From: a virus
Taxonomy: Duplodnaviria > Caudoviricetes
DNA length: 64,000 nucleotides
Reading direction: 5' to 3' (one strand)
IMG/VR virus record: IMGVR_UViG_3300011862_000001
Location: 172,910-236,909 of that record
Shown: piece after piece, positions 1-64,000 of the stretch
How the letters are laid out: each line of letters starts with the position of its first letter
Position numbering within the stretch: the stretch's first letter is position 1
Notes under the pieces: generated by a model
What the model saw: the letters and a program-made list of their open reading frames with translations, nothing else
Database searches by the model: none
What the model was told of the DNA's origin: nothing
Program-made: the position numbers and the translations under genes

Positions 1-1
1 G

Positions 2-517
2 GTACCGGTTGACCACACCATTACCTTCGCTGACACCTGCTTGGCGTTTATCGGTACTATCCCGGTTAAAATCGGTCCACGTCCTCAGGTCGGTGAGCGT
101 CTGAGCCTCGTCATTACCCAGCCGAAACTGGATGGCCTACATTACCCAGACGGTGCGTCGGCTAAAGGCCAGGCGTACATCTACTCCTACGGTGTGGATG
201 CAACCGCTATCGCCTCGTTCCTGAAAGTTCAGGCTCCGGGTATCGTGGTGAACGACACGGCGTTCTTTGCTGAACTGAACAAAATCGTGCCGGAACTGTG
301 GGTAGCAGAAGCAGAAGCTGCTGACTACAACCTGAAAGGGGCAGAGGTCATGTACAACGGTTCGACCACTGAACAAGTGGACGACGGTAAAGGCGGCACC
401 ATGCCGAAGCCGGTGGTGGGCGCGAACATGAACTACAACAGCATCATGCTGCTGAAGCTCAGCGACACCCTGTGCAGCAACTTCACCGGTACCTTGTACC
501 TGCATTACAACGCCTAA
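2..517 (+). CDS. Virion structural protein, paralog family, 5'-truncated by window edge
   Basis: Frame is open from position 2; C-terminal GTLYLHYN motif is shared with the next genes. Confidence 0.75.
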   Translation, partial: VPVDHTITFADTCLAFIGTIPVKIGPRPQVGERLSLVITQPKLDGLHYPDGASAKGQAYIYSYGVDATAIASFLKVQAPGIVVNDTAFFAELNKIVPELWVAEAEAADYNLKGAEVMYNGSTTEQVDDGKGGTMPKPVVGANMNYNSIMLLKLSDTLCSNFTGTLYLHYNA

Positions 518-525
518 CGGCAGCG

Positions 526-582
526 CCAGAGGGATGGGTTAGGCTCGTCCTAACCTGCCCTCTGGACCCTCTTACTTTTTTA
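526..582 (+). terminator. Long hairpin, probable intrinsic terminator or attenuator
   Basis: CCAGAGGG-atg-GGTTAGG-ctcgt-CCTAACC-tg-CCCTCTGG followed by a T-rich tract. Confidence 0.55.
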
Positions 583-602
583 GACCTGCCGAGGAGGCTA
601 CT

Positions 603-1439
603 ATGCCACTTTATAGTAAGTCTCAGCAACAGTTTCTGCTTGATGCGATTAATGCCATCACGCCTGGGGCGATATCGCCTGCCGATATGGAAAACACCAC
701 TTTCGGCTTGCCCAAAGCGATTGCAGCAGCGCTACCGGACTCACCCAATACCGAGATTACCCTGCGGGGTCGTCAAGGTCGCGGCTACACCGGTACGCAA
801 ACCTTTCGCTATCGTCGCCTGTCGCTGAATGACTTATTTAAGAACTTTGTGCCGCAGGTCACGGCACCCACCGCTTACGGATGGCTCACTACTGAGGCCA
901 AAAAGAAAGCGTTTGCCCAAAACCTTAACGGCCGTTACGGGTTAAACCTGGTGGCCGCAGATATCCCGGATCAGTTCGTACAGCTCAACGTGGAGAACAC
1001 CCTGGGAGTCCTCTCCAGTTGCCTTCAGTACACAGGCTCCATTACGTTTATGTCGATTCGTGGCAAGAACGATTTGGAAGAGCTGGTGCTTAACGATGTG
1101 CTGGACACGCTGAACCATCCGGTGGCAGTCGAAGATAAACTCTGTTTACCGCTGCTCAGTTACGGGTGGGACTTCACGGATGAACAACAGCTGATGTCCG
1201 GGTTCGTTAACGGCAGTCTGAGTGTAGGGGCGAATGCGACCAGTGGGCGTACTGACCAGTTGATGGCGCTGTTAGTCGAACGCGGTATTCCAAGCTTTGA
1301 CCCAACAGGTGCGCGCATTACCCGTTACCTGACCACCGCTGAAACGCGTGCTAACACCCGCTATGATAACGTGCTGGTGATTACGGGTATCCGTGATGTG
1401 AATGTCGCGGGCGACTGCCTGCTTCACTACAATAATTAG
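603..1439 (+). CDS. Virion structural/tail-associated protein (NT..G..G.GY.G...Y.RL.L family)
   Basis: GAGGAGG RBS; family N-terminal module; ends GDCLLHYNN. Confidence 0.8.
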   Translation: MPLYSKSQQQFLLDAINAITPGAISPADMENTTFGLPKAIAAALPDSPNTEITLRGRQGRGYTGTQTFRYRRLSLNDLFKNFVPQVTAPTAYGWLTTEAKKKAFAQNLNGRYGLNLVAADIPDQFVQLNVENTLGVLSSCLQYTGSITFMSIRGKNDLEELVLNDVLDTLNHPVAVEDKLCLPLLSYGWDFTDEQQLMSGFVNGSLSVGANATSGRTDQLMALLVERGIPSFDPTGARITRYLTTAETRANTRYDNVLVITGIRDVNVAGDCLLHYNN

Positions 1440-1451
1440 GAATGAACACGA

Positions 1452-2336
1452 ATGGCTATTTATCAACCCGCGAAAGACGTTATTCTGGCCGCGGTTAACG
1501 CCCAGAACTCGCTGAGCATTAAGGCCACTGACGTGGTGTTCAGTGCACCGAAAGATATCCGTGGTACCGATAAAGGCACCATCACGGGTAAGAATACCCA
1601 AATCAAACTGACCGCAGCGCCGGTAGGCTCTGGTTGGTCAGGTAAGAAGAACGTGACCTATAACCGTTTAGACCTTGCTGATTTAGTGACCCTGATAGGC
1701 GACACGCTTATCATGGGTTCCTCGGTGCAGATGTTGCACGACGGTTTGATTGGTCTTAACAACCGCTACGGCTTTATCTTCGATACCGGGGATTTAGACA
1801 ACACCGAAGTCGAGTGGGCATCGGAGGGCGCAACCGGTAAAGTCATGCTGCGTGCGAAAGCAGACAGTGTGGGTTGGATTGGTGCGTACAACTTCAATGT
1901 TAAACGTGGCGATGAATCGTTGGAATCGGCAGTCACCACCAATGTCCTCTCGGGCCTCAAATACCCGAACGGTCAGATGGGCTCCGAAACACCGACTGCG
2001 ATTATGGCACAGGTGTACTCTTACCCGTACAACTTCACCGCGTACCGCGACCAGTTGTTGGCAATGGCACCTCAGGTATTGACCGGTCAGGTTTTGACCG
2101 ACATCACCAATATCCTGAAAACCGTCACGGGTGCCGCATGGCTTGCCACCACCTCCGCAACGTGGGGCTTGGCAGACGGCCGTATCCTGAGCGTCGGGCT
2201 CAACGATCCGATTACCATGCCGACCAACGCCAAGTACAAGTACGTCATGGTTATTCAGTTGCCAGCGGCTACCACCAACATCACCGGGAACCTGTACTTG
2301 CAGTTCAACGACCCGGAAAACCCGTCTGAGGTGTAA
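1452..2336 (+). CDS. Virion structural/tail-associated protein, same family
   Basis: KNT...GWSGKKNVTYNRLDL; ends GNLYLQFN. Confidence 0.8.
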   Translation: MAIYQPAKDVILAAVNAQNSLSIKATDVVFSAPKDIRGTDKGTITGKNTQIKLTAAPVGSGWSGKKNVTYNRLDLADLVTLIGDTLIMGSSVQMLHDGLIGLNNRYGFIFDTGDLDNTEVEWASEGATGKVMLRAKADSVGWIGAYNFNVKRGDESLESAVTTNVLSGLKYPNGQMGSETPTAIMAQVYSYPYNFTAYRDQLLAMAPQVLTGQVLTDITNILKTVTGAAWLATTSATWGLADGRILSVGLNDPITMPTNAKYKYVMVIQLPAATTNITGNLYLQFNDPENPSEV

Positions 2337-2339
2337 TCC

Positions 2340-3176
2340 ATGCTGAACTACTCCAAACCGTCTAACGTGCTGGTGTTTGATTTAATCAACTTGGCTAACC
2401 CGGGGCTACCTGCCTCGATTAATGCCGACAACTGTACGGTAGAGAAAATCGTTGAAATGACACCGGGGCCGGCGAGTAACTTTCGCAATACCAGTGCCCG
2501 TATTCGTGGGGTGCAGGGTTCCGGTTTTCGTGACAGTATCACCGTCTATTACGACCGTGTGAAGCTGCCTACGTTACTGCCGTTTGGTAACTCAGCTATC
2601 CGTGATGCCGCAGCCTTTACCACCTTTACGGCGGCAAACGTGCATGCTGCACTCTCGGCTATCAATGAAACCTACGGGTTGAACTTCGGTACCATGGATG
2701 TGGTGAATGCCGCTATCGGTGGGGCAGGGGTGGCCAATAACATGACCACCATTGCACTCACTGCGACGGTTAACTCACCGGCGTATACCGGCAGTGCCAG
2801 CATTACCTGTAAACGTGGTTTACCGGTGCTTGACACCTCGGTGGTCGTTGATGTGTTAGACACCCTGAAGCATCCGATTGAGCCGAGTTTGCAGAAGAAA
2901 TCCATCAGCTTGTTGACGTATGGCATTGACTTCACCGCCTACAAAAACTTGCTGGCAGTCGACGCTTCTGGTCTGCCGCAGTGGGCGGGCTTGCGTGCGC
3001 TGCTGGATGAGCTCGGTATCCCGGCATACGACGGTCCGCTTAACAGCAACACCGTACAAGACGTCCCGACCTCAACGGCGCAGTACGCCAACAAAGCGTT
3101 TGACCGCGTGGTGATTCAAACCGGCATTGATAATGGACAAGTAAAAGGCCAAGCCTACTACCATTATAACAGTTAA
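2340..3176 (+). CDS. Virion structural/tail-associated protein, same family
   Basis: RNT..IRGVQGSGF..VYYDRVKL; ends GQAYYHYNS. Confidence 0.8.
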   Translation: MLNYSKPSNVLVFDLINLANPGLPASINADNCTVEKIVEMTPGPASNFRNTSARIRGVQGSGFRDSITVYYDRVKLPTLLPFGNSAIRDAAAFTTFTAANVHAALSAINETYGLNFGTMDVVNAAIGGAGVANNMTTIALTATVNSPAYTGSASITCKRGLPVLDTSVVVDVLDTLKHPIEPSLQKKSISLLTYGIDFTAYKNLLAVDASGLPQWAGLRALLDELGIPAYDGPLNSNTVQDVPTSTAQYANKAFDRVVIQTGIDNGQVKGQAYYHYNS

Positions 3177-3180
3177 TACC

Positions 3181-3207
3181 AGGCCCTTCGGGGCCTTTTT
3201 CTTTTTT
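3181..3207 (+). terminator. Rho-independent terminator
   Basis: AGGCCC-TTCG-GGGCCT followed by a T run. Confidence 0.85.
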
Positions 3208-3219
3208 GAGGATGTTGCA

Positions 3220-4530
3220 ATGATCAATTACAACAAGCCCACGGCCCAGCTGGTCTGGGATCAGATTAATCGCGATAACCCAGGCCTGGCAAAACCGCTG
3301 AATGCGAATAACGTGGGTGTATTGCAAGGTCCTTTAACCAGCGGGTTACAAGGCAACCGTAATACCAAGCTGATTATCACCGGGCTACCGGGCAGTGGTT
3401 ATAGCGGTAAGCAAAGCATCTACTACGACCGCCTGGCGTTGCAGTCCTACGCCCGTAATTTCGTACCCATAAAAGTCCCTTACCGGGCCACCAAGATGCG
3501 TGAGGTGTTGCCCGCGTTCAACGAGGCAGTAGGGTTGCAATTAACGGTTGACGACATCGCCAACCCTGATGCGATATTCGCACCCGTGACGACCGGCAGC
3601 GGCAACCTGATACTGACGATAAATGCCAATTCCTTATCGTTTACCGGGTCACTGTATGTTAACTGGACACGAATGGCACCGAGTCTTGCAGACATTTACA
3701 CCAAACCGCAAATCGACTTATGGCCAGCGCTTGACGGGCACACCAAAATTTATAATACCGATTTCACACCCTACTCGTCTGTCCTCACCGCACTGGCGTC
3801 AGGCTCGGTGTTAAAGTCCAGCCTCGGGACCAATGTCACGAATTTGATAAACGTGATTAAACGTTGGGCACTTGTACCGGTCACGGTGGGAACGACACCC
3901 TCTGGCGCACCGCTTGATTTGACAGACTGGGTCCTGACAAAAATCACACCCAGCACGGGGGTACCGGATGCCAACCCGCTCTACTCTAACGCCGTGGTAC
4001 TTACACCGCCTATCACCTCAGCGCATCAACGGCCGTTGTACTTGCATTACGGTAGACGCGATGGCAAAACCACTTACGCGCAAGAAGCTGACTTGCTGCG
4101 CTATATTGCCCTTCAGGGCTACGACCCAGAAGGGCCGATGATAGGCGGGCCGGGAAGTGGTAGCGTGTGGCGCTCCGTATTACCGACTACACCACAGCCA
4201 AGTGATTACATGTGGGGTTCACCGTGGGGTCAGTTTGTGGCGGCGGGTTATTGGTCACGTATTTGTCAGCACGCTTTTCCAACCCTTGCCATGTTCCAGG
4301 ACAGCGTACAGGCCAAACGTCGTGTACTGGTGCAGTACAATAATGAAACGGGCGCGAATACCAAAATTATCGGCACAGACCGTAATGGTTACTTAAGCGA
4401 AACCGTCACAATAAACGGATGGCGACGCGTTACAGGATTTATCTATTACGACACCACGACTGGTGGTTACATGACGGTCAACCCCTTTACCATGAGTGCG
4501 GCGACTGCCTGGTATCCACCTTATGCTTAA
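3220..4530 (+). CDS. Tail-associated protein, cassette A gene 1
   Basis: Family N-terminal module plus C-terminal GSP..H..P..YYD domain; paralog of 6689-8008. Confidence 0.75.
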   Translation: MINYNKPTAQLVWDQINRDNPGLAKPLNANNVGVLQGPLTSGLQGNRNTKLIITGLPGSGYSGKQSIYYDRLALQSYARNFVPIKVPYRATKMREVLPAFNEAVGLQLTVDDIANPDAIFAPVTTGSGNLILTINANSLSFTGSLYVNWTRMAPSLADIYTKPQIDLWPALDGHTKIYNTDFTPYSSVLTALASGSVLKSSLGTNVTNLINVIKRWALVPVTVGTTPSGAPLDLTDWVLTKITPSTGVPDANPLYSNAVVLTPPITSAHQRPLYLHYGRRDGKTTYAQEADLLRYIALQGYDPEGPMIGGPGSGSVWRSVLPTTPQPSDYMWGSPWGQFVAAGYWSRICQHAFPTLAMFQDSVQAKRRVLVQYNNETGANTKIIGTDRNGYLSETVTINGWRRVTGFIYYDTTTGGYMTVNPFTMSAATAWYPPYA

Positions 4531-4544
4531 AAGGTAATACATCT

Positions 4545-6665
4545 ATGCCGTTTATTCCAGACTTAAGAGACGCGGTGGTGCGTGCACTGAACCGCATTAA
4601 TAAACCGGCACAATCCGCCGTGCTTGCTGATGTGAAAGTTATCGGGGTGACGCCTTACGCCGGTGAGCGTTTAGATGTCACGATTACGGGCAATCAAAAC
4701 CAACCCACGTACGGGGAGTACACCACCCAGCTTAAACGGCAGAATATCGCCGATTACTTCGCTGCGGTAGGGCCGTTGAAAGTACCGACCAGTGCGACAC
4801 TGCACATTCTGCTGCCTCGTTTGCAACAGTCGGTTGGGTTTACCATGACCACAGACGACTTTGAAGACACACCGATAACCTGGGTGGATGGCAAAGCACA
4901 AGTGACCTTCACTGCCAAACCCGGCAGTGTGTTCTGGTACGGCAGTGCGACAGCAACGCTGTTGGATGGCGACCTCGACATGAGTGTGGCGTATTTAGCC
5001 CAAGCAGTGACGGTCGGCTCGAATATCACTAACCTCGACCAGTTGATAACCTACTATGGCGTCTCCGCTCGCCGGGCGGTTGATCTCGAGCGAGTCGAAG
5101 TCACCGGACCGTTTACGCTGGAAGAGGCCGGGTTAACCAACGCCAGCTATAACTCGGTCATAATTCTCACAGCCAAACCGTTCTCGGGGTTCAAAGGCTC
5201 ACGCACGGTCTTCTTTAACCGCTTTAACCTCGCCACCGCAGAAGGCAAGACCACCCTTACCCCGGATGATTTTACCGGCAATACCCGTGATGCGTTATTG
5301 ACAGAAACACTGGGGATGGGGACGGCGGTACCGGTTGTTGACATTCGTGACGATGTTCTGCCTGACGGCTGGCCTAAAACCACCAAACTGGTGGCGATGC
5401 GACAGTCCGTGAGGGTCTTCGGGGAAGCCAACGTTACCGTAAAACGCTTTATGGATGACGCCAAAGTCATCAATGTGACCATCGGCAGTGGCGTATATGC
5501 TTACAGCGATGCCACATGGGATTTTTACGTCTACAACAAATACCCGTCGGCGGGACGGATCACGATTAACGTTAACGTCGCAGCCGACGCATTGATGTTT
5601 GCATCAACCAACACCAACCACGCGATACCCATTAAACGTATGCCGACCGTCGGTGATGTGATTTGGAATATCGTTAACCGAGGAATTATCTCAGGACGCG
5701 GTGGCACAGGACAGGCAAACGGCGTAACGCCTGTGAAGGCGACCGATGGGATTAATATTGCCGCTGACTTCAAGGGCGTGGTCAATATTGAGAACTACGG
5801 GCTTATCGCCGGTGGCGGGGGTGGAGGTGACGCACAGGGCTATCCTGGGTGTATCATCCCGGGGAACGGTGGTGTACCTTCCGGTGATGCGGGGTCGGGT
5901 GACTATAATGCGCCAGGCCAAGTGGGTGGACAGAAGGTTCCGGCACCGGAAGTGTATTTGACCGGCTCTGATGGCAAGAAGTATTTCAATGGTGCAGGTG
6001 GGGGCTTTGGTCAACCGGGTAAACACGCGCGGTTCGAGTCGTATACCAACGGGGTTCTCAAAAGTGCCTCCGAAGGGACGAGTCCGTATACCATGCCCGG
6101 ACAACCGGGTGCGTCTATCGGTGGGCAACTGGCAGCGGTTAAGTGGATAGCTGAAGGTACCACGATGCCACCGGCTAAAAAACCGTATGCCGATTTCCTG
6201 GACTACCTGTCAACGCTTTCGACTACTGCGCTTATCGATAGCGACAATATGTCGCGTGTCAGTACGCTGCCGGTGGTGGTACAGATGTACGGCGGTAGCA
6301 TTTCCAATAACTGGAAGCAATCTATCACCACCAAAAATGCGTTGTATGGTTCACCGTTCAAAGGGCCGGTTCTGGTGCGTCCAGAGTGTATGTTGTTTGC
6401 GGTTATCTCACACTGCTTCCCACATCCGGACCCGTTGTACGACAACTACTTTACCAGCCGCAAGGTATTGATGTATCTCAGTGATGCAGGTAGTGCAAGT
6501 TCACCCACTCCGATTTATCGTAACTACATCAACAGCCTTGGCTCTGCGGAGTTTCCTGCGAAGCGGGTGGATAAATTCGTTTACTACGATGGCTTTAAAG
6601 GCATGATGATGGAATGCAACCCGTTCTTGGGCACCGATCCGGTACCTTGGGTACGACCAAGCTGA
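4545..6665 (+). CDS. Putative receptor-binding/tail fibre protein with gp38-like glycine-rich adhesin segment, cassette A gene 2
   Basis: Start reassigned to MPFIPDL (AAGGT RBS); NRGIISGRGG...IENYGLIAGGGGGG; paralog of 8018-10225. Confidence 0.7.
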   Translation: MPFIPDLRDAVVRALNRINKPAQSAVLADVKVIGVTPYAGERLDVTITGNQNQPTYGEYTTQLKRQNIADYFAAVGPLKVPTSATLHILLPRLQQSVGFTMTTDDFEDTPITWVDGKAQVTFTAKPGSVFWYGSATATLLDGDLDMSVAYLAQAVTVGSNITNLDQLITYYGVSARRAVDLERVEVTGPFTLEEAGLTNASYNSVIILTAKPFSGFKGSRTVFFNRFNLATAEGKTTLTPDDFTGNTRDALLTETLGMGTAVPVVDIRDDVLPDGWPKTTKLVAMRQSVRVFGEANVTVKRFMDDAKVINVTIGSGVYAYSDATWDFYVYNKYPSAGRITINVNVAADALMFASTNTNHAIPIKRMPTVGDVIWNIVNRGIISGRGGTGQANGVTPVKATDGINIAADFKGVVNIENYGLIAGGGGGGDAQGYPGCIIPGNGGVPSGDAGSGDYNAPGQVGGQKVPAPEVYLTGSDGKKYFNGAGGGFGQPGKHARFESYTNGVLKSASEGTSPYTMPGQPGASIGGQLAAVKWIAEGTTMPPAKKPYADFLDYLSTLSTTALIDSDNMSRVSTLPVVVQMYGGSISNNWKQSITTKNALYGSPFKGPVLVRPECMLFAVISHCFPHPDPLYDNYFTSRKVLMYLSDAGSASSPTPIYRNYINSLGSAEFPAKRVDKFVYYDGFKGMMMECNPFLGTDPVPWVRPS

Positions 6666-6688
6666 CCGCCAGGCGATGAGGATTAAAC

Positions 6689-8008
6689 ATGGCGTTATAT
6701 TCAAAAAGAGCCTTTGGGCTTATTTGCGAACAGGTGAACCGGGATAACCCCCAACTGGCTGTACCGGTAAGTGAACGCAACATCACCTTGCTACAAGGTC
6801 CTTTCAGTACCGCCATGGAAAAAGGGCGTAATACCCGCGTGGTGGTAAACGGAATACCGGAAGGGGGCTACAGTGGCAAACAAACCCTGTACTACGACCG
6901 GTTAAACCTGACGCAACTGTTTAAAGGAATCCCCATTCCCGTCACAGTTCCGTTTAGGGCACAACGTTACCGGGAGATTGTCACGCAGCTCTCAGAAGCC
7001 TGTGGGTTGTCGCTCTCCGTGGAAGACCTGGGTTACCCGGACAGCGTGTTTGATGCAGCGAATTTAGCAACAGGACAACGCACGGTACAGATTCATGCCA
7101 ACAGTGCGGCGTTTGCCGGTTCTATCACGATAAACTTTACCCGTGATAATCCGTTGTTGACAGATTTGTACCAGGTTACCGAGACCAGCGCGTGGGAATC
7201 ACCGGATATCTACACTCGGGTTTACCAACTCGACTGGACGCCGTATATGCAGTCGACGCTGTCGTATCTGCCGCTCGGTACACCGATATACAGTGGTATC
7301 AACAGCTATATAGCCAACTGCGTTAAAGCGTTGCGAGCGTGGACAGGGATACCCTTTACCTTAAGCTCAGCGATGAACGACAGTCCCTACGAGTTGTTCG
7401 GCTATGTCGTCACCCGGGAAAACAACCCCGGGCTCGACCCGGATATGCGCGGTGAGTTTGCTATCTGCTTTAAGTTCACCCCACCGGCTGCGTACGGTAT
7501 GTTGCGCCAACCCTTCTTTTTGCACATGAGTCGCAAGGACAACACCAAGTACCTCACGCAGGAAGAAGACTTACGTCGCTATGTCAACTGGATGGGATTT
7601 TTGCCGAACAGTAAAACGGATTTACATGCTGATGACTGTAACCGCTATGTGTTCATGGAAGCTCTCGCCCCGATTGGCAGTGACGTGATGTACGGCTCAC
7701 CGTACAAGAACCGAATGGCCATGGGTAAGTTGTCGCGTATGATTCAACACGCGTATCCCACCCAAGCAGACTGGGAATCAGCACTGGCTGCCAAACGTCC
7801 GGTTTTATTCATCATGGGTAACCAGATTTATAGCAGCTCCACCATGCGCTCGGGTCTTAACCGCAACGGTTACCAGAGTCTTGGTTTGAATGATGTGCGC
7901 TCGTTCTGGTGTACCGAGTTTATTTACTACGACGTGGCGAAAAAAGGCTACATGACCTGGAACCCCGATAGCGCGACAACGCCTGTGGCGTGGTATCCAC
8001 CGATATAA
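6689..8008 (+). CDS. Tail-associated protein, cassette B gene 1
   Basis: Colinear with 3220-4530 (NRDNP, LQGP, RNT, GYSGKQ..YYDRL, terminal AWYPP). Confidence 0.75.
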   Translation: MALYSKRAFGLICEQVNRDNPQLAVPVSERNITLLQGPFSTAMEKGRNTRVVVNGIPEGGYSGKQTLYYDRLNLTQLFKGIPIPVTVPFRAQRYREIVTQLSEACGLSLSVEDLGYPDSVFDAANLATGQRTVQIHANSAAFAGSITINFTRDNPLLTDLYQVTETSAWESPDIYTRVYQLDWTPYMQSTLSYLPLGTPIYSGINSYIANCVKALRAWTGIPFTLSSAMNDSPYELFGYVVTRENNPGLDPDMRGEFAICFKFTPPAAYGMLRQPFFLHMSRKDNTKYLTQEEDLRRYVNWMGFLPNSKTDLHADDCNRYVFMEALAPIGSDVMYGSPYKNRMAMGKLSRMIQHAYPTQADWESALAAKRPVLFIMGNQIYSSSTMRSGLNRNGYQSLGLNDVRSFWCTEFIYYDVAKKGYMTWNPDSATTPVAWYPPI

Positions 8009-8017
8009 GGTACTGTT

Positions 8018-10225
8018 ATGCCGTACACACCTGATTTAGTGAAAACGGTTATTGATTCGCTTAACCGTAAAAACGTGGCGACGCTTGCAAAAGTAAAGAT
8101 TGACCCGGTCAACATTCAGTTGGTGTCGGTGGTCTATCGTGATGAAACCACCTTAGACGTGACCGTGGCCGGGAAAGGGCCGATTGCCAGCTATGGGCAA
8201 GTCACTGCTCAGGTAAAAAAGCAAAGCATCGCCAGCTATTTTACCGCCATCCCGGTCAGCAAGCTACCACCGCGCACCACGGTACATGCTTTGCTGCCGG
8301 ACCTTCAGCAGATACTGGGTCTCACATTCTTACCCCAAGACTTTGTTGACCTGCCGATTAACTGGCAAGACGGCCAAGCGGTCATCACCTTCCAAAGCAC
8401 ACCCACCAGTTTATTCTGGTACGGGACTGCCGACGTTACCGTCGTCAGTTCGGAAGTGGATATCGCGACCGTCTTTACCATTACCTCGCTTACGGTCAGC
8501 GCGAAGAGCTGCACCCGTGCGGAGTGGATAACGCAATTAGAAACCGCCGCTAAGCGGCTGGTTGATGAAAGCAAAATCACTGTCAGTGCGCCGATGACCT
8601 TAGCCGAAGCGGGGGTCACTAATGCCTCGTTCAACACCGTGATTCGTCTTACCGCCAAACCGAACAGCGGCTATACGGGCACCAAAGACATCTTCTATAA
8701 CCGGGTTGACCTCAACCAGTTTAAAGGACTGCCTACGGCGGTGCCGGATGACTTTACCGGTACGATCGTTGATGCGCTCGCCATTGATAACATCGGCATA
8801 CGACCGGTGCTGTCTTTAGACGAGCTGGACATGGGGCCCATTACTGGTGACTGGCCGAAGCAAGCGACCATCTCGGCTAAACCGGGCTCGTATAAAACGT
8901 TCGGTACAGCGGCGATATCCGTGATTCGCTACGGCGATAGCGTGCAAACGCTTACCATCACGGCGGCGACGGCGATGGAGTTTAACGCTGCGTACTGGAA
9001 ATCCTTGATAGATAACCGTGCACGTTGCGGACGGTTGTTGATGAACATCACGATAAACCAGAATATCTCCGTGTGGAATGATACCGTTAGCAACGCTACT
9101 CTGGAGCTCAAAGAGTTCCCACAGATTGGTGAGATAATCTGTACTATCGTTAACCGTGGCAACTTCTGTGGCCGAGGCGGCAACGGGGCGAGCTACGCCA
9201 CCCCTCTCGGTGGTGCCGATGGCGGGACGGCTATTTCAATTAGCGATAACTTCCGCGGCAAGCTTATCATCGATAACTACGGCACCATCGCCGGCGGCGG
9301 TGGAGGTGGCGAAATGTGTTTGATGGGCTCCTATGCAGTAAGCGGTGGGGGCGGTGCACCGCGTGGTACGTCCCCGGCTCCAGGACTCGGTACCTACCAA
9401 GCGACCAGTCAGAATGCTTCTGATACCTTCGGTGGCAACCCGTCGTTACTCACTTATAATGGGTCGGGTTACCGACAAGATTATGTCGGTGGTCGTGGGG
9501 GTGATATCGGTAAACCGGGTCAAGTCGCGCTGATGAACTCCTACAACACCCCCGGGGGTAATCTGCTATTTACCGGGAGCACGCTTGCAGGTTATTCCTT
9601 TAGGATACCAGGGCAACCCGGTAAAGCGATTGCCGGTAAGCTTGACAAAGTCACCTGGTTGAATAAAGGCACGGTGTTGCCGCCGGTGGTCGATGAGTAT
9701 CAGGAATTCTTAGCCTACCTCGAAACCTTGAGTGCCACCCGCTTAGGTAACACGGACGTCTTTAGCGCCTTTAACGGGAAAAGCACGGCGGTGGTAGTCG
9801 AGCTGGCGGGGTTTGTCAACGGGACGCGTACTGCACCGAGTACCAACTCAGGGGATTATCTGTACGGGGCTCCGTGGGGCGGTCCTTTCGCGCTGGACGA
9901 CACTCGCGCACTGGCGTTGTTGTGGCATTGTATGCCGAAGTTGGAGACGATGTTTGATAACTTCTTCCTTAACCGTAAAGTGTTGATAGAACTGGCCCCC
10001 GAAGCCATGGGTGCAGTAGGGTCTGACCTGCGCAACGCCCTTCAGTCACGATCGAATGGCTCGCAGGTTAAGCGGGGCAGCGTGGTGCGCTGCGTCTACT
10101 ACGATGCATTCCTCGGCAAGATGATGCAAACGAAACCGAAGACACTAGGTAACGACCAACCTTGGGTACGTCCACCGAAACTTCTCTCTGCGCTTAACGG
10201 CGAGCTCGACGGGTTTATTTCGTAA
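8018..10225 (+). CDS. Putative receptor-binding/tail fibre protein with gp38-like glycine-rich adhesin segment, cassette B gene 2
   Basis: NRGNFCGRGGNG...IDNYGTIAGGGGGG; colinear with 4545-6665. Confidence 0.7.
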   Translation: MPYTPDLVKTVIDSLNRKNVATLAKVKIDPVNIQLVSVVYRDETTLDVTVAGKGPIASYGQVTAQVKKQSIASYFTAIPVSKLPPRTTVHALLPDLQQILGLTFLPQDFVDLPINWQDGQAVITFQSTPTSLFWYGTADVTVVSSEVDIATVFTITSLTVSAKSCTRAEWITQLETAAKRLVDESKITVSAPMTLAEAGVTNASFNTVIRLTAKPNSGYTGTKDIFYNRVDLNQFKGLPTAVPDDFTGTIVDALAIDNIGIRPVLSLDELDMGPITGDWPKQATISAKPGSYKTFGTAAISVIRYGDSVQTLTITAATAMEFNAAYWKSLIDNRARCGRLLMNITINQNISVWNDTVSNATLELKEFPQIGEIICTIVNRGNFCGRGGNGASYATPLGGADGGTAISISDNFRGKLIIDNYGTIAGGGGGGEMCLMGSYAVSGGGGAPRGTSPAPGLGTYQATSQNASDTFGGNPSLLTYNGSGYRQDYVGGRGGDIGKPGQVALMNSYNTPGGNLLFTGSTLAGYSFRIPGQPGKAIAGKLDKVTWLNKGTVLPPVVDEYQEFLAYLETLSATRLGNTDVFSAFNGKSTAVVVELAGFVNGTRTAPSTNSGDYLYGAPWGGPFALDDTRALALLWHCMPKLETMFDNFFLNRKVLIELAPEAMGAVGSDLRNALQSRSNGSQVKRGSVVRCVYYDAFLGKMMQTKPKTLGNDQPWVRPPKLLSALNGELDGFIS

Positions 10226-10249
10226 TTAACTTTAAGGAGTAACGATACC

Positions 10250-11731
10250 ATGGGGTTGTATAGCAAACCTTCATTGGAACTCCTCTGCCAACAGCTCATT
10301 CGTGACAACCCCGCTTTAGCTAACCGGGCTACCCCAGACGCATTCGGCGTGAAAGGGAGTCCGGTGGCGAAACAGGTCAACGGGCGTAATACACAAATTA
10401 CGCTGGCAGGGCGGCCAGGGAAAGGCTTTAGTGGGGAGCTCACGGTCTACTACGACCGGGTGAATCTGTCCCAATTGTTTCGTTCATCAACACAGCTGAT
10501 TGAGGTACCACGCACGGCAAAGACGTACGGGGATTTACTCCCGGCGTTTAATGCCGCGCACGGCCTTAACTTGCAACCGAGCGATATCCAACTGCCTGAC
10601 CGGCCTATCGTGCTTTATGCCACACCGGTGACCGTACCGATTGTGACAACACCAGGAGCACTGTGTTTTACGGGTGGTACCAACATTACCTACCGCGCCG
10701 CACCGATTGGTTATTATCCAAACAGTGGGCCAGGTGAGAAGTATTTACGGGCAGGTAATGAGCTCAACGGTTACTTTGGTTCAGTCAGTTCCGAGCAGTT
10801 GTTTGGCAGCGACTACTTTGCCCAGCGGTTATACGGCGACACAGGGTGGCCGTCACTGAACGCGGTGATGTGGTTGAAGTTCATGCTAAACGGGAAGGTC
10901 GTCTTTATCCCGGGGCGGGGCTTATTCTACACCGACTGGCAACGACTTTACAAAGCCGGGGCGATATTCGGTACCAGTGGACCAGGACGGCGTCCACAGA
11001 CACTGACAGGTGATGTGCCGCAAGAGCTTTACATCTCACGCACCGATGGTGATAAAAGCTATTATTTCAAGGTGTATACGCCGTTCTATCAAGAAGGTGT
11101 TGATATACCGAGTATGGCACAACCGCCGTCACCCACCTCGATATTCTCCCTGACGAAAAAACTGGGGACGTACAGCACCCCTGGTGAGTGGGGGCAACTT
11201 AACGGCACCGAAGGGTATTTAGGGACTGAAGTCTGGACACAGCACAGCGACATGTACAGCAAGGCGTATTACATTGCCATGGACGGCGGCATGATGCGCA
11301 ATACTGATTTGTTTATCAGTGCTGACTGGGCACCGATATTGGAGCTTATCGACCCGGCGACCAATGTGCTTCCGCCTACGGCAGTCACCTACGCCCAAAC
11401 CAAAGCCTTCCCGCCTCTGGTAGTGCAAAGCAAAGCGGCAGCACCGATTAAGCCAGTTAATCTCGACTTGCTTATTCAGCCGGCACCACTACCGCTGGTA
11501 GGCAGTGCCAAACCGACTAACCCGCCGATTAAACCGGTGACGTTAGATGCGCCGGTGATCACCATACCGCGTCCGCTCGTGGTCAAAGCCTCAAACACCA
11601 ATGGTGTTATTGCACCACCGAAGATACTGGGTGTTTACTCGACTGCTCCACATCCGTTGGCCGCTGTTTCACGCAGTTCGTCAAAAACTCCGCTCGCCAA
11701 CACTCAAGCAGAGTTGGACGGGTTTAAGTAA
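10250..11731 (+). CDS. Virion structural protein (family N module + GPG/GYFG domain + Pro-rich tail)
   Basis: RNT..GFSG..YYDRVNL; GPGEKYLRAG..GYFG; repeated PIKPV/PLV segments. Confidence 0.7.
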   Translation: MGLYSKPSLELLCQQLIRDNPALANRATPDAFGVKGSPVAKQVNGRNTQITLAGRPGKGFSGELTVYYDRVNLSQLFRSSTQLIEVPRTAKTYGDLLPAFNAAHGLNLQPSDIQLPDRPIVLYATPVTVPIVTTPGALCFTGGTNITYRAAPIGYYPNSGPGEKYLRAGNELNGYFGSVSSEQLFGSDYFAQRLYGDTGWPSLNAVMWLKFMLNGKVVFIPGRGLFYTDWQRLYKAGAIFGTSGPGRRPQTLTGDVPQELYISRTDGDKSYYFKVYTPFYQEGVDIPSMAQPPSPTSIFSLTKKLGTYSTPGEWGQLNGTEGYLGTEVWTQHSDMYSKAYYIAMDGGMMRNTDLFISADWAPILELIDPATNVLPPTAVTYAQTKAFPPLVVQSKAAAPIKPVNLDLLIQPAPLPLVGSAKPTNPPIKPVTLDAPVITIPRPLVVKASNTNGVIAPPKILGVYSTAPHPLAAVSRSSSKTPLANTQAELDGFK

Positions 11732-11742
11732 GGAATTACTCC

Positions 11743-12735
11743 ATGGCATTTAAACTAAGCTGGAAAAATGACAACCCGGCTGGGTCAGTCATCAAGATAT
11801 ATCGTAGTACGACCATGATGAAACTGGACAGTTTACCGACGGCACTGGCAACACTCAGTAACGGGGAAACGTCGTGGACGGATAACACTGTGGTGTTAAA
11901 CACCACCTACTATTACCTGTTAACGGTAACCGTGAATGGAAGAACGGTCGCAGGTCCACAGAAAAGCATCACGATAAAGAACCGTCGTGGAATCGGCCCA
12001 AGCGATTTCATTAACTGGGGCGATTCCGATGATTTAGCCTACTTAGGCGGTACACCTTACGCTGAACAGTTTACCTATAACGCTTTTCCGGCAGGCTTTC
12101 GAGCACTGACTGGTTTCTCGGGAGACTCACCGATAAACTTCGTCAAGTACCTCCACCGGGGGAGAGTGTTGTACCTGGCTGCTACGGCCGGCGGCAGGAT
12201 ACTTGGCCGTAAAGTATCGTGGGACAGTATCTATAATGCCGGGTTGGTGTATGGGGTAGACGGCCCGGGTCCCGACGGTGGGCGCGGTACTCTGGCTCCG
12301 GTTGACCAGGGCGGGTTGTTTGATTGGCAAGGTGATACTTATCGCATGCGGTTACTCACCGGGTTGTCGGATTTGGGGCAATCGCCTGCGATGACGCTTC
12401 CTGATGAGATTAACAATGCGCAGCACGATGCCTTGCCGTACGGTCGCTGCGAGTATAACGATCTGATTTATCCGTCGTGCGAATGGGTGCCAGTCAAACA
12501 GCGTGTCCCGAACTGGGTCAACAACCCCTTATCGTCGGTGTTTAACAATACTGCGACGTGGGCGGGTACCGGTTTCTTGTGCCAAGAGCGAGACCCACAA
12601 CGCAATGTGGTGGTGATGCGTGGCCAAGCACCCCTTGCCTCTGAAGGTGGCCGTGACCTGCTCCAGATGATTAAATTAGTCGACCCCAGTGTTGCTAATG
12701 GCCATTTTGTTCCTGTTATCGAATTAATGGAGTAA
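11743..12735 (+). CDS. Virion structural protein, FN3-like N-domain + GPG-type domain
   Basis: LSWK..IYRS..TSWTDNTV..TTYYY; W..IYNAGLVYG..G.G. Confidence 0.65.
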   Translation: MAFKLSWKNDNPAGSVIKIYRSTTMMKLDSLPTALATLSNGETSWTDNTVVLNTTYYYLLTVTVNGRTVAGPQKSITIKNRRGIGPSDFINWGDSDDLAYLGGTPYAEQFTYNAFPAGFRALTGFSGDSPINFVKYLHRGRVLYLAATAGGRILGRKVSWDSIYNAGLVYGVDGPGPDGGRGTLAPVDQGGLFDWQGDTYRMRLLTGLSDLGQSPAMTLPDEINNAQHDALPYGRCEYNDLIYPSCEWVPVKQRVPNWVNNPLSSVFNNTATWAGTGFLCQERDPQRNVVVMRGQAPLASEGGRDLLQMIKLVDPSVANGHFVPVIELME

Positions 12736-12739
12736 GGAC

Positions 12740-13639
12740 ATGTCAATCACGTTAAGCTGGAAACAGCAACCCAGACAAACGTTAGATTCGATTGAAATTT
12801 ATCGTTTCGCTGATCCGCGTGCAACGCCTAACCCACTGGCATTGGGTACACCCCTTGCGGTGTTGCCGGGGGATGCTACAAGCTATGTGGATAACACGGT
12901 AGCCAACTATACGACGTACCAATATCGCATCGTGTCGGTTAAAGGCAGCGACAAGTCGATGGGCTTCCCGATTGTCCAGGGCTATTTCCCTCAGACCGGT
13001 CCCGGGCCACAAGAGCTGTTGCGTGGTGACTGGTACTGTGGGTATTTTGGCACGCTGTCGAACACCGAGTTCTTCCTCAGTGCTAACGAGTTTAATGGGT
13101 TATTCGGCAACGCAATATGGTCTTATAGTCCGCTGTTGTTCCACAAGTTTGTGTTTCGTGGAAAGATTCTCTTCATCCCTGACACGCAAACCGCACAAAA
13201 TACTCCATGGCGTACCTACGCCGCTGGCGTAATGTATGCCGTAGAGGGAAACGGTCCGCTTGTTCCTGTGGGCTATAATGGCGTTAGCCAGAGGAAGACG
13301 GTGGTTAAGAACGGCTACGAGTATATCGTACGTTTACCGTTACTGATGGAGGGTGCTTATAATGCGAGCTGGAACCAGCCGGTGAACTATAACTCTGGCG
13401 AATGGTATAACACCATGGGACGTCTGTACTGGATGACCACAGGCCTGCAACGCTTTAACGATCTGCGGTTAGCGGCAGGGGGTTCGCCTACCGGCGTAGG
13501 TTCTGTGTTATTTGCGAGCGCTGCCGACGCAGGGCGCAACTACTGGTACTGGAACCCGGCGGCACCGACCGCACCTGCGACAGTCGATGTGGATGCTAAC
13601 TGTAGCATTTTCCATGTCCTGGAACTGGTGTTGAGTTAA
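12740..13639 (+). CDS. Virion structural protein, FN3-like N-domain + GPG/GYFG domain
   Basis: LSWK..IYR..TSYVDNTV..TTYQY; GPGPQELLRG..GYFG..KF..GKILFIP. Confidence 0.65.
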   Translation: MSITLSWKQQPRQTLDSIEIYRFADPRATPNPLALGTPLAVLPGDATSYVDNTVANYTTYQYRIVSVKGSDKSMGFPIVQGYFPQTGPGPQELLRGDWYCGYFGTLSNTEFFLSANEFNGLFGNAIWSYSPLLFHKFVFRGKILFIPDTQTAQNTPWRTYAAGVMYAVEGNGPLVPVGYNGVSQRKTVVKNGYEYIVRLPLLMEGAYNASWNQPVNYNSGEWYNTMGRLYWMTTGLQRFNDLRLAAGGSPTGVGSVLFASAADAGRNYWYWNPAAPTAPATVDVDANCSIFHVLELVLS

Positions 13640-13646
13640 TCGTTAG

Positions 13647-13692
13647 AAAAAAATAAAGCTCTACTCCCTGAAGGGAGTAGAGGCTTTTCTTT
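13647..13692. terminator. Bidirectional terminator
   Basis: A run, CTCTACTCCC-TGAA-GGGAGTAGAG, T run, between convergent genes. Confidence 0.85.
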
Positions 13693-14156
13693 CATTTGCT
13701 GAGCATGGGCGGCGTTGGTGTCGGTGTGCACTGCAAGAACGTCATCCCGGTGCCTTCTCCAGTACGTCCATCAACAGACGAGTAGGAATAGGTCGGTGCT
13801 TTGGCGTTCACACCCCGGATACGATAATAACGGATACCGGTTGTGACATCGACGGCACCATCAATCTTACCGAGCAAGTCTTTATACAGTTGCGGAGACT
13901 CTACTTTCCCACCCGGGAAGGTTGCGACCCACGTCGAACCGTTGTCGATAACTGTGGCTGCGAAAGGCAGCAGTTGTAGCTTACCGAGTTGAGGCTGGAA
14001 GTGGGCAAATGTTTCTTGGGTAGCGCTGCACTGATAGACCGCAAAGGTCTCGGCGGTTTCCACAGGCACCGTGCCAAATTGACCCGCTTGATTCGGAGCC
14101 ATAGCACAACCTGCCAACAGTGCGGAGGCTAACACCGCAAACAAATACTTCACCAT
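13692..14156 (-). CDS. Lipoprotein of unknown function
   Basis: Signal peptide with lipobox LLAG-C; AAGGA RBS. Confidence 0.75.
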   Translation of the reverse strand: MVKYLFAVLASALLAGCAMAPNQAGQFGTVPVETAETFAVYQCSATQETFAHFQPQLGKLQLLPFAATVIDNGSTWVATFPGGKVESPQLYKDLLGKIDGAVDVTTGIRYYRIRGVNAKAPTYSYSSVDGRTGEGTGMTFLQCTPTPTPPMLSK

Positions 14157-14190
14157 AACGTGTTCCTTTTTTAAAATTGACGCAAGTCGT

Positions 14191-14216
14191 CATATTACGG
14201 GCCGTGTCTGTAGAAA
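14191..14216 (-). promoter_or_regulatory. Candidate middle-type phage promoter
   Basis: TTTCTACAGACACGGCCCGTAATATG has the same spacing as the motif at 43942, 54344 and 62161. Confidence 0.45.
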
Positions 14217-14272
14217 GTTGCCAGCCGAGCCCGCTTTTCTATGAACCACCCACACTAGCGAGGATGTAAACC

Positions 14273-14809
14273 ATGGCCATTGTAACGGCACAGGCGCAAC
14301 TGGTTGCCCTGTTTAATGCAAAGAATAGCAGTCTTGCCCAGGCGTTGACTGTAGGGGATGTCGACTTTGGTGCCGTTGCTGCATACAGCCCGACGGACGG
14401 AGCAGATACCCGTAACTCCAAGCTGACCATCACCGCAAAAACCGCGTCTATCTATTTCACTGGCGCAAAAGAACTCCACTACACCCGCTTGCCCGCTGCC
14501 GTTATCGGTGCGCAAGCTATCACTGAAGACCAGGCTAACTGGGACACCGATGCTAAAGTGTTGGCAAAAGTCAACGCAGCGGTTATCGCGGCCGGTAAAA
14601 CCCAGGATGAGTTCGCACAGGCGGATTTGACTATTACACGCACCGATGGTGCCGATGGCGATGCAGGTAAGAAAATCGTCACGGTGGCCATTAAAGCCGG
14701 TCACATCAAATACCTCGCGGGTAACCTCGCGGTGTATACCATCACTCAGCCTATTGTTAAGAATGACCTGAGTGCATCCAACGGTGAACTCGATACGTTT
14801 ACCAACTAA
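14273..14809 (+). CDS. Small virion structural protein, same paralog family
   Basis: RNSKLTITAK..FTG..LHYTRL; ends NGELDTF; TATG at 14240-14243 upstream. Confidence 0.7.
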   Translation: MAIVTAQAQLVALFNAKNSSLAQALTVGDVDFGAVAAYSPTDGADTRNSKLTITAKTASIYFTGAKELHYTRLPAAVIGAQAITEDQANWDTDAKVLAKVNAAVIAAGKTQDEFAQADLTITRTDGADGDAGKKIVTVAIKAGHIKYLAGNLAVYTITQPIVKNDLSASNGELDTFTN

Positions 14810-14813
14810 GTTC

Positions 14814-14850
14814 TAAGCCCACTTCGGTGGGCTTATTGGTTTCTTTTTTT
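14814..14850 (+). terminator. Rho-independent terminator
   Basis: TAAGCCCAC-TTCG-GTGGGCTTA with downstream T tract. Confidence 0.8.
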
Positions 14851-14854
14851 GGCA

Positions 14855-14896
14855 AATAAAAAAGAAAAAGACCTACTACCCATTGGGGTAGTAGGT
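14855..14896 (-). terminator. Rho-independent terminator (minus strand)
   Basis: ACCTACTACCC...GGGTAGTAGGT hairpin preceded by an A run on the + strand. Confidence 0.75.
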
Positions 14897-14927
14897 ATCT
14901 CTATTTTAAGCGGCCTGTACGCCATTC

Positions 14928-15638
14928 TCAGACGTTTAAAATGGCAAGCTGCGTAATCGGATTACTTAGCGGTTGCACGCCCCAAAACGCCGTCTGTGCG
15001 TTAAATGCACGTTTGATGTTTTGGTAGCGCATATTCACACACCGCCCAGTCGTCAAATCGAAACGCTCGTGGTCAGGTACCCCAGCATCAACATCCGTTC
15101 GAAAGAACAGGTAGTTGCGATTGTAGTTGAGCGTGACGTCTGACGGTGACGGATAGGAATAGACGTGCGGGTTATCGTTGCGGTCAGCATACGACGGCCA
15201 GCCGAAACATTTCACCGCCTCGTAGAACGAGTCACGGATAAAGGTGTCAACCCTTAAGCTTTCCATGATGCGCAGAAACATCAAATCGGCAAAGGCTTTA
15301 TCAGTGCAACGCGACAGATTCCCCGCCGGGGTATCCGGGTACGCTACCGGTGACGGGGCACGTTGGTACAGCAGGTCGTGAATACACGCCCCACCGGCCC
15401 ACGGTCCATCGGGATGCAGAATCGGACGTAAAGCTTCCGGGATACTCGCCAAGTCCGTGACAAACCCTTTCGGGGCCACCACGTACATCGTCGTATCAGG
15501 ATGCACACCCGACAGGTGTACCATTTCATCCATCCCCGGTTTATCGCGGTACAATGAGCGCAGCGTAAACTCGAAGTGGTAGTCTTCGGTTAAGATAAAC
15601 CACGGCTTTTCCAATACCTGGTACTTCAACTGGAACAT
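14928..15638 (-). CDS. DUF1353-family protein
   Basis: PKGFVTDLASIP...GPW..GACIHDLLY..AD..F signature; start placed at MFQLK. Confidence 0.8.
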   Translation of the reverse strand: MFQLKYQVLEKPWFILTEDYHFEFTLRSLYRDKPGMDEMVHLSGVHPDTTMYVVAPKGFVTDLASIPEALRPILHPDGPWAGGACIHDLLYQRAPSPVAYPDTPAGNLSRCTDKAFADLMFLRIMESLRVDTFIRDSFYEAVKCFGWPSYADRNDNPHVYSYPSPSDVTLNYNRNYLFFRTDVDAGVPDHERFDLTTGRCVNMRYQNIKRAFNAQTAFWGVQPLSNPITQLAILNV

Positions 15639-15784
15639 ACAAGCACCTTCATACAGGCTAACACCACCATACCGAGCAATGACCCCCACAGTACAAACGG
15701 AGGCGGATCGTCATCACCAAAGAATTTATATTCTTCTCGGATTACTTGCACTTCGGGAAACACTGGGGGTACCGGTTTTTTCAT
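15626..15784 (-). CDS. Small single-TM membrane protein, 52 aa (not in ORF track)
   Basis: Hand translation MKKPVPPVFPEVQVIREEYKFFGDDDPPPFVLWGSLLGMVVLACMKVLVCSS; GAGG RBS; fills the gap after the lysin. Confidence 0.55.
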   Translation of the reverse strand: MKKPVPPVFPEVQVIREEYKFFGDDDPPPFVLWGSLLGMVVLACMKVLVCSS

Positions 15785-15803
15785 GGTGTTAGCCTCACGG
15801 TTA

Positions 15804-16406
15804 TTATTTAGCGCACACGCCTACCTTGATGGCATAGTCATCCATCTCGCCGTAGACACGATCGTACCAGCCGTAGGTGAACTCTTCGTTCTGCACACGC
15901 TTCTCAGAGATTTCCGTGTAGTAGGAAACCTGATGGCAGCACAGCGCAAACATCAGACGGTTCAGGCCAGCGGCACCACGGGCTTTCACAAAACCGCCTA
16001 AGGCAGTAAGCGTAGCCGGGCCGATACCGCCATCTGCGTCGATGTCATCGTAGAGTTTACCCTGACGGTTCAGTACGTTCAGGACGCGTTGTAGGGATTT
16101 GATACAGTTAGCACGACCGGCGTTAATGCCGAAGTCGAACATACGGTCAGCCAGCAACGGGCTCATTGCAGTAATCTGGTCAAGACGCATACGGTCCCAC
16201 CAGAGTTTCTTGTAGATAGCCAAAGCCATCTCACGAGTTAGGTTACGCATGTCACCGGTATATCCATATTCACGAGCGGTAACTTGCGTGATACCGAAGT
16301 TAGTTGGACCACCTAAGTCATTCGCGTTATTTACATAGCCAGCCTCAATGTTCACCTTGGCGGCAATGATGCCTTCCATGCTCCAGCGGTCTACGGCCAT
16401 CGCCAT
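15804..16406 (-). CDS. Glycoside hydrolase family 108 lysozyme (endolysin) with C-terminal peptidoglycan-binding domain
   Basis: EAGYVN..NDLGGPTNFGIT catalytic motif; FDFGINAG; DGGIGPATL; F.YGW..RV. Confidence 0.9.
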   Translation of the reverse strand: MAMAVDRWSMEGIIAAKVNIEAGYVNNANDLGGPTNFGITQVTAREYGYTGDMRNLTREMALAIYKKLWWDRMRLDQITAMSPLLADRMFDFGINAGRANCIKSLQRVLNVLNRQGKLYDDIDADGGIGPATLTALGGFVKARGAAGLNRLMFALCCHQVSYYTEISEKRVQNEEFTYGWYDRVYGEMDDYAIKVGVCAK

Positions 16407-16447
16407 AATTAAGTCCTCATTCTGTTATTGGATTCATACGAACGAGG

Positions 16448-16480
16448 AAAAAAAAAATAACAGTGGCCCGAAGGCCACTG
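16448..16480 (-). terminator. Terminator closing the radical SAM operon
   Basis: Minus strand CAGTGGCC-TTCG-GGCCACTG then TTA and a long T run. Confidence 0.9.
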
Positions 16481-16484
16481 AGGA

Positions 16485-17141
16485 TTACAACAGACCTTCG
16501 TCTTTTGCCAACTGCATCACTGCGGTAAAGTCACCTTGTTCGGCGAGCGTACGCAGACGTTGCTTTTTGACGTTGAGCGACATATGCAGGTCGTTATCAC
16601 GTTGGATAATTGCCGCATACAGACCTTTCACATCATCAATCGCAAACGGTTCAACCGGGCTGTTGGTGGCATCAATCCAGTACATCGGGTCAACCCCAGA
16701 CTGGATATAGCCGGTGAGTGCGGTGCGGGATTTCTCGTCAGCCTGGTAACGGTGACCAGCAAACTCGATATCCTGATAACGCAGCTCTGCATAGCGGGTG
16801 TTCATCGCTTGCATCACACGGTTAAACTCACGCCACAGGTGACCTAAGGTTGAGGTCAGCCCTTTGCGGATATCATCCAACGGCAGTTCCAACACGTCTT
16901 TGATAAACGCTTTGGTCTTTTCCATGGTGAACGCCGCTTCGGCATCAGAGAGGTCATGCCCTTTCAGCGCTTTCATCGCCTCTTTATCACTCATGCCGTT
17001 TAGCAGGTGATAATGCAAAAGGGTACAGAACCCTTGGCGCGTGGCGTCTTCAGTTCGCAGAATCCCGCTGTAGTTACCATGGCGGTCAATCGGGGTGCCA
17101 AACTCGAAGTAGCGACGCTTTATTTCGTCATTACTAAGCAT
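16485..17141 (-). CDS. DUF4376-like protein (tail-fibre-associated)
   Basis: C-terminal half: IEFAGHRYQADEKSR..L....WIDATN.. Confidence 0.65.
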   Translation of the reverse strand: MLSNDEIKRRYFEFGTPIDRHGNYSGILRTEDATRQGFCTLLHYHLLNGMSDKEAMKALKGHDLSDAEAAFTMEKTKAFIKDVLELPLDDIRKGLTSTLGHLWREFNRVMQAMNTRYAELRYQDIEFAGHRYQADEKSRTALTGYIQSGVDPMYWIDATNSPVEPFAIDDVKGLYAAIIQRDNDLHMSLNVKKQRLRTLAEQGDFTAVMQLAKDEGLL

Positions 17142-17677
17142 TCAGTTGCTCCTACTAAGCCCAGGTCCATCGCCAAGTCAAAGTCGAACAGCTGGAAGTC
17201 AGTGTAGATATCCTGGCCCCAGACGATGTTCATTTGCTCAGCGTGGTCCTGATTTTGTTCCATATAAGCCCGCGTCAAGTGCATCTCTTCCCCGAAGGCG
17301 TCATACGCTTCGTGGGAACGCACGGCACGTACCCGAAGCTCAGGCCAGCTTAACGCCAGACCAATCAGGTTTTCCGTGTCGAGATTACGCGTAGAGCGGC
17401 GTAAGATTTCGATTTTGTGGCGCGGGAAGTCAGTGACACGCGCTTCAAAGCCCGGGTTACGTTTTTCCACTTCGACCACCGAGTTATGGTGTTCTTCGAC
17501 ACCGTCCAACGTCAGTATCACGTTTAAGCCAAACCGGATACACAGTTTAACGACGTCGTCGGTAAAGGCATCGGGCGCTACCAGCGCATGGGCGTTGTAC
17601 AAGCCGTGCTTGTGCAAAAACGCCGCCACCAGGTGGTGACTACGCTTGGTAAAATTGTGTATCAGAAAGGCTTTCAT
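17120..17677 (-). CDS. Accessory protein of the radical SAM operon
   Basis: GGAG RBS before MKAFLIH; overlaps both neighbours; LTLDGVEEHH resembles an rSAM barrel motif. Confidence 0.65.
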   Translation of the reverse strand: MKAFLIHNFTKRSHHLVAAFLHKHGLYNAHALVAPDAFTDDVVKLCIRFGLNVILTLDGVEEHHNSVVEVEKRNPGFEARVTDFPRHKIEILRRSTRNLDTENLIGLALSWPELRVRAVRSHEAYDAFGEEMHLTRAYMEQNQDHAEQMNIVWGQDIYTDFQLFDFDLAMDLGLVGATECLVMTK

Positions 17678-18980
17678 TAGCAGTGGCTCCAGTTTGGGTC
17701 TTTTTCGCTGCTTCTGCACGTTGACGTACGCAAGACACGCAGTAGCATTGGGTTTTATCGTTTAAGTCGGTATAGCGTACGGTACCAGTTTTCTGGTAGA
17801 AGTATTCCGCGACTAACAGCTTCGCCGTCGTCCATCCACACTGGCGACGTTCAGCGTGGTACTCTTTACGGGCTTCAATCTCACCGTCACCGTTTTCGTA
17901 CGAGGCCGCAGCACAGCTGCCGCACGCGTGTTTCATCGGACACCCTAAGCAGGTCTCTGGGTAGTTGGTGTACTGATTTTGAATCTCATTCAGTAACTTA
18001 CCACCGTCGATGTTAACGATTTCCCGGCCACGCAGTTCAGCGACCGCCTGACGGGTCGTTACGGTAGACATAAAACGGTTGCAGCCGTAAATCTTACGAT
18101 CAAAGCCCAGGCAGGTCATGTGGGATACTGTACCACAGAAAGGACGCACACGCTCCGGGTTCAAACGGGTGGCTTCGTCGTCGAGTAACTTCTGACGCCA
18201 GTCCGGGTCCCAGGTCGCCATAAAGTCCAGACCATCCGGGAAGATGTGAGTCAGACGGTTACGCGGGTCATGCTGCAAGCCTTTGTCAAACCAGTAGTCA
18301 ATCACATCCATCATCTGGTTGGCAATCGACAACGCCGACTGACGTGGCAGCACGTCTTCGTACGTTACGTTACCCGAGATGGTGCCACCGCCGGTGACGT
18401 CAATCAGGTGCTTCATGCTCTCGGCATAACGCGGCAGGGTTTCACTGGTGAAGGTCGCTTTGATACCAAGCTCCAGGATACCCACCGACTTCAGGTAGTT
18501 GTAGCCGCGCATCGCTTTCTCATACGAGCCTTCACGGCTTACCGTAAAGATACGATAGCGGTCGTGCACTTCTGGCAAGCCATCAATCGACACCCCGATA
18601 GACAGCTTGTCGCGCCAGCGTTCGATAATCTGCTGGTTCAGTGGACGGTCAAACAACGTACCGTTAGTGGAGATAGAAAAGATAACGTCGCGATTATCGC
18701 GCTTGGCTAACTCTTCTGCCGCCTCAAAGACACCGAGCAGGATTTTCGGTTGCATCATCGGCTCACCACCGATAATGTCGATAATCACTTCCACGTTCTC
18801 TAAGTGACGGTCACGGTCAAAACACGCATGGATAAAGTCTACCGCGTCATCGACTTTGTTGTTACGCGGGTACTTACGCTCGTAGCAGTATTCACAGTCG
18901 AGGTTGCACGACAGGTTGGTGACCACCTGATAAGTCTTGGTGATTTTGGGTGTTACCACCGGCATTTTATTATCGCGCAT
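17640..18980 (-). CDS. Radical SAM/SPASM-type peptide or protein maturase
   Basis: CNLDCEYC, IIGGEP, STNGT, GVSIDG; auxiliary Cys FCG..C..IYGC..CLGC..ACGSC..C. Confidence 0.9.
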   Translation of the reverse strand: MRDNKMPVVTPKITKTYQVVTNLSCNLDCEYCYERKYPRNNKVDDAVDFIHACFDRDRHLENVEVIIDIIGGEPMMQPKILLGVFEAAEELAKRDNRDVIFSISTNGTLFDRPLNQQIIERWRDKLSIGVSIDGLPEVHDRYRIFTVSREGSYEKAMRGYNYLKSVGILELGIKATFTSETLPRYAESMKHLIDVTGGGTISGNVTYEDVLPRQSALSIANQMMDVIDYWFDKGLQHDPRNRLTHIFPDGLDFMATWDPDWRQKLLDDEATRLNPERVRPFCGTVSHMTCLGFDRKIYGCNRFMSTVTTRQAVAELRGREIVNIDGGKLLNEIQNQYTNYPETCLGCPMKHACGSCAAASYENGDGEIEARKEYHAERRQCGWTTAKLLVAEYFYQKTGTVRYTDLNDKTQCYCVSCVRQRAEAAKKTQTGATANESLSDTQFYQA

Positions 18981-19875
18981 TGCTTAGCCCCACTTGAATT
19001 ACACGATTGATGTAACGATACGCGTCCAGACCGATTACTTCAGCCAGACGGTTACAGCCCGAGTCCAACGCATCGACCGCGTTCTCACTTTGCCCAAAGG
19101 TGGCATCCGATTTCAACCACACCAGGTCACTACAGGCATCACAGTGATGAGTAAAGAACTTGTTCACCGACAATGCGATATGATGACGGTTAATACGGTT
19201 CAGGTTCATCAGCTGTTCATGCATACGGTTATAGCCGTACATAAAGTTCATAACGTGGTCAGGCGACAAGGGCTTCGGCATGAAGTTGTCAAACATCAAA
19301 CGGAACCCCTGAAGCTTGTAGTGGTACATCGCCTCGTGTAACTTCAGCACGTCAAGGTACCAGTATTTGTTCCCTAACTGCTCACGAGTCACCACCGACC
19401 ACAGCTGCACGTTATCGAGCGCATGCAGCACCTCAAACACTTCAAAACGGCGCTCTTCAGCGACGCGCAGTAACGGACGTTCGGTTTCAGCATAGCCATC
19501 AAACGACACGAATATCCGATCAAACTGCGCCAGCACCGGAAGCTGCTCCAGCGTCAAACGTAGCGCGTTGGTGTACATCTCATGTTGCAGGTGCGGGTAG
19601 CGTTCTTTCACCTCCGCCAGAAACTCCCGGATCTTCGGGAATGCCAGTAAGGGCTCACCCCCCGTCCAGTTGATTTGACGAATGGTGGGGTACTGCTCGA
19701 GCAACGCGAACAGTTTTTCTTTTTGAATATCACGACCGCTGTCTTTGATATCCATGTAGCCCGCACCACCACAGAAGCTACAACTTAAGTTGCATTTCGA
19801 TGTGGTCACGATCGACAACTCGGCAGGAGTTGCCGTCGGGTCGCGACGAATGGCCGACACAGCTTCTTCATTCAT
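18970..19875 (-). CDS. Radical SAM protein (short, no full SPASM domain)
   Basis: CNLSCSFC, WTGGEPLL, YTNA, VSFDG; C-terminal CDAC..GC. Confidence 0.88.
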   Translation of the reverse strand: MNEEAVSAIRRDPTATPAELSIVTTSKCNLSCSFCGGAGYMDIKDSGRDIQKEKLFALLEQYPTIRQINWTGGEPLLAFPKIREFLAEVKERYPHLQHEMYTNALRLTLEQLPVLAQFDRIFVSFDGYAETERPLLRVAEERRFEVFEVLHALDNVQLWSVVTREQLGNKYWYLDVLKLHEAMYHYKLQGFRLMFDNFMPKPLSPDHVMNFMYGYNRMHEQLMNLNRINRHHIALSVNKFFTHHCDACSDLVWLKSDATFGQSENAVDALDSGCNRLAEVIGLDAYRYINRVIQVGLSNAR

Positions 19876-19896
19876 TGCAGGTTTACTCCAGTTTTT

Positions 19897-20781
19897 TTAA
19901 AAGGTCAGCGCAAACAACGGATCGTCTTTGATGTCCACACCCGTTTCTAAGATGAACGGTGAGTGGTAAGCGTCCAGGATAGTGTTCAAGACTGTCTGAC
20001 GGTCGTTGATACGCTTTAAATCCGCAAGCGTGACGCTACGCGCAAGAATTTGCGAGACAGCCGCTTGTTCTTCTTTACTGAGGGTAACTTTGTTCAGTAA
20101 GAAGCACACCACTTTCGCCAAATCGGCTTCGGTTCCAGGCGCTTCACCAAACTTCCACTGCACCAGGTACTGCATCCACGGTTTGCGGATACGCTTGGTG
20201 ATTTCGTGTTTATCGGTAAGTCCCACAAACTTCTGCTCAGCGTGGTGCCAGACGAATTTGTAGCTGTAGGCCAGCAGGTCGAGCATATGGTGAATGCCGA
20301 GCTCTTCGTAGCCTTCAATCGGGTAATAGGTTTCGAGACCGCTGTAGTCCACGGTGTCTGCCGGTACCTGGGAATACCAGGTCGGGTGTGAGCTTGGGTA
20401 GTCCCAGCTCCATTCACGACGCACCATCGGCTTTAACCCAGATTGGGTAAACGGCGTCAGCAACATTTCCAAGTCGGCGGTTTGGTTTAACATCCCGTCA
20501 CTCAGGAAATACTTACGGTCGACGAACTTGCCAGTGATTTCCAGTTCGCCGGTGTTCAGATGGATATGTTCTACGGTGTGACCAAGCAGCGTAAAGCTGT
20601 TCAGCACTTCATAGTTCTTCGGGTCCACCAGTTCACGACCACGCACCTTTGGCCATTCGCCAGGCAGCTGCGTAATCAAGCGAATTTGGTCTAACAGGTG
20701 ATACTTCACGCTGTCGTAAATGCTGATATGCAGTGGGAAGTTTTGCGTTGTGCGAAACGCCAAGTGCAAATCGTTCTTCAT
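19897..20781 (-). CDS. Accessory protein of the radical SAM operon, unknown function
   Basis: 294 aa ORF, GGGGA RBS, co-oriented and tightly packed. Confidence 0.7.
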   Translation of the reverse strand: MKNDLHLAFRTTQNFPLHISIYDSVKYHLLDQIRLITQLPGEWPKVRGRELVDPKNYEVLNSFTLLGHTVEHIHLNTGELEITGKFVDRKYFLSDGMLNQTADLEMLLTPFTQSGLKPMVRREWSWDYPSSHPTWYSQVPADTVDYSGLETYYPIEGYEELGIHHMLDLLAYSYKFVWHHAEQKFVGLTDKHEITKRIRKPWMQYLVQWKFGEAPGTEADLAKVVCFLLNKVTLSKEEQAAVSQILARSVTLADLKRINDRQTVLNTILDAYHSPFILETGVDIKDDPLFALTF

Positions 20782-20793
20782 GAAAAGTTCCCC

Positions 20794-21000
20794 TTAGAGG
20801 TTGCCTGCGCCATGGCTACAGCCGCCGCTGCATGTCCAGCTACAGGAACCGCCACAGTTATAATGCCATAAGGGCAGTCCGGCGAGGTTGTTGGTGTAGC
20901 TTACCGTTCCGCGTGTTGCAATGTATTCGTTGGCGTCATCGGTCTTGATGTACTTCTCAACCAGGACCATCCGGTTACGAATGTCTTTGAGTGATACCAC
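20794..21000 (-). CDS. Short Cys-repeat protein 3 (4 Cys)
   Basis: GTG start after GGGGG RBS; leader SLKDIRNR..NNLAG; core CGGSCSWTCSGGC. Confidence 0.75.
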   Translation of the reverse strand: MVSLKDIRNRMVLVEKYIKTDDANEYIATRGTVSYTNNLAGLPLWHYNCGGSCSWTCSGGCSHGAGNL

Positions 21001-21048
21001 ATTAACCCCCAAATGTGTAAAAAGGTCGCGTGAGGGAAAGGTCCGCGC

Positions 21049-21444
21049 TTATCGCGACGGGCCGGAACACCCAGAACACCCAGAACACGATGAGCTGCAC
21101 GTCGAGCTACAGCCGGTACACGCACTGCTACAGCCTGCTGAACAACCACCAGAACACCCTCCCGAACAACCGGTACAGGTTCCTGAACAGCCAGACGTAC
21201 AACTCGCAGAACAACTCGCCCCACACGTCCCTGAGGCTGAACCTGAGCACCCACCTGAGCATGAAGAACACGTCCAACTGCACGTTCCCCCACAGTCGTA
21301 GTGCGTCCGGTCAAAACCGGCAAAGCGGTTAGCGTTATTGGTGGCTTTCCCACGGATATAATTCTGCACCCCATTGACATCACGCAATGCGGTGGCGTCA
21401 ATCGCATTAATGCGATCGCGAATATTCTTTAATAAAATTGCCAT
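21049..21444 (-). CDS. Cys-repeat protein 2 (20 Cys)
   Basis: AGAGGA RBS before MAILLKNIRDR; Ser/Gly/Thr-rich CxxxC/CxxC core. Confidence 0.85.
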   Translation of the reverse strand: MAILLKNIRDRINAIDATALRDVNGVQNYIRGKATNNANRFAGFDRTHYDCGGTCSWTCSSCSGGCSGSASGTCGASCSASCTSGCSGTCTGCSGGCSGGCSAGCSSACTGCSSTCSSSCSGCSGCSGPSR

Positions 21445-21455
21445 GCGTGTTTCCT

Positions 21456-21839
21456 CTACGGTCCAGAACAACCGGAACACCCGGTGCAACTGGATGAGCA
21501 GCTACCGGAACACCCGGAACAGCTTTTTGAACACCCGCCGGAGCAACTGCCGGAGCAACCCGAACAGCCGGAGCATCCCGTAGAGCAACCCCCTGTACAA
21601 CTTCCCGTACAGGTCGAGGTACACGTCCCCGAACAACTCGTACAGCTTGCAGAACATCCGTTAGAACACGACCAGCTACACGACCCGTTACAATCCAGTC
21701 CCGGTTGCGACCACCCGGCGAAGCTGTCTTGTGCGTTATTCGCTTGCACAGCCACCTGGTAATCAACCCGAGGGCCAGTAGCGTATGTGTTTTCCACGTT
21801 CTGCAAACGGTCGCGTATGTTTTTAACTGAGATAACCAT
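21456..21839 (-). CDS. Cys-repeat protein 1 (21 Cys)
   Basis: AAGGA RBS; MVISVKNIRDR leader; CxxxC/CxxC core ending CSGCSGP. Confidence 0.85.
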   Translation of the reverse strand: MVISVKNIRDRLQNVENTYATGPRVDYQVAVQANNAQDSFAGWSQPGLDCNGSCSWSCSNGCSASCTSCSGTCTSTCTGSCTGGCSTGCSGCSGCSGSCSGGCSKSCSGCSGSCSSSCTGCSGCSGP

Positions 21840-21852
21840 ACGTTTCCTTTGT

Positions 21853-21892
21853 TAATAAAAAGTGAGGACTCTGCCATATAGACAGGTCCTCA
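21853..21892 (-). terminator. Terminator-like hairpin upstream of the Cys-repeat genes, with TATG at the loop
   Basis: TGAGGAC-CTGTC-TATAT-GGCAG-A-GTCCTCA-CTTTTTATT. Confidence 0.65.
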
Positions 21893-21902
21893 TGTAATTA
21901 GA

Positions 21903-23102
21903 CTAACGAGTACCGGCTTCTGCCTGTACGTCGTCACGCGTGGTCAGGCTGGCGTTGACGTGAACGTTGGCCTGAATCACGCCACCGTACTGTTTGTGCA
22001 GGTATTGAGTGTGTGGGTCAACGGCTGCCGTGTGGTTAGCCAGACTCTGCGACACGCCAGAGATACCGGCGGTGTTGTTAGCGACCTGTTGACGCAGTTG
22101 CGCCAAGTCGGCTGCCACATCGCGGAATTTCTGCTCAGTCGCAGCACCCTGAGTTTCCAGGTTAGTGACCCGTTGCGCCAAGGCAGCAATTACCTGATTC
22201 TGGTCGGTGACCATCTTCTGGAGTTGCAGCACCAGGTCGTTAAGGTTCGCTAACTGAAGCGCCATACGCTGGTAGTTCTGCGCAACCGAGTTCAGCTGGT
22301 CATTCCAAGACGCCAGGGCTGAAACGATAGCATCGATACGTCCGTTAATCGCGGTGTCCGCTGCTTTCAAATTCCCGATGTCGGAGAGCACTGCATCAAT
22401 CGCGGTTTGTACCTGAGCAATCAGTGCTCGGATTTCCGTTTCGGTTAAGCCGTTGGCCTGATGAATGTCCAGACTGTGAACGTTACCCTGGGCGTTGATG
22501 TGGGTTTGAAGCGCAGTCATAAACTGCGTTTTCATGTCGGTAATCAACGTGGCGAGCTGTTCAAGCTGAAGCGATTGCCCGGCATTAATCACATCACGGA
22601 TACCGGCAATTTCGGTAATGACGTATTCAAAGCCAAACAAGTCACCCAAGTCTTTAAACATCGGCGCACCCGGGAAGGTGTCCGGCACATTACGCAGGTT
22701 CTTAAAGTCAATGATTTTGTCTTCAAGATTGGCATCAGCCAAGCCCTGCTTAATCGCGGCAATGTTCGCTGACTGCGGACCCCCAACCACTTGCGCTACC
22801 GCAATCAGGTCGGTTGGTACAGAGGAATCGGTTACCACCACCGCCATACAGATTTCGCGGTTGTTTGCCATCTTCTGATAAACGGGGTGGGTCAGGATAA
22901 GCTCGTAGTGGGTACCGCGCACTAAGTTCGTGTTCGGGGCACTGGCAGGACGCAAGCGGAACGTGTCTGCATAGAACGGCCCTGCGGGAAACGCAAAGGC
23001 ACGGTTAACTTTACCACCGCCCAAAACGATAGGTACCGAGACCGCATTCGAGGTCATCGTCCCTTTCAAATCAAGCGGGTACTGATAAATGATATCTGGC
23101 AT
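21903..23102 (-). CDS. Virion structural/tail fibre protein with long coiled coil
   Basis: N-terminal GPFY..L.RG.HY module shared with the giant fibres; heptad-rich C-half; H...PH.QY motif; start at MPDII (GGGAG RBS). Confidence 0.7.
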   Translation of the reverse strand: MPDIIYQYPLDLKGTMTSNAVSVPIVLGGGKVNRAFAFPAGPFYADTFRLRPASAPNTNLVRGTHYELILTHPVYQKMANNREICMAVVVTDSSVPTDLIAVAQVVGGPQSANIAAIKQGLADANLEDKIIDFKNLRNVPDTFPGAPMFKDLGDLFGFEYVITEIAGIRDVINAGQSLQLEQLATLITDMKTQFMTALQTHINAQGNVHSLDIHQANGLTETEIRALIAQVQTAIDAVLSDIGNLKAADTAINGRIDAIVSALASWNDQLNSVAQNYQRMALQLANLNDLVLQLQKMVTDQNQVIAALAQRVTNLETQGAATEQKFRDVAADLAQLRQQVANNTAGISGVSQSLANHTAAVDPHTQYLHKQYGGVIQANVHVNASLTTRDDVQAEAGTR

Positions 23103-23148
23103 AGCCAAACTCCCTTAGCAGGACTTCCTTGTCCCTTATCGTGAATGG

Positions 23149-26100
23149 TTAGAAGCTGGTCGACATAAAATGAACCGCGAGATCGCTTGCCGTTTTGCGC
23201 CCGATAAGATCACACCACTTGGTGGCGACGATAACCCCTTCTGGTACAAACAACGCAGGCGGTGTGGTTTCCACCCCGCCGGCCATGACCACCGGTACGT
23301 AACCGTTGCTGTCTGGATAAGGAATCAGCTCGGCTTGTTGCACGGTGCCCGGGAAGCCTTTGACGCCAGTGGCATCAATTGTCATCTCGGTATCCGGCCC
23401 ACTGGCTGCCAGCAAGGTTTCGGTGTTGGTCCCCGCATCGTAGTCGTAAATGGCAAACGCGACGAGCTTATTGCCCCAAGCTTGTACCATCGCCGTTAAC
23501 AACAACCCATTGACCCGCACCCCGGTTAACACGTTAGGCACAACCCCAATCGTTGCAGTTACCGTTGAGCCGACCGGACACGATGCATCCACCCCGTTAA
23601 CCGAGGAGGCGACCGACTGTCCCGTGGTACCGGCTGGGTAGTAAAGCTTGACCCGCAGCTGGTTCTTGGTTGGGGTGACCCGCATAAACGCACTGAACGA
23701 CATACTGCTGGCAGGCAAGCTAGGCGCAGTTAACCCAACCCAGATACGACCAGCAGCATACGCACTCGCGTTCTCTGCCTGTGTGGCAGCAGCCATTTTC
23801 AACTGCGTCGAGAAGCGAAACGCCATATTGCCGTCTTCGGCACCGAGAAAGTTTTTCACGGGCTTTTTGACGACCGGCACACCTGTCGGGCGAAGTTGGC
23901 TCACGGTCACACGACTATAGTAACGACTGTCAAAATAGTTGCCGGGCGTCGCCATGTCATCAGTGAGCGGGACTTTACGCAGCAGACCGAGCGGTGAGTT
24001 GGCCGCATCTACCGCCACGTTCAAATCGTGACTGTGAGACACACCCTGGTGCTCAGCCAGTTGCTTGACATTACCCAGACGTTTTACCTTGTTGATTTCC
24101 AACCCGGTAATACGCGCGTCATCGGTGGTCACTTTCCCCACCCACAGACGGGAGGTAGTGTCCTGAAGACGCTGGGTAGACAACTCGTAATGGGCGCTGT
24201 CGCCGCTACGCACGACGTACAAGTAGAACGTTTGGTTTTGATAGTTGGCAGGAAACGCCTGCTTCAAATCCACGCTCCACGGAGCCAACATAAACTCAGT
24301 AGCCCCGATACGCCAGACAGTTTGTTCGGTGGTGTAGAAGTTCCACCCCTCCGCTGTCTTCATCCCGGTAATAATCACTGAGCCGAGCGATGTCGTCACC
24401 CCGTTGACTAAATCAGACGCCTTCAATAACGGACCGCCTAACAGCGACGGGTCAAAGCCGTTCGATAACTGGGCAAAGCCGCCTAAGTCCGGTACGTACG
24501 TCTCGTACACAGCAGCCGGATAAACGTAGGAGTTCGACGACAACGCGGCAACCGAACCTGACCACACACCCGCTGCCTTAGTCAATGTCAATGCCAGACT
24601 TATCGCATAGGTCCCCCCTGGCATATACGCGGCCATCGCAAACGGCAACGTCAAACGGTATTTCGCGCCGTCTGCGGTAAACAGTGAGGCTTGGCCTACC
24701 CGACGGTTACGGTTGCCATCAAACAGGTCTTGGCGCACTTGCGAGGCATACACCATGGCGTTCGCACGAAAACCGACTGACTTCAGTACCACCCCTGCAA
24801 AGCTCATCTTACCGGCGACGATTTGTGGCGTCAGCTGGTAGAAATAGGTGCTGAGGTAATTGCGGTCGGTGACCATGTTAATGGTAGACACCATCGCGAT
24901 AACCAGCGGGCCATCACTTTGCGATAACCCCAATACCCACAGGTCGATACCAAACGCTCTGCCTCCGGCCATTGCGGCTTCAGCAATGCGTTCTGAGGCG
25001 TAGCCGTTAGCACTGCCCGCTTGTGCCTGGTCGATAATGGCTTGGCGTAACACGGCCCAATCAGCATCAGCCACCGTTAAGCGGTCAGCGGTTATCCCGG
25101 TACTGCCAACAATGCCCCGATACGGTAACGTGGCCGGACCAATGAAGTGTGCACCGTCAAGTAACCCATTCGGGTTTTGAGCATTGACCACCATCGGAAT
25201 CTGCGCCATGGACGCATAGGTTGCCCACGGGACGATGGTACGATTATTCGTCGGACCAAAGCCACCAAACCCTGGCACCCCATAACTGCCTGCCGGGTCG
25301 TACTCGGCCTCCACACAATCGGCCGATGTGACATCGTTCAACCACACTTTACGGGTACCTGGGAAGAACAGCGGCGCTGACATCCCCGCCCTAATAACCG
25401 AACCACGACCATCCGGAATGTGCGTTTCAACAAACTGCGCACCACCGTACTGCATAGCCAGGAAATCAAAGAACGAGACCCCGTCTGGTAATTTCTGAAT
25501 CTCCACACAGTAGTCACGGTTGGTTTCAGTGGAAACGTGGAAGTTCACACTGCGACCATCACCGACGTCAGTAAGAGACACAACGGTATACCACGATTGA
25601 CGGGTGTTCCATTTCACTGGCAGGCCGAGTTTCACGCGGTCACGGGTATACACCCCGTCTGCATCAATGATGAGCGGGAAGAAGTCCGTTAACAGCGTCA
25701 GGTTACCGGTAGCGACGTCAATGTCGACTGCCGAGCTCCAGGTGCCGTACGAGGTGTTCTGCACGTTACCAAAGTAATACGACTGGTGGTTACCCCCGAT
25801 ACGTAATACCCCGCCTTTACACTGTGCGGTCACACGTTGGTTCGGACCACGGGTAAGCTCCAGTGCACGCGGCCAGGCTGCGTTAGCGGCCGGAGTGACA
25901 TAAGCAAACTTACTGGTCCCTGCCACCTCGTTGACATAACTGCCCGGTGCCACAATATCCGCACACTTACCGACCATGCGGCTATAGTTGACCTTCGCCT
26001 GCTTGACGACCAAGCTGTTGGCAGCAAGTCCACTTAACGGGAAGCTATAATAGCCTACCCGGTAAATCGCACTGGCAGAGTAGTTCCCGTTGATATTCGC

Positions 26101-28212
26101 ACGCGTAACATAAAAGGTGGTGCCATCAAAGGTCAGTACGTCAGTATGCATATTCGGGACAAACGGCGCAGTGGTGTCTTCCGCGTAGTCCTCAAACTGA
26201 AGCGCACACACGGTCGTGTGCTTGCGATAGTTTAAGGTACCGTTAAAGTTCACCATATACAGCCTGTCGTCACTGCCACGGGCAATCAGCCCTTCCGCCC
26301 CACTGATAACAATCTCGCGCAGATACACACCCGGGTATTTGGTGGTCATGCCTTCCGGTTGATAACGGAACGAGGTTTTCTTGATATCGGTGACGCTGTT
26401 ATCGGCATTGACGTTGCCGTAGGCGTAATAGATGCGGCGACTGTCCTGCGTACCAGAATGACAGTTCAGCAGCAGGTACACCACATCCCCTTCCACTTTG
26501 GCAGCACCCATCATCTCCACGGTGTTACGGGCAAAGCCTTCGAAGTTCCCGACACCGGGAATTGGCAAGTAGCCCGGGTTACCGAACGACTGTCCACCCA
26601 TGGCCCAGCTTGGCAACAGGTCATTGACTTTCTCACGCAGCGTGTTGATACGCTGTTGAACCGCATAACCCTGCTTGGAAGTCACCACTTTATCGGTGGT
26701 GGCATCAATGGCATCCCACAACTGCACCAGACCGGCATCGGTATCTGAGGCGGTCGGTACACCGGTTAAATCGCCAAAGGTGTGGGCGTGACCCAGGGGT
26801 GCTTTTTCCGTGAGTGCCGTTTTAATGGCGTTGGTCACCGGCTTGTCAATCGGCGCGGTGTTGGTGACCTGGTCTAAGCCAAAATCGCCAGCTGACAGCG
26901 TCAGGTCTTGGCGGTCGTTAGCCAAAACAAAGCCTTTACCGTTAACGGTGTAGGTGTTGTCCACGTAGTTGTCAAGCGCACTCTTTAATGCACTGACCGC
27001 CTTTTGTGAAATGGCCGCCCCGGCAGCGATGTTCGCTGAGAGGTTAGTGACCAGCAACAACCCGGCTTCCGTCGCAGACGCTAAGGGCAGCACCGCGTTC
27101 ATGTTGACCGGGGAAAACTCTTGTGCCGTGCCATAGATTTTCAGGCTGTCGGTCGATTCGAAATAGGCGTTGGCCGGTAACAGCTTCACGGCTGACAGGT
27201 ACAACGACACCATCTCTGGGGTAATCAGATACGCCCCGTTAAAGATAGGCGCTTTGGCACCCGAGGCCACATACATCGCGTTCAGGCCAGCACTGACTTC
27301 CACCGCTATCCCCGGGTCGTTATTGTCGGCATCGGCAATCAACGTTAACGGTTTGGTGGTGGTAATCAGGAACTTATCACCTTGCATGGTAATGACGTGG
27401 CTGGAATCGGCCGTACGGAACGTCAAGGCACCGTTGTTGATAACCCGCAGGCGACCACGCAGCTCGCCTAATACCACCGGCATCAAGGTGTCGATGTGGG
27501 TCTGCTGGATACCGTTGACTTTCATCACCTCAACCAGTTCGTCCACCGTACGACCAAACGCACGGGTACAATCCACGGCTTTGGTTAAAAGCTTTAAGGC
27601 CCCGATTTCTTCGGCTGTGTACTGGTGGGCGTTTTTGATTTTGTGATGCTGGTAGAGGTTGTCATCAAAGATTTTCTTACCGACCTGGAAGATTTGTTCG
27701 GTCACCGCTGCAAAGGCGCTGTCCATCTCAGTCGCACGGGCAAGAATCCCTACCCGGATACGGTCCAGTTGGGCGACGACTTCATCACGTAAAATCGCTT
27801 CATCTAAACTGTGGGGTGGGTCAATGGCAGGCACCACCGGCGCATAGCGCATCAGTGAAGCCCAGTCGATATTACGCGGGTCTTTTAAGTCCGGGTTAAC
27901 CAGGAACTTGCCAATCTCAGATTGGGGGACACGGTATTCACGACCCACGGAATTAATGGTGTACTGAACGGTGGTTTCCGTCAGTAGCATGATGCCGCCG
28001 AACACCTGCGCTTGCAGGGCGTCAGCCGCTTCTTTAAAGTAGTAACAGAGATAGTAATCCAAACCCTCAATCAGGTTACGCCCTGCGGGGGTTTTAAGCA
28101 CTAGCCCTACGCGGTAAAACGGCCCCTCGGGCGGCACCACGACGTTAAACTTGTTCGGGTAGGTGACCGTGGTCAACGTCCCGTTAAACGGTGCCGGGCT
28201 TTGCGTCGACAT
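23149..28212 (-). CDS. Giant tail fibre protein (about 1690 aa)
   Basis: GPFY..EGLDY N-module; PTASDTDAGLVQL, GLDQVTNT..DKPV and GHAHT fibre motifs; start at MSTQS (AGGAG RBS). Confidence 0.75.
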   Translation of the reverse strand: MSTQSPAPFNGTLTTVTYPNKFNVVVPPEGPFYRVGLVLKTPAGRNLIEGLDYYLCYYFKEAADALQAQVFGGIMLLTETTVQYTINSVGREYRVPQSEIGKFLVNPDLKDPRNIDWASLMRYAPVVPAIDPPHSLDEAILRDEVVAQLDRIRVGILARATEMDSAFAAVTEQIFQVGKKIFDDNLYQHHKIKNAHQYTAEEIGALKLLTKAVDCTRAFGRTVDELVEVMKVNGIQQTHIDTLMPVVLGELRGRLRVINNGALTFRTADSSHVITMQGDKFLITTTKPLTLIADADNNDPGIAVEVSAGLNAMYVASGAKAPIFNGAYLITPEMVSLYLSAVKLLPANAYFESTDSLKIYGTAQEFSPVNMNAVLPLASATEAGLLLVTNLSANIAAGAAISQKAVSALKSALDNYVDNTYTVNGKGFVLANDRQDLTLSAGDFGLDQVTNTAPIDKPVTNAIKTALTEKAPLGHAHTFGDLTGVPTASDTDAGLVQLWDAIDATTDKVVTSKQGYAVQQRINTLREKVNDLLPSWAMGGQSFGNPGYLPIPGVGNFEGFARNTVEMMGAAKVEGDVVYLLLNCHSGTQDSRRIYYAYGNVNADNSVTDIKKTSFRYQPEGMTTKYPGVYLREIVISGAEGLIARGSDDRLYMVNFNGTLNYRKHTTVCALQFEDYAEDTTAPFVPNMHTDVLTFDGTTFYVTRANINGNYSASAIYRVGYYSFPLSGLAANSLVVKQAKVNYSRMVGKCADIVAPGSYVNEVAGTSKFAYVTPAANAAWPRALELTRGPNQRVTAQCKGGVLRIGGNHQSYYFGNVQNTSYGTWSSAVDIDVATGNLTLLTDFFPLIIDADGVYTRDRVKLGLPVKWNTRQSWYTVVSLTDVGDGRSVNFHVSTETNRDYCVEIQKLPDGVSFFDFLAMQYGGAQFVETHIPDGRGSVIRAGMSAPLFFPGTRKVWLNDVTSADCVEAEYDPAGSYGVPGFGGFGPTNNRTIVPWATYASMAQIPMVVNAQNPNGLLDGAHFIGPATLPYRGIVGSTGITADRLTVADADWAVLRQAIIDQAQAGSANGYASERIAEAAMAGGRAFGIDLWVLGLSQSDGPLVIAMVSTINMVTDRNYLSTYFYQLTPQIVAGKMSFAGVVLKSVGFRANAMVYASQVRQDLFDGNRNRRVGQASLFTADGAKYRLTLPFAMAAYMPGGTYAISLALTLTKAAGVWSGSVAALSSNSYVYPAAVYETYVPDLGGFAQLSNGFDPSLLGGPLLKASDLVNGVTTSLGSVIITGMKTAEGWNFYTTEQTVWRIGATEFMLAPWSVDLKQAFPANYQNQTFYLYVVRSGDSAHYELSTQRLQDTTSRLWVGKVTTDDARITGLEINKVKRLGNVKQLAEHQGVSHSHDLNVAVDAANSPLGLLRKVPLTDDMATPGNYFDSRYYSRVTVSQLRPTGVPVVKKPVKNFLGAEDGNMAFRFSTQLKMAAATQAENASAYAAGRIWVGLTAPSLPASSMSFSAFMRVTPTKNQLRVKLYYPAGTTGQSVASSVNGVDASCPVGSTVTATIGVVPNVLTGVRVNGLLLTAMVQAWGNKLVAFAIYDYDAGTNTETLLAASGPDTEMTIDATGVKGFPGTVQQAELIPYPDSNGYVPVVMAGGVETTPPALFVPEGVIVATKWCDLIGRKTASDLAVHFMSTSF

Positions 28213-28231
28213 GAATAACACTCCTGCGCTG

Positions 28232-28268
28232 AAATAAAAACGGATACCGCCCCCCGAAAGGGGCGGTA
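28232..28268 (-). terminator. Terminator/attenuator between fibre genes
   Basis: Minus strand TACCGCCCC-TTTCGG-GGGGCGGTA, then TCCGTTTTTATTT. Confidence 0.7.
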
Positions 28269-28299
28269 ACTTACGGACGCACGCCCGTAAGCGTGTCGT

Positions 28300-31200
28300 C
28301 TACACCCAATGACCGAAGTCCGTGCCATCCTGCTGCCGCTCTGCATCCATCTGGGCAGTCAGGTATTCCCACACCCGTTGCGTCATGTGAAAATCGCTAT
28401 TACGCGGTAGAATATACCGCAATCCAGCGAATCGTAATGTTGCAGGCGTATTGTGGGTAAAGCTTTCGCTAACACCACCATTGTAGTTAAACGTTACCGT
28501 GTATTCACACACCAACGGTCCCCGTATTCCCAGCGGTCTCGGCAAGAAGTACAAATAGGCATTGAGTACGGAACGCGCGGCCACGCCCGATACGGACATG
28601 TTTATCGTCTGTACGGTGGTAGGATCAGCAGTCACCGACAACCCATCGCCATACGCACCCGAACCCAGGAACACATCGTGGTTACAACGCACATCGAGGG
28701 TGATTGACGTTACCGGTGTGTTTTTAGTGGATTGAAGCTTCAAAGCAAGCGGCGTATTAAGAATAGCCATAGTGCCTGAACCATCAACAGACGCCCGCCA
28801 GTCGGTTGGTGACACATTGTCTAGCCCCGGCGAACCCACATTGATGGCTTGCTCCCAAAACATCGTCGGTAACTGCCCAACGTGGGAGATTTCCACTGAC
28901 CCTTCCTCACACGGCAGAGAAATAAACTCGGTCGTATTCGGCTGCAATGTAGATGACCCATACGCTGTGCGTGGCATTAATGGCGTAGCCCAACGATTCA
29001 CCGCGTTATCCACGTACGACTCAAACAACGACCGGAAATAATGGTATTTGTTTGCGTCGAAACCACTCGCAGAAATGTCCATCAACGTCGGGAGCATTTT
29101 TATCTGCGTGTACGGCGTGTTAGCCGGAATCACCAACCCAACAAAGCCACCCATAAACAGACTGGCGTCAAAGTTGAACTGGTATTCTAACTCCGTGAGC
29201 TTAATCACATCTGCCACACCGTCGTAGTACAACTTAAACACCCGCAGTACGCGTGTCTTCAGATTGTAACGATAACGGATGTGTTGACGCGGCATGCTGT
29301 TTTTCAAGGTCGGGTAGTCAAGCGCTGATGCATCCGTGATATCCGCCTGACGGACCACCGTTTTCGTGTACGAAGGGGTAACCCCTGCAAACGTCGGTAG
29401 TGTCTTTTGATAAAACGTCTGGACCGCAATCCCTTTCGCAAACCCAATCTCGACACTGTCGTCGGCTTTCAGTTTCAGGTATTTCAACCGATAGTAAGAC
29501 GATGACGCACCCGTACGTGGGGCGACAAACAACAGTTCCGGTTGGGAAGGTAGATTGGGGTACGGCAGCTGATGCTCTGCCAGCAAACTCCCTTCAAACG
29601 TCGGGTTGCCGTTCTCCTTGGGGTTATACGGCGTACGCCAAAAGGCAGGCGACTGGTTATCGACTGCGTACAGCGCGATAAGCGGGTTGGTGTCCTGGCG
29701 AGAGAGATTCGCGTACCAACGATTAGGGTTAATCTCCGTATCGCGGTCCGAATAGACAGCCAGTTGTACCGCCAGTTGAAGTTTACCCAACGGAAGCATA
29801 CTCGAGTTATCCGAGAAGCGCCAATCACCCCGTAGCGGGATATGCGCGTCTTTACGCACGATATGCGTGGCTAACTCTTTGCTGCTACCAAAGTCGGTCA
29901 TCTTCTCAAAGCTGACACTGCTGCCCACTAACCCACCTACCGGCACATCGATGTAACCGATGAAGGCGCGTTCGATGTCAATCCCTTCGGAGAGAATCGG
30001 TTCAGCACGACTGAACAGTGACCCGGTTGCCATATTCAGATACAGGTAATGACGCATCCCTTCTGGGTTGGTCACAAAATCCTGAAGCTGGGTAATCGGG
30101 TTACCGACCTCACTACGCGCGACCGGAGCATTACCATCAAAGATTTCATAGGTAATTCCCGCAGCCCGCGAGGTGTTGTTACAGTTCGACAGAATACCAA
30201 TGCAATGGGTGTCTTGCGTTGGGTCGACATCCGCTTCCACGTACAACGGTGCCGCACCGGCAATCAGTTGTGCCCCATCGAGATACACCGTAACCGGTCC
30301 ACCGCCACTGACGTACATCTTAAGCTTACCGCTACAAATCCGCACTCGGGTTTTGGTAATCATCGGCACCCCAGCGGTGGTACCGCGGGCGGCTGCTGTT
30401 ACCGACAGCACCTGAGGTTGGAGCGTCAACGGCGGCGGCGGCGTTATGCCATTCATTGAGGTTGCCAGCCCACTGCTTTGTACGCCCGCCGGCCAGGTGT
30501 TCTCCAGCACGTTGTTCGGACTAAACCAGTTGAACATCGGGGTGGTTTGCAAATCGATAGTTCCGTTCGCTACCCCTTCACCACGTTCACCATTCAGCAA
30601 ATAGAAGTAACGCAGGTCTTTAACCGTCAGCCCTTTTTTGGTGGCGGTTATCGTCCAGGTCGAATCGTCAATCGCTGAGAAATCGGTGGTTTGCCCTGGG
30701 CGGTTATTCATCGTCGCCGTAGCGATAATGTCTAACCGGTCAGACAACTGTTTTAACAGATTCGGCGTAACGGCTTTTGCCCCACCGACACCATCGACCG
30801 TGTTGGTGAAACGCGCGGCACCGTACGTGCTGCTGGTTGCAGGCACAAAGTCAAGCTCTGACCAATCGTGCTTGTGACCTTTGAGACTTAACGCATCCAG
30901 TTCAAACTGCTGGGCGACTGAAATCGGTTTATCGACATCACGGGTGTTATCGACGTTACCGAGTTGCAGGTCAGCTTTGGTCATCGTACGCTGCCCATCG
31001 TCCATGGCTTTGGAGTTCAGCATGGAGGATTTGGCGACGTACGTCCCGGTCTTCCCTTCGTACGGCGTTAACGAGTCCGGTGTGGCTGCTACCCCACTGG
31101 TTTCGGTCCCCGGCCCTGATTTCAAGCGAGCCACCCCTTTGGTGGTGGTAGTGGCAGTCGGGGGCGTTAAGGTGCCTTTAATCGGGTCGGCTTTGGAGCC

Positions 31201-32358
31201 TTTACCGGTAAACGCTAAACCATTACGGCCTTCTATCCACAGCTTGTTATCATCAGGGTCAGTGTTGTCCGCGTTGCCTTGGCTTTGGTAAGCACGCAGC
31301 GTGGTGGTGGTCAACAGCACAACGCCGTTAAGCATCAGCTTGTCCATCCCCAGCGCATTACCGGATGACTCAATACGCAGGGTATTGACACCGGACTTCC
31401 ACTCCATAAAGCGCAGCGTCGGGTCATCAGGAAGGTAGCCTGCGGCGAGGACAATCGAGCCGTTAGACTTAAGCGTAAAGGCCGTATCACTGAAGGTGAT
31501 TTCTGAGGTACCACCGGCAGATTTAAACAACTGACGGTTAGGAGCCAGTTGCTGGACAAACACCCCATCGACGTTTTTGCACGCCCATTTCTCGACGTAC
31601 TTATCGATATCCGATTGCTGTAAGCCGAGAGCCCGAATCTCTGCGGTTAACTGGCGCAGTGTTTTACCGAAGGCCAAAAAGGTATCCGGGGTTTTCAGGT
31701 TAACGGGATGTGCCCCAGATTGAGCAAGGGTGATGCCGTGTGCTTTGTGGTCAGCAATGTGCGCTGGGTAGTTAAACGCCGTCACCTCAGCTTGAAGCGC
31801 GGTCACCGTGAGACGCAGGCTTTCCAGCTTGGCTTTCAATACGTCATTGGCATTACCTGACGCCAGTTCAATATCGGCTACCGCAGAAGCGAGGTATTTT
31901 TTGTTGAGCAAATCCGCCCAAGAGGTTGCCGAGGGCATGGTCGGATAAAGCGTCGGTCGGTTTTCGGTATTGAGCCAATCGCCTTCTTCCGGGTTATTCA
32001 GGTACTTTACCAACTCATCGAGAATATCGACAAACGGAGAGTAGAAACTGTCACCGAGCACTTGGCCTTTAAAGGTTAAGGTGCCGGAAACTAACGGGTT
32101 GGTTAACTCAATCCCACAGAACACCGGGGATGCCACACTGTCATCTAACTCAGCGAGTTGATAGACCAGTTCATAATCCACACCCCGCACAAGCGGGGTG
32201 GTGCTGCCTGCTACCGTAACAACCAGACTGGTGCCGAAAAAGGGGCGGTGCTTTAGCACCACCACTCGGTCAGCTTGGTTATCAGCGCTCACGATGCGAT
32301 CTTCAGTAAACGCGTTAGCAGGATTGGTACCCTTCCAATCGTAAGGATACGTTCCCAT
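28300..32358 (-). CDS. Giant tail fibre protein (1352 aa)
   Basis: PFF..LVRGVDY; ATTTTKGVARL, LGNVDNT.D.DKPIS, GHKHD. Confidence 0.75.
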   Translation of the reverse strand: MGTYPYDWKGTNPANAFTEDRIVSADNQADRVVVLKHRPFFGTSLVVTVAGSTTPLVRGVDYELVYQLAELDDSVASPVFCGIELTNPLVSGTLTFKGQVLGDSFYSPFVDILDELVKYLNNPEEGDWLNTENRPTLYPTMPSATSWADLLNKKYLASAVADIELASGNANDVLKAKLESLRLTVTALQAEVTAFNYPAHIADHKAHGITLAQSGAHPVNLKTPDTFLAFGKTLRQLTAEIRALGLQQSDIDKYVEKWACKNVDGVFVQQLAPNRQLFKSAGGTSEITFSDTAFTLKSNGSIVLAAGYLPDDPTLRFMEWKSGVNTLRIESSGNALGMDKLMLNGVVLLTTTTLRAYQSQGNADNTDPDDNKLWIEGRNGLAFTGKGSKADPIKGTLTPPTATTTTKGVARLKSGPGTETSGVAATPDSLTPYEGKTGTYVAKSSMLNSKAMDDGQRTMTKADLQLGNVDNTRDVDKPISVAQQFELDALSLKGHKHDWSELDFVPATSSTYGAARFTNTVDGVGGAKAVTPNLLKQLSDRLDIIATATMNNRPGQTTDFSAIDDSTWTITATKKGLTVKDLRYFYLLNGERGEGVANGTIDLQTTPMFNWFSPNNVLENTWPAGVQSSGLATSMNGITPPPPLTLQPQVLSVTAAARGTTAGVPMITKTRVRICSGKLKMYVSGGGPVTVYLDGAQLIAGAAPLYVEADVDPTQDTHCIGILSNCNNTSRAAGITYEIFDGNAPVARSEVGNPITQLQDFVTNPEGMRHYLYLNMATGSLFSRAEPILSEGIDIERAFIGYIDVPVGGLVGSSVSFEKMTDFGSSKELATHIVRKDAHIPLRGDWRFSDNSSMLPLGKLQLAVQLAVYSDRDTEINPNRWYANLSRQDTNPLIALYAVDNQSPAFWRTPYNPKENGNPTFEGSLLAEHQLPYPNLPSQPELLFVAPRTGASSSYYRLKYLKLKADDSVEIGFAKGIAVQTFYQKTLPTFAGVTPSYTKTVVRQADITDASALDYPTLKNSMPRQHIRYRYNLKTRVLRVFKLYYDGVADVIKLTELEYQFNFDASLFMGGFVGLVIPANTPYTQIKMLPTLMDISASGFDANKYHYFRSLFESYVDNAVNRWATPLMPRTAYGSSTLQPNTTEFISLPCEEGSVEISHVGQLPTMFWEQAINVGSPGLDNVSPTDWRASVDGSGTMAILNTPLALKLQSTKNTPVTSITLDVRCNHDVFLGSGAYGDGLSVTADPTTVQTINMSVSGVAARSVLNAYLYFLPRPLGIRGPLVCEYTVTFNYNGGVSESFTHNTPATLRFAGLRYILPRNSDFHMTQRVWEYLTAQMDAERQQDGTDFGHWV

Positions 32359-32369
32359 TGTGTCTCTCC

Positions 32370-35300
32370 TTATTCACGAATTATCACCGCCCGGTACGTG
32401 GTACCGGAACGGGTCACTATCGCACGTTCTTTATTCAGGTAGTCAGGAATACCAGCAGGGCGTTTGACCGCACTGGCAAAGTCGTCATTGGTCGCTTTAT
32501 CCTGAAGTGCATCCACACTTCTGGCAACCCCCGCGTCACCCATTATCACCCGGAAACGGCGCACATCACTAATGCCATTAAAAAGCGCAATCCCGGTTGC
32601 ATAACGCGACTGGAACTGACCATCGTTGGCATAGCTCATTTTGACAACCGTGTTGGTCGCCATTATCCCACCCACACCGTGTTGAATCGGCCAGGCAGGG
32701 TCACTTACCACATCACTGATATCGGTTGATGTCAGGGACAGGTAGGTGGTGATGTTCACCGATTGATTAACAGGGCCAGTGACACTGAAGGTAGGCATAC
32801 CGGCTAACTGCAAGGTGAAGTTGTGCACCACATCGCTGCTGCCGATGGTGAGCGTTAACGTGCCAGTCACATACGGCGCACCGTTAGCGTCGCGTGACAT
32901 GGCAAACGACACCCGAGGGTTTAACGCACTCCACGTCCACCCGGTGGTGTACTTGGTGCCATTGATGGCAATAATATATTGCCGTGACGTTCCGTAGTTG
33001 ATAGCGAGCGCGGCGTAGCACAACGACCCATCGCTTGCGGTAATGAAGTTGGTGCGGTTAATCAGCAACGACAAGCGTTGACGACGGCCACTGCGGTCGA
33101 CGAAACTCATCAACACCACTTCCAATACCGAGGCAGCAACCGGGGAGGTTAAGCTGAACTCAACATTAATACCACCGGTGGCGTAGTAGTCACCCATGTT
33201 GAGTAACACTTTGTGCGCCGCCACCGTGCTGCCTTTTTGGGCAAACAGAAAACTGTCGGGGTTATAATCGACATCGGTAATCGGCACAAAGCTCTCGCCT
33301 TTTACCATACGCCAACTGCTATCGCCTCTCACCATGTGACCCGGAAAGCCTCTCCAGTCCGCACCGTTACGTCCGAAGTTGAAACCATACTGGGCTTCTG
33401 TCATCTGACGCGGTGTGTGCGCGTTAACATTCGCGGCGTGTTCTTCTAACTCACGGAACTCACCTAAGCGTGTGACGTTGCGGATAGTGATTTGGTCGAT
33501 ACCGGTTTCCGAGGTGAAAATCTCACCGATTCTGGTTAAGGTATCGGTTTCCCCGAAGGCTGGGTTAGCGTTAAGGACATAACGGGCGGCGTTATCAATC
33601 AAATCCACAAACACGCCAATCACCGTGTCCTCGTGCTTATCAGGAAACAGTTCTGTCAAGTTAAAGGTAGCAACCGGTACCGTGTAATCCTGACCGAGGA
33701 AATAGTTGTTGGGCTTCACGGTGACCATCCAACCGTTTATCGTGGTCAGATTATCAATCGGGCTACTGCCGGATTGACCGTAGCGAATGATGTTGATAAC
33801 CGCTTCGGCGTCAGAGTGAGCAACCAGCGCTTCCAGTTGGCTGACCGCGTCAAACTGTGGCAGCACGTACTGACCATCAAGTGCTAAGGTAGCATCATCG
33901 ACCGGTCCACCAAACTTCACTAAGCCTGCCTTAGCCGTCGTCGCATTCCCAATGCCGAACGCATCGGCGGTGTGGGTATGGGTGGTTTGGGCGTACTTGC
34001 GAAACTCGGTGTTCTGTAAGCTTGACACCGGCAGATTAAGGTCAGCGATGTTCTCCACGTTCGCGAGGTTAATATCGCTCTTGCCTAAGGTCACAGAAGA
34101 AAGCAGCGGGATACCGTTGATGTACGCTTTGGCCATCTCCAGTTTACCGACAAACGCGTTGGCAAGCTTTTGAATCAGTGCCGGGGTTGCCGCTAAGCTT
34201 TCGGAGTTACCGAAATCGTTGGTCAGTTGACGATACGCGTTGGTGGATAAGTCGCTGTCGTCTGGCGGCACGTAGGTGCAGATAAACGGCATGGTTTGAA
34301 TACCACTGCCCACTATCGTGACGCTGTTGCTGTTGACCCCGTAGAACACCCCTGAACCCCCGCCTTCGTTACCCGGGATATACGGGCCTACGGTCGTTGG
34401 GTCAAGCAGCTTCTTACCGTTCCACTGAAAGCCCCGGTTATCGGGATAGAGGACAAGGCTGTTGTTACCCCCTTTAAAGGTAATCGGATTGGTACCAGCA
34501 TTGATAGTAGTGGAGTCACGACTTAACAGACGAATGACTTTGTCATCAACCTGAAGGCTACTGCCTACCCCATCGCTTTCATTGCCTTTGGCAGACGTCA
34601 CAGACGCCAAGCCCGGGATCATGGTGAAGGTACCGGTGATAGTACGCGGTGCTGCACCCACGCGTTGCATCTTATCGCTAAAGTCGCTGGCTTTGGCACT
34701 GCGCTGATTCACGTAGTCGGTCAGGTTCGCTTGGTTGCGACCGGAGACAAGTGTCGTGTCATCGGCAATACCGTTTAGCTCAACGGTGCGCATCCGCCCG
34801 TAGGACGCATCCTGGTGGGGGTTGGCAGTATCGGCAACATGAGGATGGGCCGGCGCATCACGGTAGATTTTATCGACGATGGCGTGGTATTGCTTTAATA
34901 AGGTAAGCACATCGGAGTTGTCACCGTTGGGGGTGGCAAGCTTAGCCCCGAGGTCGGCAATGGCTTGCATCAGCTCACGTTCAGCTTTCCACTGGTCCCA
35001 GTCAAACTGGATATCCACCGGCGGGAAGTAGAGTTCACCGATGACTTGTTCCCACTGACACTTCGAGGGGAACACATCGCTGTTAGCCGCCCGTTCTGCA
35101 CTAATCTGCGCGGGGGTTGCTTTGCCAATACCGAGTGCATGATAGCTCAGGGTAAAGCCTGAGGTATATGCCGGGTTCACCACCAACACCATACCGTGTG
35201 CCGAACGCCCGGTTCGGGACATTGCAGTCATGTACGGATGGGTTATCAGGTAGTCGTTACCCAGTTTTAATTCAGTTGTGCCGCTTTTCACCACCAGAGT

Positions 35301-35423
35301 GTGGGAGTAAAAAGGGCCTTGAGCCGGGACCAGCATACGGTATTTTGTACCGGTAACCGTCGCCGTCTCATTGAGGATTTTATTCCCCGGTTCGTTCTGA
35401 TGTGGGTCAAAGACGACTGCCAT
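32370..35423 (-). CDS. Giant tail fibre protein (1017 aa)
   Basis: GPFY..LGNDY; LANVEN..D..LPVS, THTHT, ATTAKAGLVKF. Confidence 0.75.
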   Translation of the reverse strand: MAVVFDPHQNEPGNKILNETATVTGTKYRMLVPAQGPFYSHTLVVKSGTTELKLGNDYLITHPYMTAMSRTGRSAHGMVLVVNPAYTSGFTLSYHALGIGKATPAQISAERAANSDVFPSKCQWEQVIGELYFPPVDIQFDWDQWKAERELMQAIADLGAKLATPNGDNSDVLTLLKQYHAIVDKIYRDAPAHPHVADTANPHQDASYGRMRTVELNGIADDTTLVSGRNQANLTDYVNQRSAKASDFSDKMQRVGAAPRTITGTFTMIPGLASVTSAKGNESDGVGSSLQVDDKVIRLLSRDSTTINAGTNPITFKGGNNSLVLYPDNRGFQWNGKKLLDPTTVGPYIPGNEGGGSGVFYGVNSNSVTIVGSGIQTMPFICTYVPPDDSDLSTNAYRQLTNDFGNSESLAATPALIQKLANAFVGKLEMAKAYINGIPLLSSVTLGKSDINLANVENIADLNLPVSSLQNTEFRKYAQTTHTHTADAFGIGNATTAKAGLVKFGGPVDDATLALDGQYVLPQFDAVSQLEALVAHSDAEAVINIIRYGQSGSSPIDNLTTINGWMVTVKPNNYFLGQDYTVPVATFNLTELFPDKHEDTVIGVFVDLIDNAARYVLNANPAFGETDTLTRIGEIFTSETGIDQITIRNVTRLGEFRELEEHAANVNAHTPRQMTEAQYGFNFGRNGADWRGFPGHMVRGDSSWRMVKGESFVPITDVDYNPDSFLFAQKGSTVAAHKVLLNMGDYYATGGINVEFSLTSPVAASVLEVVLMSFVDRSGRRQRLSLLINRTNFITASDGSLCYAALAINYGTSRQYIIAINGTKYTTGWTWSALNPRVSFAMSRDANGAPYVTGTLTLTIGSSDVVHNFTLQLAGMPTFSVTGPVNQSVNITTYLSLTSTDISDVVSDPAWPIQHGVGGIMATNTVVKMSYANDGQFQSRYATGIALFNGISDVRRFRVIMGDAGVARSVDALQDKATNDDFASAVKRPAGIPDYLNKERAIVTRSGTTYRAVIIRE

Positions 35424-35454
35424 GATATACTCCTTCTGTCTGTGTCGTCGCGTT

Positions 35455-35463
35455 CATACTATG
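35455..35463. promoter_or_regulatory. Candidate back-to-back late promoters (CATA-C-TATG)
   Basis: TATG on both strands in the 65-bp gap between divergent structural genes. Confidence 0.4.
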
Positions 35464-35488
35464 ACCTGAAACCTTAGAGGAACCGCTT

Positions 35489-36745
35489 GTGGACGCTATT
35501 TATCAAGTGCGGGCGGACAGCGCGTATGGCTACTCCCGAGACACCCGGACTTGGGGTCTCCTCGATGTGACACTGCCATTAAAAACGCTGTTTAACCAGT
35601 ACCATCTGTTCGAAGTCGGGCTTGAATCGCTCGGCCAACTCTACACCTTAAACAGCCAATATTTTCAGGCCAGTTTACAAAACCGCAATGAGACATTACA
35701 AAGCTGGCTTAACAGCAAAGCCGGTGTCGCCTTAGCGGAGTTAAAGCCCGGCTTACCCACGCTTGAGTACAGCTACGCGCACTACCAGTCGCTCAATGCC
35801 AATATTGGACCCGAGGCGTACGTGTGCCCGCCGAACTATCACTACACCCAGGACTTCGCATTAGAAGACGCCCACGACGTGGTGGTGTTAGACTCAGGCA
35901 TTGGCGATACGCTGCGTAACAACGTGCTGTTTTGCAACAACGGTCAATGGGTAGCCCACCAGTCTGACCCGGCTGGGGTGCGCTTATTAGGCGCAGGCAA
36001 TATCACCCGTCGCCGTGGCTATCTGGATATCGGCTGTCTGGTATTTAACGACATCGGTAGTGTCGCGACTTTCCCGATTAAAGACCTGACGCTTAGCAAG
36101 CTTGACACCAGCCGTGATTTCTACTCGACGTTGATGCTCACCTTGCCGGTCAGTATCACCGGGAAAACGGTGGCGTACGTGATTGGCGGGATACTGCACT
36201 GGTTACGTCCAGAAGGTTATTTCAGTGACCGGGCGATTATGTTAAGCCTGCCGAACTTCAACGTGACGAAAACTGTCCTGGAAACCCGTGCCTATTACGA
36301 CTGGGATGCCATTGGGGTCGGCGACTTGCATACGCCAACAGCGGTGGCGAAGCTTCGTAACTCAGAAACGTTTAAAGCGATGCTGCTGCACGAGTCTTCC
36401 TTTATCGTGGTGATTGATAACCCGTATGTCGAGTTTGAGCACGTTGGGTTAAACCACGGTGCCTCGTACGGACGCTTTCATCTGCGTGACCCACGCGACC
36501 CCAGCGGCGAGAAACCCTTAGGCCCGCTGTTTAACGAGTTTGGTAAGTGCATCAGTTACTGGCCGACCTGGGAAGAAGGGGAGTGGACGTTCCACACCGA
36601 TGAGATTACCCGACAGAAGTTTCTCTTTAGTAACGCCAAGTGGCAACAGCAAACACTGGTGAGTGACGCTCTCGATTACGCTGGCGCGTCGCCTTATCGG
36701 ATGATTAACGCTGAGATGGTGCGTATCAAAGGGCGAAAAAAATAA
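35489..36745 (+). CDS. Probable virion structural/baseplate protein
   Basis: 418 aa ORF, GTG start, GAGG RBS; lies between fibre and spike genes. Confidence 0.6.
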   Translation: MDAIYQVRADSAYGYSRDTRTWGLLDVTLPLKTLFNQYHLFEVGLESLGQLYTLNSQYFQASLQNRNETLQSWLNSKAGVALAELKPGLPTLEYSYAHYQSLNANIGPEAYVCPPNYHYTQDFALEDAHDVVVLDSGIGDTLRNNVLFCNNGQWVAHQSDPAGVRLLGAGNITRRRGYLDIGCLVFNDIGSVATFPIKDLTLSKLDTSRDFYSTLMLTLPVSITGKTVAYVIGGILHWLRPEGYFSDRAIMLSLPNFNVTKTVLETRAYYDWDAIGVGDLHTPTAVAKLRNSETFKAMLLHESSFIVVIDNPYVEFEHVGLNHGASYGRFHLRDPRDPSGEKPLGPLFNEFGKCISYWPTWEEGEWTFHTDEITRQKFLFSNAKWQQQTLVSDALDYAGASPYRMINAEMVRIKGRKK

Positions 36746-36791
36746 GGTTTACCTACTCCCCAATCGGGGAGTAGGGCCTTACCTTTTTTTT
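36736..36791. terminator. Bidirectional terminator
   Basis: A run, CCTACTCCCC-AATC-GGGGAGTAGG, T run. Confidence 0.8.
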
Positions 36792-36945
36792 GCAACGTTA
36801 ATTTAAACCAGACGGTCTGTTGCAAGGGTAATGCTTCCAAACTTTTTTTGCGAGAAAAAGTGGCTGATGCTTGCGCACGACAGTTAAAGTTTTGTCGAGT
36901 ATCGACATCAGTGACTCGAGGTCATATAAGGGGAACATCCTGTTT

Positions 36946-37893
36946 TTAGTGCGGAGGCGAGACATCGTTATAGTCACCCTGCTCTTTGTGAAGGTGCAAG
37001 CTGAACGTGATGCCTTTGATAATCGCTTCGGATACGGTAAACGTGCCTTTCCCTTCCCCGACACCCATATACGCGAAGTCTTTTCCGACGGTGAAGTTGC
37101 CGGTGTATAAGGACTTCGGTGAATCGGTAAGCCAGTCTGCGGTTTTGTATTTGACACTGGAGTCCGCTTGCACATCAAAAGTATCACACTTGCCTTTGAA
37201 GTGTTGGGTCTCAAAGTTAATCGAACGGGTCGAAAACAAGAAGATGTCTTCTTTATTCATGTTAATCTTTGAGAGCATCGCATTTTCAAAACCGAGGTCG
37301 TACTCAGTCGAGTTCATCCAGAACATATTCCCGAGGTGGTCCCGACAGACCCAGGTGCCGTCACGGGTATTGAACTGGTGAATGTACGCTGCCTTCTCCC
37401 CGTTGCGCATCGAGGTACGCAAGGTAACGTGGCCATCGAGCGGTGAGTAGTTAACCACGTAGGCGTTAGACAAGTCATCGGCCATCTGATTGTGGGGATC
37501 GGCTGAGAAGGCAAAGATAGCGTCTTCCAGGCGCTTAACGTTGGCGGTGTTCAGGTCTACCCAGAAATAGATGTCGGTGTTGCCTAAGCGGTAGATAATC
37601 ACCTGGTCTTCTTTCTTCACGTTCGGTGAGTTTACCCGGTTGGAGTTGAACTTCCACCACTTAGCAGTAATGCTATTGCCTTCTTTGACAGTGAGGTTGT
37701 CCTGCGAGTTTCCGGTCGCATGGTTCACTTCAGTGTCTCGTTCCTGCACCGCCACTTTGGTCGGTTGCATAAAGCTTACTTCAATAGGAATGATTTTCAC
37801 CCGATCGGTATTGCGTGCTTTATCCTCGGCCACAATACCCAGCGAGTAGAAATGCACTTGTGACTTTTCCACGTTGCCCTCCTCAGTTGTCAT
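36946..37893 (-). CDS. Baseplate central spike protein (gpV/gp138-like)
   Basis: OB-fold-like N-terminus, beta-rich repeats, C-terminal HLH metal-binding apex (FSLHLHKEQGD...SPPH). Confidence 0.7.
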   Translation of the reverse strand: MTTEEGNVEKSQVHFYSLGIVAEDKARNTDRVKIIPIEVSFMQPTKVAVQERDTEVNHATGNSQDNLTVKEGNSITAKWWKFNSNRVNSPNVKKEDQVIIYRLGNTDIYFWVDLNTANVKRLEDAIFAFSADPHNQMADDLSNAYVVNYSPLDGHVTLRTSMRNGEKAAYIHQFNTRDGTWVCRDHLGNMFWMNSTEYDLGFENAMLSKINMNKEDIFLFSTRSINFETQHFKGKCDTFDVQADSSVKYKTADWLTDSPKSLYTGNFTVGKDFAYMGVGEGKGTFTVSEAIIKGITFSLHLHKEQGDYNDVSPPH

Positions 37894-38057
37894 ATTACTT
37901 CTTTTTTACGGATCGATCCTATCCTTTTGCTTGAAGGGAACTTCAGGGGGTAGGGGGATCTGTGTACGCTGTGAGCGGATCAGCGGAGGAGGAACGGAGT
38001 GACTCCGACATCCTTTATTCTTTTCTCTGTTGACCTAGGTTTTTAACAATAGCCCTT

Positions 38058-38073
38058 AGGACCTTCGGGTCCT
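38058..38073 (+). terminator. UUCG hairpin
   Basis: AGGACC-TTCG-GGTCCT; no immediately adjacent U tract. Confidence 0.45.
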
Positions 38074-38093
38074 CTAGGATTAAATATTTTTTC

Positions 38094-38113
38094 AGATATA
38101 TATTACCTAGGTG
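38094..38113 (+). promoter_or_regulatory. Candidate early phage promoter
   Basis: AGATATATATTACCTAGGTG, near-identical to 40626; TATTAC core as in phiKZ early promoters. Confidence 0.65.
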
Positions 38114-38169
38114 AGATTGCGTTGGTAATCTTTTAACCTCTTACTTTATTGACCATCAAGGAGTAGTAC

Positions 38170-38817
38170 ATGTTACCGATTATTGCAGCAGCACTCGAGA
38201 AAACCATTGCCACCGGCGAAGAAATCTTTCTGGTGAATGCGCTGATTCATGCCGTGGGTGAACAGACCGGCTCTATTGTCTTTACCCAATCTCTGGTCGG
38301 GTTGGACTACGACCCGGTAGACGGTACGGTTGAGGTACCGACGATTTATCCGGGCGGGGCAACCGAATCGTGGGCAACTTTCAAAGCGAACATCATGGAG
38401 ACGATAGAGCATGTGTTAGTGGGTTTGGGGTACGGTGCCGCAGACGTCACCTTCGCGATGGGAGCGACTGACTGCGACGGCAGAACGCCACATGTCTACA
38501 CGCAAGAGGTGGTAAACCCAACCCACTACGGCATTCGTCTCAATATCCAAACCCCGGTGTCGACGCTCGTTGGTTTCCACCTCGACTTGGCGGTACTGGA
38601 AGGGCGTTACGTCTCAGTCGCCGCTGACTTACTGCCGAAGCCAACCGGGTGCACCGAAGATGAACCGGCGGTGTTGATGCGTAAGCACGAGATTGCCGCA
38701 CTGGTCTATCCGGCAGAGGTCGATGTGGATGCGCTGGAATCGGTCTCTATTGCCGCACTGGCCATTGGCTGGTCGGACACGGAAAGCTACAGCAAAACCT
38801 TACTGCTGCTTGCTTAA
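38170..38817 (+). CDS. Hypothetical protein
   Basis: AAGGAG RBS, 215 aa. Confidence 0.75.
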   Translation: MLPIIAAALEKTIATGEEIFLVNALIHAVGEQTGSIVFTQSLVGLDYDPVDGTVEVPTIYPGGATESWATFKANIMETIEHVLVGLGYGAADVTFAMGATDCDGRTPHVYTQEVVNPTHYGIRLNIQTPVSTLVGFHLDLAVLEGRYVSVAADLLPKPTGCTEDEPAVLMRKHEIAALVYPAEVDVDALESVSIAALAIGWSDTESYSKTLLLLA

Positions 38818-38824
38818 ACACAAC

Positions 38825-38852
38825 GGCCCCTAGGTTGGGGCCTTTTTCTTTT
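38825..38852 (+). terminator. Rho-independent terminator
   Basis: GGCCCC-TAGGTT-GGGGCC followed by a T run. Confidence 0.75.
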
Positions 38853-38867
38853 ACTCAGGAACCTGCA

Positions 38868-39419
38868 ATGTTAATTCACAAAATGACCGCTGTGGATGTG
38901 GTGAACACCTACATCCCGACTGTACCGGTGTTGTTCGAGACGGTGAACAAATATCCGGATCAAGACTTCGTGGTGTTTGAAGAAGACAACGTGCCGAAAC
39001 TCGTGTGCCTGTATCGCAGTCACGACGTACTGGGAAAGACCATGCACATCCTGACGGGGGTGGCCCATCTGACCTACGACTTAGAGCTCAGGACAATGCG
39101 CAGTTTCCGTGACCGCTACGGGAAGAAGACCGACCTCGTGGCGTATGATTTACCCCAGCAAGTCCACATTGACGAGGTTGAACCCAACGTGCTGGTCTAT
39201 ACGGCTTCTGAGGTACCGCCGGACGCCATCTTTAAAGGGGTGGAGCTCGACGACTCAGATGACACTATCGGCACGCGTGAGCTGACCGAGATGATTCAGC
39301 AAGCACCGGGGGTGAGTTTCAGTCTTGGTTATCGCAATCCGGCCAAACAAGCAAGCGTTGCGCGCTTCTTAGCCGAAACCCATAATTACCAAATGAGCCG
39401 CCGCATCTACATCCTGTAA
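38868..39419 (+). CDS. Hypothetical protein
   Basis: AGGA RBS before MLIHK. Confidence 0.7.
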   Translation: MLIHKMTAVDVVNTYIPTVPVLFETVNKYPDQDFVVFEEDNVPKLVCLYRSHDVLGKTMHILTGVAHLTYDLELRTMRSFRDRYGKKTDLVAYDLPQQVHIDEVEPNVLVYTASEVPPDAIFKGVELDDSDDTIGTRELTEMIQQAPGVSFSLGYRNPAKQASVARFLAETHNYQMSRRIYIL

Positions 39420-39429
39420 GGAGTTTACC

Positions 39430-39966
39430 ATGCAATACCAAGGTTATATTGTTGCGACTGATAAGCAGAAAGCTTGTCCGGTCATTGTCTTAAAACGTGC
39501 CAGTGCATTGGAATTAGCGGACGTACTGCAAAGCCACACGTTGATTCCGGTCACCGTGGCCATTGGCAATCCGTTTATTAATCGCCCGGAAGACCCGTTC
39601 TTCGAGCCAGCGGTGTTACGCACACTCGGTTGGGACGATATGGAAATCCGTCGTCGTTTGGTCGATAACCCAGCGATGTGTGAGCAAATCACCAACACCA
39701 ACTTCTGGGCGGATGTGATTGCGCACATTGAAGACCCGAATTACGGGCTGGGCGATTTATTTGAGCAAGACCGTGAAAGCTTTATGCAATTACCGGTCAA
39801 CACTGAGCTGTTCTTCAGTTTCCCCGCAAACGTTGACTCAGTACAAGCCCAGCATTACGACGGGGTAATAACCAAAGGCATGGCCGCCTGTCGTGATAGT
39901 ACGCTGGTAATCAGTTTTCGTCCCGACGAAATCCATTACGGTAGTGAAGAACACCTGCCACTTTAA
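39430..39966 (+). CDS. Hypothetical protein
   Basis: AAGGAG RBS, 178 aa. Confidence 0.75.
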   Translation: MQYQGYIVATDKQKACPVIVLKRASALELADVLQSHTLIPVTVAIGNPFINRPEDPFFEPAVLRTLGWDDMEIRRRLVDNPAMCEQITNTNFWADVIAHIEDPNYGLGDLFEQDRESFMQLPVNTELFFSFPANVDSVQAQHYDGVITKGMAACRDSTLVISFRPDEIHYGSEEHLPL

Positions 39967-40039
39967 TCGACAGAGGGGCGCATAGACGCCCCCTTTCTCA
40001 TTTTTTACGCGACTAATCATTCATTGTAGGAGTATCCCT

Positions 40040-40615
40040 ATGTTGCTTTTCCAGAAATATTTCAGCGTCTCTGAGCTCGAACGTCTTCACAAAGAAGACC
40101 TGTTACCACGTGGTGATATACTGGCAACTGCCCGGCGCTATATGGACCACCCGAACAGTGTGCTTTTATTAGTACGCGATGAATCGAGCTGGGAAATCCG
40201 TGGTGTGTTTGTGGATTTACCGGAAGCAGAATTTCCGGCACACCGGCGTATCTATTGCATTTACGCAGGTATCGACGGTCTGCCTGTCAAACACTTCGTC
40301 GAGTATCTGCGTGCCAGTCATTTTGCAATGGCTGAGCTACACTTACCCGCGACCTGTTTGTTAGAGGACGAGGCGTTTAGCTGGACCGTGATGCGCCACC
40401 ATCGCCAAGCGGTCGGTGTGTTAAAAGCGGTGCAGTTAGTCGATGGCGATACGCTGCCACAGAAGCTGCGCAAAATTAAGAACAGTGACGATGTGACAAA
40501 AATGGAAATCCATATTGCCACACCTCTGCGCTTAAAAGAACGCGATATCACCCGTGAGCTGAACGCGCTCGGCTTTGCTACCCGCAAATACATTTATCAC
40601 CTCGTCCCGCAGTAG
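40040..40615 (+). CDS. Hypothetical protein
   Basis: AGGAG RBS, 191 aa. Confidence 0.75.
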   Translation: MLLFQKYFSVSELERLHKEDLLPRGDILATARRYMDHPNSVLLLVRDESSWEIRGVFVDLPEAEFPAHRRIYCIYAGIDGLPVKHFVEYLRASHFAMAELHLPATCLLEDEAFSWTVMRHHRQAVGVLKAVQLVDGDTLPQKLRKIKNSDDVTKMEIHIATPLRLKERDITRELNALGFATRKYIYHLVPQ

Positions 40616-40625
40616 AAAAAAATAT

Positions 40626-40645
40626 AGATATATATTACCCATGTG
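40626..40645 (+). promoter_or_regulatory. Candidate early phage promoter
   Basis: AGATATATATTACCCATGTG. Confidence 0.65.
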
Positions 40646-40694
40646 GAGTTAGGCAATTACTCCCGACCATCATCAATTTATTAAGGATTACATC

Positions 40695-41144
40695 ATGGCG
40701 CGCAGTGTCGAAATGAATACCGTACTGGATACCCTTAACCATCGTAGCGAAATCATCGGTCATCTGAAAACCCACCGTCCGCAATTGCTGGCGCTGTTTT
40801 CAAACGTGCTTACCCAGACCGATAATGCCGCAGCAGGTAAAACACACACCTTCGCCCCGGGTGTGCTGGAGGCGTTACCGTCGCGTGCTAAAATGCATTT
40901 CATGCGTGATTTCTGCGAATGGGCTGAGCGCTTCTCAGAAGAGATTATCGGCGGCGGTGCTATAGAGTTGTCGCATCGTGTGCAGGTGATACCGGGTGTC
41001 GAGCAAACCACGTTTGTGGTGTACGACCGCGAGACCACGTACCACATCCAGTACACGATTACCTTTGACGATCTGGTACCGTACCTGCGTGGCGGCCTGG
41101 ACTGGCATCCAGACAGTCGTACGTTCTTCGTTCCACGTTCCTGA
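40695..41144 (+). CDS. Hypothetical protein
   Basis: AAGGA RBS; followed by a UUCG terminator. Confidence 0.75.
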   Translation: MARSVEMNTVLDTLNHRSEIIGHLKTHRPQLLALFSNVLTQTDNAAAGKTHTFAPGVLEALPSRAKMHFMRDFCEWAERFSEEIIGGGAIELSHRVQVIPGVEQTTFVVYDRETTYHIQYTITFDDLVPYLRGGLDWHPDSRTFFVPRS

Positions 41145-41151
41145 CGTGATC

Positions 41152-41180
41152 GGCGGCCTTCGGGTCGCCGCTTTATTTTC
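41152..41180 (+). terminator. Rho-independent terminator
   Basis: GGCGGCC-TTCG-GGTCGCC followed by a T-rich tract. Confidence 0.75.
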
Positions 41181-41196
41181 AACCCCGGAGACCATC

Positions 41197-41436
41197 ATGG
41201 AAGTCATTGCGGTAAACGCCCAGTACCAAGTTATTCAGCGTTACCGTATCATCACATGCAGCGAAATGCTAGGCGATGTGTATGAAGTCCTGTTGTATAC
41301 GGACGGTGTCGTGGGGATGCTGGGTCGTTCAGCATCACATCGTCCGTTGTGCTGTTCTTTGCTCATTACTGAGCTCACTCCACCGTTTAACACACGTCGA
41401 TTGCATGTGCAATACGGTCGCTATACATTTGATTAG
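41197..41436 (+). CDS. Hypothetical protein (79 aa)
   Basis: GGAG RBS before MEVIAV. Confidence 0.65.
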   Translation: MEVIAVNAQYQVIQRYRIITCSEMLGDVYEVLLYTDGVVGMLGRSASHRPLCCSLLITELTPPFNTRRLHVQYGRYTFD

Positions 41437-41448
41437 AGTATAACAAAA

Positions 41449-41826
41449 ATGCGTAAACTTTTAGCAGTGATTGCCGTTAGTTGTTTTAGCCTGGCCGGCG
41501 GATTAACCGTGGCCGACAGTCGTCCCAAAACCTTAAGCGATTTCCAGCCTGTCGCCAACACCTACCCGGTGTCGCCTGACGAGCAGGAAGTGATGTTGCG
41601 TGAACAGTATGACTTCTATGTCTTTAAGCTGGTCAACCGCACAGGCAAATGTTTGGGCATTGCGTTGGCTAACGGCAAGACTCGCTATTACCAACGCCTG
41701 GACGATATCGGTTGCGACCCGGATGTCGACCATGTCAGCTTAACGCCATCGGAACTCGATGGGTACATTACCATTAACTTCTACCACCAAACGATTAACA
41801 CCGGTCGCATGACCGTCCATCAATAA
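41449..41826 (+). CDS. Secreted small protein, paralog 1
   Basis: Sec-type signal peptide; Cys pair. Confidence 0.7.
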   Translation: MRKLLAVIAVSCFSLAGGLTVADSRPKTLSDFQPVANTYPVSPDEQEVMLREQYDFYVFKLVNRTGKCLGIALANGKTRYYQRLDDIGCDPDVDHVSLTPSELDGYITINFYHQTINTGRMTVHQ

Positions 41827-41836
41827 GGATTTTCTC

Positions 41837-42238
41837 ATGAAACGTTTTCTCGTTGCAGCAAGCTTTGCGCTGACCACCCTCGTGTCGTTTACCGCTGCGG
41901 CGGTAGACGTTTTCATGCCCAACCATATCGTCGATCGCGACGACGGGGAATCAGACTATTGGTGCCAGCCGAGTGACTTAGGTTCCTCGATGTGCACCAT
42001 GGTGGCCGCCTCGGATGATGGCGAATACGTACTGATTAAAGACTCTCCCGGCTATGCGTGTGCAGACAACACGTTTGGTGTGATTAACACCAACGAAGGC
42101 ACCGGCATGAATGTGGACTATGCCGGGGGTGAGTGTAAGGGCGATATTAATGCCCGGTTCGTACGCAATGAAAACCATCAACTGTATGTGCAGATTTACA
42201 ACGGCAAGCATATCCTCGGTAACTACCCCGTTCATTGA
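41837..42238 (+). CDS. Secreted small protein, paralog 2
   Basis: Signal peptide MKRFLVAASFAL...AAA; four Cys. Confidence 0.75.
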   Translation: MKRFLVAASFALTTLVSFTAAAVDVFMPNHIVDRDDGESDYWCQPSDLGSSMCTMVAASDDGEYVLIKDSPGYACADNTFGVINTNEGTGMNVDYAGGECKGDINARFVRNENHQLYVQIYNGKHILGNYPVH

Positions 42239-42250
42239 TAAGGAGATTTC

Positions 42251-42628
42251 ATGAAGCGTTATCTGTTTGCAACATTGCTGTTTTCCGGCCTGGCTATGGC
42301 CCACACCAGCGTCGAAGACCTGACGTTGAAAAGCGTGGTAGATGGGCGTTACAACCCACCTACCTTTGACGTGTGTACCTCAGCTACGTCTGATTGTCGC
42401 GAAGTCGCAACCAAGGATGAGTTTATCCTGGTGCAAAAACCGGGAGACGCTGCCTGTCCGGCCGGTTACTATTTCCTGCTCAACAGCAAAGAAGGGGTCG
42501 TGGATGATGTCAATACCGCGACCTGTGACCCCAGCTTAAAGCTCGGTTTCGCCAAAGACGCCCGCGAGCTCGTAATCACTTTGTTTAATCAGCACATCGG
42601 TCGGCTACCGCTTGACCCGGTGAACTAA
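42251..42628 (+). CDS. Secreted small protein, paralog 3
   Basis: Signal peptide MKRYLF...AMA; four Cys with spacing similar to paralog 2. Confidence 0.75.
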   Translation: MKRYLFATLLFSGLAMAHTSVEDLTLKSVVDGRYNPPTFDVCTSATSDCREVATKDEFILVQKPGDAACPAGYYFLLNSKEGVVDDVNTATCDPSLKLGFAKDARELVITLFNQHIGRLPLDPVN

Positions 42629-42711
42629 TGTCTTTACCTTGGCCCTGTACGAGAGTGTCCCAGCGATTGGGTACAGGGTCCTTTTTCATCGACTATCTAG
42701 GAGTATGGATT

Positions 42712-43251
42712 GTGAATATTTTTGCTACCCTGAATTGCGCCCGTAAGTATTTTGAAGTAATGGTTGCCTACAACATCGACCGTTTCCGTTTACAGTCAAT
42801 GCTCAGTACCGCCCATAAACTGCTACGAGCAAAACGGGCTATTGACCAGCAGTCGAGCGTGGAAGAGCTGCAAGCGCAGATCGCCACTATCAGCGACTAT
42901 TGGTTCTATAAGACAGCACACAGTCCGTTGTTCGCCCAGCACGAAGAAGACTTCCAATTCGTGCGGGACTGGGCTGAGAAGCATCAGCTGAGTTTTAATA
43001 CCAGCGAAGCAAGCTTTGGCACCGACCCGATGTGTCGCCACATGCTGGTATTAAGTCCTTACACCGGGGGTCATGAAGTGTTTGACCTGGAAACCGGTAA
43101 AAGTTTTGCTATTCACACACTGCCGGTGCGTGAGCCGTCGCCTGCGAGCGCCGTGTCCATCGACGGTGTCAGTGTTCCTTTATACAATTTTACTCGTCGT
43201 GAGTGTGATGCGAGCGTGGGTGGCCTGATTAGCCACACCGTTTCGCGTTAG
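42712..43251 (+). CDS. Hypothetical protein
   Basis: GTG start after AGGAG, downstream of a terminator-like hairpin at 42641-42687. Confidence 0.6.
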   Translation: MNIFATLNCARKYFEVMVAYNIDRFRLQSMLSTAHKLLRAKRAIDQQSSVEELQAQIATISDYWFYKTAHSPLFAQHEEDFQFVRDWAEKHQLSFNTSEASFGTDPMCRHMLVLSPYTGGHEVFDLETGKSFAIHTLPVREPSPASAVSIDGVSVPLYNFTRRECDASVGGLISHTVSR

Positions 43252-43306
43252 TCGCCAGGGGTGGGAAGCGATTGCCCACCCCTTTTTTTTATCCCAAGGA
43301 GTTCGC

Positions 43307-43900
43307 ATGTCCATTTATGATAATCAGCTGATTAACACCCTGCACCGTTTACGCGCCTGGGAACGCACGCAAGCAGGTAACAGCTTTGCGCTGACCTGTA
43401 CGCAGTCTACGTTTGCAAAGTTTCTTGCCCATCCGGCGTTAGGTCCGTATCTGCAAGCGGAGTTTCCTAAAGCGCTCGCGCACCTACAAGCGTATCTGGC
43501 ACAGCCTGAGGAGACCCGTGACCCACGCCTTGACCCGTTCCGCCTGGAAGACCGTACTGGGGGTGAGAAGCGTACCCTGCTGCTGTATGCGAACGAAGAG
43601 GGTCATTTCTGCGAAGTGGTTAACTGGGAAGACGAATCTCGCGATACCTTCGCGCTGGGTAAACTCGCCGTCACTGAACCGCGTCGTGCACCGGGGTCTA
43701 TCTATAACTTTGCTACCCCGCACAGTGCGTACCTGGAAATGCTGATTTTGTGTGACACGGTACCTACCTACCGCCACGATTTGTGCATCTGGTTAGCCGA
43801 ACATTTGTATCAGGCCGTCTCCAGTGAAGAGGGCCGTGACTTTGGGAAGTCGTTAGAAATGCTCGACCGCCAACGGGCGATGCTCGAGCAGGAAGCGTAG
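43307..43900 (+). CDS. Hypothetical protein
   Basis: AAGGAG RBS, 197 aa. Confidence 0.75.
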   Translation: MSIYDNQLINTLHRLRAWERTQAGNSFALTCTQSTFAKFLAHPALGPYLQAEFPKALAHLQAYLAQPEETRDPRLDPFRLEDRTGGEKRTLLLYANEEGHFCEVVNWEDESRDTFALGKLAVTEPRRAPGSIYNFATPHSAYLEMLILCDTVPTYRHDLCIWLAEHLYQAVSSEEGRDFGKSLEMLDRQRAMLEQEA

Positions 43901-43908
43901 CTATATCA

Positions 43909-43938
43909 AGAGAATCCTTCGGGATTCTCTTTTTTTTT
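43909..43938 (+). terminator. Rho-independent terminator
   Basis: AGAGAATCC-TTCG-GGATTCTCT followed by a T run. Confidence 0.9.
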
Positions 43939-43941
43939 GGT

Positions 43942-43968
43942 TTTTTACAGCACCACCCAACGATATGG
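43942..43968 (+). promoter_or_regulatory. Candidate middle-type promoter
   Basis: TTTTTACAGCACCACCCAACGATATGG; repeated motif. Confidence 0.55.
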
Positions 43969-44001
43969 ACATCTCACACTTTCGTACTAGGACCCGACGA
44001 C

Positions 44002-46512
44002 ATGCTAAAAGTCGAACGTATTATTCTTAAAGGGTTTACCGGGATGGGCCTGCACGAAATCGAAACGTTTGATTTCCGTGTCCAAGGCAATGTGACCATC
44101 ATCTTAGGTGGTAATGGCTGTGGTAAAAGCAGTTTGTTGGCGGTGTATTTTCCGATAGCTCCGAACAAAAATGAATTCCGCGACGGCGGCTCATACACCA
44201 ACATAGCCCAGATAGATGACGCCCGGTACCAATTCTTTATTAAGCGCACAGGCAACAGCTTAGTGTGCACGATTACTAATCTGACCAGCGGTGAAAAGCT
44301 GGTTGACGGGGTAAACCCGAAAGTCTACAACTCGCGTGTCGAAGAACTGACGCGCCTCAATAAAGAACGCAAAGAGCTGATTAACGGCGAAGCGGTCTTA
44401 ACCCGTGCCAATACCGAACAACGTCGCAAATGGTTCTCTGCGATGTCAACCTCGGATTTAAGCTACGCGCTGGACTTCTACAAAAAGCTGCGTAAGAACT
44501 TAAGCTTGTTAAACGGGGCGATTGACCACACGGCGAAGAAAATCACCGATTTAAAAGTGCGGGTAGTGGAAGAAGAATCCGAACGTGAACGCTTAGCCCA
44601 GCGCATCCGTGAACTGGAAGTGGAACTGGCAGACCTCGGTCATGCGCTCGCCGCGTTACCGGGCCTTAATCGCAGCATCAGTAAAGAGAGTATTGCCGCA
44701 CGCTTACATCAACTCTCTCCGGATGTCAAGCTGATACTGGACGCCCCTAGCCTGCCGACTGCGCATCGCTTAGAAACGCTCCAGGGTCAGCTTAACCACT
44801 GGCGTGACTTAGTTGCGGCGGCCGAAGCCAACAGCGCCACGTACAACAAAGAGCTGTCGATTTTATTGGATGAATCCAACCGTCTGGATTACTTAATGCG
44901 TAACCATGCCGGGTTAAAGGATACCATTCAACGCCTCGACACCACGCTCGCTGAGTTTGGTATTGAACGTTGGCGTTGGCCGGAGTTGGCTGAGAGCGAA
45001 ACGTTAACGCTACCGATGCTCCAGAATGCCCTTAAAGAGACCCGTCAGTGGTCTTCCTCTTTATCCGGGCAAATGGACCAAATTAGCTTTAACGACCCGC
45101 TGCGTGTCATGGAGGAGCGTTTACTGGCCTTTGATGCCAGGACGGCGATGCTCACTGACAACCAACGACGGGTGCAAGGGATGATTGACCGCTTAAATCA
45201 TGACCGCACCCATTTCCTGGAAACGCAGGAAGTCAACTGTCCACGCTGTAACTATATCTTCCGTCCGGGGATTAACGACAGCCTGGAAAACATCGATGAG
45301 CAGTTGCGTATCCAACAGGCTGAACTGAATGGGTTGAACGCCACTCGCGAAGCTCACCTGGTAGACCGCCCACGCCTCGAAGAAGACGTGGTGGCCAAAC
45401 GGGTGGTACGTGACATTGTGATGAGCTATTCGCGTGACCCGGTGATTGCGGTGTTGTTTAAGACCGTGCAAGCCGAAAGCGCCTTCTTATTGCATCGTAA
45501 TAAGCTCGGTGGGTTGATGAACGCGTTCTTCCAGGAGTTGGACGAGGCGATACGTTATCGTCAAACGCTTGAGGCGTTAACCAAAGCCAAACGCGAATGG
45601 GAAGAAGCCGCCCGTGCGGTGGGCAATACCGATACCACGCTTTCTGATAAAATCAATCGCCTACGGGGGTTGTTGGACGCGGAGTCACAGACTTTGACCT
45701 TGAGTCGGGCACAGTTGACCACAGTTCAGCAAGACTACGAACGTGAACAGAAACTCTTTACCGTGCTACACAGCGTACAACGCGCCTGGGAGACGGTGGA
45801 GCAGGAAGTGGAAGTCTCGGTCAACAACGAAGCTGTGCGCCACCTGAGCGCAGTACGTGAGGCCAAATTGGATGCCTATGCCACGGCCCGTGATCGCTAT
45901 CGGATTATGGAAAGTGAGCTGACGACACTCCAGGGGTTGGAGCAGGAACTCAGTGAGTTACGGGTGCGTCAGTTTAACAACCGCCAGATGATTGCGGCAT
46001 TCTCTCCGGAGAAAGGGTTGCTCAGTCGCTACATCTATAACTCTGTGGTGCGTATCACCGAACTGATGAACAAATATATTGATGCTGTGTGGCAGTACCC
46101 GATGCGGGTGTTGCCGTGTGACGTCAGTGAGGGGGACATGGACTACACGTTCCCGTATTTGCTCAAAGACAGCCTGGAACCCGCACCGGATGTCTGCAAA
46201 GCCTCGAAAGCCCAGGGCAAGATGTTTGACCTGGCTTACCGTCTGACCGCGTACAAGGCAATGAACTTACAGGGCTATCCCTTGTTATTGGATGAACCCT
46301 CTGAAGGCATGGACGAAGAACACCGTCACGCACTCGTGGGTTTTATCAAAATGCTCGCTAATTCCGGCGAGTTCTCACAGGTGTTGGTGGTGTCCCACGA
46401 TTCAGATGTGCATTCGAAATTAAACGAGGCCGAATACTGCGTGATAGACCCGTCAGGGGTAACCCTGCCTCCGGTCTACAACGTGGGGACTACCATTATT
46501 TACGCGGATTAA
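44002..46512 (+). CDS. sbcC: SbcC/Rad50-like SMC ATPase (recombination nuclease subunit)
   Basis: Walker A GGNGCGKSS, coiled coils, CPRC zinc hook, Walker B LLLDEP, VSH. Confidence 0.9.
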   Translation: MLKVERIILKGFTGMGLHEIETFDFRVQGNVTIILGGNGCGKSSLLAVYFPIAPNKNEFRDGGSYTNIAQIDDARYQFFIKRTGNSLVCTITNLTSGEKLVDGVNPKVYNSRVEELTRLNKERKELINGEAVLTRANTEQRRKWFSAMSTSDLSYALDFYKKLRKNLSLLNGAIDHTAKKITDLKVRVVEEESERERLAQRIRELEVELADLGHALAALPGLNRSISKESIAARLHQLSPDVKLILDAPSLPTAHRLETLQGQLNHWRDLVAAAEANSATYNKELSILLDESNRLDYLMRNHAGLKDTIQRLDTTLAEFGIERWRWPELAESETLTLPMLQNALKETRQWSSSLSGQMDQISFNDPLRVMEERLLAFDARTAMLTDNQRRVQGMIDRLNHDRTHFLETQEVNCPRCNYIFRPGINDSLENIDEQLRIQQAELNGLNATREAHLVDRPRLEEDVVAKRVVRDIVMSYSRDPVIAVLFKTVQAESAFLLHRNKLGGLMNAFFQELDEAIRYRQTLEALTKAKREWEEAARAVGNTDTTLSDKINRLRGLLDAESQTLTLSRAQLTTVQQDYEREQKLFTVLHSVQRAWETVEQEVEVSVNNEAVRHLSAVREAKLDAYATARDRYRIMESELTTLQGLEQELSELRVRQFNNRQMIAAFSPEKGLLSRYIYNSVVRITELMNKYIDAVWQYPMRVLPCDVSEGDMDYTFPYLLKDSLEPAPDVCKASKAQGKMFDLAYRLTAYKAMNLQGYPLLLDEPSEGMDEEHRHALVGFIKMLANSGEFSQVLVVSHDSDVHSKLNEAEYCVIDPSGVTLPPVYNVGTTIIYAD

Positions 46513-46515
46513 TAC

Positions 46516-46689
46516 ATGTTTAATTTGATTGTTGTTGCGCTCGGCTGGGTGGGTGTATTTTTGTTCGGTGCTTGTTTGTTAGCAAAACTGTTGAGCCGGA
46601 AGCTCATCTCGTTGGTAGTGTACCTTTGGCCATTACCTGGGCGGGTAGTGGACCGGATGTGGAGCAAGTATAAAGGAGCGTTAGGATGA
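46516..46689 (+). CDS. Small membrane protein, 57 aa (not in ORF track)
   Basis: Hand translation MFNLIVVALGWVGVFLFGACLLAKLL...; strongly hydrophobic. Confidence 0.55.
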   Translation: MFNLIVVALGWVGVFLFGACLLAKLLSRKLISLVVYLWPLPGRVVDRMWSKYKGALG

Positions 46690-46814
46690 ATGCAGAACGA
46701 TTCGACACTGTGCTGGTATCAGTGTTGTTTGCAGGGTTGTGTGTATGGTTGGCAGGTTCAGCGTTAAGCTGGGTCATCACACAAGCAAAAAAGAAAGGGG
46801 CAATACATGGATAA
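46686..46814 (+). CDS. Small membrane protein, 42 aa (not in ORF track)
   Basis: ATGA overlap, AAGGAG RBS, one TM followed by KKK. Confidence 0.55.
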   Translation: MNAERFDTVLVSVLFAGLCVWLAGSALSWVITQAKKKGAIHG

Positions 46815-46941
46815 TAAATCAGACGGGGAGCAACCTGCCCCCCAAACTGAAAGATTAACCACGAACGGTAAGCGAAAGCTACTTAACACCCGTCATGGTC
46901 ATTTCACCTACCCAGAGGCAAATAAGAGGAAGGGTAAATGA
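46807..46941 (+). CDS. Small basic protein, 44 aa (not in ORF track)
   Basis: AAGGGG RBS; overlaps both neighbours. Confidence 0.45.
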   Translation: MDNKSDGEQPAPQTERLTTNGKRKLLNTRHGHFTYPEANKRKGK

Positions 46942-47156
46942 CCGATTCTGGTGGCAATGTCAAAACCGTAGTGGGGATACAACTCGGTCTAGTGGGAGTG
47001 GGGGTCGGTAAAGGTGTTCAGCGCTTAGTTGTCGCTGAAGTTGCCGACCCCATGGATTGGTCAATGACATTACGGAACGGTGAGGACTGGCGTGGGGATG
47101 CCCGTCAACACCAGCGACGACTGCGGAACCGTACGCACCGTCGTATCCTGTCATGA
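46938..47156 (+). CDS. Hypothetical protein (72 aa)
   Basis: ATGA overlap, GAGGAAGG RBS. Confidence 0.5.
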   Translation: MTDSGGNVKTVVGIQLGLVGVGVGKGVQRLVVAEVADPMDWSMTLRNGEDWRGDARQHQRRLRNRTHRRILS

Positions 47157-47272
47157 CGCATGGATGATCGTATAAAAAGCCTGCTGTTCGTATGCAGGTA
47201 GCGTATAATACGCGCAGTTCGTTTCGACACTCACCACCCGGTTGACCACAACCGGATTCACTCAGGAAATCC

Positions 47273-47755
47273 ATGATGACCGCGATTGTTATCCTCGATG
47301 ATGCTTCCCAACTGACTTCAGAGCAGCAGAAGCATGTTCTTAATTTGCATTATTCTTTCTTGAACTTTCAACGTTCCGTGTTAGAAGCCAATCACCCGAT
47401 TCCGGACCTGCGCTTATCGCAGCTGTTTTCAGGTAACCGTATCGGTGTGGCGATGAACAACGGTACGCCGGTAGGCTATTGTATCTACCGGGTTATCGCG
47501 GGTGTTTTGAAAATTCGTTCGTTGTATGTAGTAGAGCAGTTCCGACGTAATGGCTTGATGTCTGATTTATTGAACCACATCCGTCAGAATACCACTTTCT
47601 GGCAGGCGCAACTGACAATCCACAAAAACTGTACTGCGGGTCGCGAGTTCTTCGCCAGCCGGGGCTATCAAGCCAAAGCAGACGGTGACTGGTTACAGTT
47701 GGTCTTCTTCGTTCCGGTGACCACAGAAGAATCACCGGCAGCACTGACGGCGTAA
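47273..47755 (+). CDS. GNAT-family acetyltransferase
   Basis: IRSLYVVEQFRRNGLMSDLL (motif A); N..GREFF..RGY (motif B). Confidence 0.8.
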   Translation: MMTAIVILDDASQLTSEQQKHVLNLHYSFLNFQRSVLEANHPIPDLRLSQLFSGNRIGVAMNNGTPVGYCIYRVIAGVLKIRSLYVVEQFRRNGLMSDLLNHIRQNTTFWQAQLTIHKNCTAGREFFASRGYQAKADGDWLQLVFFVPVTTEESPAALTA

Positions 47756-47914
47756 AAATACGCTCTCCTTATGTTTTCCATGTTCACTATGAGTGAATGT
47801 GTTTTAACCTGAGGAGAGCTTTTTATGTTTAACAGTCAAAATGTCGCCGGTTTACCCACTGCGGTCTGCTGGCAAGAATACCAACGTGCCATCCCTTTCT
47901 TAAAGGATACGCTA

Positions 47915-48148
47915 ATGGAAACCCCTAAACACCCTAACGTCGGTACAATCGGTCAGGTTGAGCACGCACAGAGTACGCTCAGTGCAAGCATCACTGGCGC
48001 GGCTACCCCGATGAGTGGTCCTAACCAATGGCTGTCGAAACATCAACAGCCGCTCAATGCCATGAATGCCACCGTTGCAGAGCTGATTGAAGATGCTGTG
48101 CTAAACGGTAAAGACTTCTATGTGGTGAAGATGAGTCCGGTGGTCTAA
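47915..48148 (+). CDS. Small protein with EF-Tu N-terminus-like segment
   Basis: AAGGA RBS before METPKHPNVGTIGQVEHAQSTLSASIT; alternative upstream start at 47825. Confidence 0.6.
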   Translation: METPKHPNVGTIGQVEHAQSTLSASITGAATPMSGPNQWLSKHQQPLNAMNATVAELIEDAVLNGKDFYVVKMSPVV

Positions 48149-48663
48149 TGGCAAACCACGTCGATTTCTTTGGTGAAGAACACACGGTTGAAGAACGTAA
48201 CCGGGTGGAATGGCTGATTATCGACAACCACCGCAAGACGCCTTATGATTACTTGCTTTGCGAAGAGCTTGGCCCACACGCCTGGCTCACGCCGACTGCA
48301 ATTCGTAAGGCCATCAAAGACCAGATGTGGAGTATCTCTCCTCGCGGGTTAGAGTTGGCACTCAAACTGGGTATTCCTGCTGTGGGTATCGACTGCTGGG
48401 ACGATGCGACGTTCAAGCACGATATCAAAGACAAAAACGGTATGGCCGTCGATTTTCGCCACAGCTTTCTGATGCGGGAAACGAAGATGGTCAAGACCGT
48501 GCAGGAATATCGGAAGAAGGGTCGCTTAGCAGTGATGCTGGGCGATACCCATTTGCGTACCGTTAAAACCAAAGAGTTGGGCGATGAATCTCTGGTGTGG
48601 TTGACCTTTCGCCGTGACCAAGATGTGACCATCTATCGCAGTCCGAAAAAAGAGATAGCATGA
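48148..48663 (+). CDS. Hypothetical protein, possibly TraB/ChaN(Tiki)-like fold
   Basis: FFGEEH, LLCEE, GIPAVGID, RE..M, VMLGDTHL. Confidence 0.55.
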   Translation: MANHVDFFGEEHTVEERNRVEWLIIDNHRKTPYDYLLCEELGPHAWLTPTAIRKAIKDQMWSISPRGLELALKLGIPAVGIDCWDDATFKHDIKDKNGMAVDFRHSFLMRETKMVKTVQEYRKKGRLAVMLGDTHLRTVKTKELGDESLVWLTFRRDQDVTIYRSPKKEIA

Positions 48664-48736
48664 GTCAAGAATAATTACAGGTGCGCACCATTATGTGTCG
48701 TACCTGCCCTTTCTAATTTTTTCTTGGAGTTGAATC

Positions 48737-48994
48737 ATGCAAACCGTCATACCCGAGTGTGCACGTATTGCACTCCGGGAAATCACCGGTGTTCACAGCC
48801 CGGTCATTAACACGGTCACCGACGCCAATCGCAATTACCTGCATTCGGGGTTAGCGATTGCTCTGACCTATTACGAGCAGTACCAGCAGCCTGCCCGTTC
48901 CGGTTACAGGCGCACCTTTTACTATACACATCGTCCGGAGTTTCCTCATGCGGCGGTGTTTACGCATGTTGATACGGAGGTCGTATATGGGTGA
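48737..48994 (+). CDS. Hypothetical protein
   Basis: GGAG RBS, 85 aa. Confidence 0.6.
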   Translation: MQTVIPECARIALREITGVHSPVINTVTDANRNYLHSGLAIALTYYEQYQQPARSGYRRTFYYTHRPEFPHAAVFTHVDTEVVYG

Positions 48995-49169
48995 AGTGGC
49001 TGACAGACTGAAAGAGTCATCGAAAGGGTACACGGTTGACCCACGCGAATGGTTTGGCACGGTGGGACGTCGTTACCCGCAGCGGACAGCCGTTAGCATT
49101 GCGGTGCGTATGGCACTGGTATGGCCAGTGGTTCCGATTACGCAGCCAGAGTACATCACGGTATGCTAA
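48987..49169 (+). CDS. Hypothetical protein
   Basis: GGAGG RBS before MGEVAD; overlaps neighbours. Confidence 0.5.
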   Translation: MGEVADRLKESSKGYTVDPREWFGTVGRRYPQRTAVSIAVRMALVWPVVPITQPEYITVC

Positions 49170-49648
49170 TCTTTCGCGATGAACGTCATGTGCAGGGTGA
49201 TATTTTCAATGCCGCAGACGCCTACAAAGTGGTGACAATCAACTGCGTAGGCGCAATGGGCAGGGGAATTGCCCTGTCTTGCAAAGAGCGTTTTCCTAGA
49301 ATCTATGAGGACTACCGCAAACGTTGCAGGAAAAATGAGATTATGGTGGGTCACGTTTACTTATACGAGGACGAGAAAATTATCCTGCTGCCCACCAAGG
49401 TACACTTTAAAGACCGTTCAGAAGTCGTATACGTCACCAAAGGTATAGATGCTTTGGCGCGTCTTGGAAACGACCTGAAAGCTGAGGTAGCACTCCCACC
49501 CCTCGGGATGGCTAACGGTTGGTTGCGCGCCCACGAGCGCTGCGAAATCTATCACCACCTGTTCAGGACACTGAACCCCGGAGAGCAACACTATCGGATA
49601 TACTTACCCACCACGTTATACACAGAAGCCAAAGCGGCACTATTGTAA
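49163..49648 (+). CDS. Macrodomain protein, DarG/TARG1-like ADP-ribosylhydrolase
   Basis: GDIF..VVTINCVGAMGRGIAL..KERFP; LPTK.H; ALPPLG..NG.L. Confidence 0.85.
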   Translation: MLIFRDERHVQGDIFNAADAYKVVTINCVGAMGRGIALSCKERFPRIYEDYRKRCRKNEIMVGHVYLYEDEKIILLPTKVHFKDRSEVVYVTKGIDALARLGNDLKAEVALPPLGMANGWLRAHERCEIYHHLFRTLNPGEQHYRIYLPTTLYTEAKAALL

Positions 49649-49660
49649 TGTTTTTTGAAT

Positions 49661-49676
49661 AGATATTATCACTTGG
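49661..49676 (+). promoter_or_regulatory. Possible early-type promoter variant
   Basis: AGATATTATC, also at 57428; AT-rich upstream. Confidence 0.4.
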
Positions 49677-49760
49677 GCACTTAACAAGGAGTCAATCGCT
49701 AGTTGCGCCGTCACCCATGGTGGGTCACGGAGAAGTATACATCCGTTCTGGAGAATTATC

Positions 49761-50522
49761 ATGATGCGTTCCCTTTTCATTGTTCTGGCTATGATGTTGG
49801 CATTCAACGCTAATGCCTCGAAGTCGGCCAAGAACGACTACAGCAAAGAGTTCAAACAAATTGAACACCGCTTCACCAAAGTGAAGCCCATGATTGTGAA
49901 AATTTCTAACGAGCAGGGTGTCCATCCCGGCTTAATGACCACCTTGATTTACAAGGAATCTCGTTTCAACCCAAAGGCAAAAAACAAATCGTCCACCGCG
50001 CACAGCTTGGTTCAAATGACCATGCCTACCAAGCGCACGATGCTCAAGCTCTACGGTAAGCAATTAGGGCTACCGAAGAATGCCGACCTCAACAACCCCC
50101 GTAATGCAATTCTGATTGCCACGGCGTACGTTAACCACATTGAGGATGAACTGACCCGACGACTCAAACGCAAGCCGACCAATGCCGAAATATACCTCGG
50201 TTACCGCTTTGGCGAAGGTGCCGCGTACACCATGATTAAGAAGAACTCCACCCGTGCAGCGAAAGAGATTCGCCAGTATAAACGCGATGCCGCGTTTTAC
50301 AGTGCCAAAGTGGACACCTTAGTTGTGGCTGACACACCCAAACAGCTGGCGTTTGTGAAGACTGATGACACTGACAAAGTCATCGAAATTCAGCAAATTT
50401 GGCACACCCTTTACGGTACGTACGTACCTATCGTCGATCAGCGTGCGCTGGTTGCGAACAATTTCACCATAGGAGCGAACATTGAACATCGTCACACAAC
50501 CCTGGTATCCGGGCTTATGTAA
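49761..50522 (+). CDS. Secreted lytic transglycosylase (SLT fold)
   Basis: Signal peptide ending ANA; IYKESRFNPKA catalytic Glu motif; YLGY.FG.G.A. Confidence 0.8.
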   Translation: MMRSLFIVLAMMLAFNANASKSAKNDYSKEFKQIEHRFTKVKPMIVKISNEQGVHPGLMTTLIYKESRFNPKAKNKSSTAHSLVQMTMPTKRTMLKLYGKQLGLPKNADLNNPRNAILIATAYVNHIEDELTRRLKRKPTNAEIYLGYRFGEGAAYTMIKKNSTRAAKEIRQYKRDAAFYSAKVDTLVVADTPKQLAFVKTDDTDKVIEIQQIWHTLYGTYVPIVDQRALVANNFTIGANIEHRHTTLVSGLM

Positions 50523-51057
50523 AGCTGCCCAGTTGTCCGCATCTGATGTCTTTAATCTGATTTCAGGTGGGGCCACGAGTGTGCAAACGAATCCAGATTA
50601 CGTTGAACCGCCCGCCGGTGAAGAACCGACCGTGCAGCCGACGTACGTAGACTACAACGAATGGTTTGCGGCAAACCATCAGTTCTACGACGCGCTTAAC
50701 TCCGCGTTCGGTGATGACGAAGACGAAGGGCTGGAGTTTGACTGGAACATCAACCTGGCCCTGCTGTGGATTTGTGGACTGCGTCCGCGTATCGATGAAA
50801 CCGAAGCGGGCTTTGTGCTGACCTGGCGTCAATCAGCAGCGTACAACCCGACCCTGACGTTCAAAGAAGCGTATATGGACGTGACGGTTGAACTCCAGAA
50901 AATGTGGTTTGGTGAGTCGGCCTATGTGCAGCGCTCTTTCCTGACCATCCTGGAAAAGCTTGCCATTACTCACAAGCTCTGGCGCAGTGACACCGCCCCG
51001 GAACATCTGTTTGTTCTCGAGTACCAGGTCGTTCCTAATACCCCGTTCTTCGAATAA
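50482..51057 (+). CDS. Hypothetical acidic protein (start uncertain)
   Basis: Long ORF ending at a terminator. Confidence 0.6.
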   Translation: MNIVTQPWYPGLCKAAQLSASDVFNLISGGATSVQTNPDYVEPPAGEEPTVQPTYVDYNEWFAANHQFYDALNSAFGDDEDEGLEFDWNINLALLWICGLRPRIDETEAGFVLTWRQSAAYNPTLTFKEAYMDVTVELQKMWFGESAYVQRSFLTILEKLAITHKLWRSDTAPEHLFVLEYQVVPNTPFFE

Positions 51058-51063
51058 TACCTA

Positions 51064-51098
51064 ACCAGACCTTCGGGTCTGGTTCTTTTTACTTTTTA
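51064..51098 (+). terminator. Rho-independent terminator
   Basis: AACCAGACC-TTCG-GGTCTGGTT followed by a T run. Confidence 0.85.
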
Positions 51099-51122
51099 TC
51101 GCAAAACGACTAAGGATTAATC

Positions 51123-51284
51123 ATGTGTAATAAAGACTCGCTCACTTTGCAAACGCGTGAAGAGATGGAAAAGGTGTGTAAGATGATGGCTGTGCCAATT
51201 GAAACCACCACACGCAAATCCATCGACGGCCTTATTGCCGAGCATTTGAGTGGCGTTGTTGAACGGCTCCAAGCGAAAAAATAA
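51123..51284 (+). CDS. Small protein, 53 aa (not in ORF track)
   Basis: TAAGGA RBS; MCNKDSLTLQTREEMEKVCKMMAVPIETTTRKSIDGLIAEHLSGVVERLQAKK. Confidence 0.6.
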   Translation: MCNKDSLTLQTREEMEKVCKMMAVPIETTTRKSIDGLIAEHLSGVVERLQAKK

Positions 51285-51328
51285 AAAGCAATACCCACTC
51301 CCGAAGGAGTGGGTACGCTTATTTTTTT
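51276..51328. terminator. Bidirectional terminator
   Basis: A run, TACCCACTCC-CGAA-GGAGTGGGTA, T run. Confidence 0.85.
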
Positions 51329-51944
51329 AGTTAGTCAGACCATTGGCTTTGAGTATTTCAATCAACCGGTCGTTAAGTACCTGCAACTCGTTGTTGCGTG
51401 TCGTTAGCGACGCGACCTGTTCGGCCAACGGTACCACAGTACGAATCGTGCGTTTACGCAACGCTTCCATGCGAACGTGGTCTTCTTCAGTCACCGTGCC
51501 CTCGTAGGACAAGGTCGTCACTTCCGGAACGACCACAACCCCAAGCATACTGGTGGCAAGATTACCCAAGTCTTCAGAAAGCTTCGTGACGTCAATATAC
51601 GACGGCACTAACGCACAGTCCAACACGATAACGTTACGACGATAATCAACCGCGCTTTGCCCCGGGTAGCTCACCACGAACGTGTTAGGGATATAACGCA
51701 CCTCCCCGTCGGTGGACTTGAACGTCAGAATCGATGCTTCCAAATCCGCATCGTCTAAATAATCCTGACGACTGAGACCTGCCGGTTCGTAATACTCAGA
51801 ATAGATATCGACGTTGGCCCGGCGCAGTTCCGGGAACGTACGAATCGCTTCTAAGCGATACACCACATCAAGCGGTAACTCAAACGGGGTGTTGGTGACA
51901 AATGACCCTTGTGTGTTTTCCGGTGGCGTAATCGGATAACGCAT
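51327..51944 (-). CDS. Hypothetical protein, probably structural
   Basis: GGGGAG RBS; C-terminal coiled coil; follows the 454-aa gene. Confidence 0.65.
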   Translation of the reverse strand: MRYPITPPENTQGSFVTNTPFELPLDVVYRLEAIRTFPELRRANVDIYSEYYEPAGLSRQDYLDDADLEASILTFKSTDGEVRYIPNTFVVSYPGQSAVDYRRNVIVLDCALVPSYIDVTKLSEDLGNLATSMLGVVVVPEVTTLSYEGTVTEEDHVRMEALRKRTIRTVVPLAEQVASLTTRNNELQVLNDRLIEILKANGLTN

Positions 51945-51954
51945 TTACTCCCCC

Positions 51955-53319
51955 TTACGCGGTTTGCCAGACGGCATTGCGAGCCAGCACGCGAAACTCC
52001 ACGTTACTGAACTCAAACACCCAGTAATAGATTTCCGGGTTCGCATCGTCCACCAGTTTAATGATGTCCATTGAGACGTTATACGGATGGTATTCTTCTG
52101 CGGCAATCAACGCCCGGAAGAACATATCAAGCCACACTGTGGTGGACTTAGACATCCGAGAGATATCCGGGTTCAGGGTGCCAATCAGTCCGTAGTCCGG
52201 AACCACATCATGCAACGTCAGCTTACGGCTGTCGTTCTCAGGCCCAGCAATGGCTACTGCTGCGAGCGACTTATAGACAGACGGTAACAGACACACATCG
52301 GTGACGGGTTGAGGAATCACCCCAGCATTTTTCTCAGCGACCGTCAGGGTACGCCACTCACCGAATTTACTGACCGCTTTCACCAGGAAATCATATGGGA
52401 GCAGTGGCGAGTATTGCGCGGCGATATCTTCCTGATTCGGGATGCCCCGAATTGACCAACCCGGTATAATCGTGAATTTGGTGGTGGTGAAAATCTCCGG
52501 AAACACCTTCACCCATTCGATGGTACCGTTGTTGGAATTGGCAAGAATGTATTCGCGCAATGCCTGTTTAATGCGGCTCGGATTCGAACCAGCACGGCCA
52601 TAAATCAACACCGACATCGGTACAGTCAGGGTAGCGTTATAGTCTTCCCGATCGTGCCAGGTGTAGTTGTTGGTTAAAATGGTGGTGTACGGATATTGCC
52701 CTCGAATCTCGTTCGCCTTTTTATGGTGGTCGGGCAGATTAAAACCTGCCATGGCGACTTCCACCACCGATTTCACAGCCATGAAGGTATCGACCGGCAG
52801 AATAGGCATCAAGACCTCAATCTCCCACCCGGTGTAATCCTTCTTAAAGTCTTCATCAGCAAACCAAACCATGATTTGGTTGTCGTGATCGGCCGTGTTT
52901 TCGACCTGGTTATTCGCGACCTCGTATTTCCAGCTTATCCAGCGGGGAAACCAGTTACCGTTCATCTGAATCATTGCTCCAGTCTGAACGGCGCTGATGC
53001 TACTTTGGTACTGTCCAACTAACAACCGTTGGAACTCGGTTTCATCATTTTTGAAATTACCCAGAATGGACTGATTGTAAATCCACTGGGTTAATGTTAA
53101 AATGTGGTCGGTGAAACTTGCCGGGACTTTCACTTTCAAGCTATCACGCAAGTAAGTGAAGGCCACCAGTTCAACTTGTAGATTGGCCTTCGTGAAGTAT
53201 TGTTTGTTCTTCGCGTAGGTCTTTGACAGTTCCGATAGTTCGCCGACAGGAGCTACTGCACCCTCGGCGTCATTATCAATCAGCGCTGTAATATTGATAA
53301 AGCCTTGTATATCTAACAT
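51955..53319 (-). CDS. Probable virion structural protein
   Basis: Start reassigned to MLDIQGF (GGAG RBS); 454 aa. Confidence 0.65.
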   Translation of the reverse strand: MLDIQGFINITALIDNDAEGAVAPVGELSELSKTYAKNKQYFTKANLQVELVAFTYLRDSLKVKVPASFTDHILTLTQWIYNQSILGNFKNDETEFQRLLVGQYQSSISAVQTGAMIQMNGNWFPRWISWKYEVANNQVENTADHDNQIMVWFADEDFKKDYTGWEIEVLMPILPVDTFMAVKSVVEVAMAGFNLPDHHKKANEIRGQYPYTTILTNNYTWHDREDYNATLTVPMSVLIYGRAGSNPSRIKQALREYILANSNNGTIEWVKVFPEIFTTTKFTIIPGWSIRGIPNQEDIAAQYSPLLPYDFLVKAVSKFGEWRTLTVAEKNAGVIPQPVTDVCLLPSVYKSLAAVAIAGPENDSRKLTLHDVVPDYGLIGTLNPDISRMSKSTTVWLDMFFRALIAAEEYHPYNVSMDIIKLVDDANPEIYYWVFEFSNVEFRVLARNAVWQTA

Positions 53320-53341
53320 TATAAGAAACTCCGAGGTGAGC

Positions 53342-53833
53342 ATGATAGCTGGGATTCTTAAACTACTTCCGTTCCTCACTCTACTTCTGGAGGCTTTTAA
53401 GCCCGGAGACGGAGAACGTGTCACGCGTGCTGGAAAAATCACTACCCTTGCCTTCGTGCTGCTGTTCACATATGCACTGTTCGTTTCCTATGCTTATGTG
53501 GTGCAATACCACGCACTTGTGCAGGTACGCGAGCATGACCAGTACATGGAACGTCAATACCAGGACAAAGACAAAACGGTGCAGTCTCAAGCCGATGATC
53601 TACGGGCACTGTACGTTCGAATTTTCGAGTGTCTCAGTCGACCGCCATATGATGGCGGGCAGGCTAAACGCAAGGTGAACGAAGAGTTACCTGCGCCAAC
53701 CGCTGCCCCCGCTGTCCCTGTACATGCAGAAACAAGTCCACTTAAAAGGGAAGCCGTGGCAAGTAAGCCTGTGGGGGTGACTGATATGAGTCAGTTCCGC
53801 CGGGAGATATTGAAAAACATCAACGAGGAGTGA
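53342..53833 (+). CDS. Inner-membrane protein, i-spanin-like
   Basis: GAGG RBS; TM ITTLAFVLLFTYALFVSYAYVV followed by a helical/coiled domain with one Cys. Confidence 0.55.
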   Translation: MIAGILKLLPFLTLLLEAFKPGDGERVTRAGKITTLAFVLLFTYALFVSYAYVVQYHALVQVREHDQYMERQYQDKDKTVQSQADDLRALYVRIFECLSRPPYDGGQAKRKVNEELPAPTAAPAVPVHAETSPLKREAVASKPVGVTDMSQFRREILKNINEE

Positions 53834-54306
53834 TGATGAAAGCCTTGTTACTCTGCATCACCATGTTCCTCATGGGATGCAGTGGCATGGTTATGGAGGG
53901 AAAACAGTTTACCGCCAACCAGTCTACCTGGCCGTTGCGTAATCTGGAAGGACCACCACAATTGCCTTCGTCCGTATTGTCTGAAGATGACCCGCATTTC
54001 AAACAGTACATTTCGGAGGTAAACGCGTATGCCTACTACGTGTTTATTTACGCCAGGAATCTTAACGACTATGCCCGCATGCGTAAATGGCGAATCCCTC
54101 AACCGGCTCCCATTTGCGAAAGGTTCGAGCCCTTCTCGCTGAACCCCATTCCGGAAAAAGTCAATTTAGCTGAGAGTGCGCGCAGTCCCCAAGATATCAG
54201 CCGCGATCTTGCCATGCAATTGAAACGACTCCTGAGTAATTACCGTCAAGACCGTGCGGCGTTTAGCCGCGCACTTGAAGCCCATTATGCCACATGCATA
54301 AACTAA
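53830..54306 (+). CDS. Lipoprotein, o-spanin-like
   Basis: Lipobox FLMG-C; Pro-rich; overlaps the upstream membrane gene. Confidence 0.6.
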   Translation: MMMKALLLCITMFLMGCSGMVMEGKQFTANQSTWPLRNLEGPPQLPSSVLSEDDPHFKQYISEVNAYAYYVFIYARNLNDYARMRKWRIPQPAPICERFEPFSLNPIPEKVNLAESARSPQDISRDLAMQLKRLLSNYRQDRAAFSRALEAHYATCIN

Positions 54307-54310
54307 AAGC

Positions 54311-54348
54311 CGCTCTCTTACCTTCGGGTAGGAGAGCGCTTTATTTTT
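54311..54348 (+). terminator. Rho-independent terminator
   Basis: CGCTCTCTTACC-TTCG-GGTAGGAGAGCG followed by a T run. Confidence 0.85.
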
Positions 54349-54370
54349 ACAGCACCAACCCATCTAATGT
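54344..54370 (+). promoter_or_regulatory. Candidate middle-type promoter
   Basis: TTTTTACAGCACCAACCCATCTAATGT. Confidence 0.55.
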
Positions 54371-54391
54371 ATACACACAAGGAGATCACCA

Positions 54392-55153
54392 ATGTCAACT
54401 ATAATTCAAACTGAATCACGTCGCACCCCGTCGATTTATGAAGCCGCACCGGTGCGTATTCCCAATATCGTTATTGGCGCAGACGGCGAAACCAAGTCCA
54501 TGCGCTCTGACGCATATCTGGTGTCTATCGGCTTTGCCGCTTATGATGTACCAACCCTGCGCTTTATCGGGGCGTACTACCAGAACATCGACCCGAACGA
54601 TGAAAAAGCACAAGCCATTTTCCACGAAGACCCGGGTACCATGGCCTGGTGGCGCGGTGAGGGTGAGAATCCGGAATATGCACCGAGCCGCGAAGCGTAT
54701 GCTGAAGCTTTTGCTGGCACCATGAAAATGCCGGAAGCGTTGTGGGGCGCTTACCGTTTCCTGGAAGGCTTTAAGGATAAGGTCTGCACCATCACCATGC
54801 GTGGCCCGGACTTCGATGCACCGATTATGATGAACGCGTTTGCCCAGTGCGATGTGCCTGCTGGTATGCTACGTCGTTTCTCGATGCTCGATTCTGACCG
54901 TACCGCAGAGCGTCTTGCCCACGCCATGGGTTTGGCCCCGGACTATCAGGCAGAGTCCCATAACTGGACACGCGGCAAAGACGCGTATTTGCACCATGCC
55001 GGTTACGATGCTGCGCGTGAAGGTTATATTACAGCACGCATCTATCATCTGGCGCTGATTGCCAAACGTCACGGGTTTGAGCGCATGCTGGAAGCACACA
55101 ACCAACTGTGTACTGGAGAGTATGCGGCGATGGAATTTTTAAGAGAGGCGTAA
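54392..55153 (+). CDS. DEDDh 3'-5' exonuclease
   Basis: ADGET (ExoI), GPDFD (ExoII), HHAGYDA (ExoIII). Confidence 0.8.
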   Translation: MSTIIQTESRRTPSIYEAAPVRIPNIVIGADGETKSMRSDAYLVSIGFAAYDVPTLRFIGAYYQNIDPNDEKAQAIFHEDPGTMAWWRGEGENPEYAPSREAYAEAFAGTMKMPEALWGAYRFLEGFKDKVCTITMRGPDFDAPIMMNAFAQCDVPAGMLRRFSMLDSDRTAERLAHAMGLAPDYQAESHNWTRGKDAYLHHAGYDAAREGYITARIYHLALIAKRHGFERMLEAHNQLCTGEYAAMEFLREA

Positions 55154-56673
55154 TGGATATCAAAGAGGTCGACGTTGCCGTGCTATATACAGACGGCAGC
55201 CGTCTAATGAACCCGCCCGGTACAGGGGCGGGGATTCATGGGTACTTGTTTAATCACGATACCCTTGACGAGAAGCTGGCGTATAAGTACAACGGGGCAA
55301 CCGAGCACGTTACGGTAACCGGTTACAAGAAATTCCCGGCCGACGTGAAAGTCCCCGATGTGCCTGACACGGTAGAGTTCGTGGATGCTATCATTCCTGT
55401 CCCTGCCCAATACTGGTCAGACGTGGCAGAACTGACGGCCTTTATCTCGCTGTTTGAATCCGCACCGTTTCGTGCCAAGAACTACATCATCTACGCCGAC
55501 GCGACGTATGTGGTGAATGCCTGGAACGAATGGATGTCTGGCTGGAAAGCACGCGGTTGGGTGAAGGCTGATGGGTCGCCGATTGGTAACCGTGAGTTCA
55601 TCATCAAGATGGACGAAATCAAAACCCGGATGCAGAAAGAGGGGCGTTCTGTCCGAGTGATTAAAATCAAAGGTCACTCCGGGCGCTACGGTAATGAACG
55701 GGCTGACCTGTTAGCCGGGAAAGCCTCGGCGATGGTCGCAGCCGGCCAAGGGATAGAGTATCGTCCCTATTGGTCGGCCAGTGACTTACCGCAAACTGCG
55801 CCGGAAGATCGTGTCGAGATAGACGACGGGGTAGCCAAATTCCCGCTGCTTGCGAACACGGTCAAGTTTACCTACCCGATGGTAAATGAAGCACCACCGA
55901 CGGTCATCGCAGGTGGCGAAACCTGGAACTATATGCTGGGTGGCAACCACGCCAAAGATAAAGAAGATGTGGTGTTCATTGGGAAGATGATTCCGGATGC
56001 ACACTTTGGCATGTTCTTTACCCGCGAGAGTTGGGAGAATGCCTATAAACTGGTGAACCTCCACAACGAACGTGCTTGGCAAGGTACACCGCCGCTCACC
56101 AAGTACGACCCGATGGCGATTGTCTACAACATCTACGTCAAGCGCAAGAAGTTCACCGATGCCTTAAAGGATGGGTTAACGCTCGAGCGTTTAACACTTG
56201 CTGACAACAACAATGTCTGCATGTACGAAGATTTGATTATCACTCGCCTGATTCGCCCGGCTTTACTGTCCTATCGGGCACTGGAGTTTCGTGATGAGTT
56301 AGCAGGCTGGTTGCGCGATTGTGTGGATGGCAAGCCCAGTGTCACGCTTAACGATATCACCGATTTGTTGTTTGATGAGGCAGGTAAACCGCGTAAAGAT
56401 TTCTATCGCAGTGTTGACCGTGCCTTTACGGTGAAGCTCAACTACCCCGGCACTGATAAAGCCATTCCGGTGATTTTAACCCGGGGGATTGATATTCCCG
56501 ATCGCACCGACATCAACCGCATAAAAGAACCGCAAGGTCGCTATTACGTGGTGACGCGCCGTCCGCAAGAACGCTGCGTCGAGTATGCTGTGGTGTACCT
56601 TGGCACCGAGTATCACGCATTGTGGTGTGGCTACTATGCCAATAAACGTATTCTGAAAGAGGATGAAGTGTAA
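55153..56673 (+). CDS. rnh: Ribonuclease HI with large C-terminal extension
   Basis: YTDGS, AELTA, YADATYV, W..RGW, KGHSG..GNERAD.LA. Confidence 0.9.
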   Translation: MDIKEVDVAVLYTDGSRLMNPPGTGAGIHGYLFNHDTLDEKLAYKYNGATEHVTVTGYKKFPADVKVPDVPDTVEFVDAIIPVPAQYWSDVAELTAFISLFESAPFRAKNYIIYADATYVVNAWNEWMSGWKARGWVKADGSPIGNREFIIKMDEIKTRMQKEGRSVRVIKIKGHSGRYGNERADLLAGKASAMVAAGQGIEYRPYWSASDLPQTAPEDRVEIDDGVAKFPLLANTVKFTYPMVNEAPPTVIAGGETWNYMLGGNHAKDKEDVVFIGKMIPDAHFGMFFTRESWENAYKLVNLHNERAWQGTPPLTKYDPMAIVYNIYVKRKKFTDALKDGLTLERLTLADNNNVCMYEDLIITRLIRPALLSYRALEFRDELAGWLRDCVDGKPSVTLNDITDLLFDEAGKPRKDFYRSVDRAFTVKLNYPGTDKAIPVILTRGIDIPDRTDINRIKEPQGRYYVVTRRPQERCVEYAVVYLGTEYHALWCGYYANKRILKEDEV

Positions 56674-57429
56674 ATGAAGAAAGTTCTCAGCGAAGTGCTG
56701 ACCATGCATACCGAGTCATTGATTAAAGCAATGGCGCAACACGCCTTTGCTACGTATGCCATGGAGTCTATCCAGATTGAAGGGCGGGTACTCGTCGTGG
56801 ACGAAGAACGCTTTCTCGCCGCTGGGCGAGATGCCTTCGCTGAGGTGGTGGCGGGTATTTTGATGCAGCCGTTAGCGGCCGTCAATGCCCGCACCGACTT
56901 CGTTTTCCGTCCGCAGGTACACATCCCGCAAATACCCTCAAAGAAAGTGAAATGGTTGCGTGAAACGGGTAACGCCTCGATGTTCACGGAAGAGGAGATG
57001 TTTGAAAACCACTGCCGTGAAATGCCGATGAACGAACTGGCGGAAGGGGCCATCAAATGGTACACCACGCAGTTCCTCGATGAAATCTACCGGGTCACCA
57101 ATTACGAAGATGACTTCGAGAGCTTCCGCTTCTTTGTTACCCATGAGATGTTGGTGCGCCAGATTAAGAACAAGTGTGTGGTGTTGTTCATGATGGAACC
57201 TACCGATTACGTGTTCAGGGCAGAAGCATTAGCTATCGACGGCATCCGTGATGAGATAGCGACAACCCCGTGGGGCTTTGTGGTGCAAGAAGACGCAGCG
57301 GTGATGTATGAAAACATCCCGACGTATGTGCTGCCACCCGAAGACCAGGACTCAGAGTCGGAGTTTGGCGTTGAGCTGTACGAATTAAAGCCTGCCGTGG
57401 TAGCGGAGATTGAAAAAATCCTGGGATAG
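56674..57429 (+). CDS. Hypothetical protein
   Basis: 251 aa, immediately after RNase H. Confidence 0.7.
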   Translation: MKKVLSEVLTMHTESLIKAMAQHAFATYAMESIQIEGRVLVVDEERFLAAGRDAFAEVVAGILMQPLAAVNARTDFVFRPQVHIPQIPSKKVKWLRETGNASMFTEEEMFENHCREMPMNELAEGAIKWYTTQFLDEIYRVTNYEDDFESFRFFVTHEMLVRQIKNKCVVLFMMEPTDYVFRAEALAIDGIRDEIATTPWGFVVQEDAAVMYENIPTYVLPPEDQDSESEFGVELYELKPAVVAEIEKILG

Positions 57430-57465
57430 ATATTATCCAGGTGAGCTTTCCCAAAGGAGTATCCC

Positions 57466-58203
57466 ATGTTAACTGTCGAAGTCGCCGAATTACGCCAATA
57501 TAACCAGACGTTCTTTCGCGGACTATTCGACCGGTTGTGGCCTGGCTTCCTCGCTCTGCATCAGGGCGAGGGGCTAGACAACCCACATATCGTCAACGTG
57601 TTTTATATCGATAGTCTCACGTTATTCCTGGAGACGTTTTCCCTGGGCGTTGATGAAATGGTACAGGCCGCTAACCTGCGTCGACCAATGGATTTAGATT
57701 ACGTGTCGTTTGACTATAACGACTACCTGGACACCTATCAATTCGAAGACCCCGAAATTTCTCTCGCTAACTGGGAGAGAGTCGAGGGTCTGATGTTTGA
57801 TTTTTTTCACTACGTCATTGAGAAGCTTATCACCCCGGAGTTTATGTTTGTATTGGGGCGTAACTTACAAGGCGTGTGGGACCAGGTCACCCCGATTATC
57901 GGGCGCTTTAATATCATCGGCTTGTGGTACGAGCCTTACATGGGTGTGAACAATATGTGGGGCAACGGCGATAAACTGTTTGCCGTCCAGACTGGGGATT
58001 ACCAGGTACTGCACACCGGGGTGTGGGAAGGTTACCACAGCCAAAGTCCATTTTACAAATTGTCCATCGACGAGGGTTGGGAGTTTTATCTCTACAATGG
58101 GTCACTGGTGTACGCCGCCTACGGCAACAAGTTGATTCCGCGTGGGGAAGTCGTCACCCTCTGTCGTCTGCATGAACACATCATCGATAAACTTGACCAT
58201 TAA
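57466..58203 (+). CDS. Hypothetical protein
   Basis: AAGGAG RBS; preceded by AGATATTATCCAGGTG. Confidence 0.75.
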   Translation: MLTVEVAELRQYNQTFFRGLFDRLWPGFLALHQGEGLDNPHIVNVFYIDSLTLFLETFSLGVDEMVQAANLRRPMDLDYVSFDYNDYLDTYQFEDPEISLANWERVEGLMFDFFHYVIEKLITPEFMFVLGRNLQGVWDQVTPIIGRFNIIGLWYEPYMGVNNMWGNGDKLFAVQTGDYQVLHTGVWEGYHSQSPFYKLSIDEGWEFYLYNGSLVYAAYGNKLIPRGEVVTLCRLHEHIIDKLDH

Positions 58204-58212
58204 GGAGTATCT

Positions 58213-58584
58213 ATGAACATTTTAGAAACTGTAGGTAAATACGTATCCGATGCCAATACGCCGGGCTTAACATTGGTTGTCGTTCCCCGCGGCTTCGATT
58301 TGCAATCGTCGAAGACCAGTCCTAGTCCCGATATCTATCAACTGGATAACGATAGCATTACCGATCGTGACAAGTTGCGTCAAATCCGGGCAGAAGCTGT
58401 GGCAATTAACCAGATGCGTGTGCTGTTCGTGGTGGATATCGATCCAGAATTCACCAAGTTGGCAATGGAAGCGGATATCGTGCTATCGGTGAACTTTGGC
58501 CCGGCACAGGGTTCCGTGAAAGTTCACAAATATCGCATGAGAATGGATAATCCGAAGGACACCTATTTCATCTACGAGGCGTAA
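58213..58584 (+). CDS. Hypothetical protein
   Basis: TAAGGAG RBS. Confidence 0.7.
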   Translation: MNILETVGKYVSDANTPGLTLVVVPRGFDLQSSKTSPSPDIYQLDNDSITDRDKLRQIRAEAVAINQMRVLFVVDIDPEFTKLAMEADIVLSVNFGPAQGSVKVHKYRMRMDNPKDTYFIYEA

Positions 58585-58586
58585 TC

Positions 58587-59423
58587 ATGAGACGTGCACG
58601 ATTGCATTTACTGTCAGGGCTGCACGACCACCTCCATTGCATGGCAGGCCCGAAATACCATAACGCGGCGCAAGTCGCGTATTTGGTTATGGCACGGGAG
58701 ATAGCCAAACTGTATCTCCCGGATGCACACGCTGAAATCTATCATCAGTTGACAGCAAGGCTGTGGGATATTGAGCAATCCGCGAAGGGTCATGCGCGTA
58801 TGGCCCCGCTGGAGTACCGCGACGCCTGGTTGTGTCAAGAGCTGTATGACACCGGCTGTATGACCGACTGTGAGAAAGCGGTGGAGTTGGTGGGACGGGT
58901 GTGTGGTATGTACGATTGGGCCAAACGTTGGCGTTATCGCAAAGACCTGGATTCGAACCTGGATGTGAATGTCGGGATGTTGGGCACGCTGTATGATGTG
59001 GCCAACTTTTTCGATGCGTACATCACCTTTGCTCGCGATGAAGACCTGTTGAACTTCACCATGTGGTTCGGCGGGGACATGGGAGACGATGACGAGAAGT
59101 TCTACGTACGCTTCTATCACGATATCGGTGAAGACGAAGAGTACGAAGCGCTGCTCAAAGAGTTCCCCGCCAACGGACTGCCGCACAAGTACATGTGGCG
59201 TCACGACCATTCGCCTTGCACGCCTATCACCGGTCAGACCCGTTACAAGAACATCTCGATACTCGATTTGGACGCGTACGGGAAACACTGTATTGCTAAA
59301 CTCTCCAGAGGGGACGAGTCATGCGTTGTGTTTACAGCCACGCACTCATGCGATTACAAGTCGGTTACGGCCGCATCCAAGACAATGGCGGACTGGGGCC
59401 AATCGGGGGATGGGAATACCTGA
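58587..59423 (+). CDS. Hypothetical protein
   Basis: GAGG RBS, 278 aa. Confidence 0.7.
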   Translation: MRRARLHLLSGLHDHLHCMAGPKYHNAAQVAYLVMAREIAKLYLPDAHAEIYHQLTARLWDIEQSAKGHARMAPLEYRDAWLCQELYDTGCMTDCEKAVELVGRVCGMYDWAKRWRYRKDLDSNLDVNVGMLGTLYDVANFFDAYITFARDEDLLNFTMWFGGDMGDDDEKFYVRFYHDIGEDEEYEALLKEFPANGLPHKYMWRHDHSPCTPITGQTRYKNISILDLDAYGKHCIAKLSRGDESCVVFTATHSCDYKSVTAASKTMADWGQSGDGNT

Positions 59424-59785
59424 TGCTTTCCACGTACGTGATGGAATGTGCCCGTCGAGGGTTTGTTTTACCTGCCGAGAAACAGCATTTTGAGATGATT
59501 GGCATGTTGCGCCAGCGTTATCAAAATATGTTCTCCGCCCGGGAAGACGCCTTTTTACGTATCCACGCCATCGTACGAAAACACCTCGCCGAAGTGATTT
59601 ACGAATTGCGAATAGAGTTGCGTAATATTCTCGGTAACGAAAATTTGACACAGAGCAACCTCTATTACACCCCGGCGGATTTGGTGCAGTGTCGTTATAT
59701 GCTCCGGTCTGAGACAGATATCGCCTTAGACACAATTACCTTAAGGAATGCCGATGCAATTAATTCTCGATTTCTCGCTCTCTGA
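59423..59785 (+). CDS. Hypothetical protein
   Basis: TGATG coupling, start MLSTYV. Confidence 0.6.
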   Translation: MLSTYVMECARRGFVLPAEKQHFEMIGMLRQRYQNMFSAREDAFLRIHAIVRKHLAEVIYELRIELRNILGNENLTQSNLYYTPADLVQCRYMLRSETDIALDTITLRNADAINSRFLAL

Positions 59786-60302
59786 GTCGCGCAAAGCGTT
59801 AGACCGTCTACTGGGCGATATGAAAAAGGAGCTGGTCTTTGAAATTCATCAGGCGGTCAGTCTGTACGAAAACAGCAAAGCCAGTGAAACCGGTAAGCAA
59901 TACTACGTCGTCGAAGCCGAGAAGGTGGTGGATTCGGCAATGGAGCACATTACCGGTAGGCTAAAGCGTCTGCTCTCAATGCCACACATCGTACCGTTTG
60001 TCGGGGTGGAAACCGGACAAGAGATTGTCGCGTTGATTAACCACGGCTTTGACCATGCCGCCAAAGCGCTCGAAGATATCCCGACCATCGACCTTAACGA
60101 AATCTACGTGGCGGTACCGCGTGATGAGAAACAGGTGGATACGACGTGGTTGGAACTCGTCTCTCTGGCGGATATCTTTGAAACCGAATCGCTGATAGCC
60201 ATGGAAAATGTCGTCAGGCGGGCCAAAGACAAAGCGGTGCAAATCTGCCAGAACGAATTGGCGTTTGCTATCGAACAACTTCGCAGGGTCAACTTAGAAT
60301 GA
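59754..60302 (+). CDS. Hypothetical helical protein
   Basis: AAGGA RBS before MQLILD. Confidence 0.65.
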   Translation: MQLILDFSLSESRKALDRLLGDMKKELVFEIHQAVSLYENSKASETGKQYYVVEAEKVVDSAMEHITGRLKRLLSMPHIVPFVGVETGQEIVALINHGFDHAAKALEDIPTIDLNEIYVAVPRDEKQVDTTWLELVSLADIFETESLIAMENVVRRAKDKAVQICQNELAFAIEQLRRVNLE

Positions 60303-60820
60303 AAATTGCTATCAATCTCACACCCGAAGGGAGTGAGGGTTTGTGGAAACAACTGCTGGGGGAACTGTACACGCAGTATACCCCGGTCGTTGAGAAGTTG
60401 CTCCCGACCGAAAGCCCACAGGCGGGGCAGGCTAAGGTTGTCCTGTTACAGATGATTGACCCGCTGTATGCGCCGTTGGTTGATTTGTCGAAGGTGTTGT
60501 TGGTGTTTGTTTTTGACGAGACGGATAACCAAGCCGGGGTAATTGAAACGACGGTAGAACAATTCACGCTGGATAACCGGGTACAGGACACGCTGGCAGC
60601 CCTTCGTCAGCGAATTCTCAGTAGTCGTGTGGAATACGAGGGTGAGATGTTAGAGAGCTACGACGTGGAAGCACGCGAAGCATTCTACAAACATGTCGAA
60701 GGTCGATTGATGGAGTTGATACAGACGCTCTACGATGTCGCGTTTGGCGATGTTGATGAAATCACTTTCCGCTTCTCGAAGAGGAAAGTCGATGAAAATA
60801 GTCTTCCACCTGTCGAGTGA
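60299..60820 (+). CDS. Hypothetical helical protein
   Basis: ATGA coupling. Confidence 0.65.
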   Translation: MKIAINLTPEGSEGLWKQLLGELYTQYTPVVEKLLPTESPQAGQAKVVLLQMIDPLYAPLVDLSKVLLVFVFDETDNQAGVIETTVEQFTLDNRVQDTLAALRQRILSSRVEYEGEMLESYDVEAREAFYKHVEGRLMELIQTLYDVAFGDVDEITFRFSKRKVDENSLPPVE

Positions 60821-61325
60821 CGAGTTTCGTCAGATTTTTCTCGAGGCGGAACGGGCGATAAGCGATCAGCTGTGCGGAGCGATACTGATGTCTCTGCCAC
60901 AAGAGCACTTCCGTTATGCTAAGTTTATTACCAAGATAGAGATGGGGAACGTGCGGGCACAGCTTAGGGATATTGCTGACAGCATTGCGCACATCGAGTT
61001 CACGAGCGAGGATGCGGCAAGGTTTATAGCAGACCCTGACAAACTCCCGGCGCGAGATTTGGAAGAATGGAATAATCTCATTCTCTCGCGTGGTAAAGAT
61101 CTTATCGCGCTATTCGACGATGAGTTATCGCAAGAAGAACTCGTTGCTGAAACGCGAGAGAAGACCGACGCCCTCAGACTGGCCTACGCAGCGATAGATC
61201 GTGATGAGTTACGTACGCACTACGTGAACATCATGGCGAGAAGTTTTTGCCTTATCGCTAAAGAGGTCTATGTCTCCATCTGCCAATGCGCGTCGAGCTA
61301 TGTAATGCGGTTCGACAAAAAATAG
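60792..61325 (+). CDS. Hypothetical helical protein
   Basis: GAGGA RBS before MKIVFHL. Confidence 0.65.
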   Translation: MKIVFHLSSDEFRQIFLEAERAISDQLCGAILMSLPQEHFRYAKFITKIEMGNVRAQLRDIADSIAHIEFTSEDAARFIADPDKLPARDLEEWNNLILSRGKDLIALFDDELSQEELVAETREKTDALRLAYAAIDRDELRTHYVNIMARSFCLIAKEVYVSICQCASSYVMRFDKK

Positions 61326-61364
61326 ATAAAGACTACCACCTTAATGGGTGGTAGTTCTTTTTTT
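61317..61364. terminator. Bidirectional terminator
   Basis: A run, ACTACCACC-TTAATG-GGTGGTAGT, T run. Confidence 0.8.
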
Positions 61365-61365
61365 G

Positions 61366-62118
61366 TTATTTGCCGGACAGTTGTTTTAACTGGTTGGCCG
61401 TGTTCTGCATCGCATGAACGAGTTCGTTGATTTGTTTCATGAACAAACCAAACAGCTCGACCCAATCGGACGCCGTATCAACCATCTTGATGATTTCATT
61501 GGCAACGGTTGGGTGGATAGTCGTTTCGGCTATCTCGTCAACACTGAGCTTAATGGTATCAATCTCACGGTCGATATTTTTTTGCATCTTTTTGGTGATT
61601 TCAACTTGCAACGCACGCGCGCGCGTCAGTACCACTTCGATATCGGCCGCATTGTGATACACCTTCTCAAGCGGGCGGGTATCGACAGTCGTGGTGTTAT
61701 AGGACGCCGCGAGTTTCTTCACCAAATCCTGCGGGTCGACGCTTTTCAGCGGATAGCGGAAGTCTTTATAGCGAAACGTCCCCGGCACAGACAGCATGGC
61801 CTTTTGGTGCGTAAACGCGGCCAGTTGCACACTGACCGGTTTTAATACCCCGTCAGTCAGACTTTGCAATACCGACCACACGGATTCCAGACGCTGAACG
61901 TGATCAATCATGTACACGTTGAGTCCTGGCGGTACCGGCACCAACATGCCTTTGAAGTTCATAAACTTTTCTTTACGCATCCACTTGACCACTTCGCTGG
62001 TCTCTGTTGATGCGGAAGCTATCTCATCAACCAGGCGATTATCAAGTACCGAAGTTGGTAGGATGGTCGCGACTTTCGAGGCAAAAGACGAAAGTGCGGC
62101 GAGTGGGTTCAAATTCAT
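61366..62118 (-). CDS. Probable virion structural protein
   Basis: GAGG RBS; minus-strand TATG at 62150-62153; divergent from the UvsX unit. Confidence 0.6.
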   Translation of the reverse strand: MNLNPLAALSSFASKVATILPTSVLDNRLVDEIASASTETSEVVKWMRKEKFMNFKGMLVPVPPGLNVYMIDHVQRLESVWSVLQSLTDGVLKPVSVQLAAFTHQKAMLSVPGTFRYKDFRYPLKSVDPQDLVKKLAASYNTTTVDTRPLEKVYHNAADIEVVLTRARALQVEITKKMQKNIDREIDTIKLSVDEIAETTIHPTVANEIIKMVDTASDWVELFGLFMKQINELVHAMQNTANQLKQLSGK

Positions 62119-62160
62119 TTTCTACCTCGATGGGAATAAAGGATGGCTACATACTAAGTC

Positions 62161-62187
62161 TTTTTACGGCACTACCCTGTGTTATGT
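62161..62187 (+). promoter_or_regulatory. Candidate middle-type promoter
   Basis: TTTTTACGGCACTACCCTGTGTTATGT. Confidence 0.55.
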
Positions 62188-62212
62188 AGACGTCCAACTG
62201 AGGTAATTAACA

Positions 62213-62491
62213 ATGCTGCTTAAAATGTTTACCCGCTCTCTTAGCGGGAAAGTTGAACCCGAGATTTACACCACGCCATTAAAGACCGACCCGACTACCA
62301 ACGCTCAGTTAGTCATCGGTACGATTAAAGCCATCGAAACCTTAGCCGATGGCCGTCGTGAAGTCACGATTGAAATCGACGATCGTAACAAAAATCGTTT
62401 CCGTGGCTTGGAAGGCGACCAATGGGTCGAAAACCATTTCGAAGTCTGGCACGGCCGTCGTCTTCTGTTCCCTCTTAAAAAACGTTCATAA
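62213..62491 (+). CDS. Hypothetical protein (92 aa)
   Basis: GAGG RBS. Confidence 0.65.
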   Translation: MLLKMFTRSLSGKVEPEIYTTPLKTDPTTNAQLVIGTIKAIETLADGRREVTIEIDDRNKNRFRGLEGDQWVENHFEVWHGRRLLFPLKKRS

Positions 62492-62503
62492 TCGGAGCGC
62501 CCA

Positions 62504-63985
62504 ATGGCAGGTCCAGCTAAACAAGTCATGGGTGAAGTGATTCGCCCACGTTTTAACGTTTACACCATCATGGATCACGCACTCGGTAACTACGAGCGTG
62601 GTGAAGATGGTTTATACTACCTTAACGGTGGTTTCGCCCACATCATGGGCTTTGCAGGTCGCGGCAACACCTTTAAGTCCACCTTAATGGACTTCTGCAT
62701 TTTTATGATTCTGCAACGTTACAATGCGGCTTGGGGGTCGAAGTATGACACCGAAGTAACGGCGGCATTGAACCGACTCGAAACTGGATTTATCTCCGCA
62801 GCCAAAGCCAACGGGTTGGAAGCCGGTAGTGTGCTGGATCTGATTGATCAAGGACGCTACAACATGGTGGGCTCCGATATCATGCCGGGCGAAGAGTATT
62901 ACTCCTCGTATATCCGCGATGAAGTCGAAGGTCGCTTCAAAGAGTACATGAAAGGCAAGACCCGTGAAACGCCGTTCCGTGATCCGGTGCGACGTGCCAA
63001 TAAAGGCTTGCTTGACCCGTGGCTGTACTCCATCGACTCCCTGTCTGAGTGGCACACCTCTTCCCTGGAAGACAAGCACGCGAAGTCAGAAGTCGGTGAT
63101 TCTGAACAGAACATCCTGAACGCCCATGACGCCCTTCAGAAATCGAACATGATGAGCCGTTGGCCTGCGGCCTTTGCTCGCGGTGGTTTCTACATGGGCT
63201 TTGTGGCACAGCTGGCAGACGATGCCGGTAAAGCCATGAGTGGCGGTCGCGGTGGCCCGAAAGCCAACGCCAAGCTGCTTGATGATGCAGGCGATGATTT
63301 GAAATTCGCCGGTATCCCGCGTCGTCAGTTGTCCTTCTTAACCAACTCCCTGCTGGTTGCGACCAGTTCCGGTGAGCTCAAAGAAGACGGCACCTACAAC
63401 GCCAAGACGGGTGTCAGCGAAGAGAAATATCCGACGGCCCGTTCGAAAGCCATGAACGCGTCAGTCAACGATTTGAAGAAAATCGTCTTCACCCAGTACC
63501 GTGCGAAAGGCGGTCACACGGGTGTGAAATTCACCATGGTGTTCTCGCAAGAGATGGGTCTGCTCTATCACCTGTCGTTGTGGTATTACCTGAGTGAAGT
63601 GCTGAAAACGGAATGGGGTTATACCCGTACCGGTGCCAACTATGAACTGCATCTCCTGCCGGGGCAGAAGTTCATGCGTACCACTATCCGTGATCTGTGC
63701 GACGATACCCCGCGTCTGCGCCGTGTGCTGGAAATCACAGCGGGCTTGGCGTACATGCAAAACAACTATCACCGTCTGGAAATGAAGTACCATATCACCC
63801 CGCAGGAACTCTATGAGAAGATTGCGGAGAAGTGGGACTGGAACGAAATTCTGGATAACACGGTTGAGCATTGGATGTTCAAAGACCAGGAAGTCAAAGG
63901 TGGCAAGCGTTGCTTAACGGTAATGTCTCTGCTGGCGATGGCAGTCGATGGTCTGGAACCGAAGTTCTTAACCAAGAAAAAATAA
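62504..63985 (+). CDS. uvsX: UvsX/RecA-like recombinase, jumbo-phage type
   Basis: Walker A GRGNTFKST, YDTE catalytic Glu, Walker B YSIDSL. Confidence 0.8.
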   Translation: MAGPAKQVMGEVIRPRFNVYTIMDHALGNYERGEDGLYYLNGGFAHIMGFAGRGNTFKSTLMDFCIFMILQRYNAAWGSKYDTEVTAALNRLETGFISAAKANGLEAGSVLDLIDQGRYNMVGSDIMPGEEYYSSYIRDEVEGRFKEYMKGKTRETPFRDPVRRANKGLLDPWLYSIDSLSEWHTSSLEDKHAKSEVGDSEQNILNAHDALQKSNMMSRWPAAFARGGFYMGFVAQLADDAGKAMSGGRGGPKANAKLLDDAGDDLKFAGIPRRQLSFLTNSLLVATSSGELKEDGTYNAKTGVSEEKYPTARSKAMNASVNDLKKIVFTQYRAKGGHTGVKFTMVFSQEMGLLYHLSLWYYLSEVLKTEWGYTRTGANYELHLLPGQKFMRTTIRDLCDDTPRLRRVLEITAGLAYMQNNYHRLEMKYHITPQELYEKIAEKWDWNEILDNTVEHWMFKDQEVKGGKRCLTVMSLLAMAVDGLEPKFLTKKK

Positions 63986-64000
63986 TCGACGGCGGCGGGG

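Follow-up and report, generated by a model that had tools for sequence, protein, structure and literature searches.

A conserved cassette of radical SAM enzymes and cysteine-ladder proteins behind the tail-fibre genes of an SPN3US-like jumbo phage: a putative fibre-maturation module

Overview of the cassette

The window, namely the whole 64,000-nucleotide stretch of DNA that was analysed, is the end part of an SPN3US/phiEaH2-like jumbo phage whose complete genome measures 237 kb. Within the window, eight genes on the minus strand (the strand of all features described here) span positions 16485-21839, where they are closely packed between two strong hairpins, immediately behind four paralogous fibre genes. 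In the direction of transcription, the cassette encodes three Cys-rich proteins (Cys1, Cys2 and Cys3), a 294-aa protein, a short radical SAM (rSAM) enzyme, a SPASM-type rSAM enzyme, a 185-aa accessory protein and a DUF4376 protein, with intergenic gaps of 11-48 nt and overlaps of 11, 38 and 22 nt among the last four genes. The cassette is kept throughout the SPN3US/phiEaH2-like clade, and no publication on it was found in the literature.

Both flanking hairpins are supported by RNA folding. The terminator-like hairpin with its U-run at 21853-21892, between the gene for the 401-aa fibre and Cys1, has a folding energy of -18.8 kcal/mol (z -4.8; 0 of 200 shuffles as stable), and we infer that it could act as an attenuator lowering cassette expression. 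Downstream, an intrinsic terminator at 16448-16480 comprises an 8-bp GC stem, a UUCG loop and a U10 tract (-15.5 kcal/mol, z -4.7). The layout described in the initial annotation, with eight co-oriented, tightly packed genes, a hairpin at either end and four tail-fibre genes in front, is therefore present in full: the preceding genes (401, 1690, 1352 and 1017 aa) have an N-terminal domain in common and are homologous to SPN3US gp167-170, which are virion proteins and baseplate/tail-fibre candidates. The reported lack of a peptidase, exporter or immunity gene also holds, since NCBIfam, Pfam and PHROG profiles detect no such family in the cassette or in the neighbouring genes. No RRE/PqqD-like element is seen in the cassette or its flanks, yet one is not excluded, as the model of the 294-aa protein matches no solved fold.

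Cys-ladder proteins and their N-terminal domain

Cys1 (21456-21839; 127 aa, 21 Cys) consists of an N-terminal domain (N-domain) of approximately 49 residues, followed by an entry motif, C.G.CSW.C, and a ladder with Cys at a spacing of 3-4 residues. Its paralogue Cys2 (21049-21444; 131 aa, 20 Cys) starts with an ATG behind a GAGGA ribosome-binding site, while Cys3 (20794-21000; 68 aa, GTG start) has the same N-domain and entry motif as Cys1 and Cys2 with a count of only four Cys. All three match phrog_6085 (3e-44, 1e-48 and 8e-26, respectively). The Cys spacing in the ladders is nearly only 4 or 3 residues, and the ladder cores are composed of C/S/G/T/A, with no Asp or Glu. All Cys columns of Cys1 are invariant in an alignment of nine orthologues, and orthologues of the Cys ORFs retain frame, length and every Cys column down to 47% identity; this conservation marks the Cys ORFs as real genes. 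Between lineages, the two long paralogues co-vary in their number of Cys (16/16, about 20/21, 31/33-35), although the ladders of one locus, L056, are unequal (17/55), and matched ladder lengths are thus absent from some other lineages. The short third paralogue is kept in L007-L011, L015, L018, L019 and SPN3US.

Structure prediction folds the three N-domains as a parallel, in-register trimer with an ipSAE of 0.78, compared with 0.01 for the best control; of the complexes with solved structures, 58 of 80 attain the score mark applied here, as do 2 of 110 mismatched pairs. At least 53% of the contacts agree between runs, and the partner pLDDT is at least 57. Since close paralogues can also pass this complex test, a homotrimer and a heterotrimer are not distinguishable.

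Radical SAM enzymes

The short enzyme (18970-19875; 301 aa; PF04055 at 3.6e-14) carries the CX3CX2C motif at C28/C32/C35 and has just two or three conserved Cys in its C-terminal part, including the invariant C248 and C274. The 446-aa enzyme (17640-18980) has the corresponding motif at C25/C29/C32 and seven further SPASM-type Cys (282, 300, 344, 347, 353, 356 and 381), which meet the seven-Cys pattern for two auxiliary clusters (C..C, CX2CX5CX2-3C, C). The CX3CX2C motifs of both enzymes and the seven SPASM-type Cys are invariant in 12 of 12 homologues. With this motif and PF04055 scores of 53.7 and 50.2 bits (cut-off 29.5), both enzymes meet the definition of the radical SAM superfamily, whereas the Pfam SPASM model PF13186 has no match at E <= 0.1 in either of them.

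The TIGR04114 and TIGR04115 models for CXXX-repeat substrates and maturases, named in the initial annotation, both exist, and comparison with them gives a divided answer. TIGR04115 is indeed the top family of the 446-aa enzyme (123.6 bits; 119.4 in the genome search), tied with PapB (NF047865; 122.9 bits), and the QhpD family TIGR03906 is matched at 1e-16; however, the cut-offs of 350 bits for TIGR04115 and 340 bits for PapB are not approached, and Cys1 likewise remains below that of TIGR04114 (16.2 versus 20 bits). The only NCBIfam match of Cys2 is TIGR04117 (15.3 bits, cut-off 50), and Cys3 matches no NCBIfam model. The nearest solved chain to the 446-aa enzyme is 5wgg (3.7e-14), which is CteB of the SCIFF maturase family. 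By sequence comparison, TIGR04115, PapB and CteB are the nearest relatives of this enzyme, yet its scores are far under their cut-offs.

Accessory proteins

The 185-aa protein (17120-17677) is encoded by a 199-aa ORF in which the PHROG match begins at residue 15. Its gene lies always directly behind that of the SPASM-type enzyme, which it overlaps here by 38 nt. The AF2 model (pLDDT 88) has an rSAM-like fold: Atlas features (0.93, TM 0.62) are all rSAM, and the VIA matches are to a pyruvate-formate-lyase-activating-enzyme domain (Z 9.6), SuiB (8.5) and 5wgg (7.8). As the CX3CX2C motif is absent from its sequence, the protein is, according to the model, a cluster-less partial TIM barrel that is closest to the radical-SAM core, i.e. 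a pseudo-rSAM.

The 294-aa core accessory protein (19897-20781; phrog_8030) has only 21 representatives among 1.8 billion. Its AF2 model is confident (pLDDT 91), but structure searches with it return no match to any solved fold, such that the fold is unknown. Homologues are present in L013-L019, and the co-occurrence with rSAM enzymes extends even to lambda-like phages.

The last gene encodes a 218-aa protein (16485-17141) that satisfies the family cut-off of PF14301 (DUF4376) over residues 112-198 (2.9e-10; 41 bits, cut-off 25). The DUF4376 domain is found in the experimentally characterised tail-fibre chaperones of the Alteromonas phages V22 (gp27) and A5 (gp9) (PMC7289586, PMC10579305), and chaperones of this type are described as capping fibre tips transiently (PMC10579305). 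By analogy, with the function taken from these papers, the cassette protein is probably a tail-fibre chaperone.

Ladder domains are fused to tail fibres in other phages

Bona fide tail-fibre proteins of unrelated phages have the same Cys-ladder domain, together with the junction motif L.G.....Y.C.G.CSW.C, as their C-terminus. The phrog_6085 profile that recognizes Cys1-3 finds fibre-protein C-termini in L013, L038 and L039 as well, and the proteins of L038 and L039 match tail-fibre PHROGs in addition. At 31-35% identity, the nearest relatives of the rSAM outside the jumbo phages adjoin ladder-ending proteins with strong tail-fibre PHROG matches, as in L036 (phrog_327 at 1e-54, phrog_1780 at 1e-51). 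Two lambda-like tail modules (L013 and L021) encode a J-like protein and then a fibre protein ending in a ladder; in L013 this fibre bears phage-tail repeats (a sub-threshold PTR match) and the rSAM genes lie behind the 294-aa homologue, and in L021 the rSAM gene directly follows the ladder-ending fibre gene. L020 represents an SU10-like structural module, the proteins P0102 and P0107 have fibre-type repeats followed by the common junction motif, and in a gut siphophage (L006) the cassette resides between the tape-measure and fibre genes, with an rSAM that scores 300.6 bits against TIGR04115 and a target that passes TIGR04114.

Overall, 78 of the 80 viral loci that encode a related rSAM have a ladder ORF within 7 kb of it and on the same strand. 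The DUF4376 gene is limited to the SPN3US-like clade and L019 and is missing from more distant cassettes.

These arrangements bear on whether the Cys proteins might be leader-plus-core precursors of a free RiPP-like product, the cores of which would act off the virion as a metal chelator, a lysis-released antimicrobial or an intracellular effector. The cluster-like layout, in which small genes for Cys-rich proteins with a conserved N-terminus precede rSAM/SPASM enzymes, would suit such a product, as would the best family matches of the enzymes, which are peptide maturases, and the occurrence of related repeats in cellular proteins (P0105 and P0106) that are lipoprotein-like and apparently secreted. 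However, the prediction for the supposed leader is a parallel trimer, and this segment is the counterpart of the coiled-coil and junction segment of the fused tail-fibre proteins; phages of at least four unrelated types have the cassette inside a tail module; its last gene encodes a domain of characterised fibre chaperones, and neither a peptidase, exporter or immunity gene nor a recognisable RRE fold has been found in or beside it. We consider a free product distinctly unlikely; rather, the Cys proteins have the appearance of fibre ends that were split off, and not that of RiPP precursors.

Fibre neighbours and the SPN3US virion

The SPN3US virion list of 86 proteins includes gp167-173 and lacks gp161-165, in line with helper proteins that stay outside the virion. 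Among the latter, gp161 is the homologue of the DUF4376 protein, and among the former, gp167 is the homologue of the 401-aa fibre (21903-23108; phrog_2163 at 2.6e-97), which has a long coiled coil without a large C-terminal domain. Our best guess, by inference only, is that this fibre is a docking partner for the Cys modules; an HMM of the Cys-protein N-domain has no significant match to it (E 0.42). In the SPN3US annotation all three Cys genes are missing, with SPN3US_0166 being out of frame, and because of this the published proteomics was unable to detect the Cys proteins, a gap that kept them outside all proteomic searches.

No Cys protein having been reported in SPN3US virions, albeit from a database without these genes, the Cys proteins might alternatively be transient assembly factors, which as scaffolds or caps would template the trimerisation of fibres and be missing from the finished virion, in keeping with the transient fibre-tip role of DUF4376-type chaperones. 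In other phages, however, the ladder is covalently within the fibre polypeptide and cannot leave, and to spend several enzymes on a discarded component would make little sense, such that we regard this role as very unlikely.

Model for ladder maturation

The fibre fusions, the linkage at the viral loci, the predicted trimer and the DUF4376 protein all favour a structural fibre part over a secreted antibiotic, as the initial annotation had inferred. Although no experiment supports it as yet, we find it reasonably likely that the cassette serves as a self-contained unit for the maturation of a tail-fibre part, and not of a secreted peptide, through modification by the enzymes encoded alongside it. 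The three Cys proteins would be the free-standing counterpart of the C-terminal ladder domain that is fused to fibres elsewhere. Their N-domains of ~48 residues would assemble into a parallel, in-register trimer, maybe a heterotrimer of the three paralogues, and in the reducing cytoplasm the SPASM-type rSAM would introduce covalent modifications into the (C-S/T-x-x)n ladders, with the 185-aa cluster-less protein, the short rSAM and the 294-aa protein as its partners. If the closest characterised enzymes are a guide, the likeliest reaction appears to be Cys-sulfur-to-carbon thioether cross-linking, yielding a redox-insensitive, protease-resistant rod or knob. The DUF4376 protein may serve as a transient fibre chaperone, and the enzymes and helpers would remain outside the virion, with the ladder module residing on a fibre, for which the tip-less 401-aa fibre is the best attachment guess. 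The substrate relationship, virion incorporation and docking site of the Cys proteins are all inferred. A more specific form of this model, in which two long in-register chains and a short one make up a heterotrimeric fibre tip and the phage rSAMs staple its Cys ladder with a series of thioether bridges, we put forward as a tentative possibility only.

Thioether cross-linking of the ladders is likewise an inference by analogy and has not been demonstrated. PapB uses Asp acceptors, and characterised ranthipeptide enzymes use Asp/Glu/Asn. The ladder lacks the Asp acceptors used by PapB, and consequently the acceptor residue and the chemistry remain open. It is conceivable that the ladder is structural but undergoes other rSAM chemistry, such as Cys or Ser/Thr modification, epimerisation, methylation or preparation for metal binding, with its stability arising mainly from metal or from post-lysis disulfides. 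Besides the absence of these Asp/Glu/Asn acceptors from the ladder, the two to four different rSAMs per cassette across the loci suggest several chemical steps, and the enzymes are well under every curated family cut-off. On the other hand, the nearest families and solved chain (PapB, the SCIFF maturase family/CteB, QhpD-type) form Cys-thioethers and Cys itself is the invariant feature of the substrate, and we therefore rate such other chemistry as unlikely. Cys3, with 68 aa and four Cys, constitutes a natural minimal substrate, which makes the question directly testable.

If the thioether model is correct, the radical-SAM chemistry of RiPPs has been co-opted for the construction of one part of a virion, providing covalent, redox-independent cross-links in a reducing cytoplasm where disulfides cannot form, and adding a principle to the architecture of tail fibres and receptor-binding proteins. 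An enzyme family that is catalogued and yet unstudied would gain a function, and there would be an explanation for the conserved eight-gene block in SPN3US-like jumbo phages, which are models and biocontrol candidates. A stapled heterotrimeric tip would, in addition, be the first case of enzymatic cross-linking in a structural virion protein, and would suggest that the CXXX-repeat RiPP family serves for the most part to mature phage fibres.

Comparison with known systems

The cassette most resembles the CXXX-repeat system (TIGR04115 with targets TIGR04114 and TIGR04117), in which an rSAM/SPASM enzyme adjoins proteins with Cys at every fourth residue and for which no literature was found beyond genome cataloguing. 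Target adjacency is met here, with three ladder genes 1-3 kb upstream of the 446-aa enzyme. Unlike that system, the cassette adds a second rSAM and the 185-aa rSAM-like, 294-aa and DUF4376 proteins, none of which match its NCBIfam models, and its targets have a fibre-like N-domain that is predicted to form trimers.

With PapB (freyrasin) and CteB (5wgg/5why), the 446-aa enzyme shares a radical-SAM core with a SPASM extension and two auxiliary-cluster Cys sets, and the substrates share Cys-richness with repeated short spacing. In contrast, the enzyme has no N-terminal RRE region, its CX3CX2C motif starting at residue 25, and it does not qualify as PapB-type by score, nor do the ladder cores offer Asp/Glu for CX3D-type motifs. 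Moreover, the substrates are proteins of 68-131 aa with a structural N-domain rather than cleaved, exported leader peptides.

The DUF4376 protein resembles V22 gp27 and A5 gp9 in its C-terminal domain and in being encoded downstream of a fibre gene, but its gene lies behind modification enzymes and not directly behind the fibre gene.

QhpD is an rSAM/SPASM enzyme that introduces Cys-to-Asp/Glu thioethers into QhpC, a protein subunit of quinohemoprotein amine dehydrogenase that contains three such cross-links. While its sequence relationship to the 446-aa enzyme is distant, and the cassette differs in having up to 21 Cys in a regular ladder and a virus-particle setting, QhpD provides a SPASM precedent for the cross-linking of a protein that is kept in a larger assembly rather than released as a free peptide.

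Conservation and boundaries of the cassette

The eight-gene cassette occupies positions 21839 to 16485 on the minus strand, within the final 64 kb of a virus record that is complete at 236,909 bp and has terminal repeats, and is best explained, on comparative evidence only, as a putative module for the radical SAM (rSAM) maturation of a cysteine-ladder part of the tail fibre. Neighbouring genes are separated by gaps of 11–48 nt, with overlaps of 11, 38 and 22 nt among the last four. The hairpins that the initial annotation placed at both ends of the unit are indeed stable: the free energy is −18.8 kcal/mol (z −4.8) for the upstream and −15.5 kcal/mol (z −4.7) for the downstream structure, and each is followed by a U-run. 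The region 16448–21892 shares ~76% DNA identity with the Erwinia jumbo phages Caitlin, phiEaH2 and Asesino, and a homologous cassette is found in SPN3US, SEGD1, CR5, Kwan, Wellington and other members of the clade. A literature search found no publication describing the module in SPN3US-like phages; the module is real, conserved and unpublished.

Upstream of the cassette are four paralogous genes (401, 1690, 1352 and 1017 aa) with an N-terminal domain common to all four, whose SPN3US homologues, gp167–170, are virion proteins and candidates for baseplate or tail-fibre components (PMC5694885). Downstream lie a GH108-type endolysin gene and a DUF1353 ‘tail assembly-like’ gene, which we place outside the unit because both are inverted in phiEaH2-type genomes. 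Near the endolysin gene, a 154-aa ORF (13692–14156, minus strand) matches phrog_9559, of unknown function, and begins with a lipoprotein-type signal and a lipobox (..LLAGC); it may encode a phage lipoprotein, such as an exclusion protein or one resembling a spanin.

The cysteine-ladder proteins

Cys1, Cys2 and Cys3 are 127, 131 and 68 aa long and contain 21, 20 and 4 cysteines, respectively. In each, an N-domain of ~48 residues is followed by the fixed entry motif C.G.CSW.C and then by a ladder, whose Cys-to-Cys spacing is nearly always 4 or 3 and whose intervening residues are almost only S, T, G and A. Orthologues down to 47% identity keep the reading frame, the protein length and all Cys columns; judged by sequence conservation, these are real genes, and they form orthologous groups older than the divergence of the SPN3US-like clade. 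In GenBank records the genes are often absent or called in the wrong frame. Indeed, none of the three is annotated in SPN3US (JN641803; L003), where they are located at 9001–9390, 9404–9805 and 9809–10027, and the annotated SPN3US_0166 (9477–9812) covers the Cys2 region in another frame. Thus, proteomics based on the SPN3US annotation could not have detected the products. A profile of Cys1 retrieved no solved relative from the PDB sequences, and some ladder proteins carry the precomputed family assignment PF27846.

The two long paralogues contain 21/20 cysteines in the window (at 21049–21839), phiEaH2, Caitlin, SPN3US and the phage locus L011, 21/21 in CR5, 21/23 in Kwan, and 19/21, 21/22, 16/16, 31/33 and 31/35 in loci L019, L017, L016, L015 and L018, respectively, while the third paralogue has a constant 4–5 across these lineages. 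In L015 and L018, the additional rungs of both long paralogues sit at roughly matching points of the ladder. Since the counts track each other and the paralogues are orthologous across these phages, the comparison suggests that the two long chains may work in register, and the same tracking underlies the idea of a heterotrimer. We regard this as a lead rather than a result, since the independent length classes number only about three and the rule fails in other lineages (17/55 in L056).

The N-domains of Cys1, Cys2 and Cys3 are predicted to form a parallel, in-register three-chain assembly (ipSAE score 0.78, compared with 0.01 for the best control), with contacts agreeing to at least 53% between runs and partner pLDDT of at least 57. 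In calibration, 58 of 80 solved complexes and 2 of 110 mismatched pairs passed the threshold for this score. The model supports, but does not show, binding of the N-domains as a trimer; the prediction was run as a heterotrimer only, and close paralogues can pass, so that hetero- and homotrimers cannot be separated. When an HMM of the N-domain was compared with every ORF of the window, the best non-self match was the upstream 401-aa fibre, at a non-significant E-value of 0.42, and a coiled-coil motif common to the two is thus not supported.

The radical SAM enzymes and their accessory proteins

Both rSAM genes match PF04055. In the 446-aa enzyme (17640–18980), C25, C29 and C32 are invariant, as are seven C-terminal cysteines in SPASM spacing. 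Its best NCBIfam matches, TIGR04115 at 123.6 bits and PapB at 122.9 bits, fall short of the cut-offs (350 and 340, respectively), and it qualifies for no curated family. The closest solved chain is 5wgg, the SCIFF thioether synthase CteB. On the basis of these three matches, we read the enzyme as a SPASM maturase of the Cys-thioether-forming type, the chemistry itself being an inference by analogy. Beyond the SPASM motif, residues 412–417 form a further CxCxxC triad, present in 7–8 of 12 homologues, all of them closer relatives, which may represent an additional metal or cluster site. In the 301-aa enzyme, the radical-SAM triad is accompanied by two invariant C-terminal cysteines.

The gene for the 185-aa protein overlaps the end of the SPASM gene, and its product lacks a cluster motif. 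The confident model (pLDDT 88) is a partial TIM barrel, for which the best structural matches are radical-SAM cores, namely a pyruvate-formate-lyase-activating-enzyme domain (Z 9.6), SuiB (Z 8.5) and 5wgg (Z 7.8), although these lie only slightly above generic TIM barrels, which Foldseek puts first. An Atlas feature search gave 0.93, with every match in the rSAM family, whereas BLASTP against the two rSAMs found nothing significant; the likeness is visible only in structure and language-model features. In every related cassette possessing it, the gene directly follows that of a SPASM rSAM, and we read the product, from its model, as a putative pseudo-rSAM partner subunit. The related cassettes L015 (3492–11239), L018 (1–10215) and L013 (8306–11134) have three or four intact rSAM genes, whereas the window has two together with the cluster-less protein; in L015 and L018, the pseudo-rSAM comes after a second SPASM enzyme.

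The family of the 294-aa protein is very small, with just 21 representatives in 1.8 billion, and it accompanies rSAMs even into lambda-like phages. The model of the protein is also confident (pLDDT 91), and has no detectable known fold: Foldseek found no PDB match at E ≤ 1e-3, the best Z in a wide VIA-align search was only 4.1, Atlas structure comparison reached TM ≤ 0.33, and BFVD returned only the Asesino orthologue. Weak tail-protein leads from the Atlas feature search (0.90) do not allow a function to be assigned. The accessory proteins of a distant cassette, that of the gut siphophage L006, have no sequence similarity to the 294-aa or 185-aa proteins.

Partial rSAM matches in Salmonella SPFM phages were considered as gene disruption and rejected as a database artefact. 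Relative to SPN3US, the SPFM5 record (LR535903.1) contains 60-nt blocks in reversed order, with the strand of each block unchanged, which looks like a reversal of FASTA line order. In SPFM records this scrambles proteins into 20-aa blocks in reverse order, as in P0080 from SPFM20, and accounts for the odd matches in SPFM5; it is probably also behind those in SPFM6, 7, 14 and 20, for which there is no DNA-level check.

Association of ladders with tail fibres

Whether the search was for Cys1 relatives of greater length or for remote relatives of the rSAM, it repeatedly gave proteins with a tail-fibre N-terminal part and a ladder C-terminus, joined by the same motif (L.G.....Y.C.G.CSW.C); P0102, P0103 and P0107 are fibre proteins ending in a ladder. 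In L013, a 258-aa ladder protein with phage-tail repeats follows a lambda-J-like gene and precedes a homologue of the 294-aa protein and three rSAMs, and L021 has the order J-like gene, ladder fibre, rSAM. L020 is an SU10-like structural module, the ladder proteins of L036, L038 and L039 have tail-fibre PHROG matches (strongest 1e-54), and in L006 the interval between the tape-measure and fibre genes contains a ladder protein and an enzyme that comes near TIGR04115 (300.6 bits). Downstream of the rSAMs in the lambda-like tail module of L013, a 180-aa protein (12876–13418) contains a thrombospondin type 1 domain (PF19030, 4.9e-13), which is unusual for a phage.

The initial annotation proposed RiPP-type chemistry on a structural fibre part, an idea that would have been undermined had homologous rSAMs commonly occurred without Cys-repeat genes. 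This was not observed: among IMG/VR loci with relatives of the SPASM enzyme, down to ~24% identity, 78 of 80 have a same-strand ORF within 7 kb with at least 7 cysteines at a spacing of 3–4 residues, and of the two remaining loci, one is truncated by a contig end. The last gene of the unit carries DUF4376, as had been noted, a domain also present in fibre chaperones of the Alteromonas phages V22 and A5 (PMC7289586, PMC10579305). The SPN3US homologues of the enzymes, accessory proteins and DUF4376 protein (gp161–165) are absent from the 86 virion proteins, among which gp167–173 are present; this absence fits assembly factors. A free RiPP product would be the alternative, yet neither the peptidase, exporter and immunity genes that the initial annotation had found missing nor a signal peptide were found in the cassette or its flanks. 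Modification of a fibre part is favoured over such a product by fusion, linkage, the predicted trimer, the chaperone, the non-virion accessory proteins and the lack of RiPP hallmarks, all of it comparative evidence.

Proposed mechanism and comparison with known systems

We suggest that the cassette would be transcribed late, together with or just after the fibre genes, and that the Cys proteins would trimerise via their N-domains. Modification of the ladder would follow, carried out by the short rSAM, the 294-aa protein and the SPASM enzyme paired with its pseudo-rSAM subunit; successive thioethers from Cys sulfur to carbon are the most likely product, and would make a rigid rod independent of oxidising conditions. 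The DUF4376 chaperone may aid folding or attachment and then depart. The ladder module would end on a fibre, for which the obvious candidate is the adjacent coiled-coil 401-aa fibre, which lacks a large C-terminal domain; our analysis found no link between the two, as the N-domain HMM comparison indicates. Inference alone supports the choice of substrate, the type of chemistry, the presence of the module in virions and the identity of the docking partner.

Among catalogued systems, the TIGR04115/TIGR04114 ‘CXXX-repeat’ pair comes closest, and our literature search found no experimental paper on it. Among characterised enzymes, PapB and CteB have the nearest chemistry. In QhpD/QhpC, a SPASM enzyme cross-links a protein that remains in a complex, which provides a precedent. 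Compared with these systems, the window cassette has a second rSAM, a pseudo-rSAM, the 294-aa protein and a chaperone as extra parts, its substrates are fibre-like proteins predicted to be trimeric, and it has a fixed place in tail modules.

Follow-up and report, generated by a model that had tools for sequence, protein, structure and literature searches.

Three cysteine-rich paralogs in a tail-fibre gene block

The window, a 64,000-nucleotide stretch of a jumbo-phage genome (positions 172,910 to 236,909 of IMG/VR record IMGVR_UViG_3300011862_000001), carries three small paralogous genes, termed A, B and C here, directly downstream of genes for fibre-type proteins of 401, 1690, 1352 and 1017 aa, which places them in a tail-fibre gene block. 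They are followed by a conserved cassette that encodes an accessory protein, a short radical SAM (rSAM) enzyme and a long rSAM/SPASM enzyme (Table 1).

Table 1 Genes and sequence features around the A/B/C triad, listed in the direction of transcription.
Feature	Position in window	Strand	Properties
Coiled-coil virion fibre protein, 401 aa	21903..23108	(-)	Directly upstream of A; SPN3US homologue gp167 detected in virions (PMC5694885 supplement)
Paralog A	21456..21839	(-)	127 aa, 21 Cys; phrog_6085 match, E 3e-44
A entry motif DCNGSCSWSCS	21660-21695	(-)	
Paralog B	21049..21444	(-)	131 aa, 20 Cys; phrog_6085 match, E 1e-48
B entry motif DCGGTCSWTCS	21265-21297	(-)	
B Ala70	21235-21237	(-)	Occupies a Cys register
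Paralog C	20794..21000	(-)	68 aa from GTG 21000, 4 Cys
C entry motif NCGGSCSWTCS	20827-20859	(-)	
Accessory protein, 294 aa	19897..20781	(-)	phrog_8030, E 4e-151
Short radical SAM enzyme, 301 aa	18970..19875	(-)	Pfam Radical_SAM 3.6e-14; CNLSCSFC motif; no full SPASM domain
Long radical SAM/SPASM enzyme, 446 aa	17640..18980	(-)	CNLDCEYC motif and seven invariant C-terminal Cys
199-aa ORF (probably 185 aa)	17120..17719	(-)	phrog_7988, E 1e-84 over residues 15-199; overlaps both neighbours
DUF4376 protein, 218 aa	16485..17141	(-)	Pfam DUF4376 2.9e-10; last gene ahead of terminator
Intrinsic-terminator-like hairpin	16461..16480	(-)	8-bp stem, 6 GC pairs, T-run; closes the gene string

Common to all three proteins are a helix at the N-terminus, the motif NN..(F/L)AG and, as entry motif, CxGxCSWxCS. 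In A, the amphipathic helix (approximately residues 5–20) is followed by NNAQDSFAG, the entry motif and a ladder of 21 cysteines at spacings of 4 and 3. The ladder of B likewise has 21 registers, one of them taken by Ala70 (CSGSASGTC) within its single 8-residue gap, and C carries four cysteines at a spacing of 4 and ends in CSHGAGNL. The cores are built from C/S/G/T with few other residues, contain approximately 27% Cys and are devoid of hydrophobic residues. An earlier note on this DNA had described the aligned leaders, the entry motifs, the 21, 20 and 4 cysteines, the near-C/S/G/T cores with their 4/3 spacing and the alanine in a cysteine register of B, all of which are present in the sequence. 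Its further remark that both long cores end in CSGCSGP holds for the window (CSGCSGP in A, CSGCSGPSR in B) and its nearest relatives, but not for SPN3US-type phages, whose cores end in CSGGCSGR or CSGGCSGPNS.

A and B (ATG 21444) start with ATG codons preceded by ribosome-binding sites, AAGGAA and GAGGAA respectively. For C, the candidate starts are GTG 21000, with GGGGG ahead of it, and TTG 21012, of which the former is likely because it gives the better fit to the N-termini of A and B. The phrog_6085 HMM match of A and B covers positions 1–128 of 129; since this family, phrog_8030 and phrog_7988 are all labelled 'unknown function', the PHROG entries carry no functional knowledge. A Pfam search was negative for the 294-aa protein, the 199-aa protein and the triad; A, B and C, which have only ~50 pre-core residues and no anchor or shaft domain, matched no tail PHROG either. 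AF2 prediction of A from a 28-row alignment gave a pLDDT of 41.5 and no confident fold, the N-terminal helix alone being placed with moderate confidence. A BLAST comparison of the three leaders with the four neighbouring fibre proteins produced nothing significant, and the idea of a motif shared between leader and upstream fibre was dropped for this reason.

The triad is under purifying selection and conserved among jumbo phages

A, B and C are real genes: dN/dS (Nei–Gojobori, against Caitlin and phiEaH2) is 0.03–0.10 in the core. Of the other five frames, four have values above 1, and the one low value belongs to the antisense frame with which wobble positions are shared. Constraint is weaker in the leader, at ~0.17. 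All six serine codons are in use, tandem repeats are confined to two or three copies of 9–18-nt units, and the cysteine pattern lies far beyond chance. Comparison of B with a 98%-identical contig from pig gut placed 13 of the 14 differences among those listed at third codon positions, with 22 further differences between contig and window over the stretch beyond those listed. Wastewater runs marked 'RNA?' contain only short pieces and are probably DNA. The dN/dS values and codon diversity rule out non-coding DNA or slippage repeats and bear out the earlier suggestion that selection acted on the protein rather than slippage on the DNA.

Every one of the 17 related jumbo-phage loci examined has the triad at this position. 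In SPN3US, which is among them, the members lack annotation or were called in a wrong frame, the corrected ORFs lying at 6501-6893, 6904-7308 and 7324-7530 of L003. The triad recurs in a more distant lineage (L044). A has 21 cysteines in every related locus (17/17; 18/18 genomes), which points to a defined structure and not to an open-ended processive substrate. The Erskine-, Machina- and Seoulvirus groups retain the in-register alanine of B; the Derbicusvirus group has cysteine there. C is conserved in 17/17 loci, cut down to CxGxCSW in Derbicus/Wellington-type phages. In one metagenomic jumbo phage (locus L008), the C protein (P0034) is extended by a fused C-terminal domain of 140 aa, for which Pfam, PHROG and Atlas gave no identity; this acquisition suggests that the distal end of C is free.

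A cassette of two radical SAM enzymes and an accessory protein

The long enzyme is distantly related to the TIGR04115 maturase, PapB and CteB. Its best NCBIfam match is the CXXX-repeat maturase TIGR04115, at 123.6 bits against a cutoff of 350, near-equal to its score with PapB (122.9 bits), and the nearest solved structure is CteB (5WGG, E 4e-14). Homology to the canonical CXXX rSAM is full-length (26% identity, E ~1e-22); the canonical enzyme in locus L004 scores 625 bits against TIGR04115. Identity to the long rSAMs of other phage cassettes is 32–38%, and the cysteine columns, namely C25, C29 and C32 of the CX3CX2C motif and C282, C300, C344, C347, C353, C356 and C381 of the SPASM domain, are invariant in five divergent phage long rSAMs. 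The enzyme thus combines CX3CX2C with a seven-cysteine SPASM domain, the combination by which sacti-/ranthisynthases with two auxiliary clusters are recognised. SPASM enzymes also perform chemistry other than thioether formation.

The short rSAM has weak but consistent similarity to rSAMs of 266–273 aa in other phage cassettes, and the 294-aa accessory is related to proteins of 172–263 aa at the same place in cassettes of unrelated phages (hhalign probability 98.5%, E 2.5e-15). All four cassette components have homologues across unrelated phages. An AF2 model of the accessory reached a pLDDT of 88; it had no match by Foldseek against the PDB, a best Z of 4.6 in a wide VIA-align search, confined to a helical segment, and a best TM of 0.33 in the Atlas. 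An Atlas feature search with the same protein yielded only weak phage-tail leads. Since the rSAM motif begins at residue 25 in the long and 28 in the short enzyme, neither has room for an N-terminal RRE, and neither profile searches with Pfam and NCBIfam nor the fold comparisons of the accessory brought up a peptidase, transporter/exporter family or RRE among the operon proteins; host enzymes might supply cleavage or export.

The same ladder ends tail-fibre proteins in unrelated phages

An exhaustive profile search for the family returned 256 matches. Among the 146 newly retrieved matches that we examined, 46 contain the entry motif, mostly with a pre-core N(A/V)Dxx-L-x-G-x5-YY(R/D) ahead of the ladder, and the ladder usually ends 2–11 residues from the C-terminus of proteins of 67–560 aa. 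In T7-like and lambda-like phages and in one prophage, true tail-fibre proteins terminate in this pre-core motif, entry motif and cysteine ladder; the same cassette comes next, and 100–390 residues of tail-fibre protein stand where the 'leader' is found in A, B and C. The N-terminus of one such protein (P0126) matches tail/tail-fibre PHROGs at 4e-31, another (P0165) has T4 collar-fibre/gp34-type repeats, P0008 lies after the gene for a T7 tail-fibre N-domain, and P0230 is located in a lambda-like gpJ region. The gene order substrate, accessory, short rSAM, long rSAM is also found in L018, L019, L021 and L041–L043.

When viral loci were collected with a profile built on the long rSAM of phage type, all 21 had a Cys-repeat ORF just upstream. 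With TIGR04115 as the best match of the enzyme, this makes the cysteine ladders very probably substrates of the adjacent rSAM enzymes. To that extent the proposal in the earlier note of a leader followed by a processively modified core stands; the open-ended processive core does not agree with the fixed 21 cysteines of A.

Bacterial homologues are small exported peptides in which a Tat signal peptide replaces the leader (P0012). The leader helix is therefore exchanged for fibre domains or a Tat signal among homologues, with the entry motif and cassette persisting. What the whole family has in common is only the last ~17 pre-core residues and the CxGxCS[WFY] entry motif, whose aromatic residue is W, F or Y; precursors of canonical CXXX systems carry it as LDCNGSCSWGC. 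A leader-only HMM clearly matched only small C-like proteins. Its scores against the pre-core parts of fibre-fused homologues did not exceed 11 bits, and 1200 shuffled controls reached up to 10.3 bits; all that stayed consistent was that the match fell immediately ahead of the entry motif. The assignment of the N-terminal ~50 residues as a RiPP enzyme-recognition leader, also made in the earlier note, is not upheld in that form: there is no room for an N-terminal RRE, neither peptidase nor exporter was found in the operon, the leader is replaced in homologues, and the expected pattern of a conserved leader with a freer core is reversed, the core being the more constrained part. No publication on rSAM fibre systems or CXXX-repeat systems of phages emerged from a literature search; a cyanophage paper (PMC12801897) merely mentions an unrelated rSAM gene.

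A proposed model of cross-linked fibre parts

Given that true tail-fibre proteins of unrelated phages end in the same cysteine ladder, we consider A, B and C to be probably rSAM-cross-linked parts of the tail fibre and not free leader-and-core peptides. They would be small stand-alone versions, placed at the end of the tail-fibre gene block, of a cysteine-ladder domain that in many other phages is the C-terminal, distal end of the fibre protein. Each consists of three parts: a short amphipathic N-terminal helix, probably for docking or oligomerisation and possibly for enzyme contact; a fibre-type pre-core motif, N-x3-4-(L/F)-(A/G)-G-x5-(H/Y)Y(D/N); and the family-wide entry motif C-x-G-x-C-S-(W/F/Y) leading into the ladder, C possessing little beyond the entry motif. 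The proteins would be modified by the co-travelling cassette, the two rSAMs presumably dividing the labour. The long enzyme most likely turns the cysteine thiols one by one into thioether bridges to nearby residues, an analogy drawn from PapB and CteB, its nearest characterised relatives, and from CrpC, whose substrate, CrpA, is a protein; the product would be a rod or knot that is stapled, rigid and chemically robust. PapB is a single enzyme that acts iteratively on repeated Cys-containing motifs.

A broader form of this model, for which we see the case as evenly balanced, is that many tailed phages staple a distal cysteine-ladder domain of the fibre covalently with two rSAMs and a new accessory, and that SPN3US-like jumbo phages have split this domain off as a triad of small subunits, two with exactly 21 cysteine registers and one reduced to approximately the entry motif, which dock on the fibre via their shared N-terminal helix. 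The 401-aa fibre protein is a candidate partner, and the triad would be incorporated into the virion. Proteomics of SPN3US virions (PMC5694885 supplement) lists gp160 and gp167–171 and none of gp162–166, with a database from which A and C were absent and in which B was in the wrong frame, the cores moreover having no tryptic sites.

Comparison with known systems and alternative explanations

CXXX-repeat systems were defined by comparative genomics. In NCBIfam/TIGRFAMs they comprise the targets TIGR04114/TIGR04117 (Pfam PF27846), the rSAM TIGR04115, the maturase TIGR04119 and the associated protein TIGR04116, and our literature search found no biochemical study of them. They share with the locus described here a cysteine at every fourth residue, an S/G/T-rich core encoded beside an rSAM (here in one operon) and the entry motif DCNGSCSW, common to their Tat-signal precursors and A. 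Against the target families, however, A scored 16.2 bits (cutoff 20), B 15.3 bits (cutoff 50) and C gave no match to TIGR04114/TIGR04117; no operon protein matched TIGR04119 or TIGR04116, both of which are present in the canonical locus L004, and the jumbo phage has a second, short rSAM and the 294-aa accessory in their place. Here, moreover, the system is phage-borne and part of a tail-fibre module, with three paralogous targets of fixed cysteine number and with neither Tat signal nor TatA/TatC. Substrates of PapB (freyrasin) and CteB, ranthipeptide and SCIFF maturases, are short peptides with a leader and Asp/Glu/Thr acceptors, in contrast to the 21-register ladder with only S/G/T/A spacers in apparently structural proteins.

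Thioether formation by an rSAM/SPASM enzyme on a complete protein has a precedent in the CrpA/CrpB/CrpC system of Methanococcus voltae (Dieter et al. 2026, PMC13692751), where thioether (ranthionine) bridges are introduced into a Cys-rich repeat protein. Its two paralogous substrates, like A, B and C, have a leader-like N-terminus in common, of ~47 residues, and substrate engagement there is not dependent on the RRE alone. The system differs in that CrpC belongs to TIGR04463, against which our long enzyme scores only 50 bits, and has an RRE, in the 17-residue repeats of CrpA with C-x-x-Q/D acceptors, and in being cellular, suspected of metal handling and without a virus link.

That processing of CrpA depends partly on its N-terminus (PMC13692751) would also suit a classical RiPP pathway, in which the ~50-residue leader would bring in the rSAMs for processive modification of the core and then be removed, so that lysis releases a free cross-linked peptide such as a bacteriocin-like or host-directed factor. 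The small leader-plus-core-like layout, the common N-terminus of the three paralogs, the RiPP-type rSAM/SPASM enzymes and the small exported peptides of bacteria are all compatible with it. We nevertheless consider such a pathway unlikely, given an operon in which peptidase, exporter and RRE went undetected, a leader helix absent from most family members that keep the cassette, accessory included, a location that is always a tail-fibre module, the fixed cysteine count and the folded domain fused to C in one phage. Still harder to credit is a ladder of free thiols that binds metal or iron-sulfur along an oligomeric fibre, like metal-stabilised fibre needles, with the rSAMs modifying little (for example the entry motif) or acting elsewhere. 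It would explain a Cys-rich core without hydrophobic residues, a monomer without predicted fold and bacterial homologues exported by a dedicated Tat system, and CrpA is suspected of metal binding (PMC13692751); yet the domain strictly goes with a pair of rSAM genes and the accessory in every lineage, the long enzyme groups with thioether-forming maturases, and Pfam produced no match to a metallothionein or metal-binding family. Cargo of the Tat system is typically folded or cofactor-bearing.

The structural role could also be as we propose and the chemistry another: a cyclophane or other cross-link made by one rSAM at the entry-motif aromatic (W/F/Y-x-C), conversion of Cys or Ser to formylglycine, or epimerisation along the ladder. 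The family-wide aromatic, the retention of CxGxCSW alone in C of Derbicus/Wellington-type phages, the constant presence of two different rSAMs, and cyclophane-forming and sulfatase-maturing rSAMs among the weaker matches argue for this; those families score only 1e-14 to 1e-18, against 1e-35 for TIGR04115 and PapB, and the sulfatase motif is absent, so we regard it as improbable.

If thioether-stapled fibre parts are indeed what the triad encodes, RiPP-type chemistry would be applied to a virion structural protein, and phage host-recognition organelles would carry cross-links so far known from small natural-product peptides and one archaeal protein. It would offer a reason for the pair of rSAM genes that SPN3US-like phages and many others carry in their tail modules. 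SPN3US, a genetic model phage, would gain three genes that its annotation missed or put in the wrong frame, and the CXXX-repeat rSAM family would acquire a tractable experimental system whose phenotypes, namely adsorption, host range and particle stability, can be scored. For phage engineering, fibre tips moved alone would not work, because accessory maturases would be needed.

Among the remaining genes of the string, it is doubtful that the 218-aa DUF4376 protein belongs to the system. The 199-aa protein is clade-specific, its function unassigned in PHROG; no homologue was found in the non-jumbo cassettes compared, and one is present in L008, the locus with the fused form of C. In L029 and L038, the short rSAM gene is duplicated between A and B.

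Homologous ladders are fused to phage tail fibres

An exhaustive search of 1.84 billion representatives with a 71-position profile, which spans the pre-core stretch and the beginning of the core, matched 256 proteins at E <= 0.001. The motif CxxxCS[WFY]xC was present in 46 of the 146 newly retrieved matches examined; these proteins are mostly 67–560 aa long, their ladder usually ends 2–11 residues from the C-terminus, and most carry N(A/V)Dxx-L-(D/N/A)-G-x5-YY(R/D) directly ahead of the ladder, versions of which occur in the window as NNAQDSFAG...LD, NNANRFAG...HYD and NNLAG...HYN. Heading the search results are P0090–P0096, giant Cys-ladder proteins of 767–1803 residues with 9–15 matching stretches each; the two inspected, P0095 and P0096, have ~160 Cys.

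Further upstream, residues 1–125 of the homologue P0126 match tail and tail-fibre PHROGs (4e-31), P0165 contains T4 collar-fibre and gp34-type repeats, and the N-terminus of P0008 matches tail-fibre PHROGs weakly. Judged by these matches, the regions upstream of the pre-core motif are tail fibre, and the gene surroundings point the same way: in a T7-like podophage P0008 comes after a gene for a T7 tail-fibre N-domain, P0230 belongs to a lambda-like gpJ region, P0126 precedes endolysin and integrase genes on a prophage-like contig, and P0127 is encoded on a 228-kb contig with a T4 gp13-like gene.

At each locus that is long enough, the fibre-fused ladder is followed by genes for an accessory protein (172–263 aa), a short rSAM (265–298 aa) and a long rSAM/SPASM enzyme (366–400 aa). 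The long enzymes are 32–38% identical to that of the window, and the accessory proteins are homologous to its 294-aa protein (hhalign probability 98.5%, E 2.5e-15). A profile of the phage-type long rSAM picked out 21 loci in viral contigs, every one of which has a Cys-repeat ORF upstream. The results are consistent with a conserved phage module of four parts: a Cys-ladder fibre domain, an accessory protein, a short rSAM and a long rSAM/SPASM enzyme.

Genes A, B and C form a conserved triad, mostly missed or miscalled in annotation

The virus record is complete (236,909 bp, direct terminal repeats), the window being its right-hand 64 kb. The virus is an SPN3US-like jumbo phage, ~75% identical in DNA to the Erwinia phages Caitlin, ChrisDB and phiEaH2 in the region of interest, and a pig-gut metagenome holds a 98%-identical relative. 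The ORFs of the three paralogs lie head to tail with gaps of 11 and 48 nt, flanked by a 401-aa fibre gene and the 294-aa gene, and all the sequence elements listed for them in the earlier note were found again. Their cores consist of C, S, G and T plus a handful of other residues, with Cys spacings of 4 and 3 and totals of 21, 20 and 4 Cys in A, B and C; Ala70 of B occupies a Cys register inside that protein's single 8-residue gap.

Features of the Cys-ladder gene string in the window
Feature	Position	Strand	Description
Hairpin and T-run	21853-21892		between 401-aa fibre gene and A; not among terminators listed by consensus scan
A	21456-21839	-	127 aa; AGGA-type ribosome-binding site
B	start ATG 21444	-	131 aa; AGGA-type ribosome-binding site
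C	start GTG 21000 (mechanical start TTG 21012)	-	68 aa; GGGGG run five bases 5' of GTG
Accessory gene			294 aa; phrog_8030
Short rSAM			301 aa
Long rSAM/SPASM			446 aa
ORF			199 aa; phrog_7988
DUF4376 gene	16485-17141		last of string; homologue of SPN3US gp161
Terminator			strong; after DUF4376 gene

All six frames of the ladder region are open, which is why annotation pipelines fail there. In Nei-Gojobori comparisons with Caitlin and phiEaH2, dN/dS was 0.03–0.10 for the core of A, with synonymous sites saturated, and ~0.17 for the leader; four other frames gave values >1, and the antisense frame sharing wobble positions was low too, yet always above the sense frame. Among the differences listed inside B relative to the near-identical pig-gut contig, 13 of 14 fall in third codon positions; the stretch compared has 22 differences beyond those listed. 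The proposal that codon variation reflects selection on the protein is supported by the low core dN/dS, by the use of all six Ser codons, and by tandem repeats of only 2–3 copies (9–18 nt units).

Viral contigs yielded 17 loci of related jumbo phages, and all 17 keep the triad in order and orientation; the GenBank records opened (Caitlin, phiEaH2, SPN3US, Machina, SPAsTU, Proteus phage 7, CR5, Kwan and Phobos) have it too. Without exception A carries exactly 21 Cys, despite leader identity down to ~55% and spacers that shift from two residues to three or back. In the Erskine-, Machina- and Seoulvirus groups B combines 20 Cys with the register Ala, giving 21 registers, whereas its Cys number is 21 in the Derbicusvirus group and 23 in the Wellingtonvirus group. 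C has four Cys or, in the Derbicus and Wellington groups, just CxGxCSW. Two long paralogs and one short, then a short rSAM, recur in L044, a lineage more distant still. Seoulvirus-type phages have CSF in place of CSW in the entry motif of B (L003 6904-7308; L031, L032), and CSY occurs in other family members. What is conserved is an aromatic residue rather than tryptophan as such.

In the GenBank records, the ladder genes are mostly absent or miscalled. SPN3US_0166 is in the wrong frame, with A and C unannotated (JN641803; L003 6501-7530), and Caitlin gp175/gp176 and phiEaH2 AFQ96632/AFQ96633 (L001, L002 6190-7240), as well as CR5_157, Kwan gp183 and Phobos gp167/gp168 (L012, L013, L014 2600-3700), are frame or strand artefacts over real ladder genes.

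One jumbo-phage lineage (L029 and L038) carries a duplicated short rSAM, which in L029 comprises a 303-aa copy between A and B (1542-2453) and a 307-aa copy in the usual place (4061-4984). Paralog C of one metagenomic jumbo phage (P0034, L008 7001-7633) has an extra 140-residue C-terminal domain after ...CSKGAGGG, for which no Pfam, PHROG or Atlas identity was found; in its sister phages L031 and L032 the protein stops at KGAGGR.

The system is a divergent relative of bacterial CXXX systems

In NCBIfam, the 446-aa enzyme scores best against TIGR04115, the CXXX-repeat maturase (123.6 bits, cutoff 350), and against PapB (122.9 bits), and its nearest solved structure is CteB. The CX3CX2C motif and the seven Cys of its C-terminal part do not vary across five divergent phage homologues. 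A and B match the CXXX target models below threshold. Homology search also retrieved a canonical bacterial system (L004 6001-9809) with TIGR04115 (625 bits), TIGR04119, TIGR04116 and its own TatA/TatC, whose Tat-signal precursor shares the window's entry motif (LDCNGSCSWGC). By sub-threshold matches and shared entry motif, the system in the window is genuinely related to the canonical one, though divergent: in place of TIGR04119 and TIGR04116, which it lacks, it has another rSAM and a new accessory protein. The L004 system adjoins integrase and P22-portal-like genes and so resides on a mobile or prophage-like element.

Chemistry and role of the ladders

CrpC, an rSAM/SPASM enzyme, puts ranthionine bridges on the 29-kDa Cys-repeat protein CrpA, whose paralog CrpB shares its first 47 residues (PMC13692751); phages are not mentioned in that paper. 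With this precedent and the enzyme's own relatives, similar chemistry on the phage ladders can be inferred. Alternatively, the ladder could be a metal-binding domain, or a different rSAM chemistry could act at the conserved aromatic residue of the entry motif. The earlier note had proposed an enzyme-recognition leader with a processively modified core. The four-part module, the enzyme's relatives and the CrpC precedent support A, B and C as enzyme substrates, whereas the leader part of the proposal probably does not hold: the N-terminal helix (hydrophobics in a 3-4-3 pattern; AF2 helix residues 5–20) is confined to small stand-alone forms, and the family as a whole shares just the last ~17 pre-core residues. 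The pre-core and entry motif together are the universally conserved candidate recognition element.

The A, B and C products look like structural fibre parts rather than released peptides, and a register count constant at 21 speaks for a defined architecture. The virion tables of SPN3US include gp160 and gp167–171 but none of gp162–166, as expected if the enzymes and the accessory protein are non-structural; they do not bear on A, B and C, whose ORFs were outside the annotation. The PHROG families are labelled 'unknown function', full-text literature searches turned up no account of such a system in phages or tail fibres, and the bacterial system itself is known in NCBIfam and Pfam from genomics only. 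Enzymatic stapling of tail-fibre tips is the more novel possibility.

Follow-up and report, generated by a model that had tools for sequence, protein, structure and literature searches.

Three small cysteine-rich proteins encoded beside the tail-fibre genes of this giant phage raise the question of whether their N-terminal parts are disposable leaders, as in peptide-modification pathways, or lasting pieces of a fibre. The genes lie in a window of 64,000 nucleotides (the whole stretch of DNA that was analysed). Our preferred explanation, held tentatively and at a little under an even chance, is that the ~50-residue N-terminal parts of the three proteins (A, B and C) would be retained virion-proximal adapters of miniature tail-fibre subunits rather than disposable RiPP leaders. 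If so, the genes would not belong to an antibiotic-type peptide pathway and would represent a phage route to an enzyme-cross-linked part of the host-recognition apparatus, of which no description was found in the literature searched. The short N-terminal helix would then be the joint deciding which tip sits on which fibre, with a bearing on host-range engineering of jumbo phages in laboratory strains.

A radical SAM cassette among tail-fibre genes

The precursor genes adjoin that of a radical SAM/SPASM maturase (Table 1), with synteny kept across 29 loci, and the position of the cassette is constant, with fibre genes on one side and the gene of the DUF4376 fibre chaperone on the other. The initial annotation had remarked on a missing leader peptidase, and in family and profile searches no peptidase, exporter or transporter family was recognised in the conserved cassette across the 29 loci. 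All three precursors match the phrog_6085 profile over its full length (E-values of 3.1e-44, 1.2e-48 and 7.9e-26 for A, B and C). In protein A, an N-terminal part of ~49 aa leads to a CNGSCSWSCS entry motif and then to the CXXX/CXX repeat. For protein C, homology and a GGGGG ribosome-binding site make the GTG at 21000 the likely start, over a TTG at 21012.

Table 1. Genes of the cassette and hexamer sites, in window coordinates
Feature	Position	Strand	Remarks
Cys-repeat protein A, 127 aa, 21 Cys	21456..21839	(-)	phrog_6085 (phage protein family, function unknown), E 3e-44; AAGGA ribosome-binding site
Cys-repeat protein B, 131 aa, 20 Cys	21049..21444	(-)	Start is ATG at 21444; GAGGA ribosome-binding site
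Cys-repeat protein C, 68 aa, 4 Cys	20794..21000	(-)	phrog_6085; likely start is GTG at 21000
401-aa fibre protein	21903..23108	(-)	Orthologue of SPN3US gp167
294-aa helper protein	19897..20781	(-)	phrog_8030
301-aa radical SAM enzyme	18970..19875	(-)	One of two radical SAM enzymes in the cassette
446-aa radical SAM/SPASM enzyme	17640..18980	(-)	Closest NCBIfam models: TIGR04115 (CXXX-repeat target maturase) and PapB, neither reaching its cut-off
Accessory protein, ~185 aa	17120..17719	(-)	phrog_7988 matches ORF residues 15-199
DUF4376 protein, family of tail-fibre assembly chaperones	16485..17141	(-)	Flanks the cassette opposite the fibre genes
RLQNVE	21792-21809	(-)	Protein A residues 11-16, register g-a-b-c-d-e
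RINAID	21397-21414	(-)	Protein B residues 11-16
RMVLVE	20956-20973	(-)	Protein C residues 10-15
RVTNLE	22155-22172	(-)	401-aa protein residues 313-318

The cassette resembles CXXX-repeat/PapB-type ranthipeptide systems in the best family match of its 446-aa enzyme and in substrate cysteines spaced at every third or fourth residue. It differs from them in that the enzyme scores far below the family cut-offs (123.6 bits against 350 for TIGR04115, and 122.9 against 340 for NF047865), that no curated target model in Pfam or NCBIfam matches A, B or C at an E-value of 0.01, that neither peptidase nor exporter is seen, and that the setting is a tail-fibre operon. The 294-aa helper is kept in all related cassettes, the compact one of L092 included. 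Its AF2 model is confident (pLDDT 86); Foldseek returned no match for the fold, and the best VIA-align match (Z 4.9) covers a helical hairpin only. With no fold recognisable by these two comparisons, the helper could be assigned neither as an RRE nor as a peptidase.

Mass spectrometry of SPN3US virions has detected gp167, the orthologue of the 401-aa fibre; gp161-166 are missing from the list of virion proteins. This is uninformative on A, B and C, because what is annotated as gp166 is an ORF in the wrong frame and the record lacks the three real genes, which map to the complement strand of JN641803 at about 143828-144220 (A), 143413-143817 (B) and 143191-143397 (C); being unannotated, they could not be detected in the published proteomes (PMC5694885, PMC10052503), and the 2023 SPN3US paper adds nothing on A, B and C in virions. 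SPN3US gp171 and gp172 were rejected as neighbours of interest, the record giving gp167 as the orthologue. A literature search for radical SAM enzymes or CXXX repeats in connection with phage tail fibres or SPN3US returned no relevant paper.

A conserved amphipathic helix in the leaders

The initial annotation described an R-h-x-x-h-E hexamer in the three Cys proteins and the adjacent fibre. All four were confirmed on the minus strand, with the correction that RINAID does not follow the strict pattern because it ends in Asp, a replacement found in 13 of the 20 distinct B leaders. In the leaders the hexamer occupies the canonical g-a-b-c-d-e register within a conserved amphipathic helix (L5, I8, L12 and V15 at a, d, a and d; R11 at g; E16 at e). 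Across 50 aligned leaders from SPN3US-like phages, columns 3, 5, 8, 12 and 15 are hydrophobic in 94-100%, column 11 (g) is Arg in 42 (84%), Lys in 3 and Gln in 5, and column 16 (e) is Glu in 34 and Asp in 10, so that an acidic residue is present in 44 of the 50 (88%). The motif takes the form R..E in 32 of 59 distinct leaders, R..D in 13, R..Q/S in 6, Q..E in 5 and K..E in 3, the Derbicusvirus clade being among the departures with R..S/Q in A and Q..E in B and C. Distant C-like homologues (P0009, P0016, P0019 and P0023) retain R-h-x-x-A-E. Judged from these alignments, the leader motif is a single inherited and selected feature, conserved well beyond chance; as paralogous copies of that one feature, the three leader motifs count once.

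All paralogues have only two heptads in a common register. From column 16 to column 20 the length varies by 1-3 residues among groups A, B and C, and because of these paralogue-specific indels (columns 17-19) a coil of A, B and C would have no common register past column 16. A stand-alone coiled coil of two heptads would be expected to have marginal stability; a run of several heptads is absent from the leaders and present in the 401-aa fibre, which has seven. Column 3 is Ile or Val in 100% of leaders, yet would fall at the exposed f position, which speaks for contact with the surface of a different protein more than for a simple coiled coil. The AF2 monomer model places a helix at residues 5-19 (pLDDT about 59-67), followed by a break.

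A word-indexed homologue search with leader residues 1-60 gave no matches. Among more distant fused proteins, R-h-x-x-h-E upstream of the Cys run was found in two L030 proteins only (RASIIE and RVSILE); the motif is a trait of the phrog_6085 family and not of the whole superfamily. The element best conserved over long distances is the proximal hxG-x3-4-HY[DN]CxGxCSW rather than the N-terminal motif.

Comparison with tail fibres

Several homologues combine the module with fibre domains. In P0027, a protein of 211 aa, residues 98-208 align with phrog_6085 starting at profile position 5 (E 2e-19); the protein embeds the whole module, leader included, behind an N-domain matching a tail-fibre phrog. 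Its leader-equivalent stretch, KLEAIDNTITVITQAIENLDKNF, has an unbroken 3-4 hydrophobic spacing with KLEAID at the motif position, and its gene is directly upstream of those for a radical SAM enzyme, a helper homologue and a radical SAM/SPASM enzyme. In the otherwise syntenic jumbo phage L094, paralogue C carries an extra 145-aa beta-rich C-terminal domain. The distant phage L029 encodes a PF12571 tail fibre (E 1.8e-40) whose C-terminal end is a Cys repeat, with a radical SAM/SPASM enzyme (31% identical), a second radical SAM enzyme and the tail sheath as neighbours, and in L031 a Cys block directly precedes an S74 chaperone domain. These arrangements suggest that the leader is kept as an attachment piece and not cleaved. 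The earlier proposal of a leader retained as an assembly domain is thus partly upheld: retention gains comparative support from P0027, L094 and L029 and from the lack of a cassette peptidase, whereas the run shared by the paralogues extends over only two heptads.

That R-h-x-x-h-E drives trimerisation of short coiled coils is credited to Kammerer et al. 2005 in a study that tested the motif in FapF (PMC6173795), whose coil of ~38 residues was shown experimentally to be a trimer. The leaders have the same pattern and register (g is Arg, a and d are hydrophobic, e is Glu) and differ from FapF in offering only two conserved in-register heptads and in often bearing Asp, Gln, Ser or Lys at key residues. 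In the P22-type tail needle gp26 (4LIN), T4 fibritin (1AA0) and reovirus sigma-1 (6GAJ), repeated R-h-[ST]-x-h-E-x-G units end coiled-coil segments. The repeats of P0025, 29 residues long, match these three proteins, all trimeric coiled-coil fibres, and the leader resembles one P0025 unit; unlike the fibres, it is a single unit with no long shaft, and its link to them runs via P0025. Leader columns 5-32 align with that unit at an hhalign probability of 89.9% and a score of 28.3 (P0025 having been chosen by the same profile), a score that 0 of 300 column permutations reached (maximum 17.6). On the scale of the library the link is weak: the P0025 E-value of 2e-6 adds up nine matches of 4-10 bits to near-identical repeats and is hence inflated, and an unrelated RTX-like repeat protein, P0021, outscored P0025 by the same kind of summing. 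Against PDB sequences the leader profile retrieved no solved fibre, just an ankyrin and a designed coil at E-values above 1.

The 401-aa fibre comprises a coiled coil and an HxxxxDPHxQY motif without a large tip, and its N-terminal ~220 aa are common to a giant fibre of 1352 aa. Its RVTNLE (R313 at g, V314 at a, L317 at d, E318 at e) is the last heptad of the unbroken a/d run at residues 268-317, just ahead of TQG. The sharing of the motif with this fibre, previously taken as a sign of docking, turned out by itself to carry no information on docking, the hexamer being generic: across the genome, 21 of 248 ORFs (8.5%) contain the strict motif, with 23 occurrences in all (0.31 per 1000 aa), ~0.12 occurrences are expected by chance in the 401-aa protein (about one protein in ten), and the site is kept in 11 of 17 orthologues and absent in the other 6. 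Nor are the four fibre proteins enriched, with 3 sites (E/D form) in 4460 aa. Given that chance expectation and the lack of fibre enrichment, the co-occurrence in leader and fibre is not statistically meaningful. When the 248 ORFs were searched with the leader profile, the 401-aa fibre ranked second, at the RVTNLE site (E 1.3, not significant), as it did with the P0025 repeat profile (E about 1); with E-values about 1, neither match is counted as evidence.

Possible roles of the N-terminal part

If the leaders are retained adapters, as we prefer, the C-terminal Cys repeats of A, B and C would be cross-linked by the two radical SAM enzymes. Residues 3-16 form a short two-heptad amphipathic helix (Leu/Ile/Val at a/d, Arg at g, Glu/Asp at e) that stops at a Gly/Pro break and so resembles the final heptad with which coiled-coil segments of trimeric phage fibres close. 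Our inference is that the helix serves as a handle for oligomerisation or docking; it may draw three chains into one assembly or fix the subunit to a fibre, the tipless 401-aa protein being one candidate, and it may also serve as a substrate grip for the maturases or the 294-aa helper.

That recognition by the SPASM enzyme, the second radical SAM enzyme or the helper is the sole function of the helix, its R-h-x-x-h-E likeness being incidental and unrelated to trimerisation, is a serious alternative that we regard as somewhat unlikely. One enzyme set would account for the N-terminal motif and CxGxCSW entry motif common to all three paralogues, column 3, always Ile or Val, is not on the face of the coiled coil, and the low confidence of the AF2 monomer is as expected of a segment that folds upon binding. 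A parallel, which is a precedent for our preferred explanation as well, exists in Methanococcus voltae (PMC13692751), where CrpC, also a SPASM radical SAM enzyme acting on a Cys-rich protein and not a short peptide, installs thioethers on the 28.8-kDa CrpA; the N-terminal domain of CrpA aids enzyme binding, and its removal is not known to occur. The first residues of the N-terminus are a predicted recognition sequence, and truncating them lowers processing. CrpC, however, has an RRE, whereas the phage enzymes have no recognisable one, and CrpA is an archaeal protein of unknown function and no virion component. Neither phage radical SAM enzyme leaves room for an N-terminal RRE, since CxxxCxxC begins at about residue 25, and fold comparison of the helper's AF2 model recognised neither an RRE nor any other fold. 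Distant conservation, moreover, favours the proximal element, the motif being KLEAID in P0027, and recognition by maturases is compatible with a second, structural role.

It is improbable that the hexamer match between leader and fibre is a coincidence without common structural meaning and that the leader helix serves some unrelated role. The genome-wide motif frequency, the absence of fibre enrichment, the non-significant profile matches and the site's absence from 6 of 17 orthologues are all in keeping with chance, but both sites are in exact g-a-b-c-d-e register in the last heptad ahead of a Gly break, Arg and Glu/Asp are clearly under selection in the leaders, and the 401-aa protein came second of 248 ORFs at the same site with two different profiles. 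A classical RiPP, in which a host peptidase or an unrecognised phage one would remove a true leader and free the cross-linked Cys core as a peptide, seems very unlikely. The leader-core layout adjoining PapB/CXXX-type maturases would suit it, as would a conserved [FL]-x-G 6-9 residues ahead of the core, loosely like double-glycine sites; it sits poorly with a cassette that has no visible peptidase or exporter and is always flanked by fibre genes and the fibre chaperone, and with homologues that are fused to tail-fibre domains or bear C-terminal globular domains.

A more specific form of the retained-adapter explanation, which we consider rather doubtful, is that A, B and C form a thioether-stapled trimeric tip through their two-heptad helices, as a 1:1:1 heterotrimer or as homotrimers, plugged onto a fibre that lacks a tip, for example the 401-aa protein. 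Cytoplasmic enzymatic cross-linking would in this case build a modular, exchangeable receptor-binding end, and in the homotrimer version each of the three giant fibre paralogues would receive a homotrimer of its own. Leaders of the Derbicusvirus clade retain Arg in A alone and Glu in B and C alone, a split that would be consistent with an interchain salt bridge ordered from A to B.

Gene neighbourhood of the Cys-repeat proteins

The genome containing the window is that of a 236.9-kb jumbo phage, and the region at 17000-23200 shares approximately 75% DNA identity with Erwinia phages Caitlin, ChrisDB and phiEaH2. Ten annotated phage records and 17 IMG/VR contigs, representing Seoulvirus, Erskinevirus, Machinavirus, Derbicusvirus and Wellingtonvirus, show the gene order listed below. 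The top NCBIfam models for the larger radical SAM enzyme are TIGR04115 (CXXX-repeat-target maturase) and PapB, both far under cut-off. The giant fibres, equal in number to the Cys-repeat proteins, have their N-terminal ~500 residues in common (22-25% identity), and the first ~220 residues of the 401-aa protein are shared with the 1352-aa fibre.

Genes of the conserved block in order, followed by spurious ORFs and related loci
Feature	Size (aa)	Strand	Coordinates
Three giant fibre paralogues	1017, 1352, 1690	minus	23149-35423
Coiled-coil protein	401	minus	
Cys-repeat proteins A, B, C	127, 131, 68	minus	
Unknown protein (helper)	294	minus	
Radical SAM enzyme	301	minus	
Radical SAM/SPASM enzyme	446	minus	
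Accessory protein	about 185	minus	
DUF4376 protein	218	minus	
Spurious ORFs over Cys-repeat DNA		minus	20901-21407, 21407-21877
Spurious ORFs over Cys-repeat DNA		plus	20921-21301, 21484-21762
SPN3US locus (L011, JN641803)		minus	9192-10221
SEGD1 peptide A (L004)			about 3030-3520
Extended paralogue C (L094)			8001-8633
Derbicusvirus and Wellingtonvirus paralogue C			L006, L007, L008, L009 at about 3955-4172; L022-L026

Register and conservation of the leader motif

The four hexamers reported by the initial annotation, RLQNVE (A), RINAID (B), RMVLVE (C) and RVTNLE (401-aa protein), were all found where it had placed them, RINAID ending in Asp. In an alignment of 50 leaders (about 50 N-terminal residues of each Cys-repeat protein), hydrophobic residues make up 94-100% of columns 3, 5, 8, 12 and 15; at column 11, 42 leaders have Arg, 3 Lys and 5 Gln, and at column 16, 34 have Glu and 10 Asp. 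Read as two heptads, the columns set Arg in position g and Glu in position e, which is the register needed for R-h-x-x-h-E, a known trimerisation motif (PMC6173795). The hexamers exceed bare pattern matches, and the leader hexamers of the three paralogues are a single feature inherited through paralogy. Among 59 distinct leaders, 32 have strict R..E; B leaders mostly carry R..D, and in the Derbicusvirus clade A has R..S/Q while B and C have Q..E. In paralogue C of the Derbicusvirus and Wellingtonvirus clades, the leader and the CxGxCSW motif at the core entry are retained, later cysteines are gone (2-3 left) and the protein terminates in ...CSWSSSGGAKAVTWPS; this paralogue could be a non-substrate or a minimally cross-linked member.

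Past column 16, indels of one to three residues set groups A, B and C apart at columns 17-19, so the register common to all paralogues spans residues 3-16 only. Two heptads alone make a marginal coiled coil, and an exposed f position would be taken by the invariant Ile/Val of column 3. From the 50-leader alignment, AF2 predicted two helices for leader A, at 5-19 and 22-35, separated by a break; confidence was low (pLDDT 59). A trimeric coiled-coil mechanism, resting on these two heptads, is plausible.

Leader relatives in structural proteins

The motif was at first read as serving RiPP leader recognition, a view shifted by relatives, which point to the leader as part of a structural protein. 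Searched against 1.84 billion representatives, the leader profile gave 27 matches. One of these, P0027 (211 aa), holds at residues 98-208 the whole module of phrog_6085, the family matched by A, B and C, from profile position 5, preceded by a domain with a match to a tail-fibre phrog; its leader-helix equivalent, KLEAIDNTITVITQAIENLDKNF, has unbroken 3-4 spacing, and directly downstream of its gene lie those for a radical SAM enzyme, a homologue of the helper and a radical SAM/SPASM enzyme. Paralogue C of L094, a metagenomic contig of a syntenic 222-kb jumbo phage, has four Cys and, after them, an additional beta-rich domain of 145 aa, a candidate receptor-binding add-on; PHROG gave no match for this domain (residues 60-210), nor Pfam for the whole protein. 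At a further locus (L029), the protein that ends in a CSG-type Cys repeat is a tail-collar fibre of family PF12571 (E 1.8e-40); after it come a 250-aa protein, a radical SAM/SPASM enzyme (31% identity to that of the window), a second radical SAM enzyme and the tail sheath. At another (L031), an S74 intramolecular chaperone domain stands directly after the Cys block. Together, these four cases lend the module a fibre polarity, its N-terminal part proximal and its Cys repeat distal. The best reading, at a little short of an even chance, is that the leader would be a retained, fibre-type N-terminal adapter.

Alternatively, the N-terminal motif could be a handle held by the maturase, which would be compatible with a structural role as well. 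There is precedent in the Cys-rich CrpA, a modified protein rather than a free peptide, whose N-terminal residues aid binding by the SPASM enzyme CrpC (PMC13692751); against such a handle, the phage radical SAM enzymes have no space for an N-terminal RiPP recognition element. The helper, despite a confident predicted model, has no recognisable fold.

As regards the adapter reading, leader columns 5-32 align with one unit of the 29-residue repeat of fibre-like P0025 (hhalign probability 89.9%, score 28.3, versus a highest score of 17.6 in 300 column permutations). P0025 has 13 R-h-x-x-h-[ED] sites and matches P22-type tail needle gp26, reovirus sigma-1 and T4 fibritin. This likeness is suggestive only, because P0025 was chosen by the same leader profile, which matched no solved fibre directly, because its library E-value sums nine weak matches to near-identical repeats, and because P0021, an unrelated 1061-aa protein with RTX-like repeats, reached a better score by the same summing. 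Its E-value of 4e-9 with the leader profile comes solely from five near-identical repeats at ~9.5 bits each, which illustrates how library E-values overstate the evidence for repeat proteins.

On viral contigs with more distant radical SAM genes (L030, L032, L036, L037, L043, L060/L063), other Cys-repeat types (CxCNxxC, CQxxCQ, CNCNYxC) form the C-terminal end of 166-1370-aa proteins, the first Cys usually abutted by an amphipathic helix.

The fibre-site motif and annotation of the region

The SPN3US orthologue of the 401-aa protein, gp167, is a virion protein. In the 401-aa protein, a/d positions are unbroken over 268-317, and the last heptad places R313 at g and E318 at e, followed by TQG. 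The motif is kept at this site in 11 of 17 orthologues; those of the CR5/Phobos/Derbicus group carry a site ~30 residues downstream, and those of the Wellington group read QIDDLK or nearly so (EIDDLK in a single case). Across the genome, 21 of 248 ORFs contain the strict motif (0.31 per 1000 aa), which is not enriched in the four fibre proteins. Given this frequency and retention, the lack of fibre enrichment and the paralogy of the leader motifs, the common hexamer is no evidence for a specific leader-fibre contact; the link to RVTNLE is generic. The earlier interpretation is supported in part: the fused relatives favour a retained N-terminal part, and the motifs lie in the register of the trimerisation motif.

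The Cys-repeat region is frequently mis-annotated in related phage records owing to long spurious ORFs in other frames or on the opposite strand. The 111-aa gp166 of SPN3US (SPN3US_0166) is a Val/Ala-rich ORF read out of frame over the peptide B Cys repeat; JN641803 leaves the real genes, A (130 aa), B (134 aa) and C (68 aa), without annotation, so that their absence from published proteomes carries no information. In the SEGD1 record, a frameshift breaks peptide A in two. The spurious ORFs of the window are Val/Ala/Arg-rich or Pro/Glu/Gln-rich.

Follow-up and report, generated by a model that had tools for sequence, protein, structure and literature searches.

No bacterial protein is more abundant than elongation factor Tu (EF-Tu), which is known as a point of conflict between phages and defense systems. 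Gol, a peptide of the T4 capsid, binds to EF-Tu, and e14 Lit cuts EF-Tu between Gly59 and Ile60. The N-terminus of the factor can persist as a separate chain, such that the tryptic fragment comprising residues 1-44 remains bound to nicked EF-Tu. Timing of phage gene expression by RNA structure is exemplified by the T4 genes e, soc and 49, for which hairpins mask the ribosome-binding sites on early read-through transcripts. Phages may also encode pieces of host elongation factors, as seen for gp247 of Caulobacter phage Colossus, a truncated EF-Ts that was proposed to modulate translation (PMC3556154). The small jumbo-phage gene described here carries a degenerate copy of the first strand, P-loop and helix of EF-Tu behind a ribosome-binding site that is folded into a conserved hairpin.

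The Small Gene and Its Phage

The window, i.e. the whole stretch of DNA analyzed here, comprises the last 64 kb of a complete phage genome of 236,909 bp with direct terminal repeats. Among cultured phages, the Erwinia jumbo phages of Machinavirus are closest, with ~73% nucleotide identity over part of the region only, and Erskinevirus and the group of Salmonella phage SPN3US are related further off. The small gene (47825..48148, plus strand) encodes a protein of 107 aa (P0001), as judged from the list of open reading frames and from the orthologues, which align from residue 1. It belongs to phrog_12626, the profile of which it matches over its full length (E 2.3e-36 over residues 4-106), and also matches phrog_28329, which contains the short SPN3US-type relatives (E 9e-10). 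Sequence and fold place a Shine-Dalgarno (SD) sequence, GAGGAG (47811..47816, plus strand), 8 nt before the ATG and within the 3′ arm of the hairpin.

The first-pass annotation had described a protein of 77 aa that starts with the EF-Tu motif, whereas the real start is located at 47825 and the motif is internal. The 30 residues that had been omitted are kept by all orthologues and include the conserved C15, E18, Y19, R21, P24 and L26, while Met31, the start chosen before, is missing from several orthologues. Since the orthologues align from residue 1 and Met31 is not universal, the EF-Tu-like stretch occupies residues 27-60 of the 107-aa protein; the peptide quoted for positions 47915-47998 had been read correctly to the letter. 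Orthologues are restricted to jumbo phages of the SPN3US, Machina and Erskine types, among them phages of Salmonella and E. coli. Some related phages infect Erwinia amylovora, and a close relative, a 97%-identical variant, is found in a pig-gut metagenome. The family proteins are 69-110 aa long, with a new N-terminal helix (26 aa in the window) before the copy and a variable C-terminal part after it.

Resemblance to the N-Terminus of EF-Tu

The EF-Tu-like segment (residues 27-60; 47903..48004, plus strand) corresponds to EF-Tu residues 3-36, i.e. the N-terminal arm, strand β1, a degenerate P-loop and helix α1, as delimited by BLASTP, phmmer, hhalign, NCBIfam models and shuffled controls. Compared with EF-Tu of E. 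coli K-12, the sequence of which was taken from the genome record, the previously counted 15 identities in 26 ungapped positions were recovered, and a single BLASTP comparison aligned residues 27-57 with EF-Tu 3-33 at 16/31 identities (E 1e-8). The match is significant against shuffled sequences, which the first-pass annotation had proposed as a control: the Smith-Waterman score is 84, whereas 20,000 shuffles average 28.8 (sd 4.4) and peak at 64, and none of them reaches it. The Gumbel p-value is 5e-8 for the protein of the window and ranges from 5e-8 to 2e-3 for twelve relatives. Furthermore, phmmer against 177,635 PDB sequences returned 62 matches at E up to 10, the 60 listed being almost all EF-Tu (best E 1.2e-4), and four of the EF-Tu models in NCBIfam gave E values between 4e-5 and 4e-4, solely at model positions 3-38. 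With hhalign, the family profile is matched to EF-Tu at a probability of 94.9%, and the alignment comprises residues 29-61 and EF-Tu 5-37 alone, in agreement with the earlier statement that the remainder of the protein bears no relation to EF-Tu. A search of 1.84 billion proteins with the family profile retrieved many short EF-Tu N-terminal fragments (library-wide E <1e-3) and just a handful of true family members. Conversely, EF-Tu residues 1-45 searched against the six frames of the 236.9-kb genome hit a single place, the small gene (E 2e-6). The resemblance to the N-terminus of EF-Tu is real and far above chance. In the C-terminal half, an NKxD-like sequence (LNGKD) and some helix-like matches were considered as well and dismissed as chance, being non-collinear with a BLASTP E above 3.

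Loss of the GTPase Motifs and Predicted Structure

As had been noticed at first reading, the GKT of the P-loop is lost, and the window reads GQVEHAQS instead. The Walker A pattern GxxxxGK[ST] is absent, the Lys/Thr position being occupied by AQS (window), xRS, FDDT (SPN3US) or FGKP (short clade). In most long members the sequence is GxVDHxR[ST], with an arginine at the position of the Walker lysine and Ser/Thr next to it; the window, SPN3US and the short clade differ. The G3 (DxxG), G4 (NKxD) and G5 (SAx) motifs of a ~200-aa G domain are absent from the 107-aa protein, which is also too short to contain the β-barrel domains II and III of EF-Tu. Pfam GTP_EFTU (PF00009) does not match at E up to 1, neither in the protein nor genome-wide, and the NCBIfam EF-Tu models reach 19-22 bits, far below their cut-offs of 449-522. 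Without a conserved Walker Lys/Thr or any further G motif, the protein is, judged by its motifs, not a GTPase, and nucleotide binding is most likely absent. Orthologues are labeled “putative elongation factor Tu,” “putative translation elongation factor” or “putative GTPase” in GenBank; given that the protein is not a GTPase by its motifs, all three names are misleading, and the first and last should be corrected.

AlphaFold2 models of the window’s protein and of an orthologue with a deeper alignment both show three helices (~12-26, 51-60 and 84-93), while the motif stretch has a pLDDT <50 in both (mean pLDDT 57.5 and 57.2). Both models, built from shallow alignments of 13-18 sequences, are too poor for a fold search; the ESM Atlas model is likewise poor (pLDDT 0.41), and its structural neighbors are meaningless. 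At low confidence, the models suggest that the motif peptide is displayed between helices rather than buried in a G-domain-like core. The low pLDDT at the motif may, however, reflect the shallow alignment alone, and the strand could instead pair within an oligomer.

Such an oligomer is part of another explanation, namely a minimal β-(P-loop)-α protein that binds a phosphate-bearing ligand (nucleotide, signaling nucleotide or nucleic acid), for which the simple P-loop prototypes made in the laboratory are a parallel. The β1/loop/α1 unit is retained with its hydrophobic pattern across the family, the arginine of the most common long form takes the Walker Lys position, and a lone strand would need a pairing partner, which would also explain the poor monomer models. 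By contrast, conservation is lowest at the phosphate-binding residues (AQS, FDDT, FGKP), while the strand is invariant, and a ligand-binding P-loop protein appears improbable.

Conservation and Origin

The near-invariant core of the protein comprises H36-V45 (HxNVGTIGxV; 47930..47959, plus strand), as defined by the alignment, pN/pS and synonymous codon variation. Throughout the close family H36, N38-G43 and V45 do not vary, and in the wider family they hardly do. The first-pass annotation had regarded a motif that varies among orthologues as grounds for abandoning its idea; instead, HxNVGTIGxV is clearly kept. Indeed, pN/pS is 0.16 in the core and 0.41-0.57 in the other parts of the gene, although synonymous sites are saturated gene-wide (pS 0.68-0.78; core pS 0.68). 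The core codons vary synonymously among orthologues, and in the pig-gut variant synonymous changes alone are found within H36-H47. Taken together, the low pN/pS of the core, the saturated pS and the exclusively synonymous pig-gut changes indicate that selection acts on the peptide, and not on the DNA. No nucleotide-level match to E. coli genomes was found. In one wastewater run, 31-nt unitigs at a depth of 140 cover 47935-47965 with three mismatches on the motif; these probably come from bacterial tuf or other carriers of the motif rather than from the phage. Wastewater and aquatic runs with small shares were set aside as indicators of habitat.

Complementary parts of EF-Tu are kept in different clades. 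The Machina- and Erskine-type proteins retain a 12-residue stretch of EF-Tu completely (12/12), the metagenomic clade (78-81 aa proteins) retains GK.TLTA.I, and the protein of the window retains TL.A.IT, so that the members taken together match EF-Tu at 27/36 positions. This distribution would be expected from one old capture of a 5′ fragment of tuf followed by independent decay in each lineage, and not from convergence. The sequences are best explained by a domesticated fragment of bacterial tuf, captured in the lineage from which the SPN3US-, Machina- and Erskine-like jumbo phages descend. Among the origins suggested at first was a captured gene fragment, and the homology to EF-Tu 3-36 together with the complementary residue subsets speaks in its favor. 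Capture of a fusA-tufA junction was also considered and rejected, since hhalign of the family against the C-terminus of EF-G gave a probability of 0.2%. A search for longer or fused forms of the family found none, which is weak evidence.

That the captured gene persists as a relic without function, or resembles EF-Tu by chance, is highly improbable. Such a reading would be in line with the lack of a known function and with the copy in the window, in which the P-loop and GALGTLP are more degenerate than in any other member of its clade. However, chance is contradicted by the BLASTP, shuffling and genome-search statistics given above, and a relic is not expected to keep an invariant core across clades with saturated synonymous sites, nor a dedicated and conserved regulatory hairpin before the gene. 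Within residues 55-64 (47987-48016) the window has serine for the near-invariant Cys55 and GAATPMS for GALGTLP; in view of these departures, its protein is an atypical member of the family by sequence.

The conserved residues also bear on the idea that the fragment acts in trans, replacing the N-terminal piece of EF-Tu or of another GTPase and thereby complementing or poisoning the G domain. The best PDB matches are the separate N-terminal chains (37-45 aa) of nicked EF-Tu (5i4r_C and 2hcj_A), which are retained in the complex, and the structural glycine and polar residues N13, G15, T16 and G18 of EF-Tu are invariant in the family. Nevertheless, a free fragment would lose out to the tethered strand of EF-Tu, a factor that the phage itself requires, and a G domain without its first strand is found nowhere in the genome, so that action in trans is rated as very unlikely.

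Hairpin Over the Ribosome-Binding Site

The spacer of 69 nt before the small gene contains a conserved RNA hairpin of 58 nt (47762..47819, plus strand; MFE -29 kcal/mol, z -8.05), in the basal stem of which GCUCUCCU is paired with the Shine-Dalgarno sequence AGGAGAGC. The orthologous spacers fold alike in 7/7 cases tested (z -6.3 to -7.6), and the SD is masked in every clade. In an alignment of nine sequences, which is a small sample, 88.9% of the cells are paired, as compared with 38-54% when the partners are slid, and compensatory changes occur at four pairs, e.g. GCACUCC:GGAGUGC in SPN3US. The element is present once in the phage genome, which was searched as a whole, and no family of Rfam matches it.

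The stop codon of the upstream gene, which encodes a GNAT acetyltransferase, is located 6-10 nt 5′ of the stem and thus too far away for a terminating ribosome to free the SD; read-through transcripts are therefore expected not to yield the small protein. The promoter-like sequence TTTTTACG is found within the 3′ half of the hairpin in most orthologues, while the copy in the window is degenerate (TTTTAAC). TTTTTACG resembles a motif composed of a T-run, TAC, G/A, any nucleotide and CACC, which is found 19-59 nt before about ten other genes of the phage. A T-run with TAC(G/A)NCACC is present 31-53 nt before the genes starting at 40040, 44002, 54392 and 62213, and the SMC-like gene that heads the block of the small gene carries such a motif; possibly, it represents a middle-class promoter. 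A scan for sigma-70 promoters and simple terminators showed nothing notable near the small gene. A second motif, AGATATATATTAC, matches the published consensus of phiKZ-type promoters, TATATTAC (PMC7058600). The repeat TTTCAGATATATATTAC(C/T)T..GTGAGA, which is located 35-70 nt before the starts of the genes at 38170 and 40695 and at six places outside the window, also agrees with this consensus.

The arrangement suggests a gated expression like that of T4 e, soc and 49. In read-through RNA the hairpin would keep the ribosome-binding site locked, and the protein would be made only from RNA that was begun or cut inside the hairpin.

Genomic Neighborhood

In 4/4 clades the gene order is SMC-like ATPase, small membrane ORFs, GNAT, small gene, variable genes, DarG-like macrodomain and endolysin. 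The GNAT acetyltransferase (160 aa; 47273..47755, plus strand; Pfam Acetyltransf_7/_1, phrog_3810) is always the 5′ neighbor of the small gene, at a spacing of 66-70 nt. On the 3′ side, the start of a gene for a 171-aa protein (48148..48663, plus strand; phrog_14325) overlaps the stop of the small gene, and this gene is absent in SaP7 and SPFM16, phages of the SPN3US group. None of the small protein, the GNAT and the 171-aa neighbor is matched by PADLOC, and the last of these has no match in Pfam or NCBIfam either. Further downstream is a stand-alone DarG-like macrodomain (49121..49648, plus strand; NCBIfam antitoxin_DarG E 8e-32, PADLOC DarG E 1.5e-32) without a DarT nearby, a candidate for counter-defense against DarT-type ADP-ribosylation.

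The constant position of the GNAT allows for the possibility that the small protein is its partner, regulator or pseudo-substrate, such that the enzyme acts on the N-terminal region of EF-Tu and the small protein presents a look-alike. The host GNAT RimI acetylates the N-terminus of EF-Tu (PMC9079301), and one orthologue of the phage GNAT is annotated as a RimI-like enzyme. However, the GNAT scores 20 bits with NCBIfam rimI, the cut-off of which is 86, and has no sequence match in the PDB; by its sequence it is a generic GNAT that belongs neither to RimI nor to the toxin GNATs. The phages of the family are collinear throughout, so that the adjacency is not independent evidence, and the genes beside the EF-Tu copies of four unrelated phages (see below) include no match to a GNAT. 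In addition, the hairpin, with the stop codon of the GNAT ahead of its stem, insulates the small gene from translation of the GNAT, i.e. the two are not coupled. A functional link with the GNAT is accordingly considered doubtful, to a similar degree as a phosphate-binding role.

EF-Tu Fragments in Other Phages

A search of 50,697 phage records with EF-Tu residues 1-60 revealed small ORFs that begin with the EF-Tu N-terminus in unrelated phages, namely Aaphi23 and S1249 of Aggregatibacter, henriette, 1.244.A and 150E35-1 of Vibrio, and FLC9 of Burkholderia. The named ORFs are Aaphi23 ORF27, henriette VPDG_00052, FLC9 gp386, 1.244.A gp125 and 150E35-1 P0089, and most of the ORFs from unrelated phages have a C-terminal tail rich in arginine and lysine. 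Small ORFs of this kind, with the EF-Tu N-terminus at their start, are located at L007:1501-1680, L008:1489-1668, L009:1495-1818 and L010:1501-1902. The Arg/Lys-rich tails of the Vibrio and Burkholderia ORFs resemble each other (R.RR.Q..YK..W), and these ORFs may form one dispersed family. P0089 of Vibrio phage 150E35-1 (L011:1495-2214; 239 aa) carries the EF-Tu N-terminus with the P-loop and, about 115 residues on, the sequence ERGITI, which is similar to switch I of EF-Tu, the region cut by the Lit protease. A published functional study of SPN3US gp192, of phage EF-Tu N-terminal fragments or of a phage “putative elongation factor Tu” was searched for and not found; one published genome-map legend marks a “Tu” ORF in Aaphi23-like phages.

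Complete tuf genes of ~388-412 aa are present at the IMG/VR loci L029-L033, L043-L044, L046-L047 and L049-L060, the longer products given for some of them being due to over-extended start calls. Many of the tuf-bearing viral contigs are 190-530 kb long; these are huge phages with an EF-Tu gene of their own, or else host DNA that was mis-binned.

Proposed Function

That other phage scaffolds bear the same EF-Tu stretch argues for a benefit residing in the peptide itself. Tentatively, and with somewhat less than even confidence, we infer that the peptide imitates its EF-Tu counterpart toward a hypothetical factor that reads this segment. HxNVGTIGxV would be the working part, carried on the poorly ordered stretch between two helices, and would occupy a host (or phage) factor that recognizes the corresponding segment, most plausibly an enzyme or a quality-control factor that targets EF-Tu itself or its unfolded or nascent chain. 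Conservation is highest in NVGTIG (strand β1), which is buried in native EF-Tu, so that a factor reading NVGTIG is hypothetical. As the masked ribosome-binding site suggests restricted and timed synthesis and EF-Tu is extremely abundant, the small protein would act as a tight-binding pseudo-substrate or competitor, and not as a bulk decoy.

The first-pass annotation had already proposed a mimic or decoy of EF-Tu. Selection at the protein level makes mimicry plausible, but the targets that were named, i.e. Lit, Doc and EF-Ts, are disfavored. The similarity ends at EF-Tu residue 37, and the sites of Lit and Doc, Gly59-Ile60 and Thr382, respectively, lie outside the copied residues 3-36, which makes a substrate decoy for either of them unlikely. 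The main contact surfaces of EF-Ts on EF-Tu are also located outside the copied stretch.

The overlap with the plant immune epitope elf18, to which the same annotation had pointed, does not stand either. The segment overlaps the last third of the epitope, and some related phages infect Erwinia amylovora, both of which speak for the idea. Yet only 9/18 positions are identical, mostly in the C-terminal half, with two (K and T) among the first ten, whereas the N-terminal half of elf18, which is not kept, is needed for activation of EFR, and elf18 is N-terminally acetylated. Moreover, the segment is internal, starting at about residue 26-27 of a cytoplasmic protein, orthologues occur in Salmonella and E. 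coli phages, and the close relative stems from a pig-gut metagenome, so that mimicry of elf18 is hardly conceivable.

A broader form of the look-alike proposal, which is possible but unlikely, would regard the β1/P-loop peptide of EF-Tu as a portable module that many unrelated phages have grafted onto small early proteins in order to neutralize a host factor reading the peptide, e.g. an abortive-infection enzyme that inactivates EF-Tu. The family of the window would then be a jumbo-phage member, timed by its hairpin, of a class of target-derived pseudo-substrates, and the module would define a new class of anti-defense proteins. The recurrent, selected copy of the first 35 residues of EF-Tu on proteins that are not GTPases points to an unrecognized host factor, and finding this putative factor could reveal a new mechanism of defense or takeover. 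SPN3US gp192 and the orthologues of Erwinia phages, which are encoded by culturable phages, provide tractable models, with the hairpin as a regulatory handle.

Comparison With Known Systems

Bacterial EF-Tu (tufA/tufB; PF00009, TIGR00485) is homologous to the small protein within residues 3-36, i.e. in the arm, β1, the first half of G1/P-loop and α1. Unlike EF-Tu, the small protein has 107 aa, has lost the Walker Lys/Thr and lacks G2-G5 as well as domains II and III, while the 26-aa N-terminal helix is new and the C-terminal part unrelated. The N-terminal chains of trypsin-nicked EF-Tu (5i4r chain C and 2hcj chain A), the best matches in the PDB, represent the same stretch as a separate polypeptide. 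However, these chains are products of proteolysis that stay bound to the remainder, whereas the small protein is the product of an independent gene. The full-length tuf genes of phage contigs also show that phages acquire tuf, but encode a complete EF-Tu of 388-412 aa with intact G motifs. The ORFs of the unrelated phages share with the small gene the same EF-Tu stretch on a protein that is not a GTPase and a location amid small accessory genes; in contrast, their copy is placed at the very N-terminus, and outside of the copy kinship is not detectable.

Gp247 of Colossus is, like the small protein, a phage-encoded fragment of a host elongation factor, but it derives from another factor and keeps a recognizable functional subdomain, and its role is likewise only proposed. 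Gol of T4 and Lit resemble the proposed role in that a conflict between phage and host is centered on EF-Tu, although neither of them involves EF-Tu residues 3-36. With regard to expression, the small gene is similar to T4 e, soc and 49 in that the SD is paired in a stable hairpin just 5′ of the start codon and, in most orthologues, a promoter-like motif lies inside the hairpin. Here, by contrast, this motif is degenerate in the copy of the window, and the start sites are predictions. The conserved hairpin that masks the SD upstream of the small gene is new.
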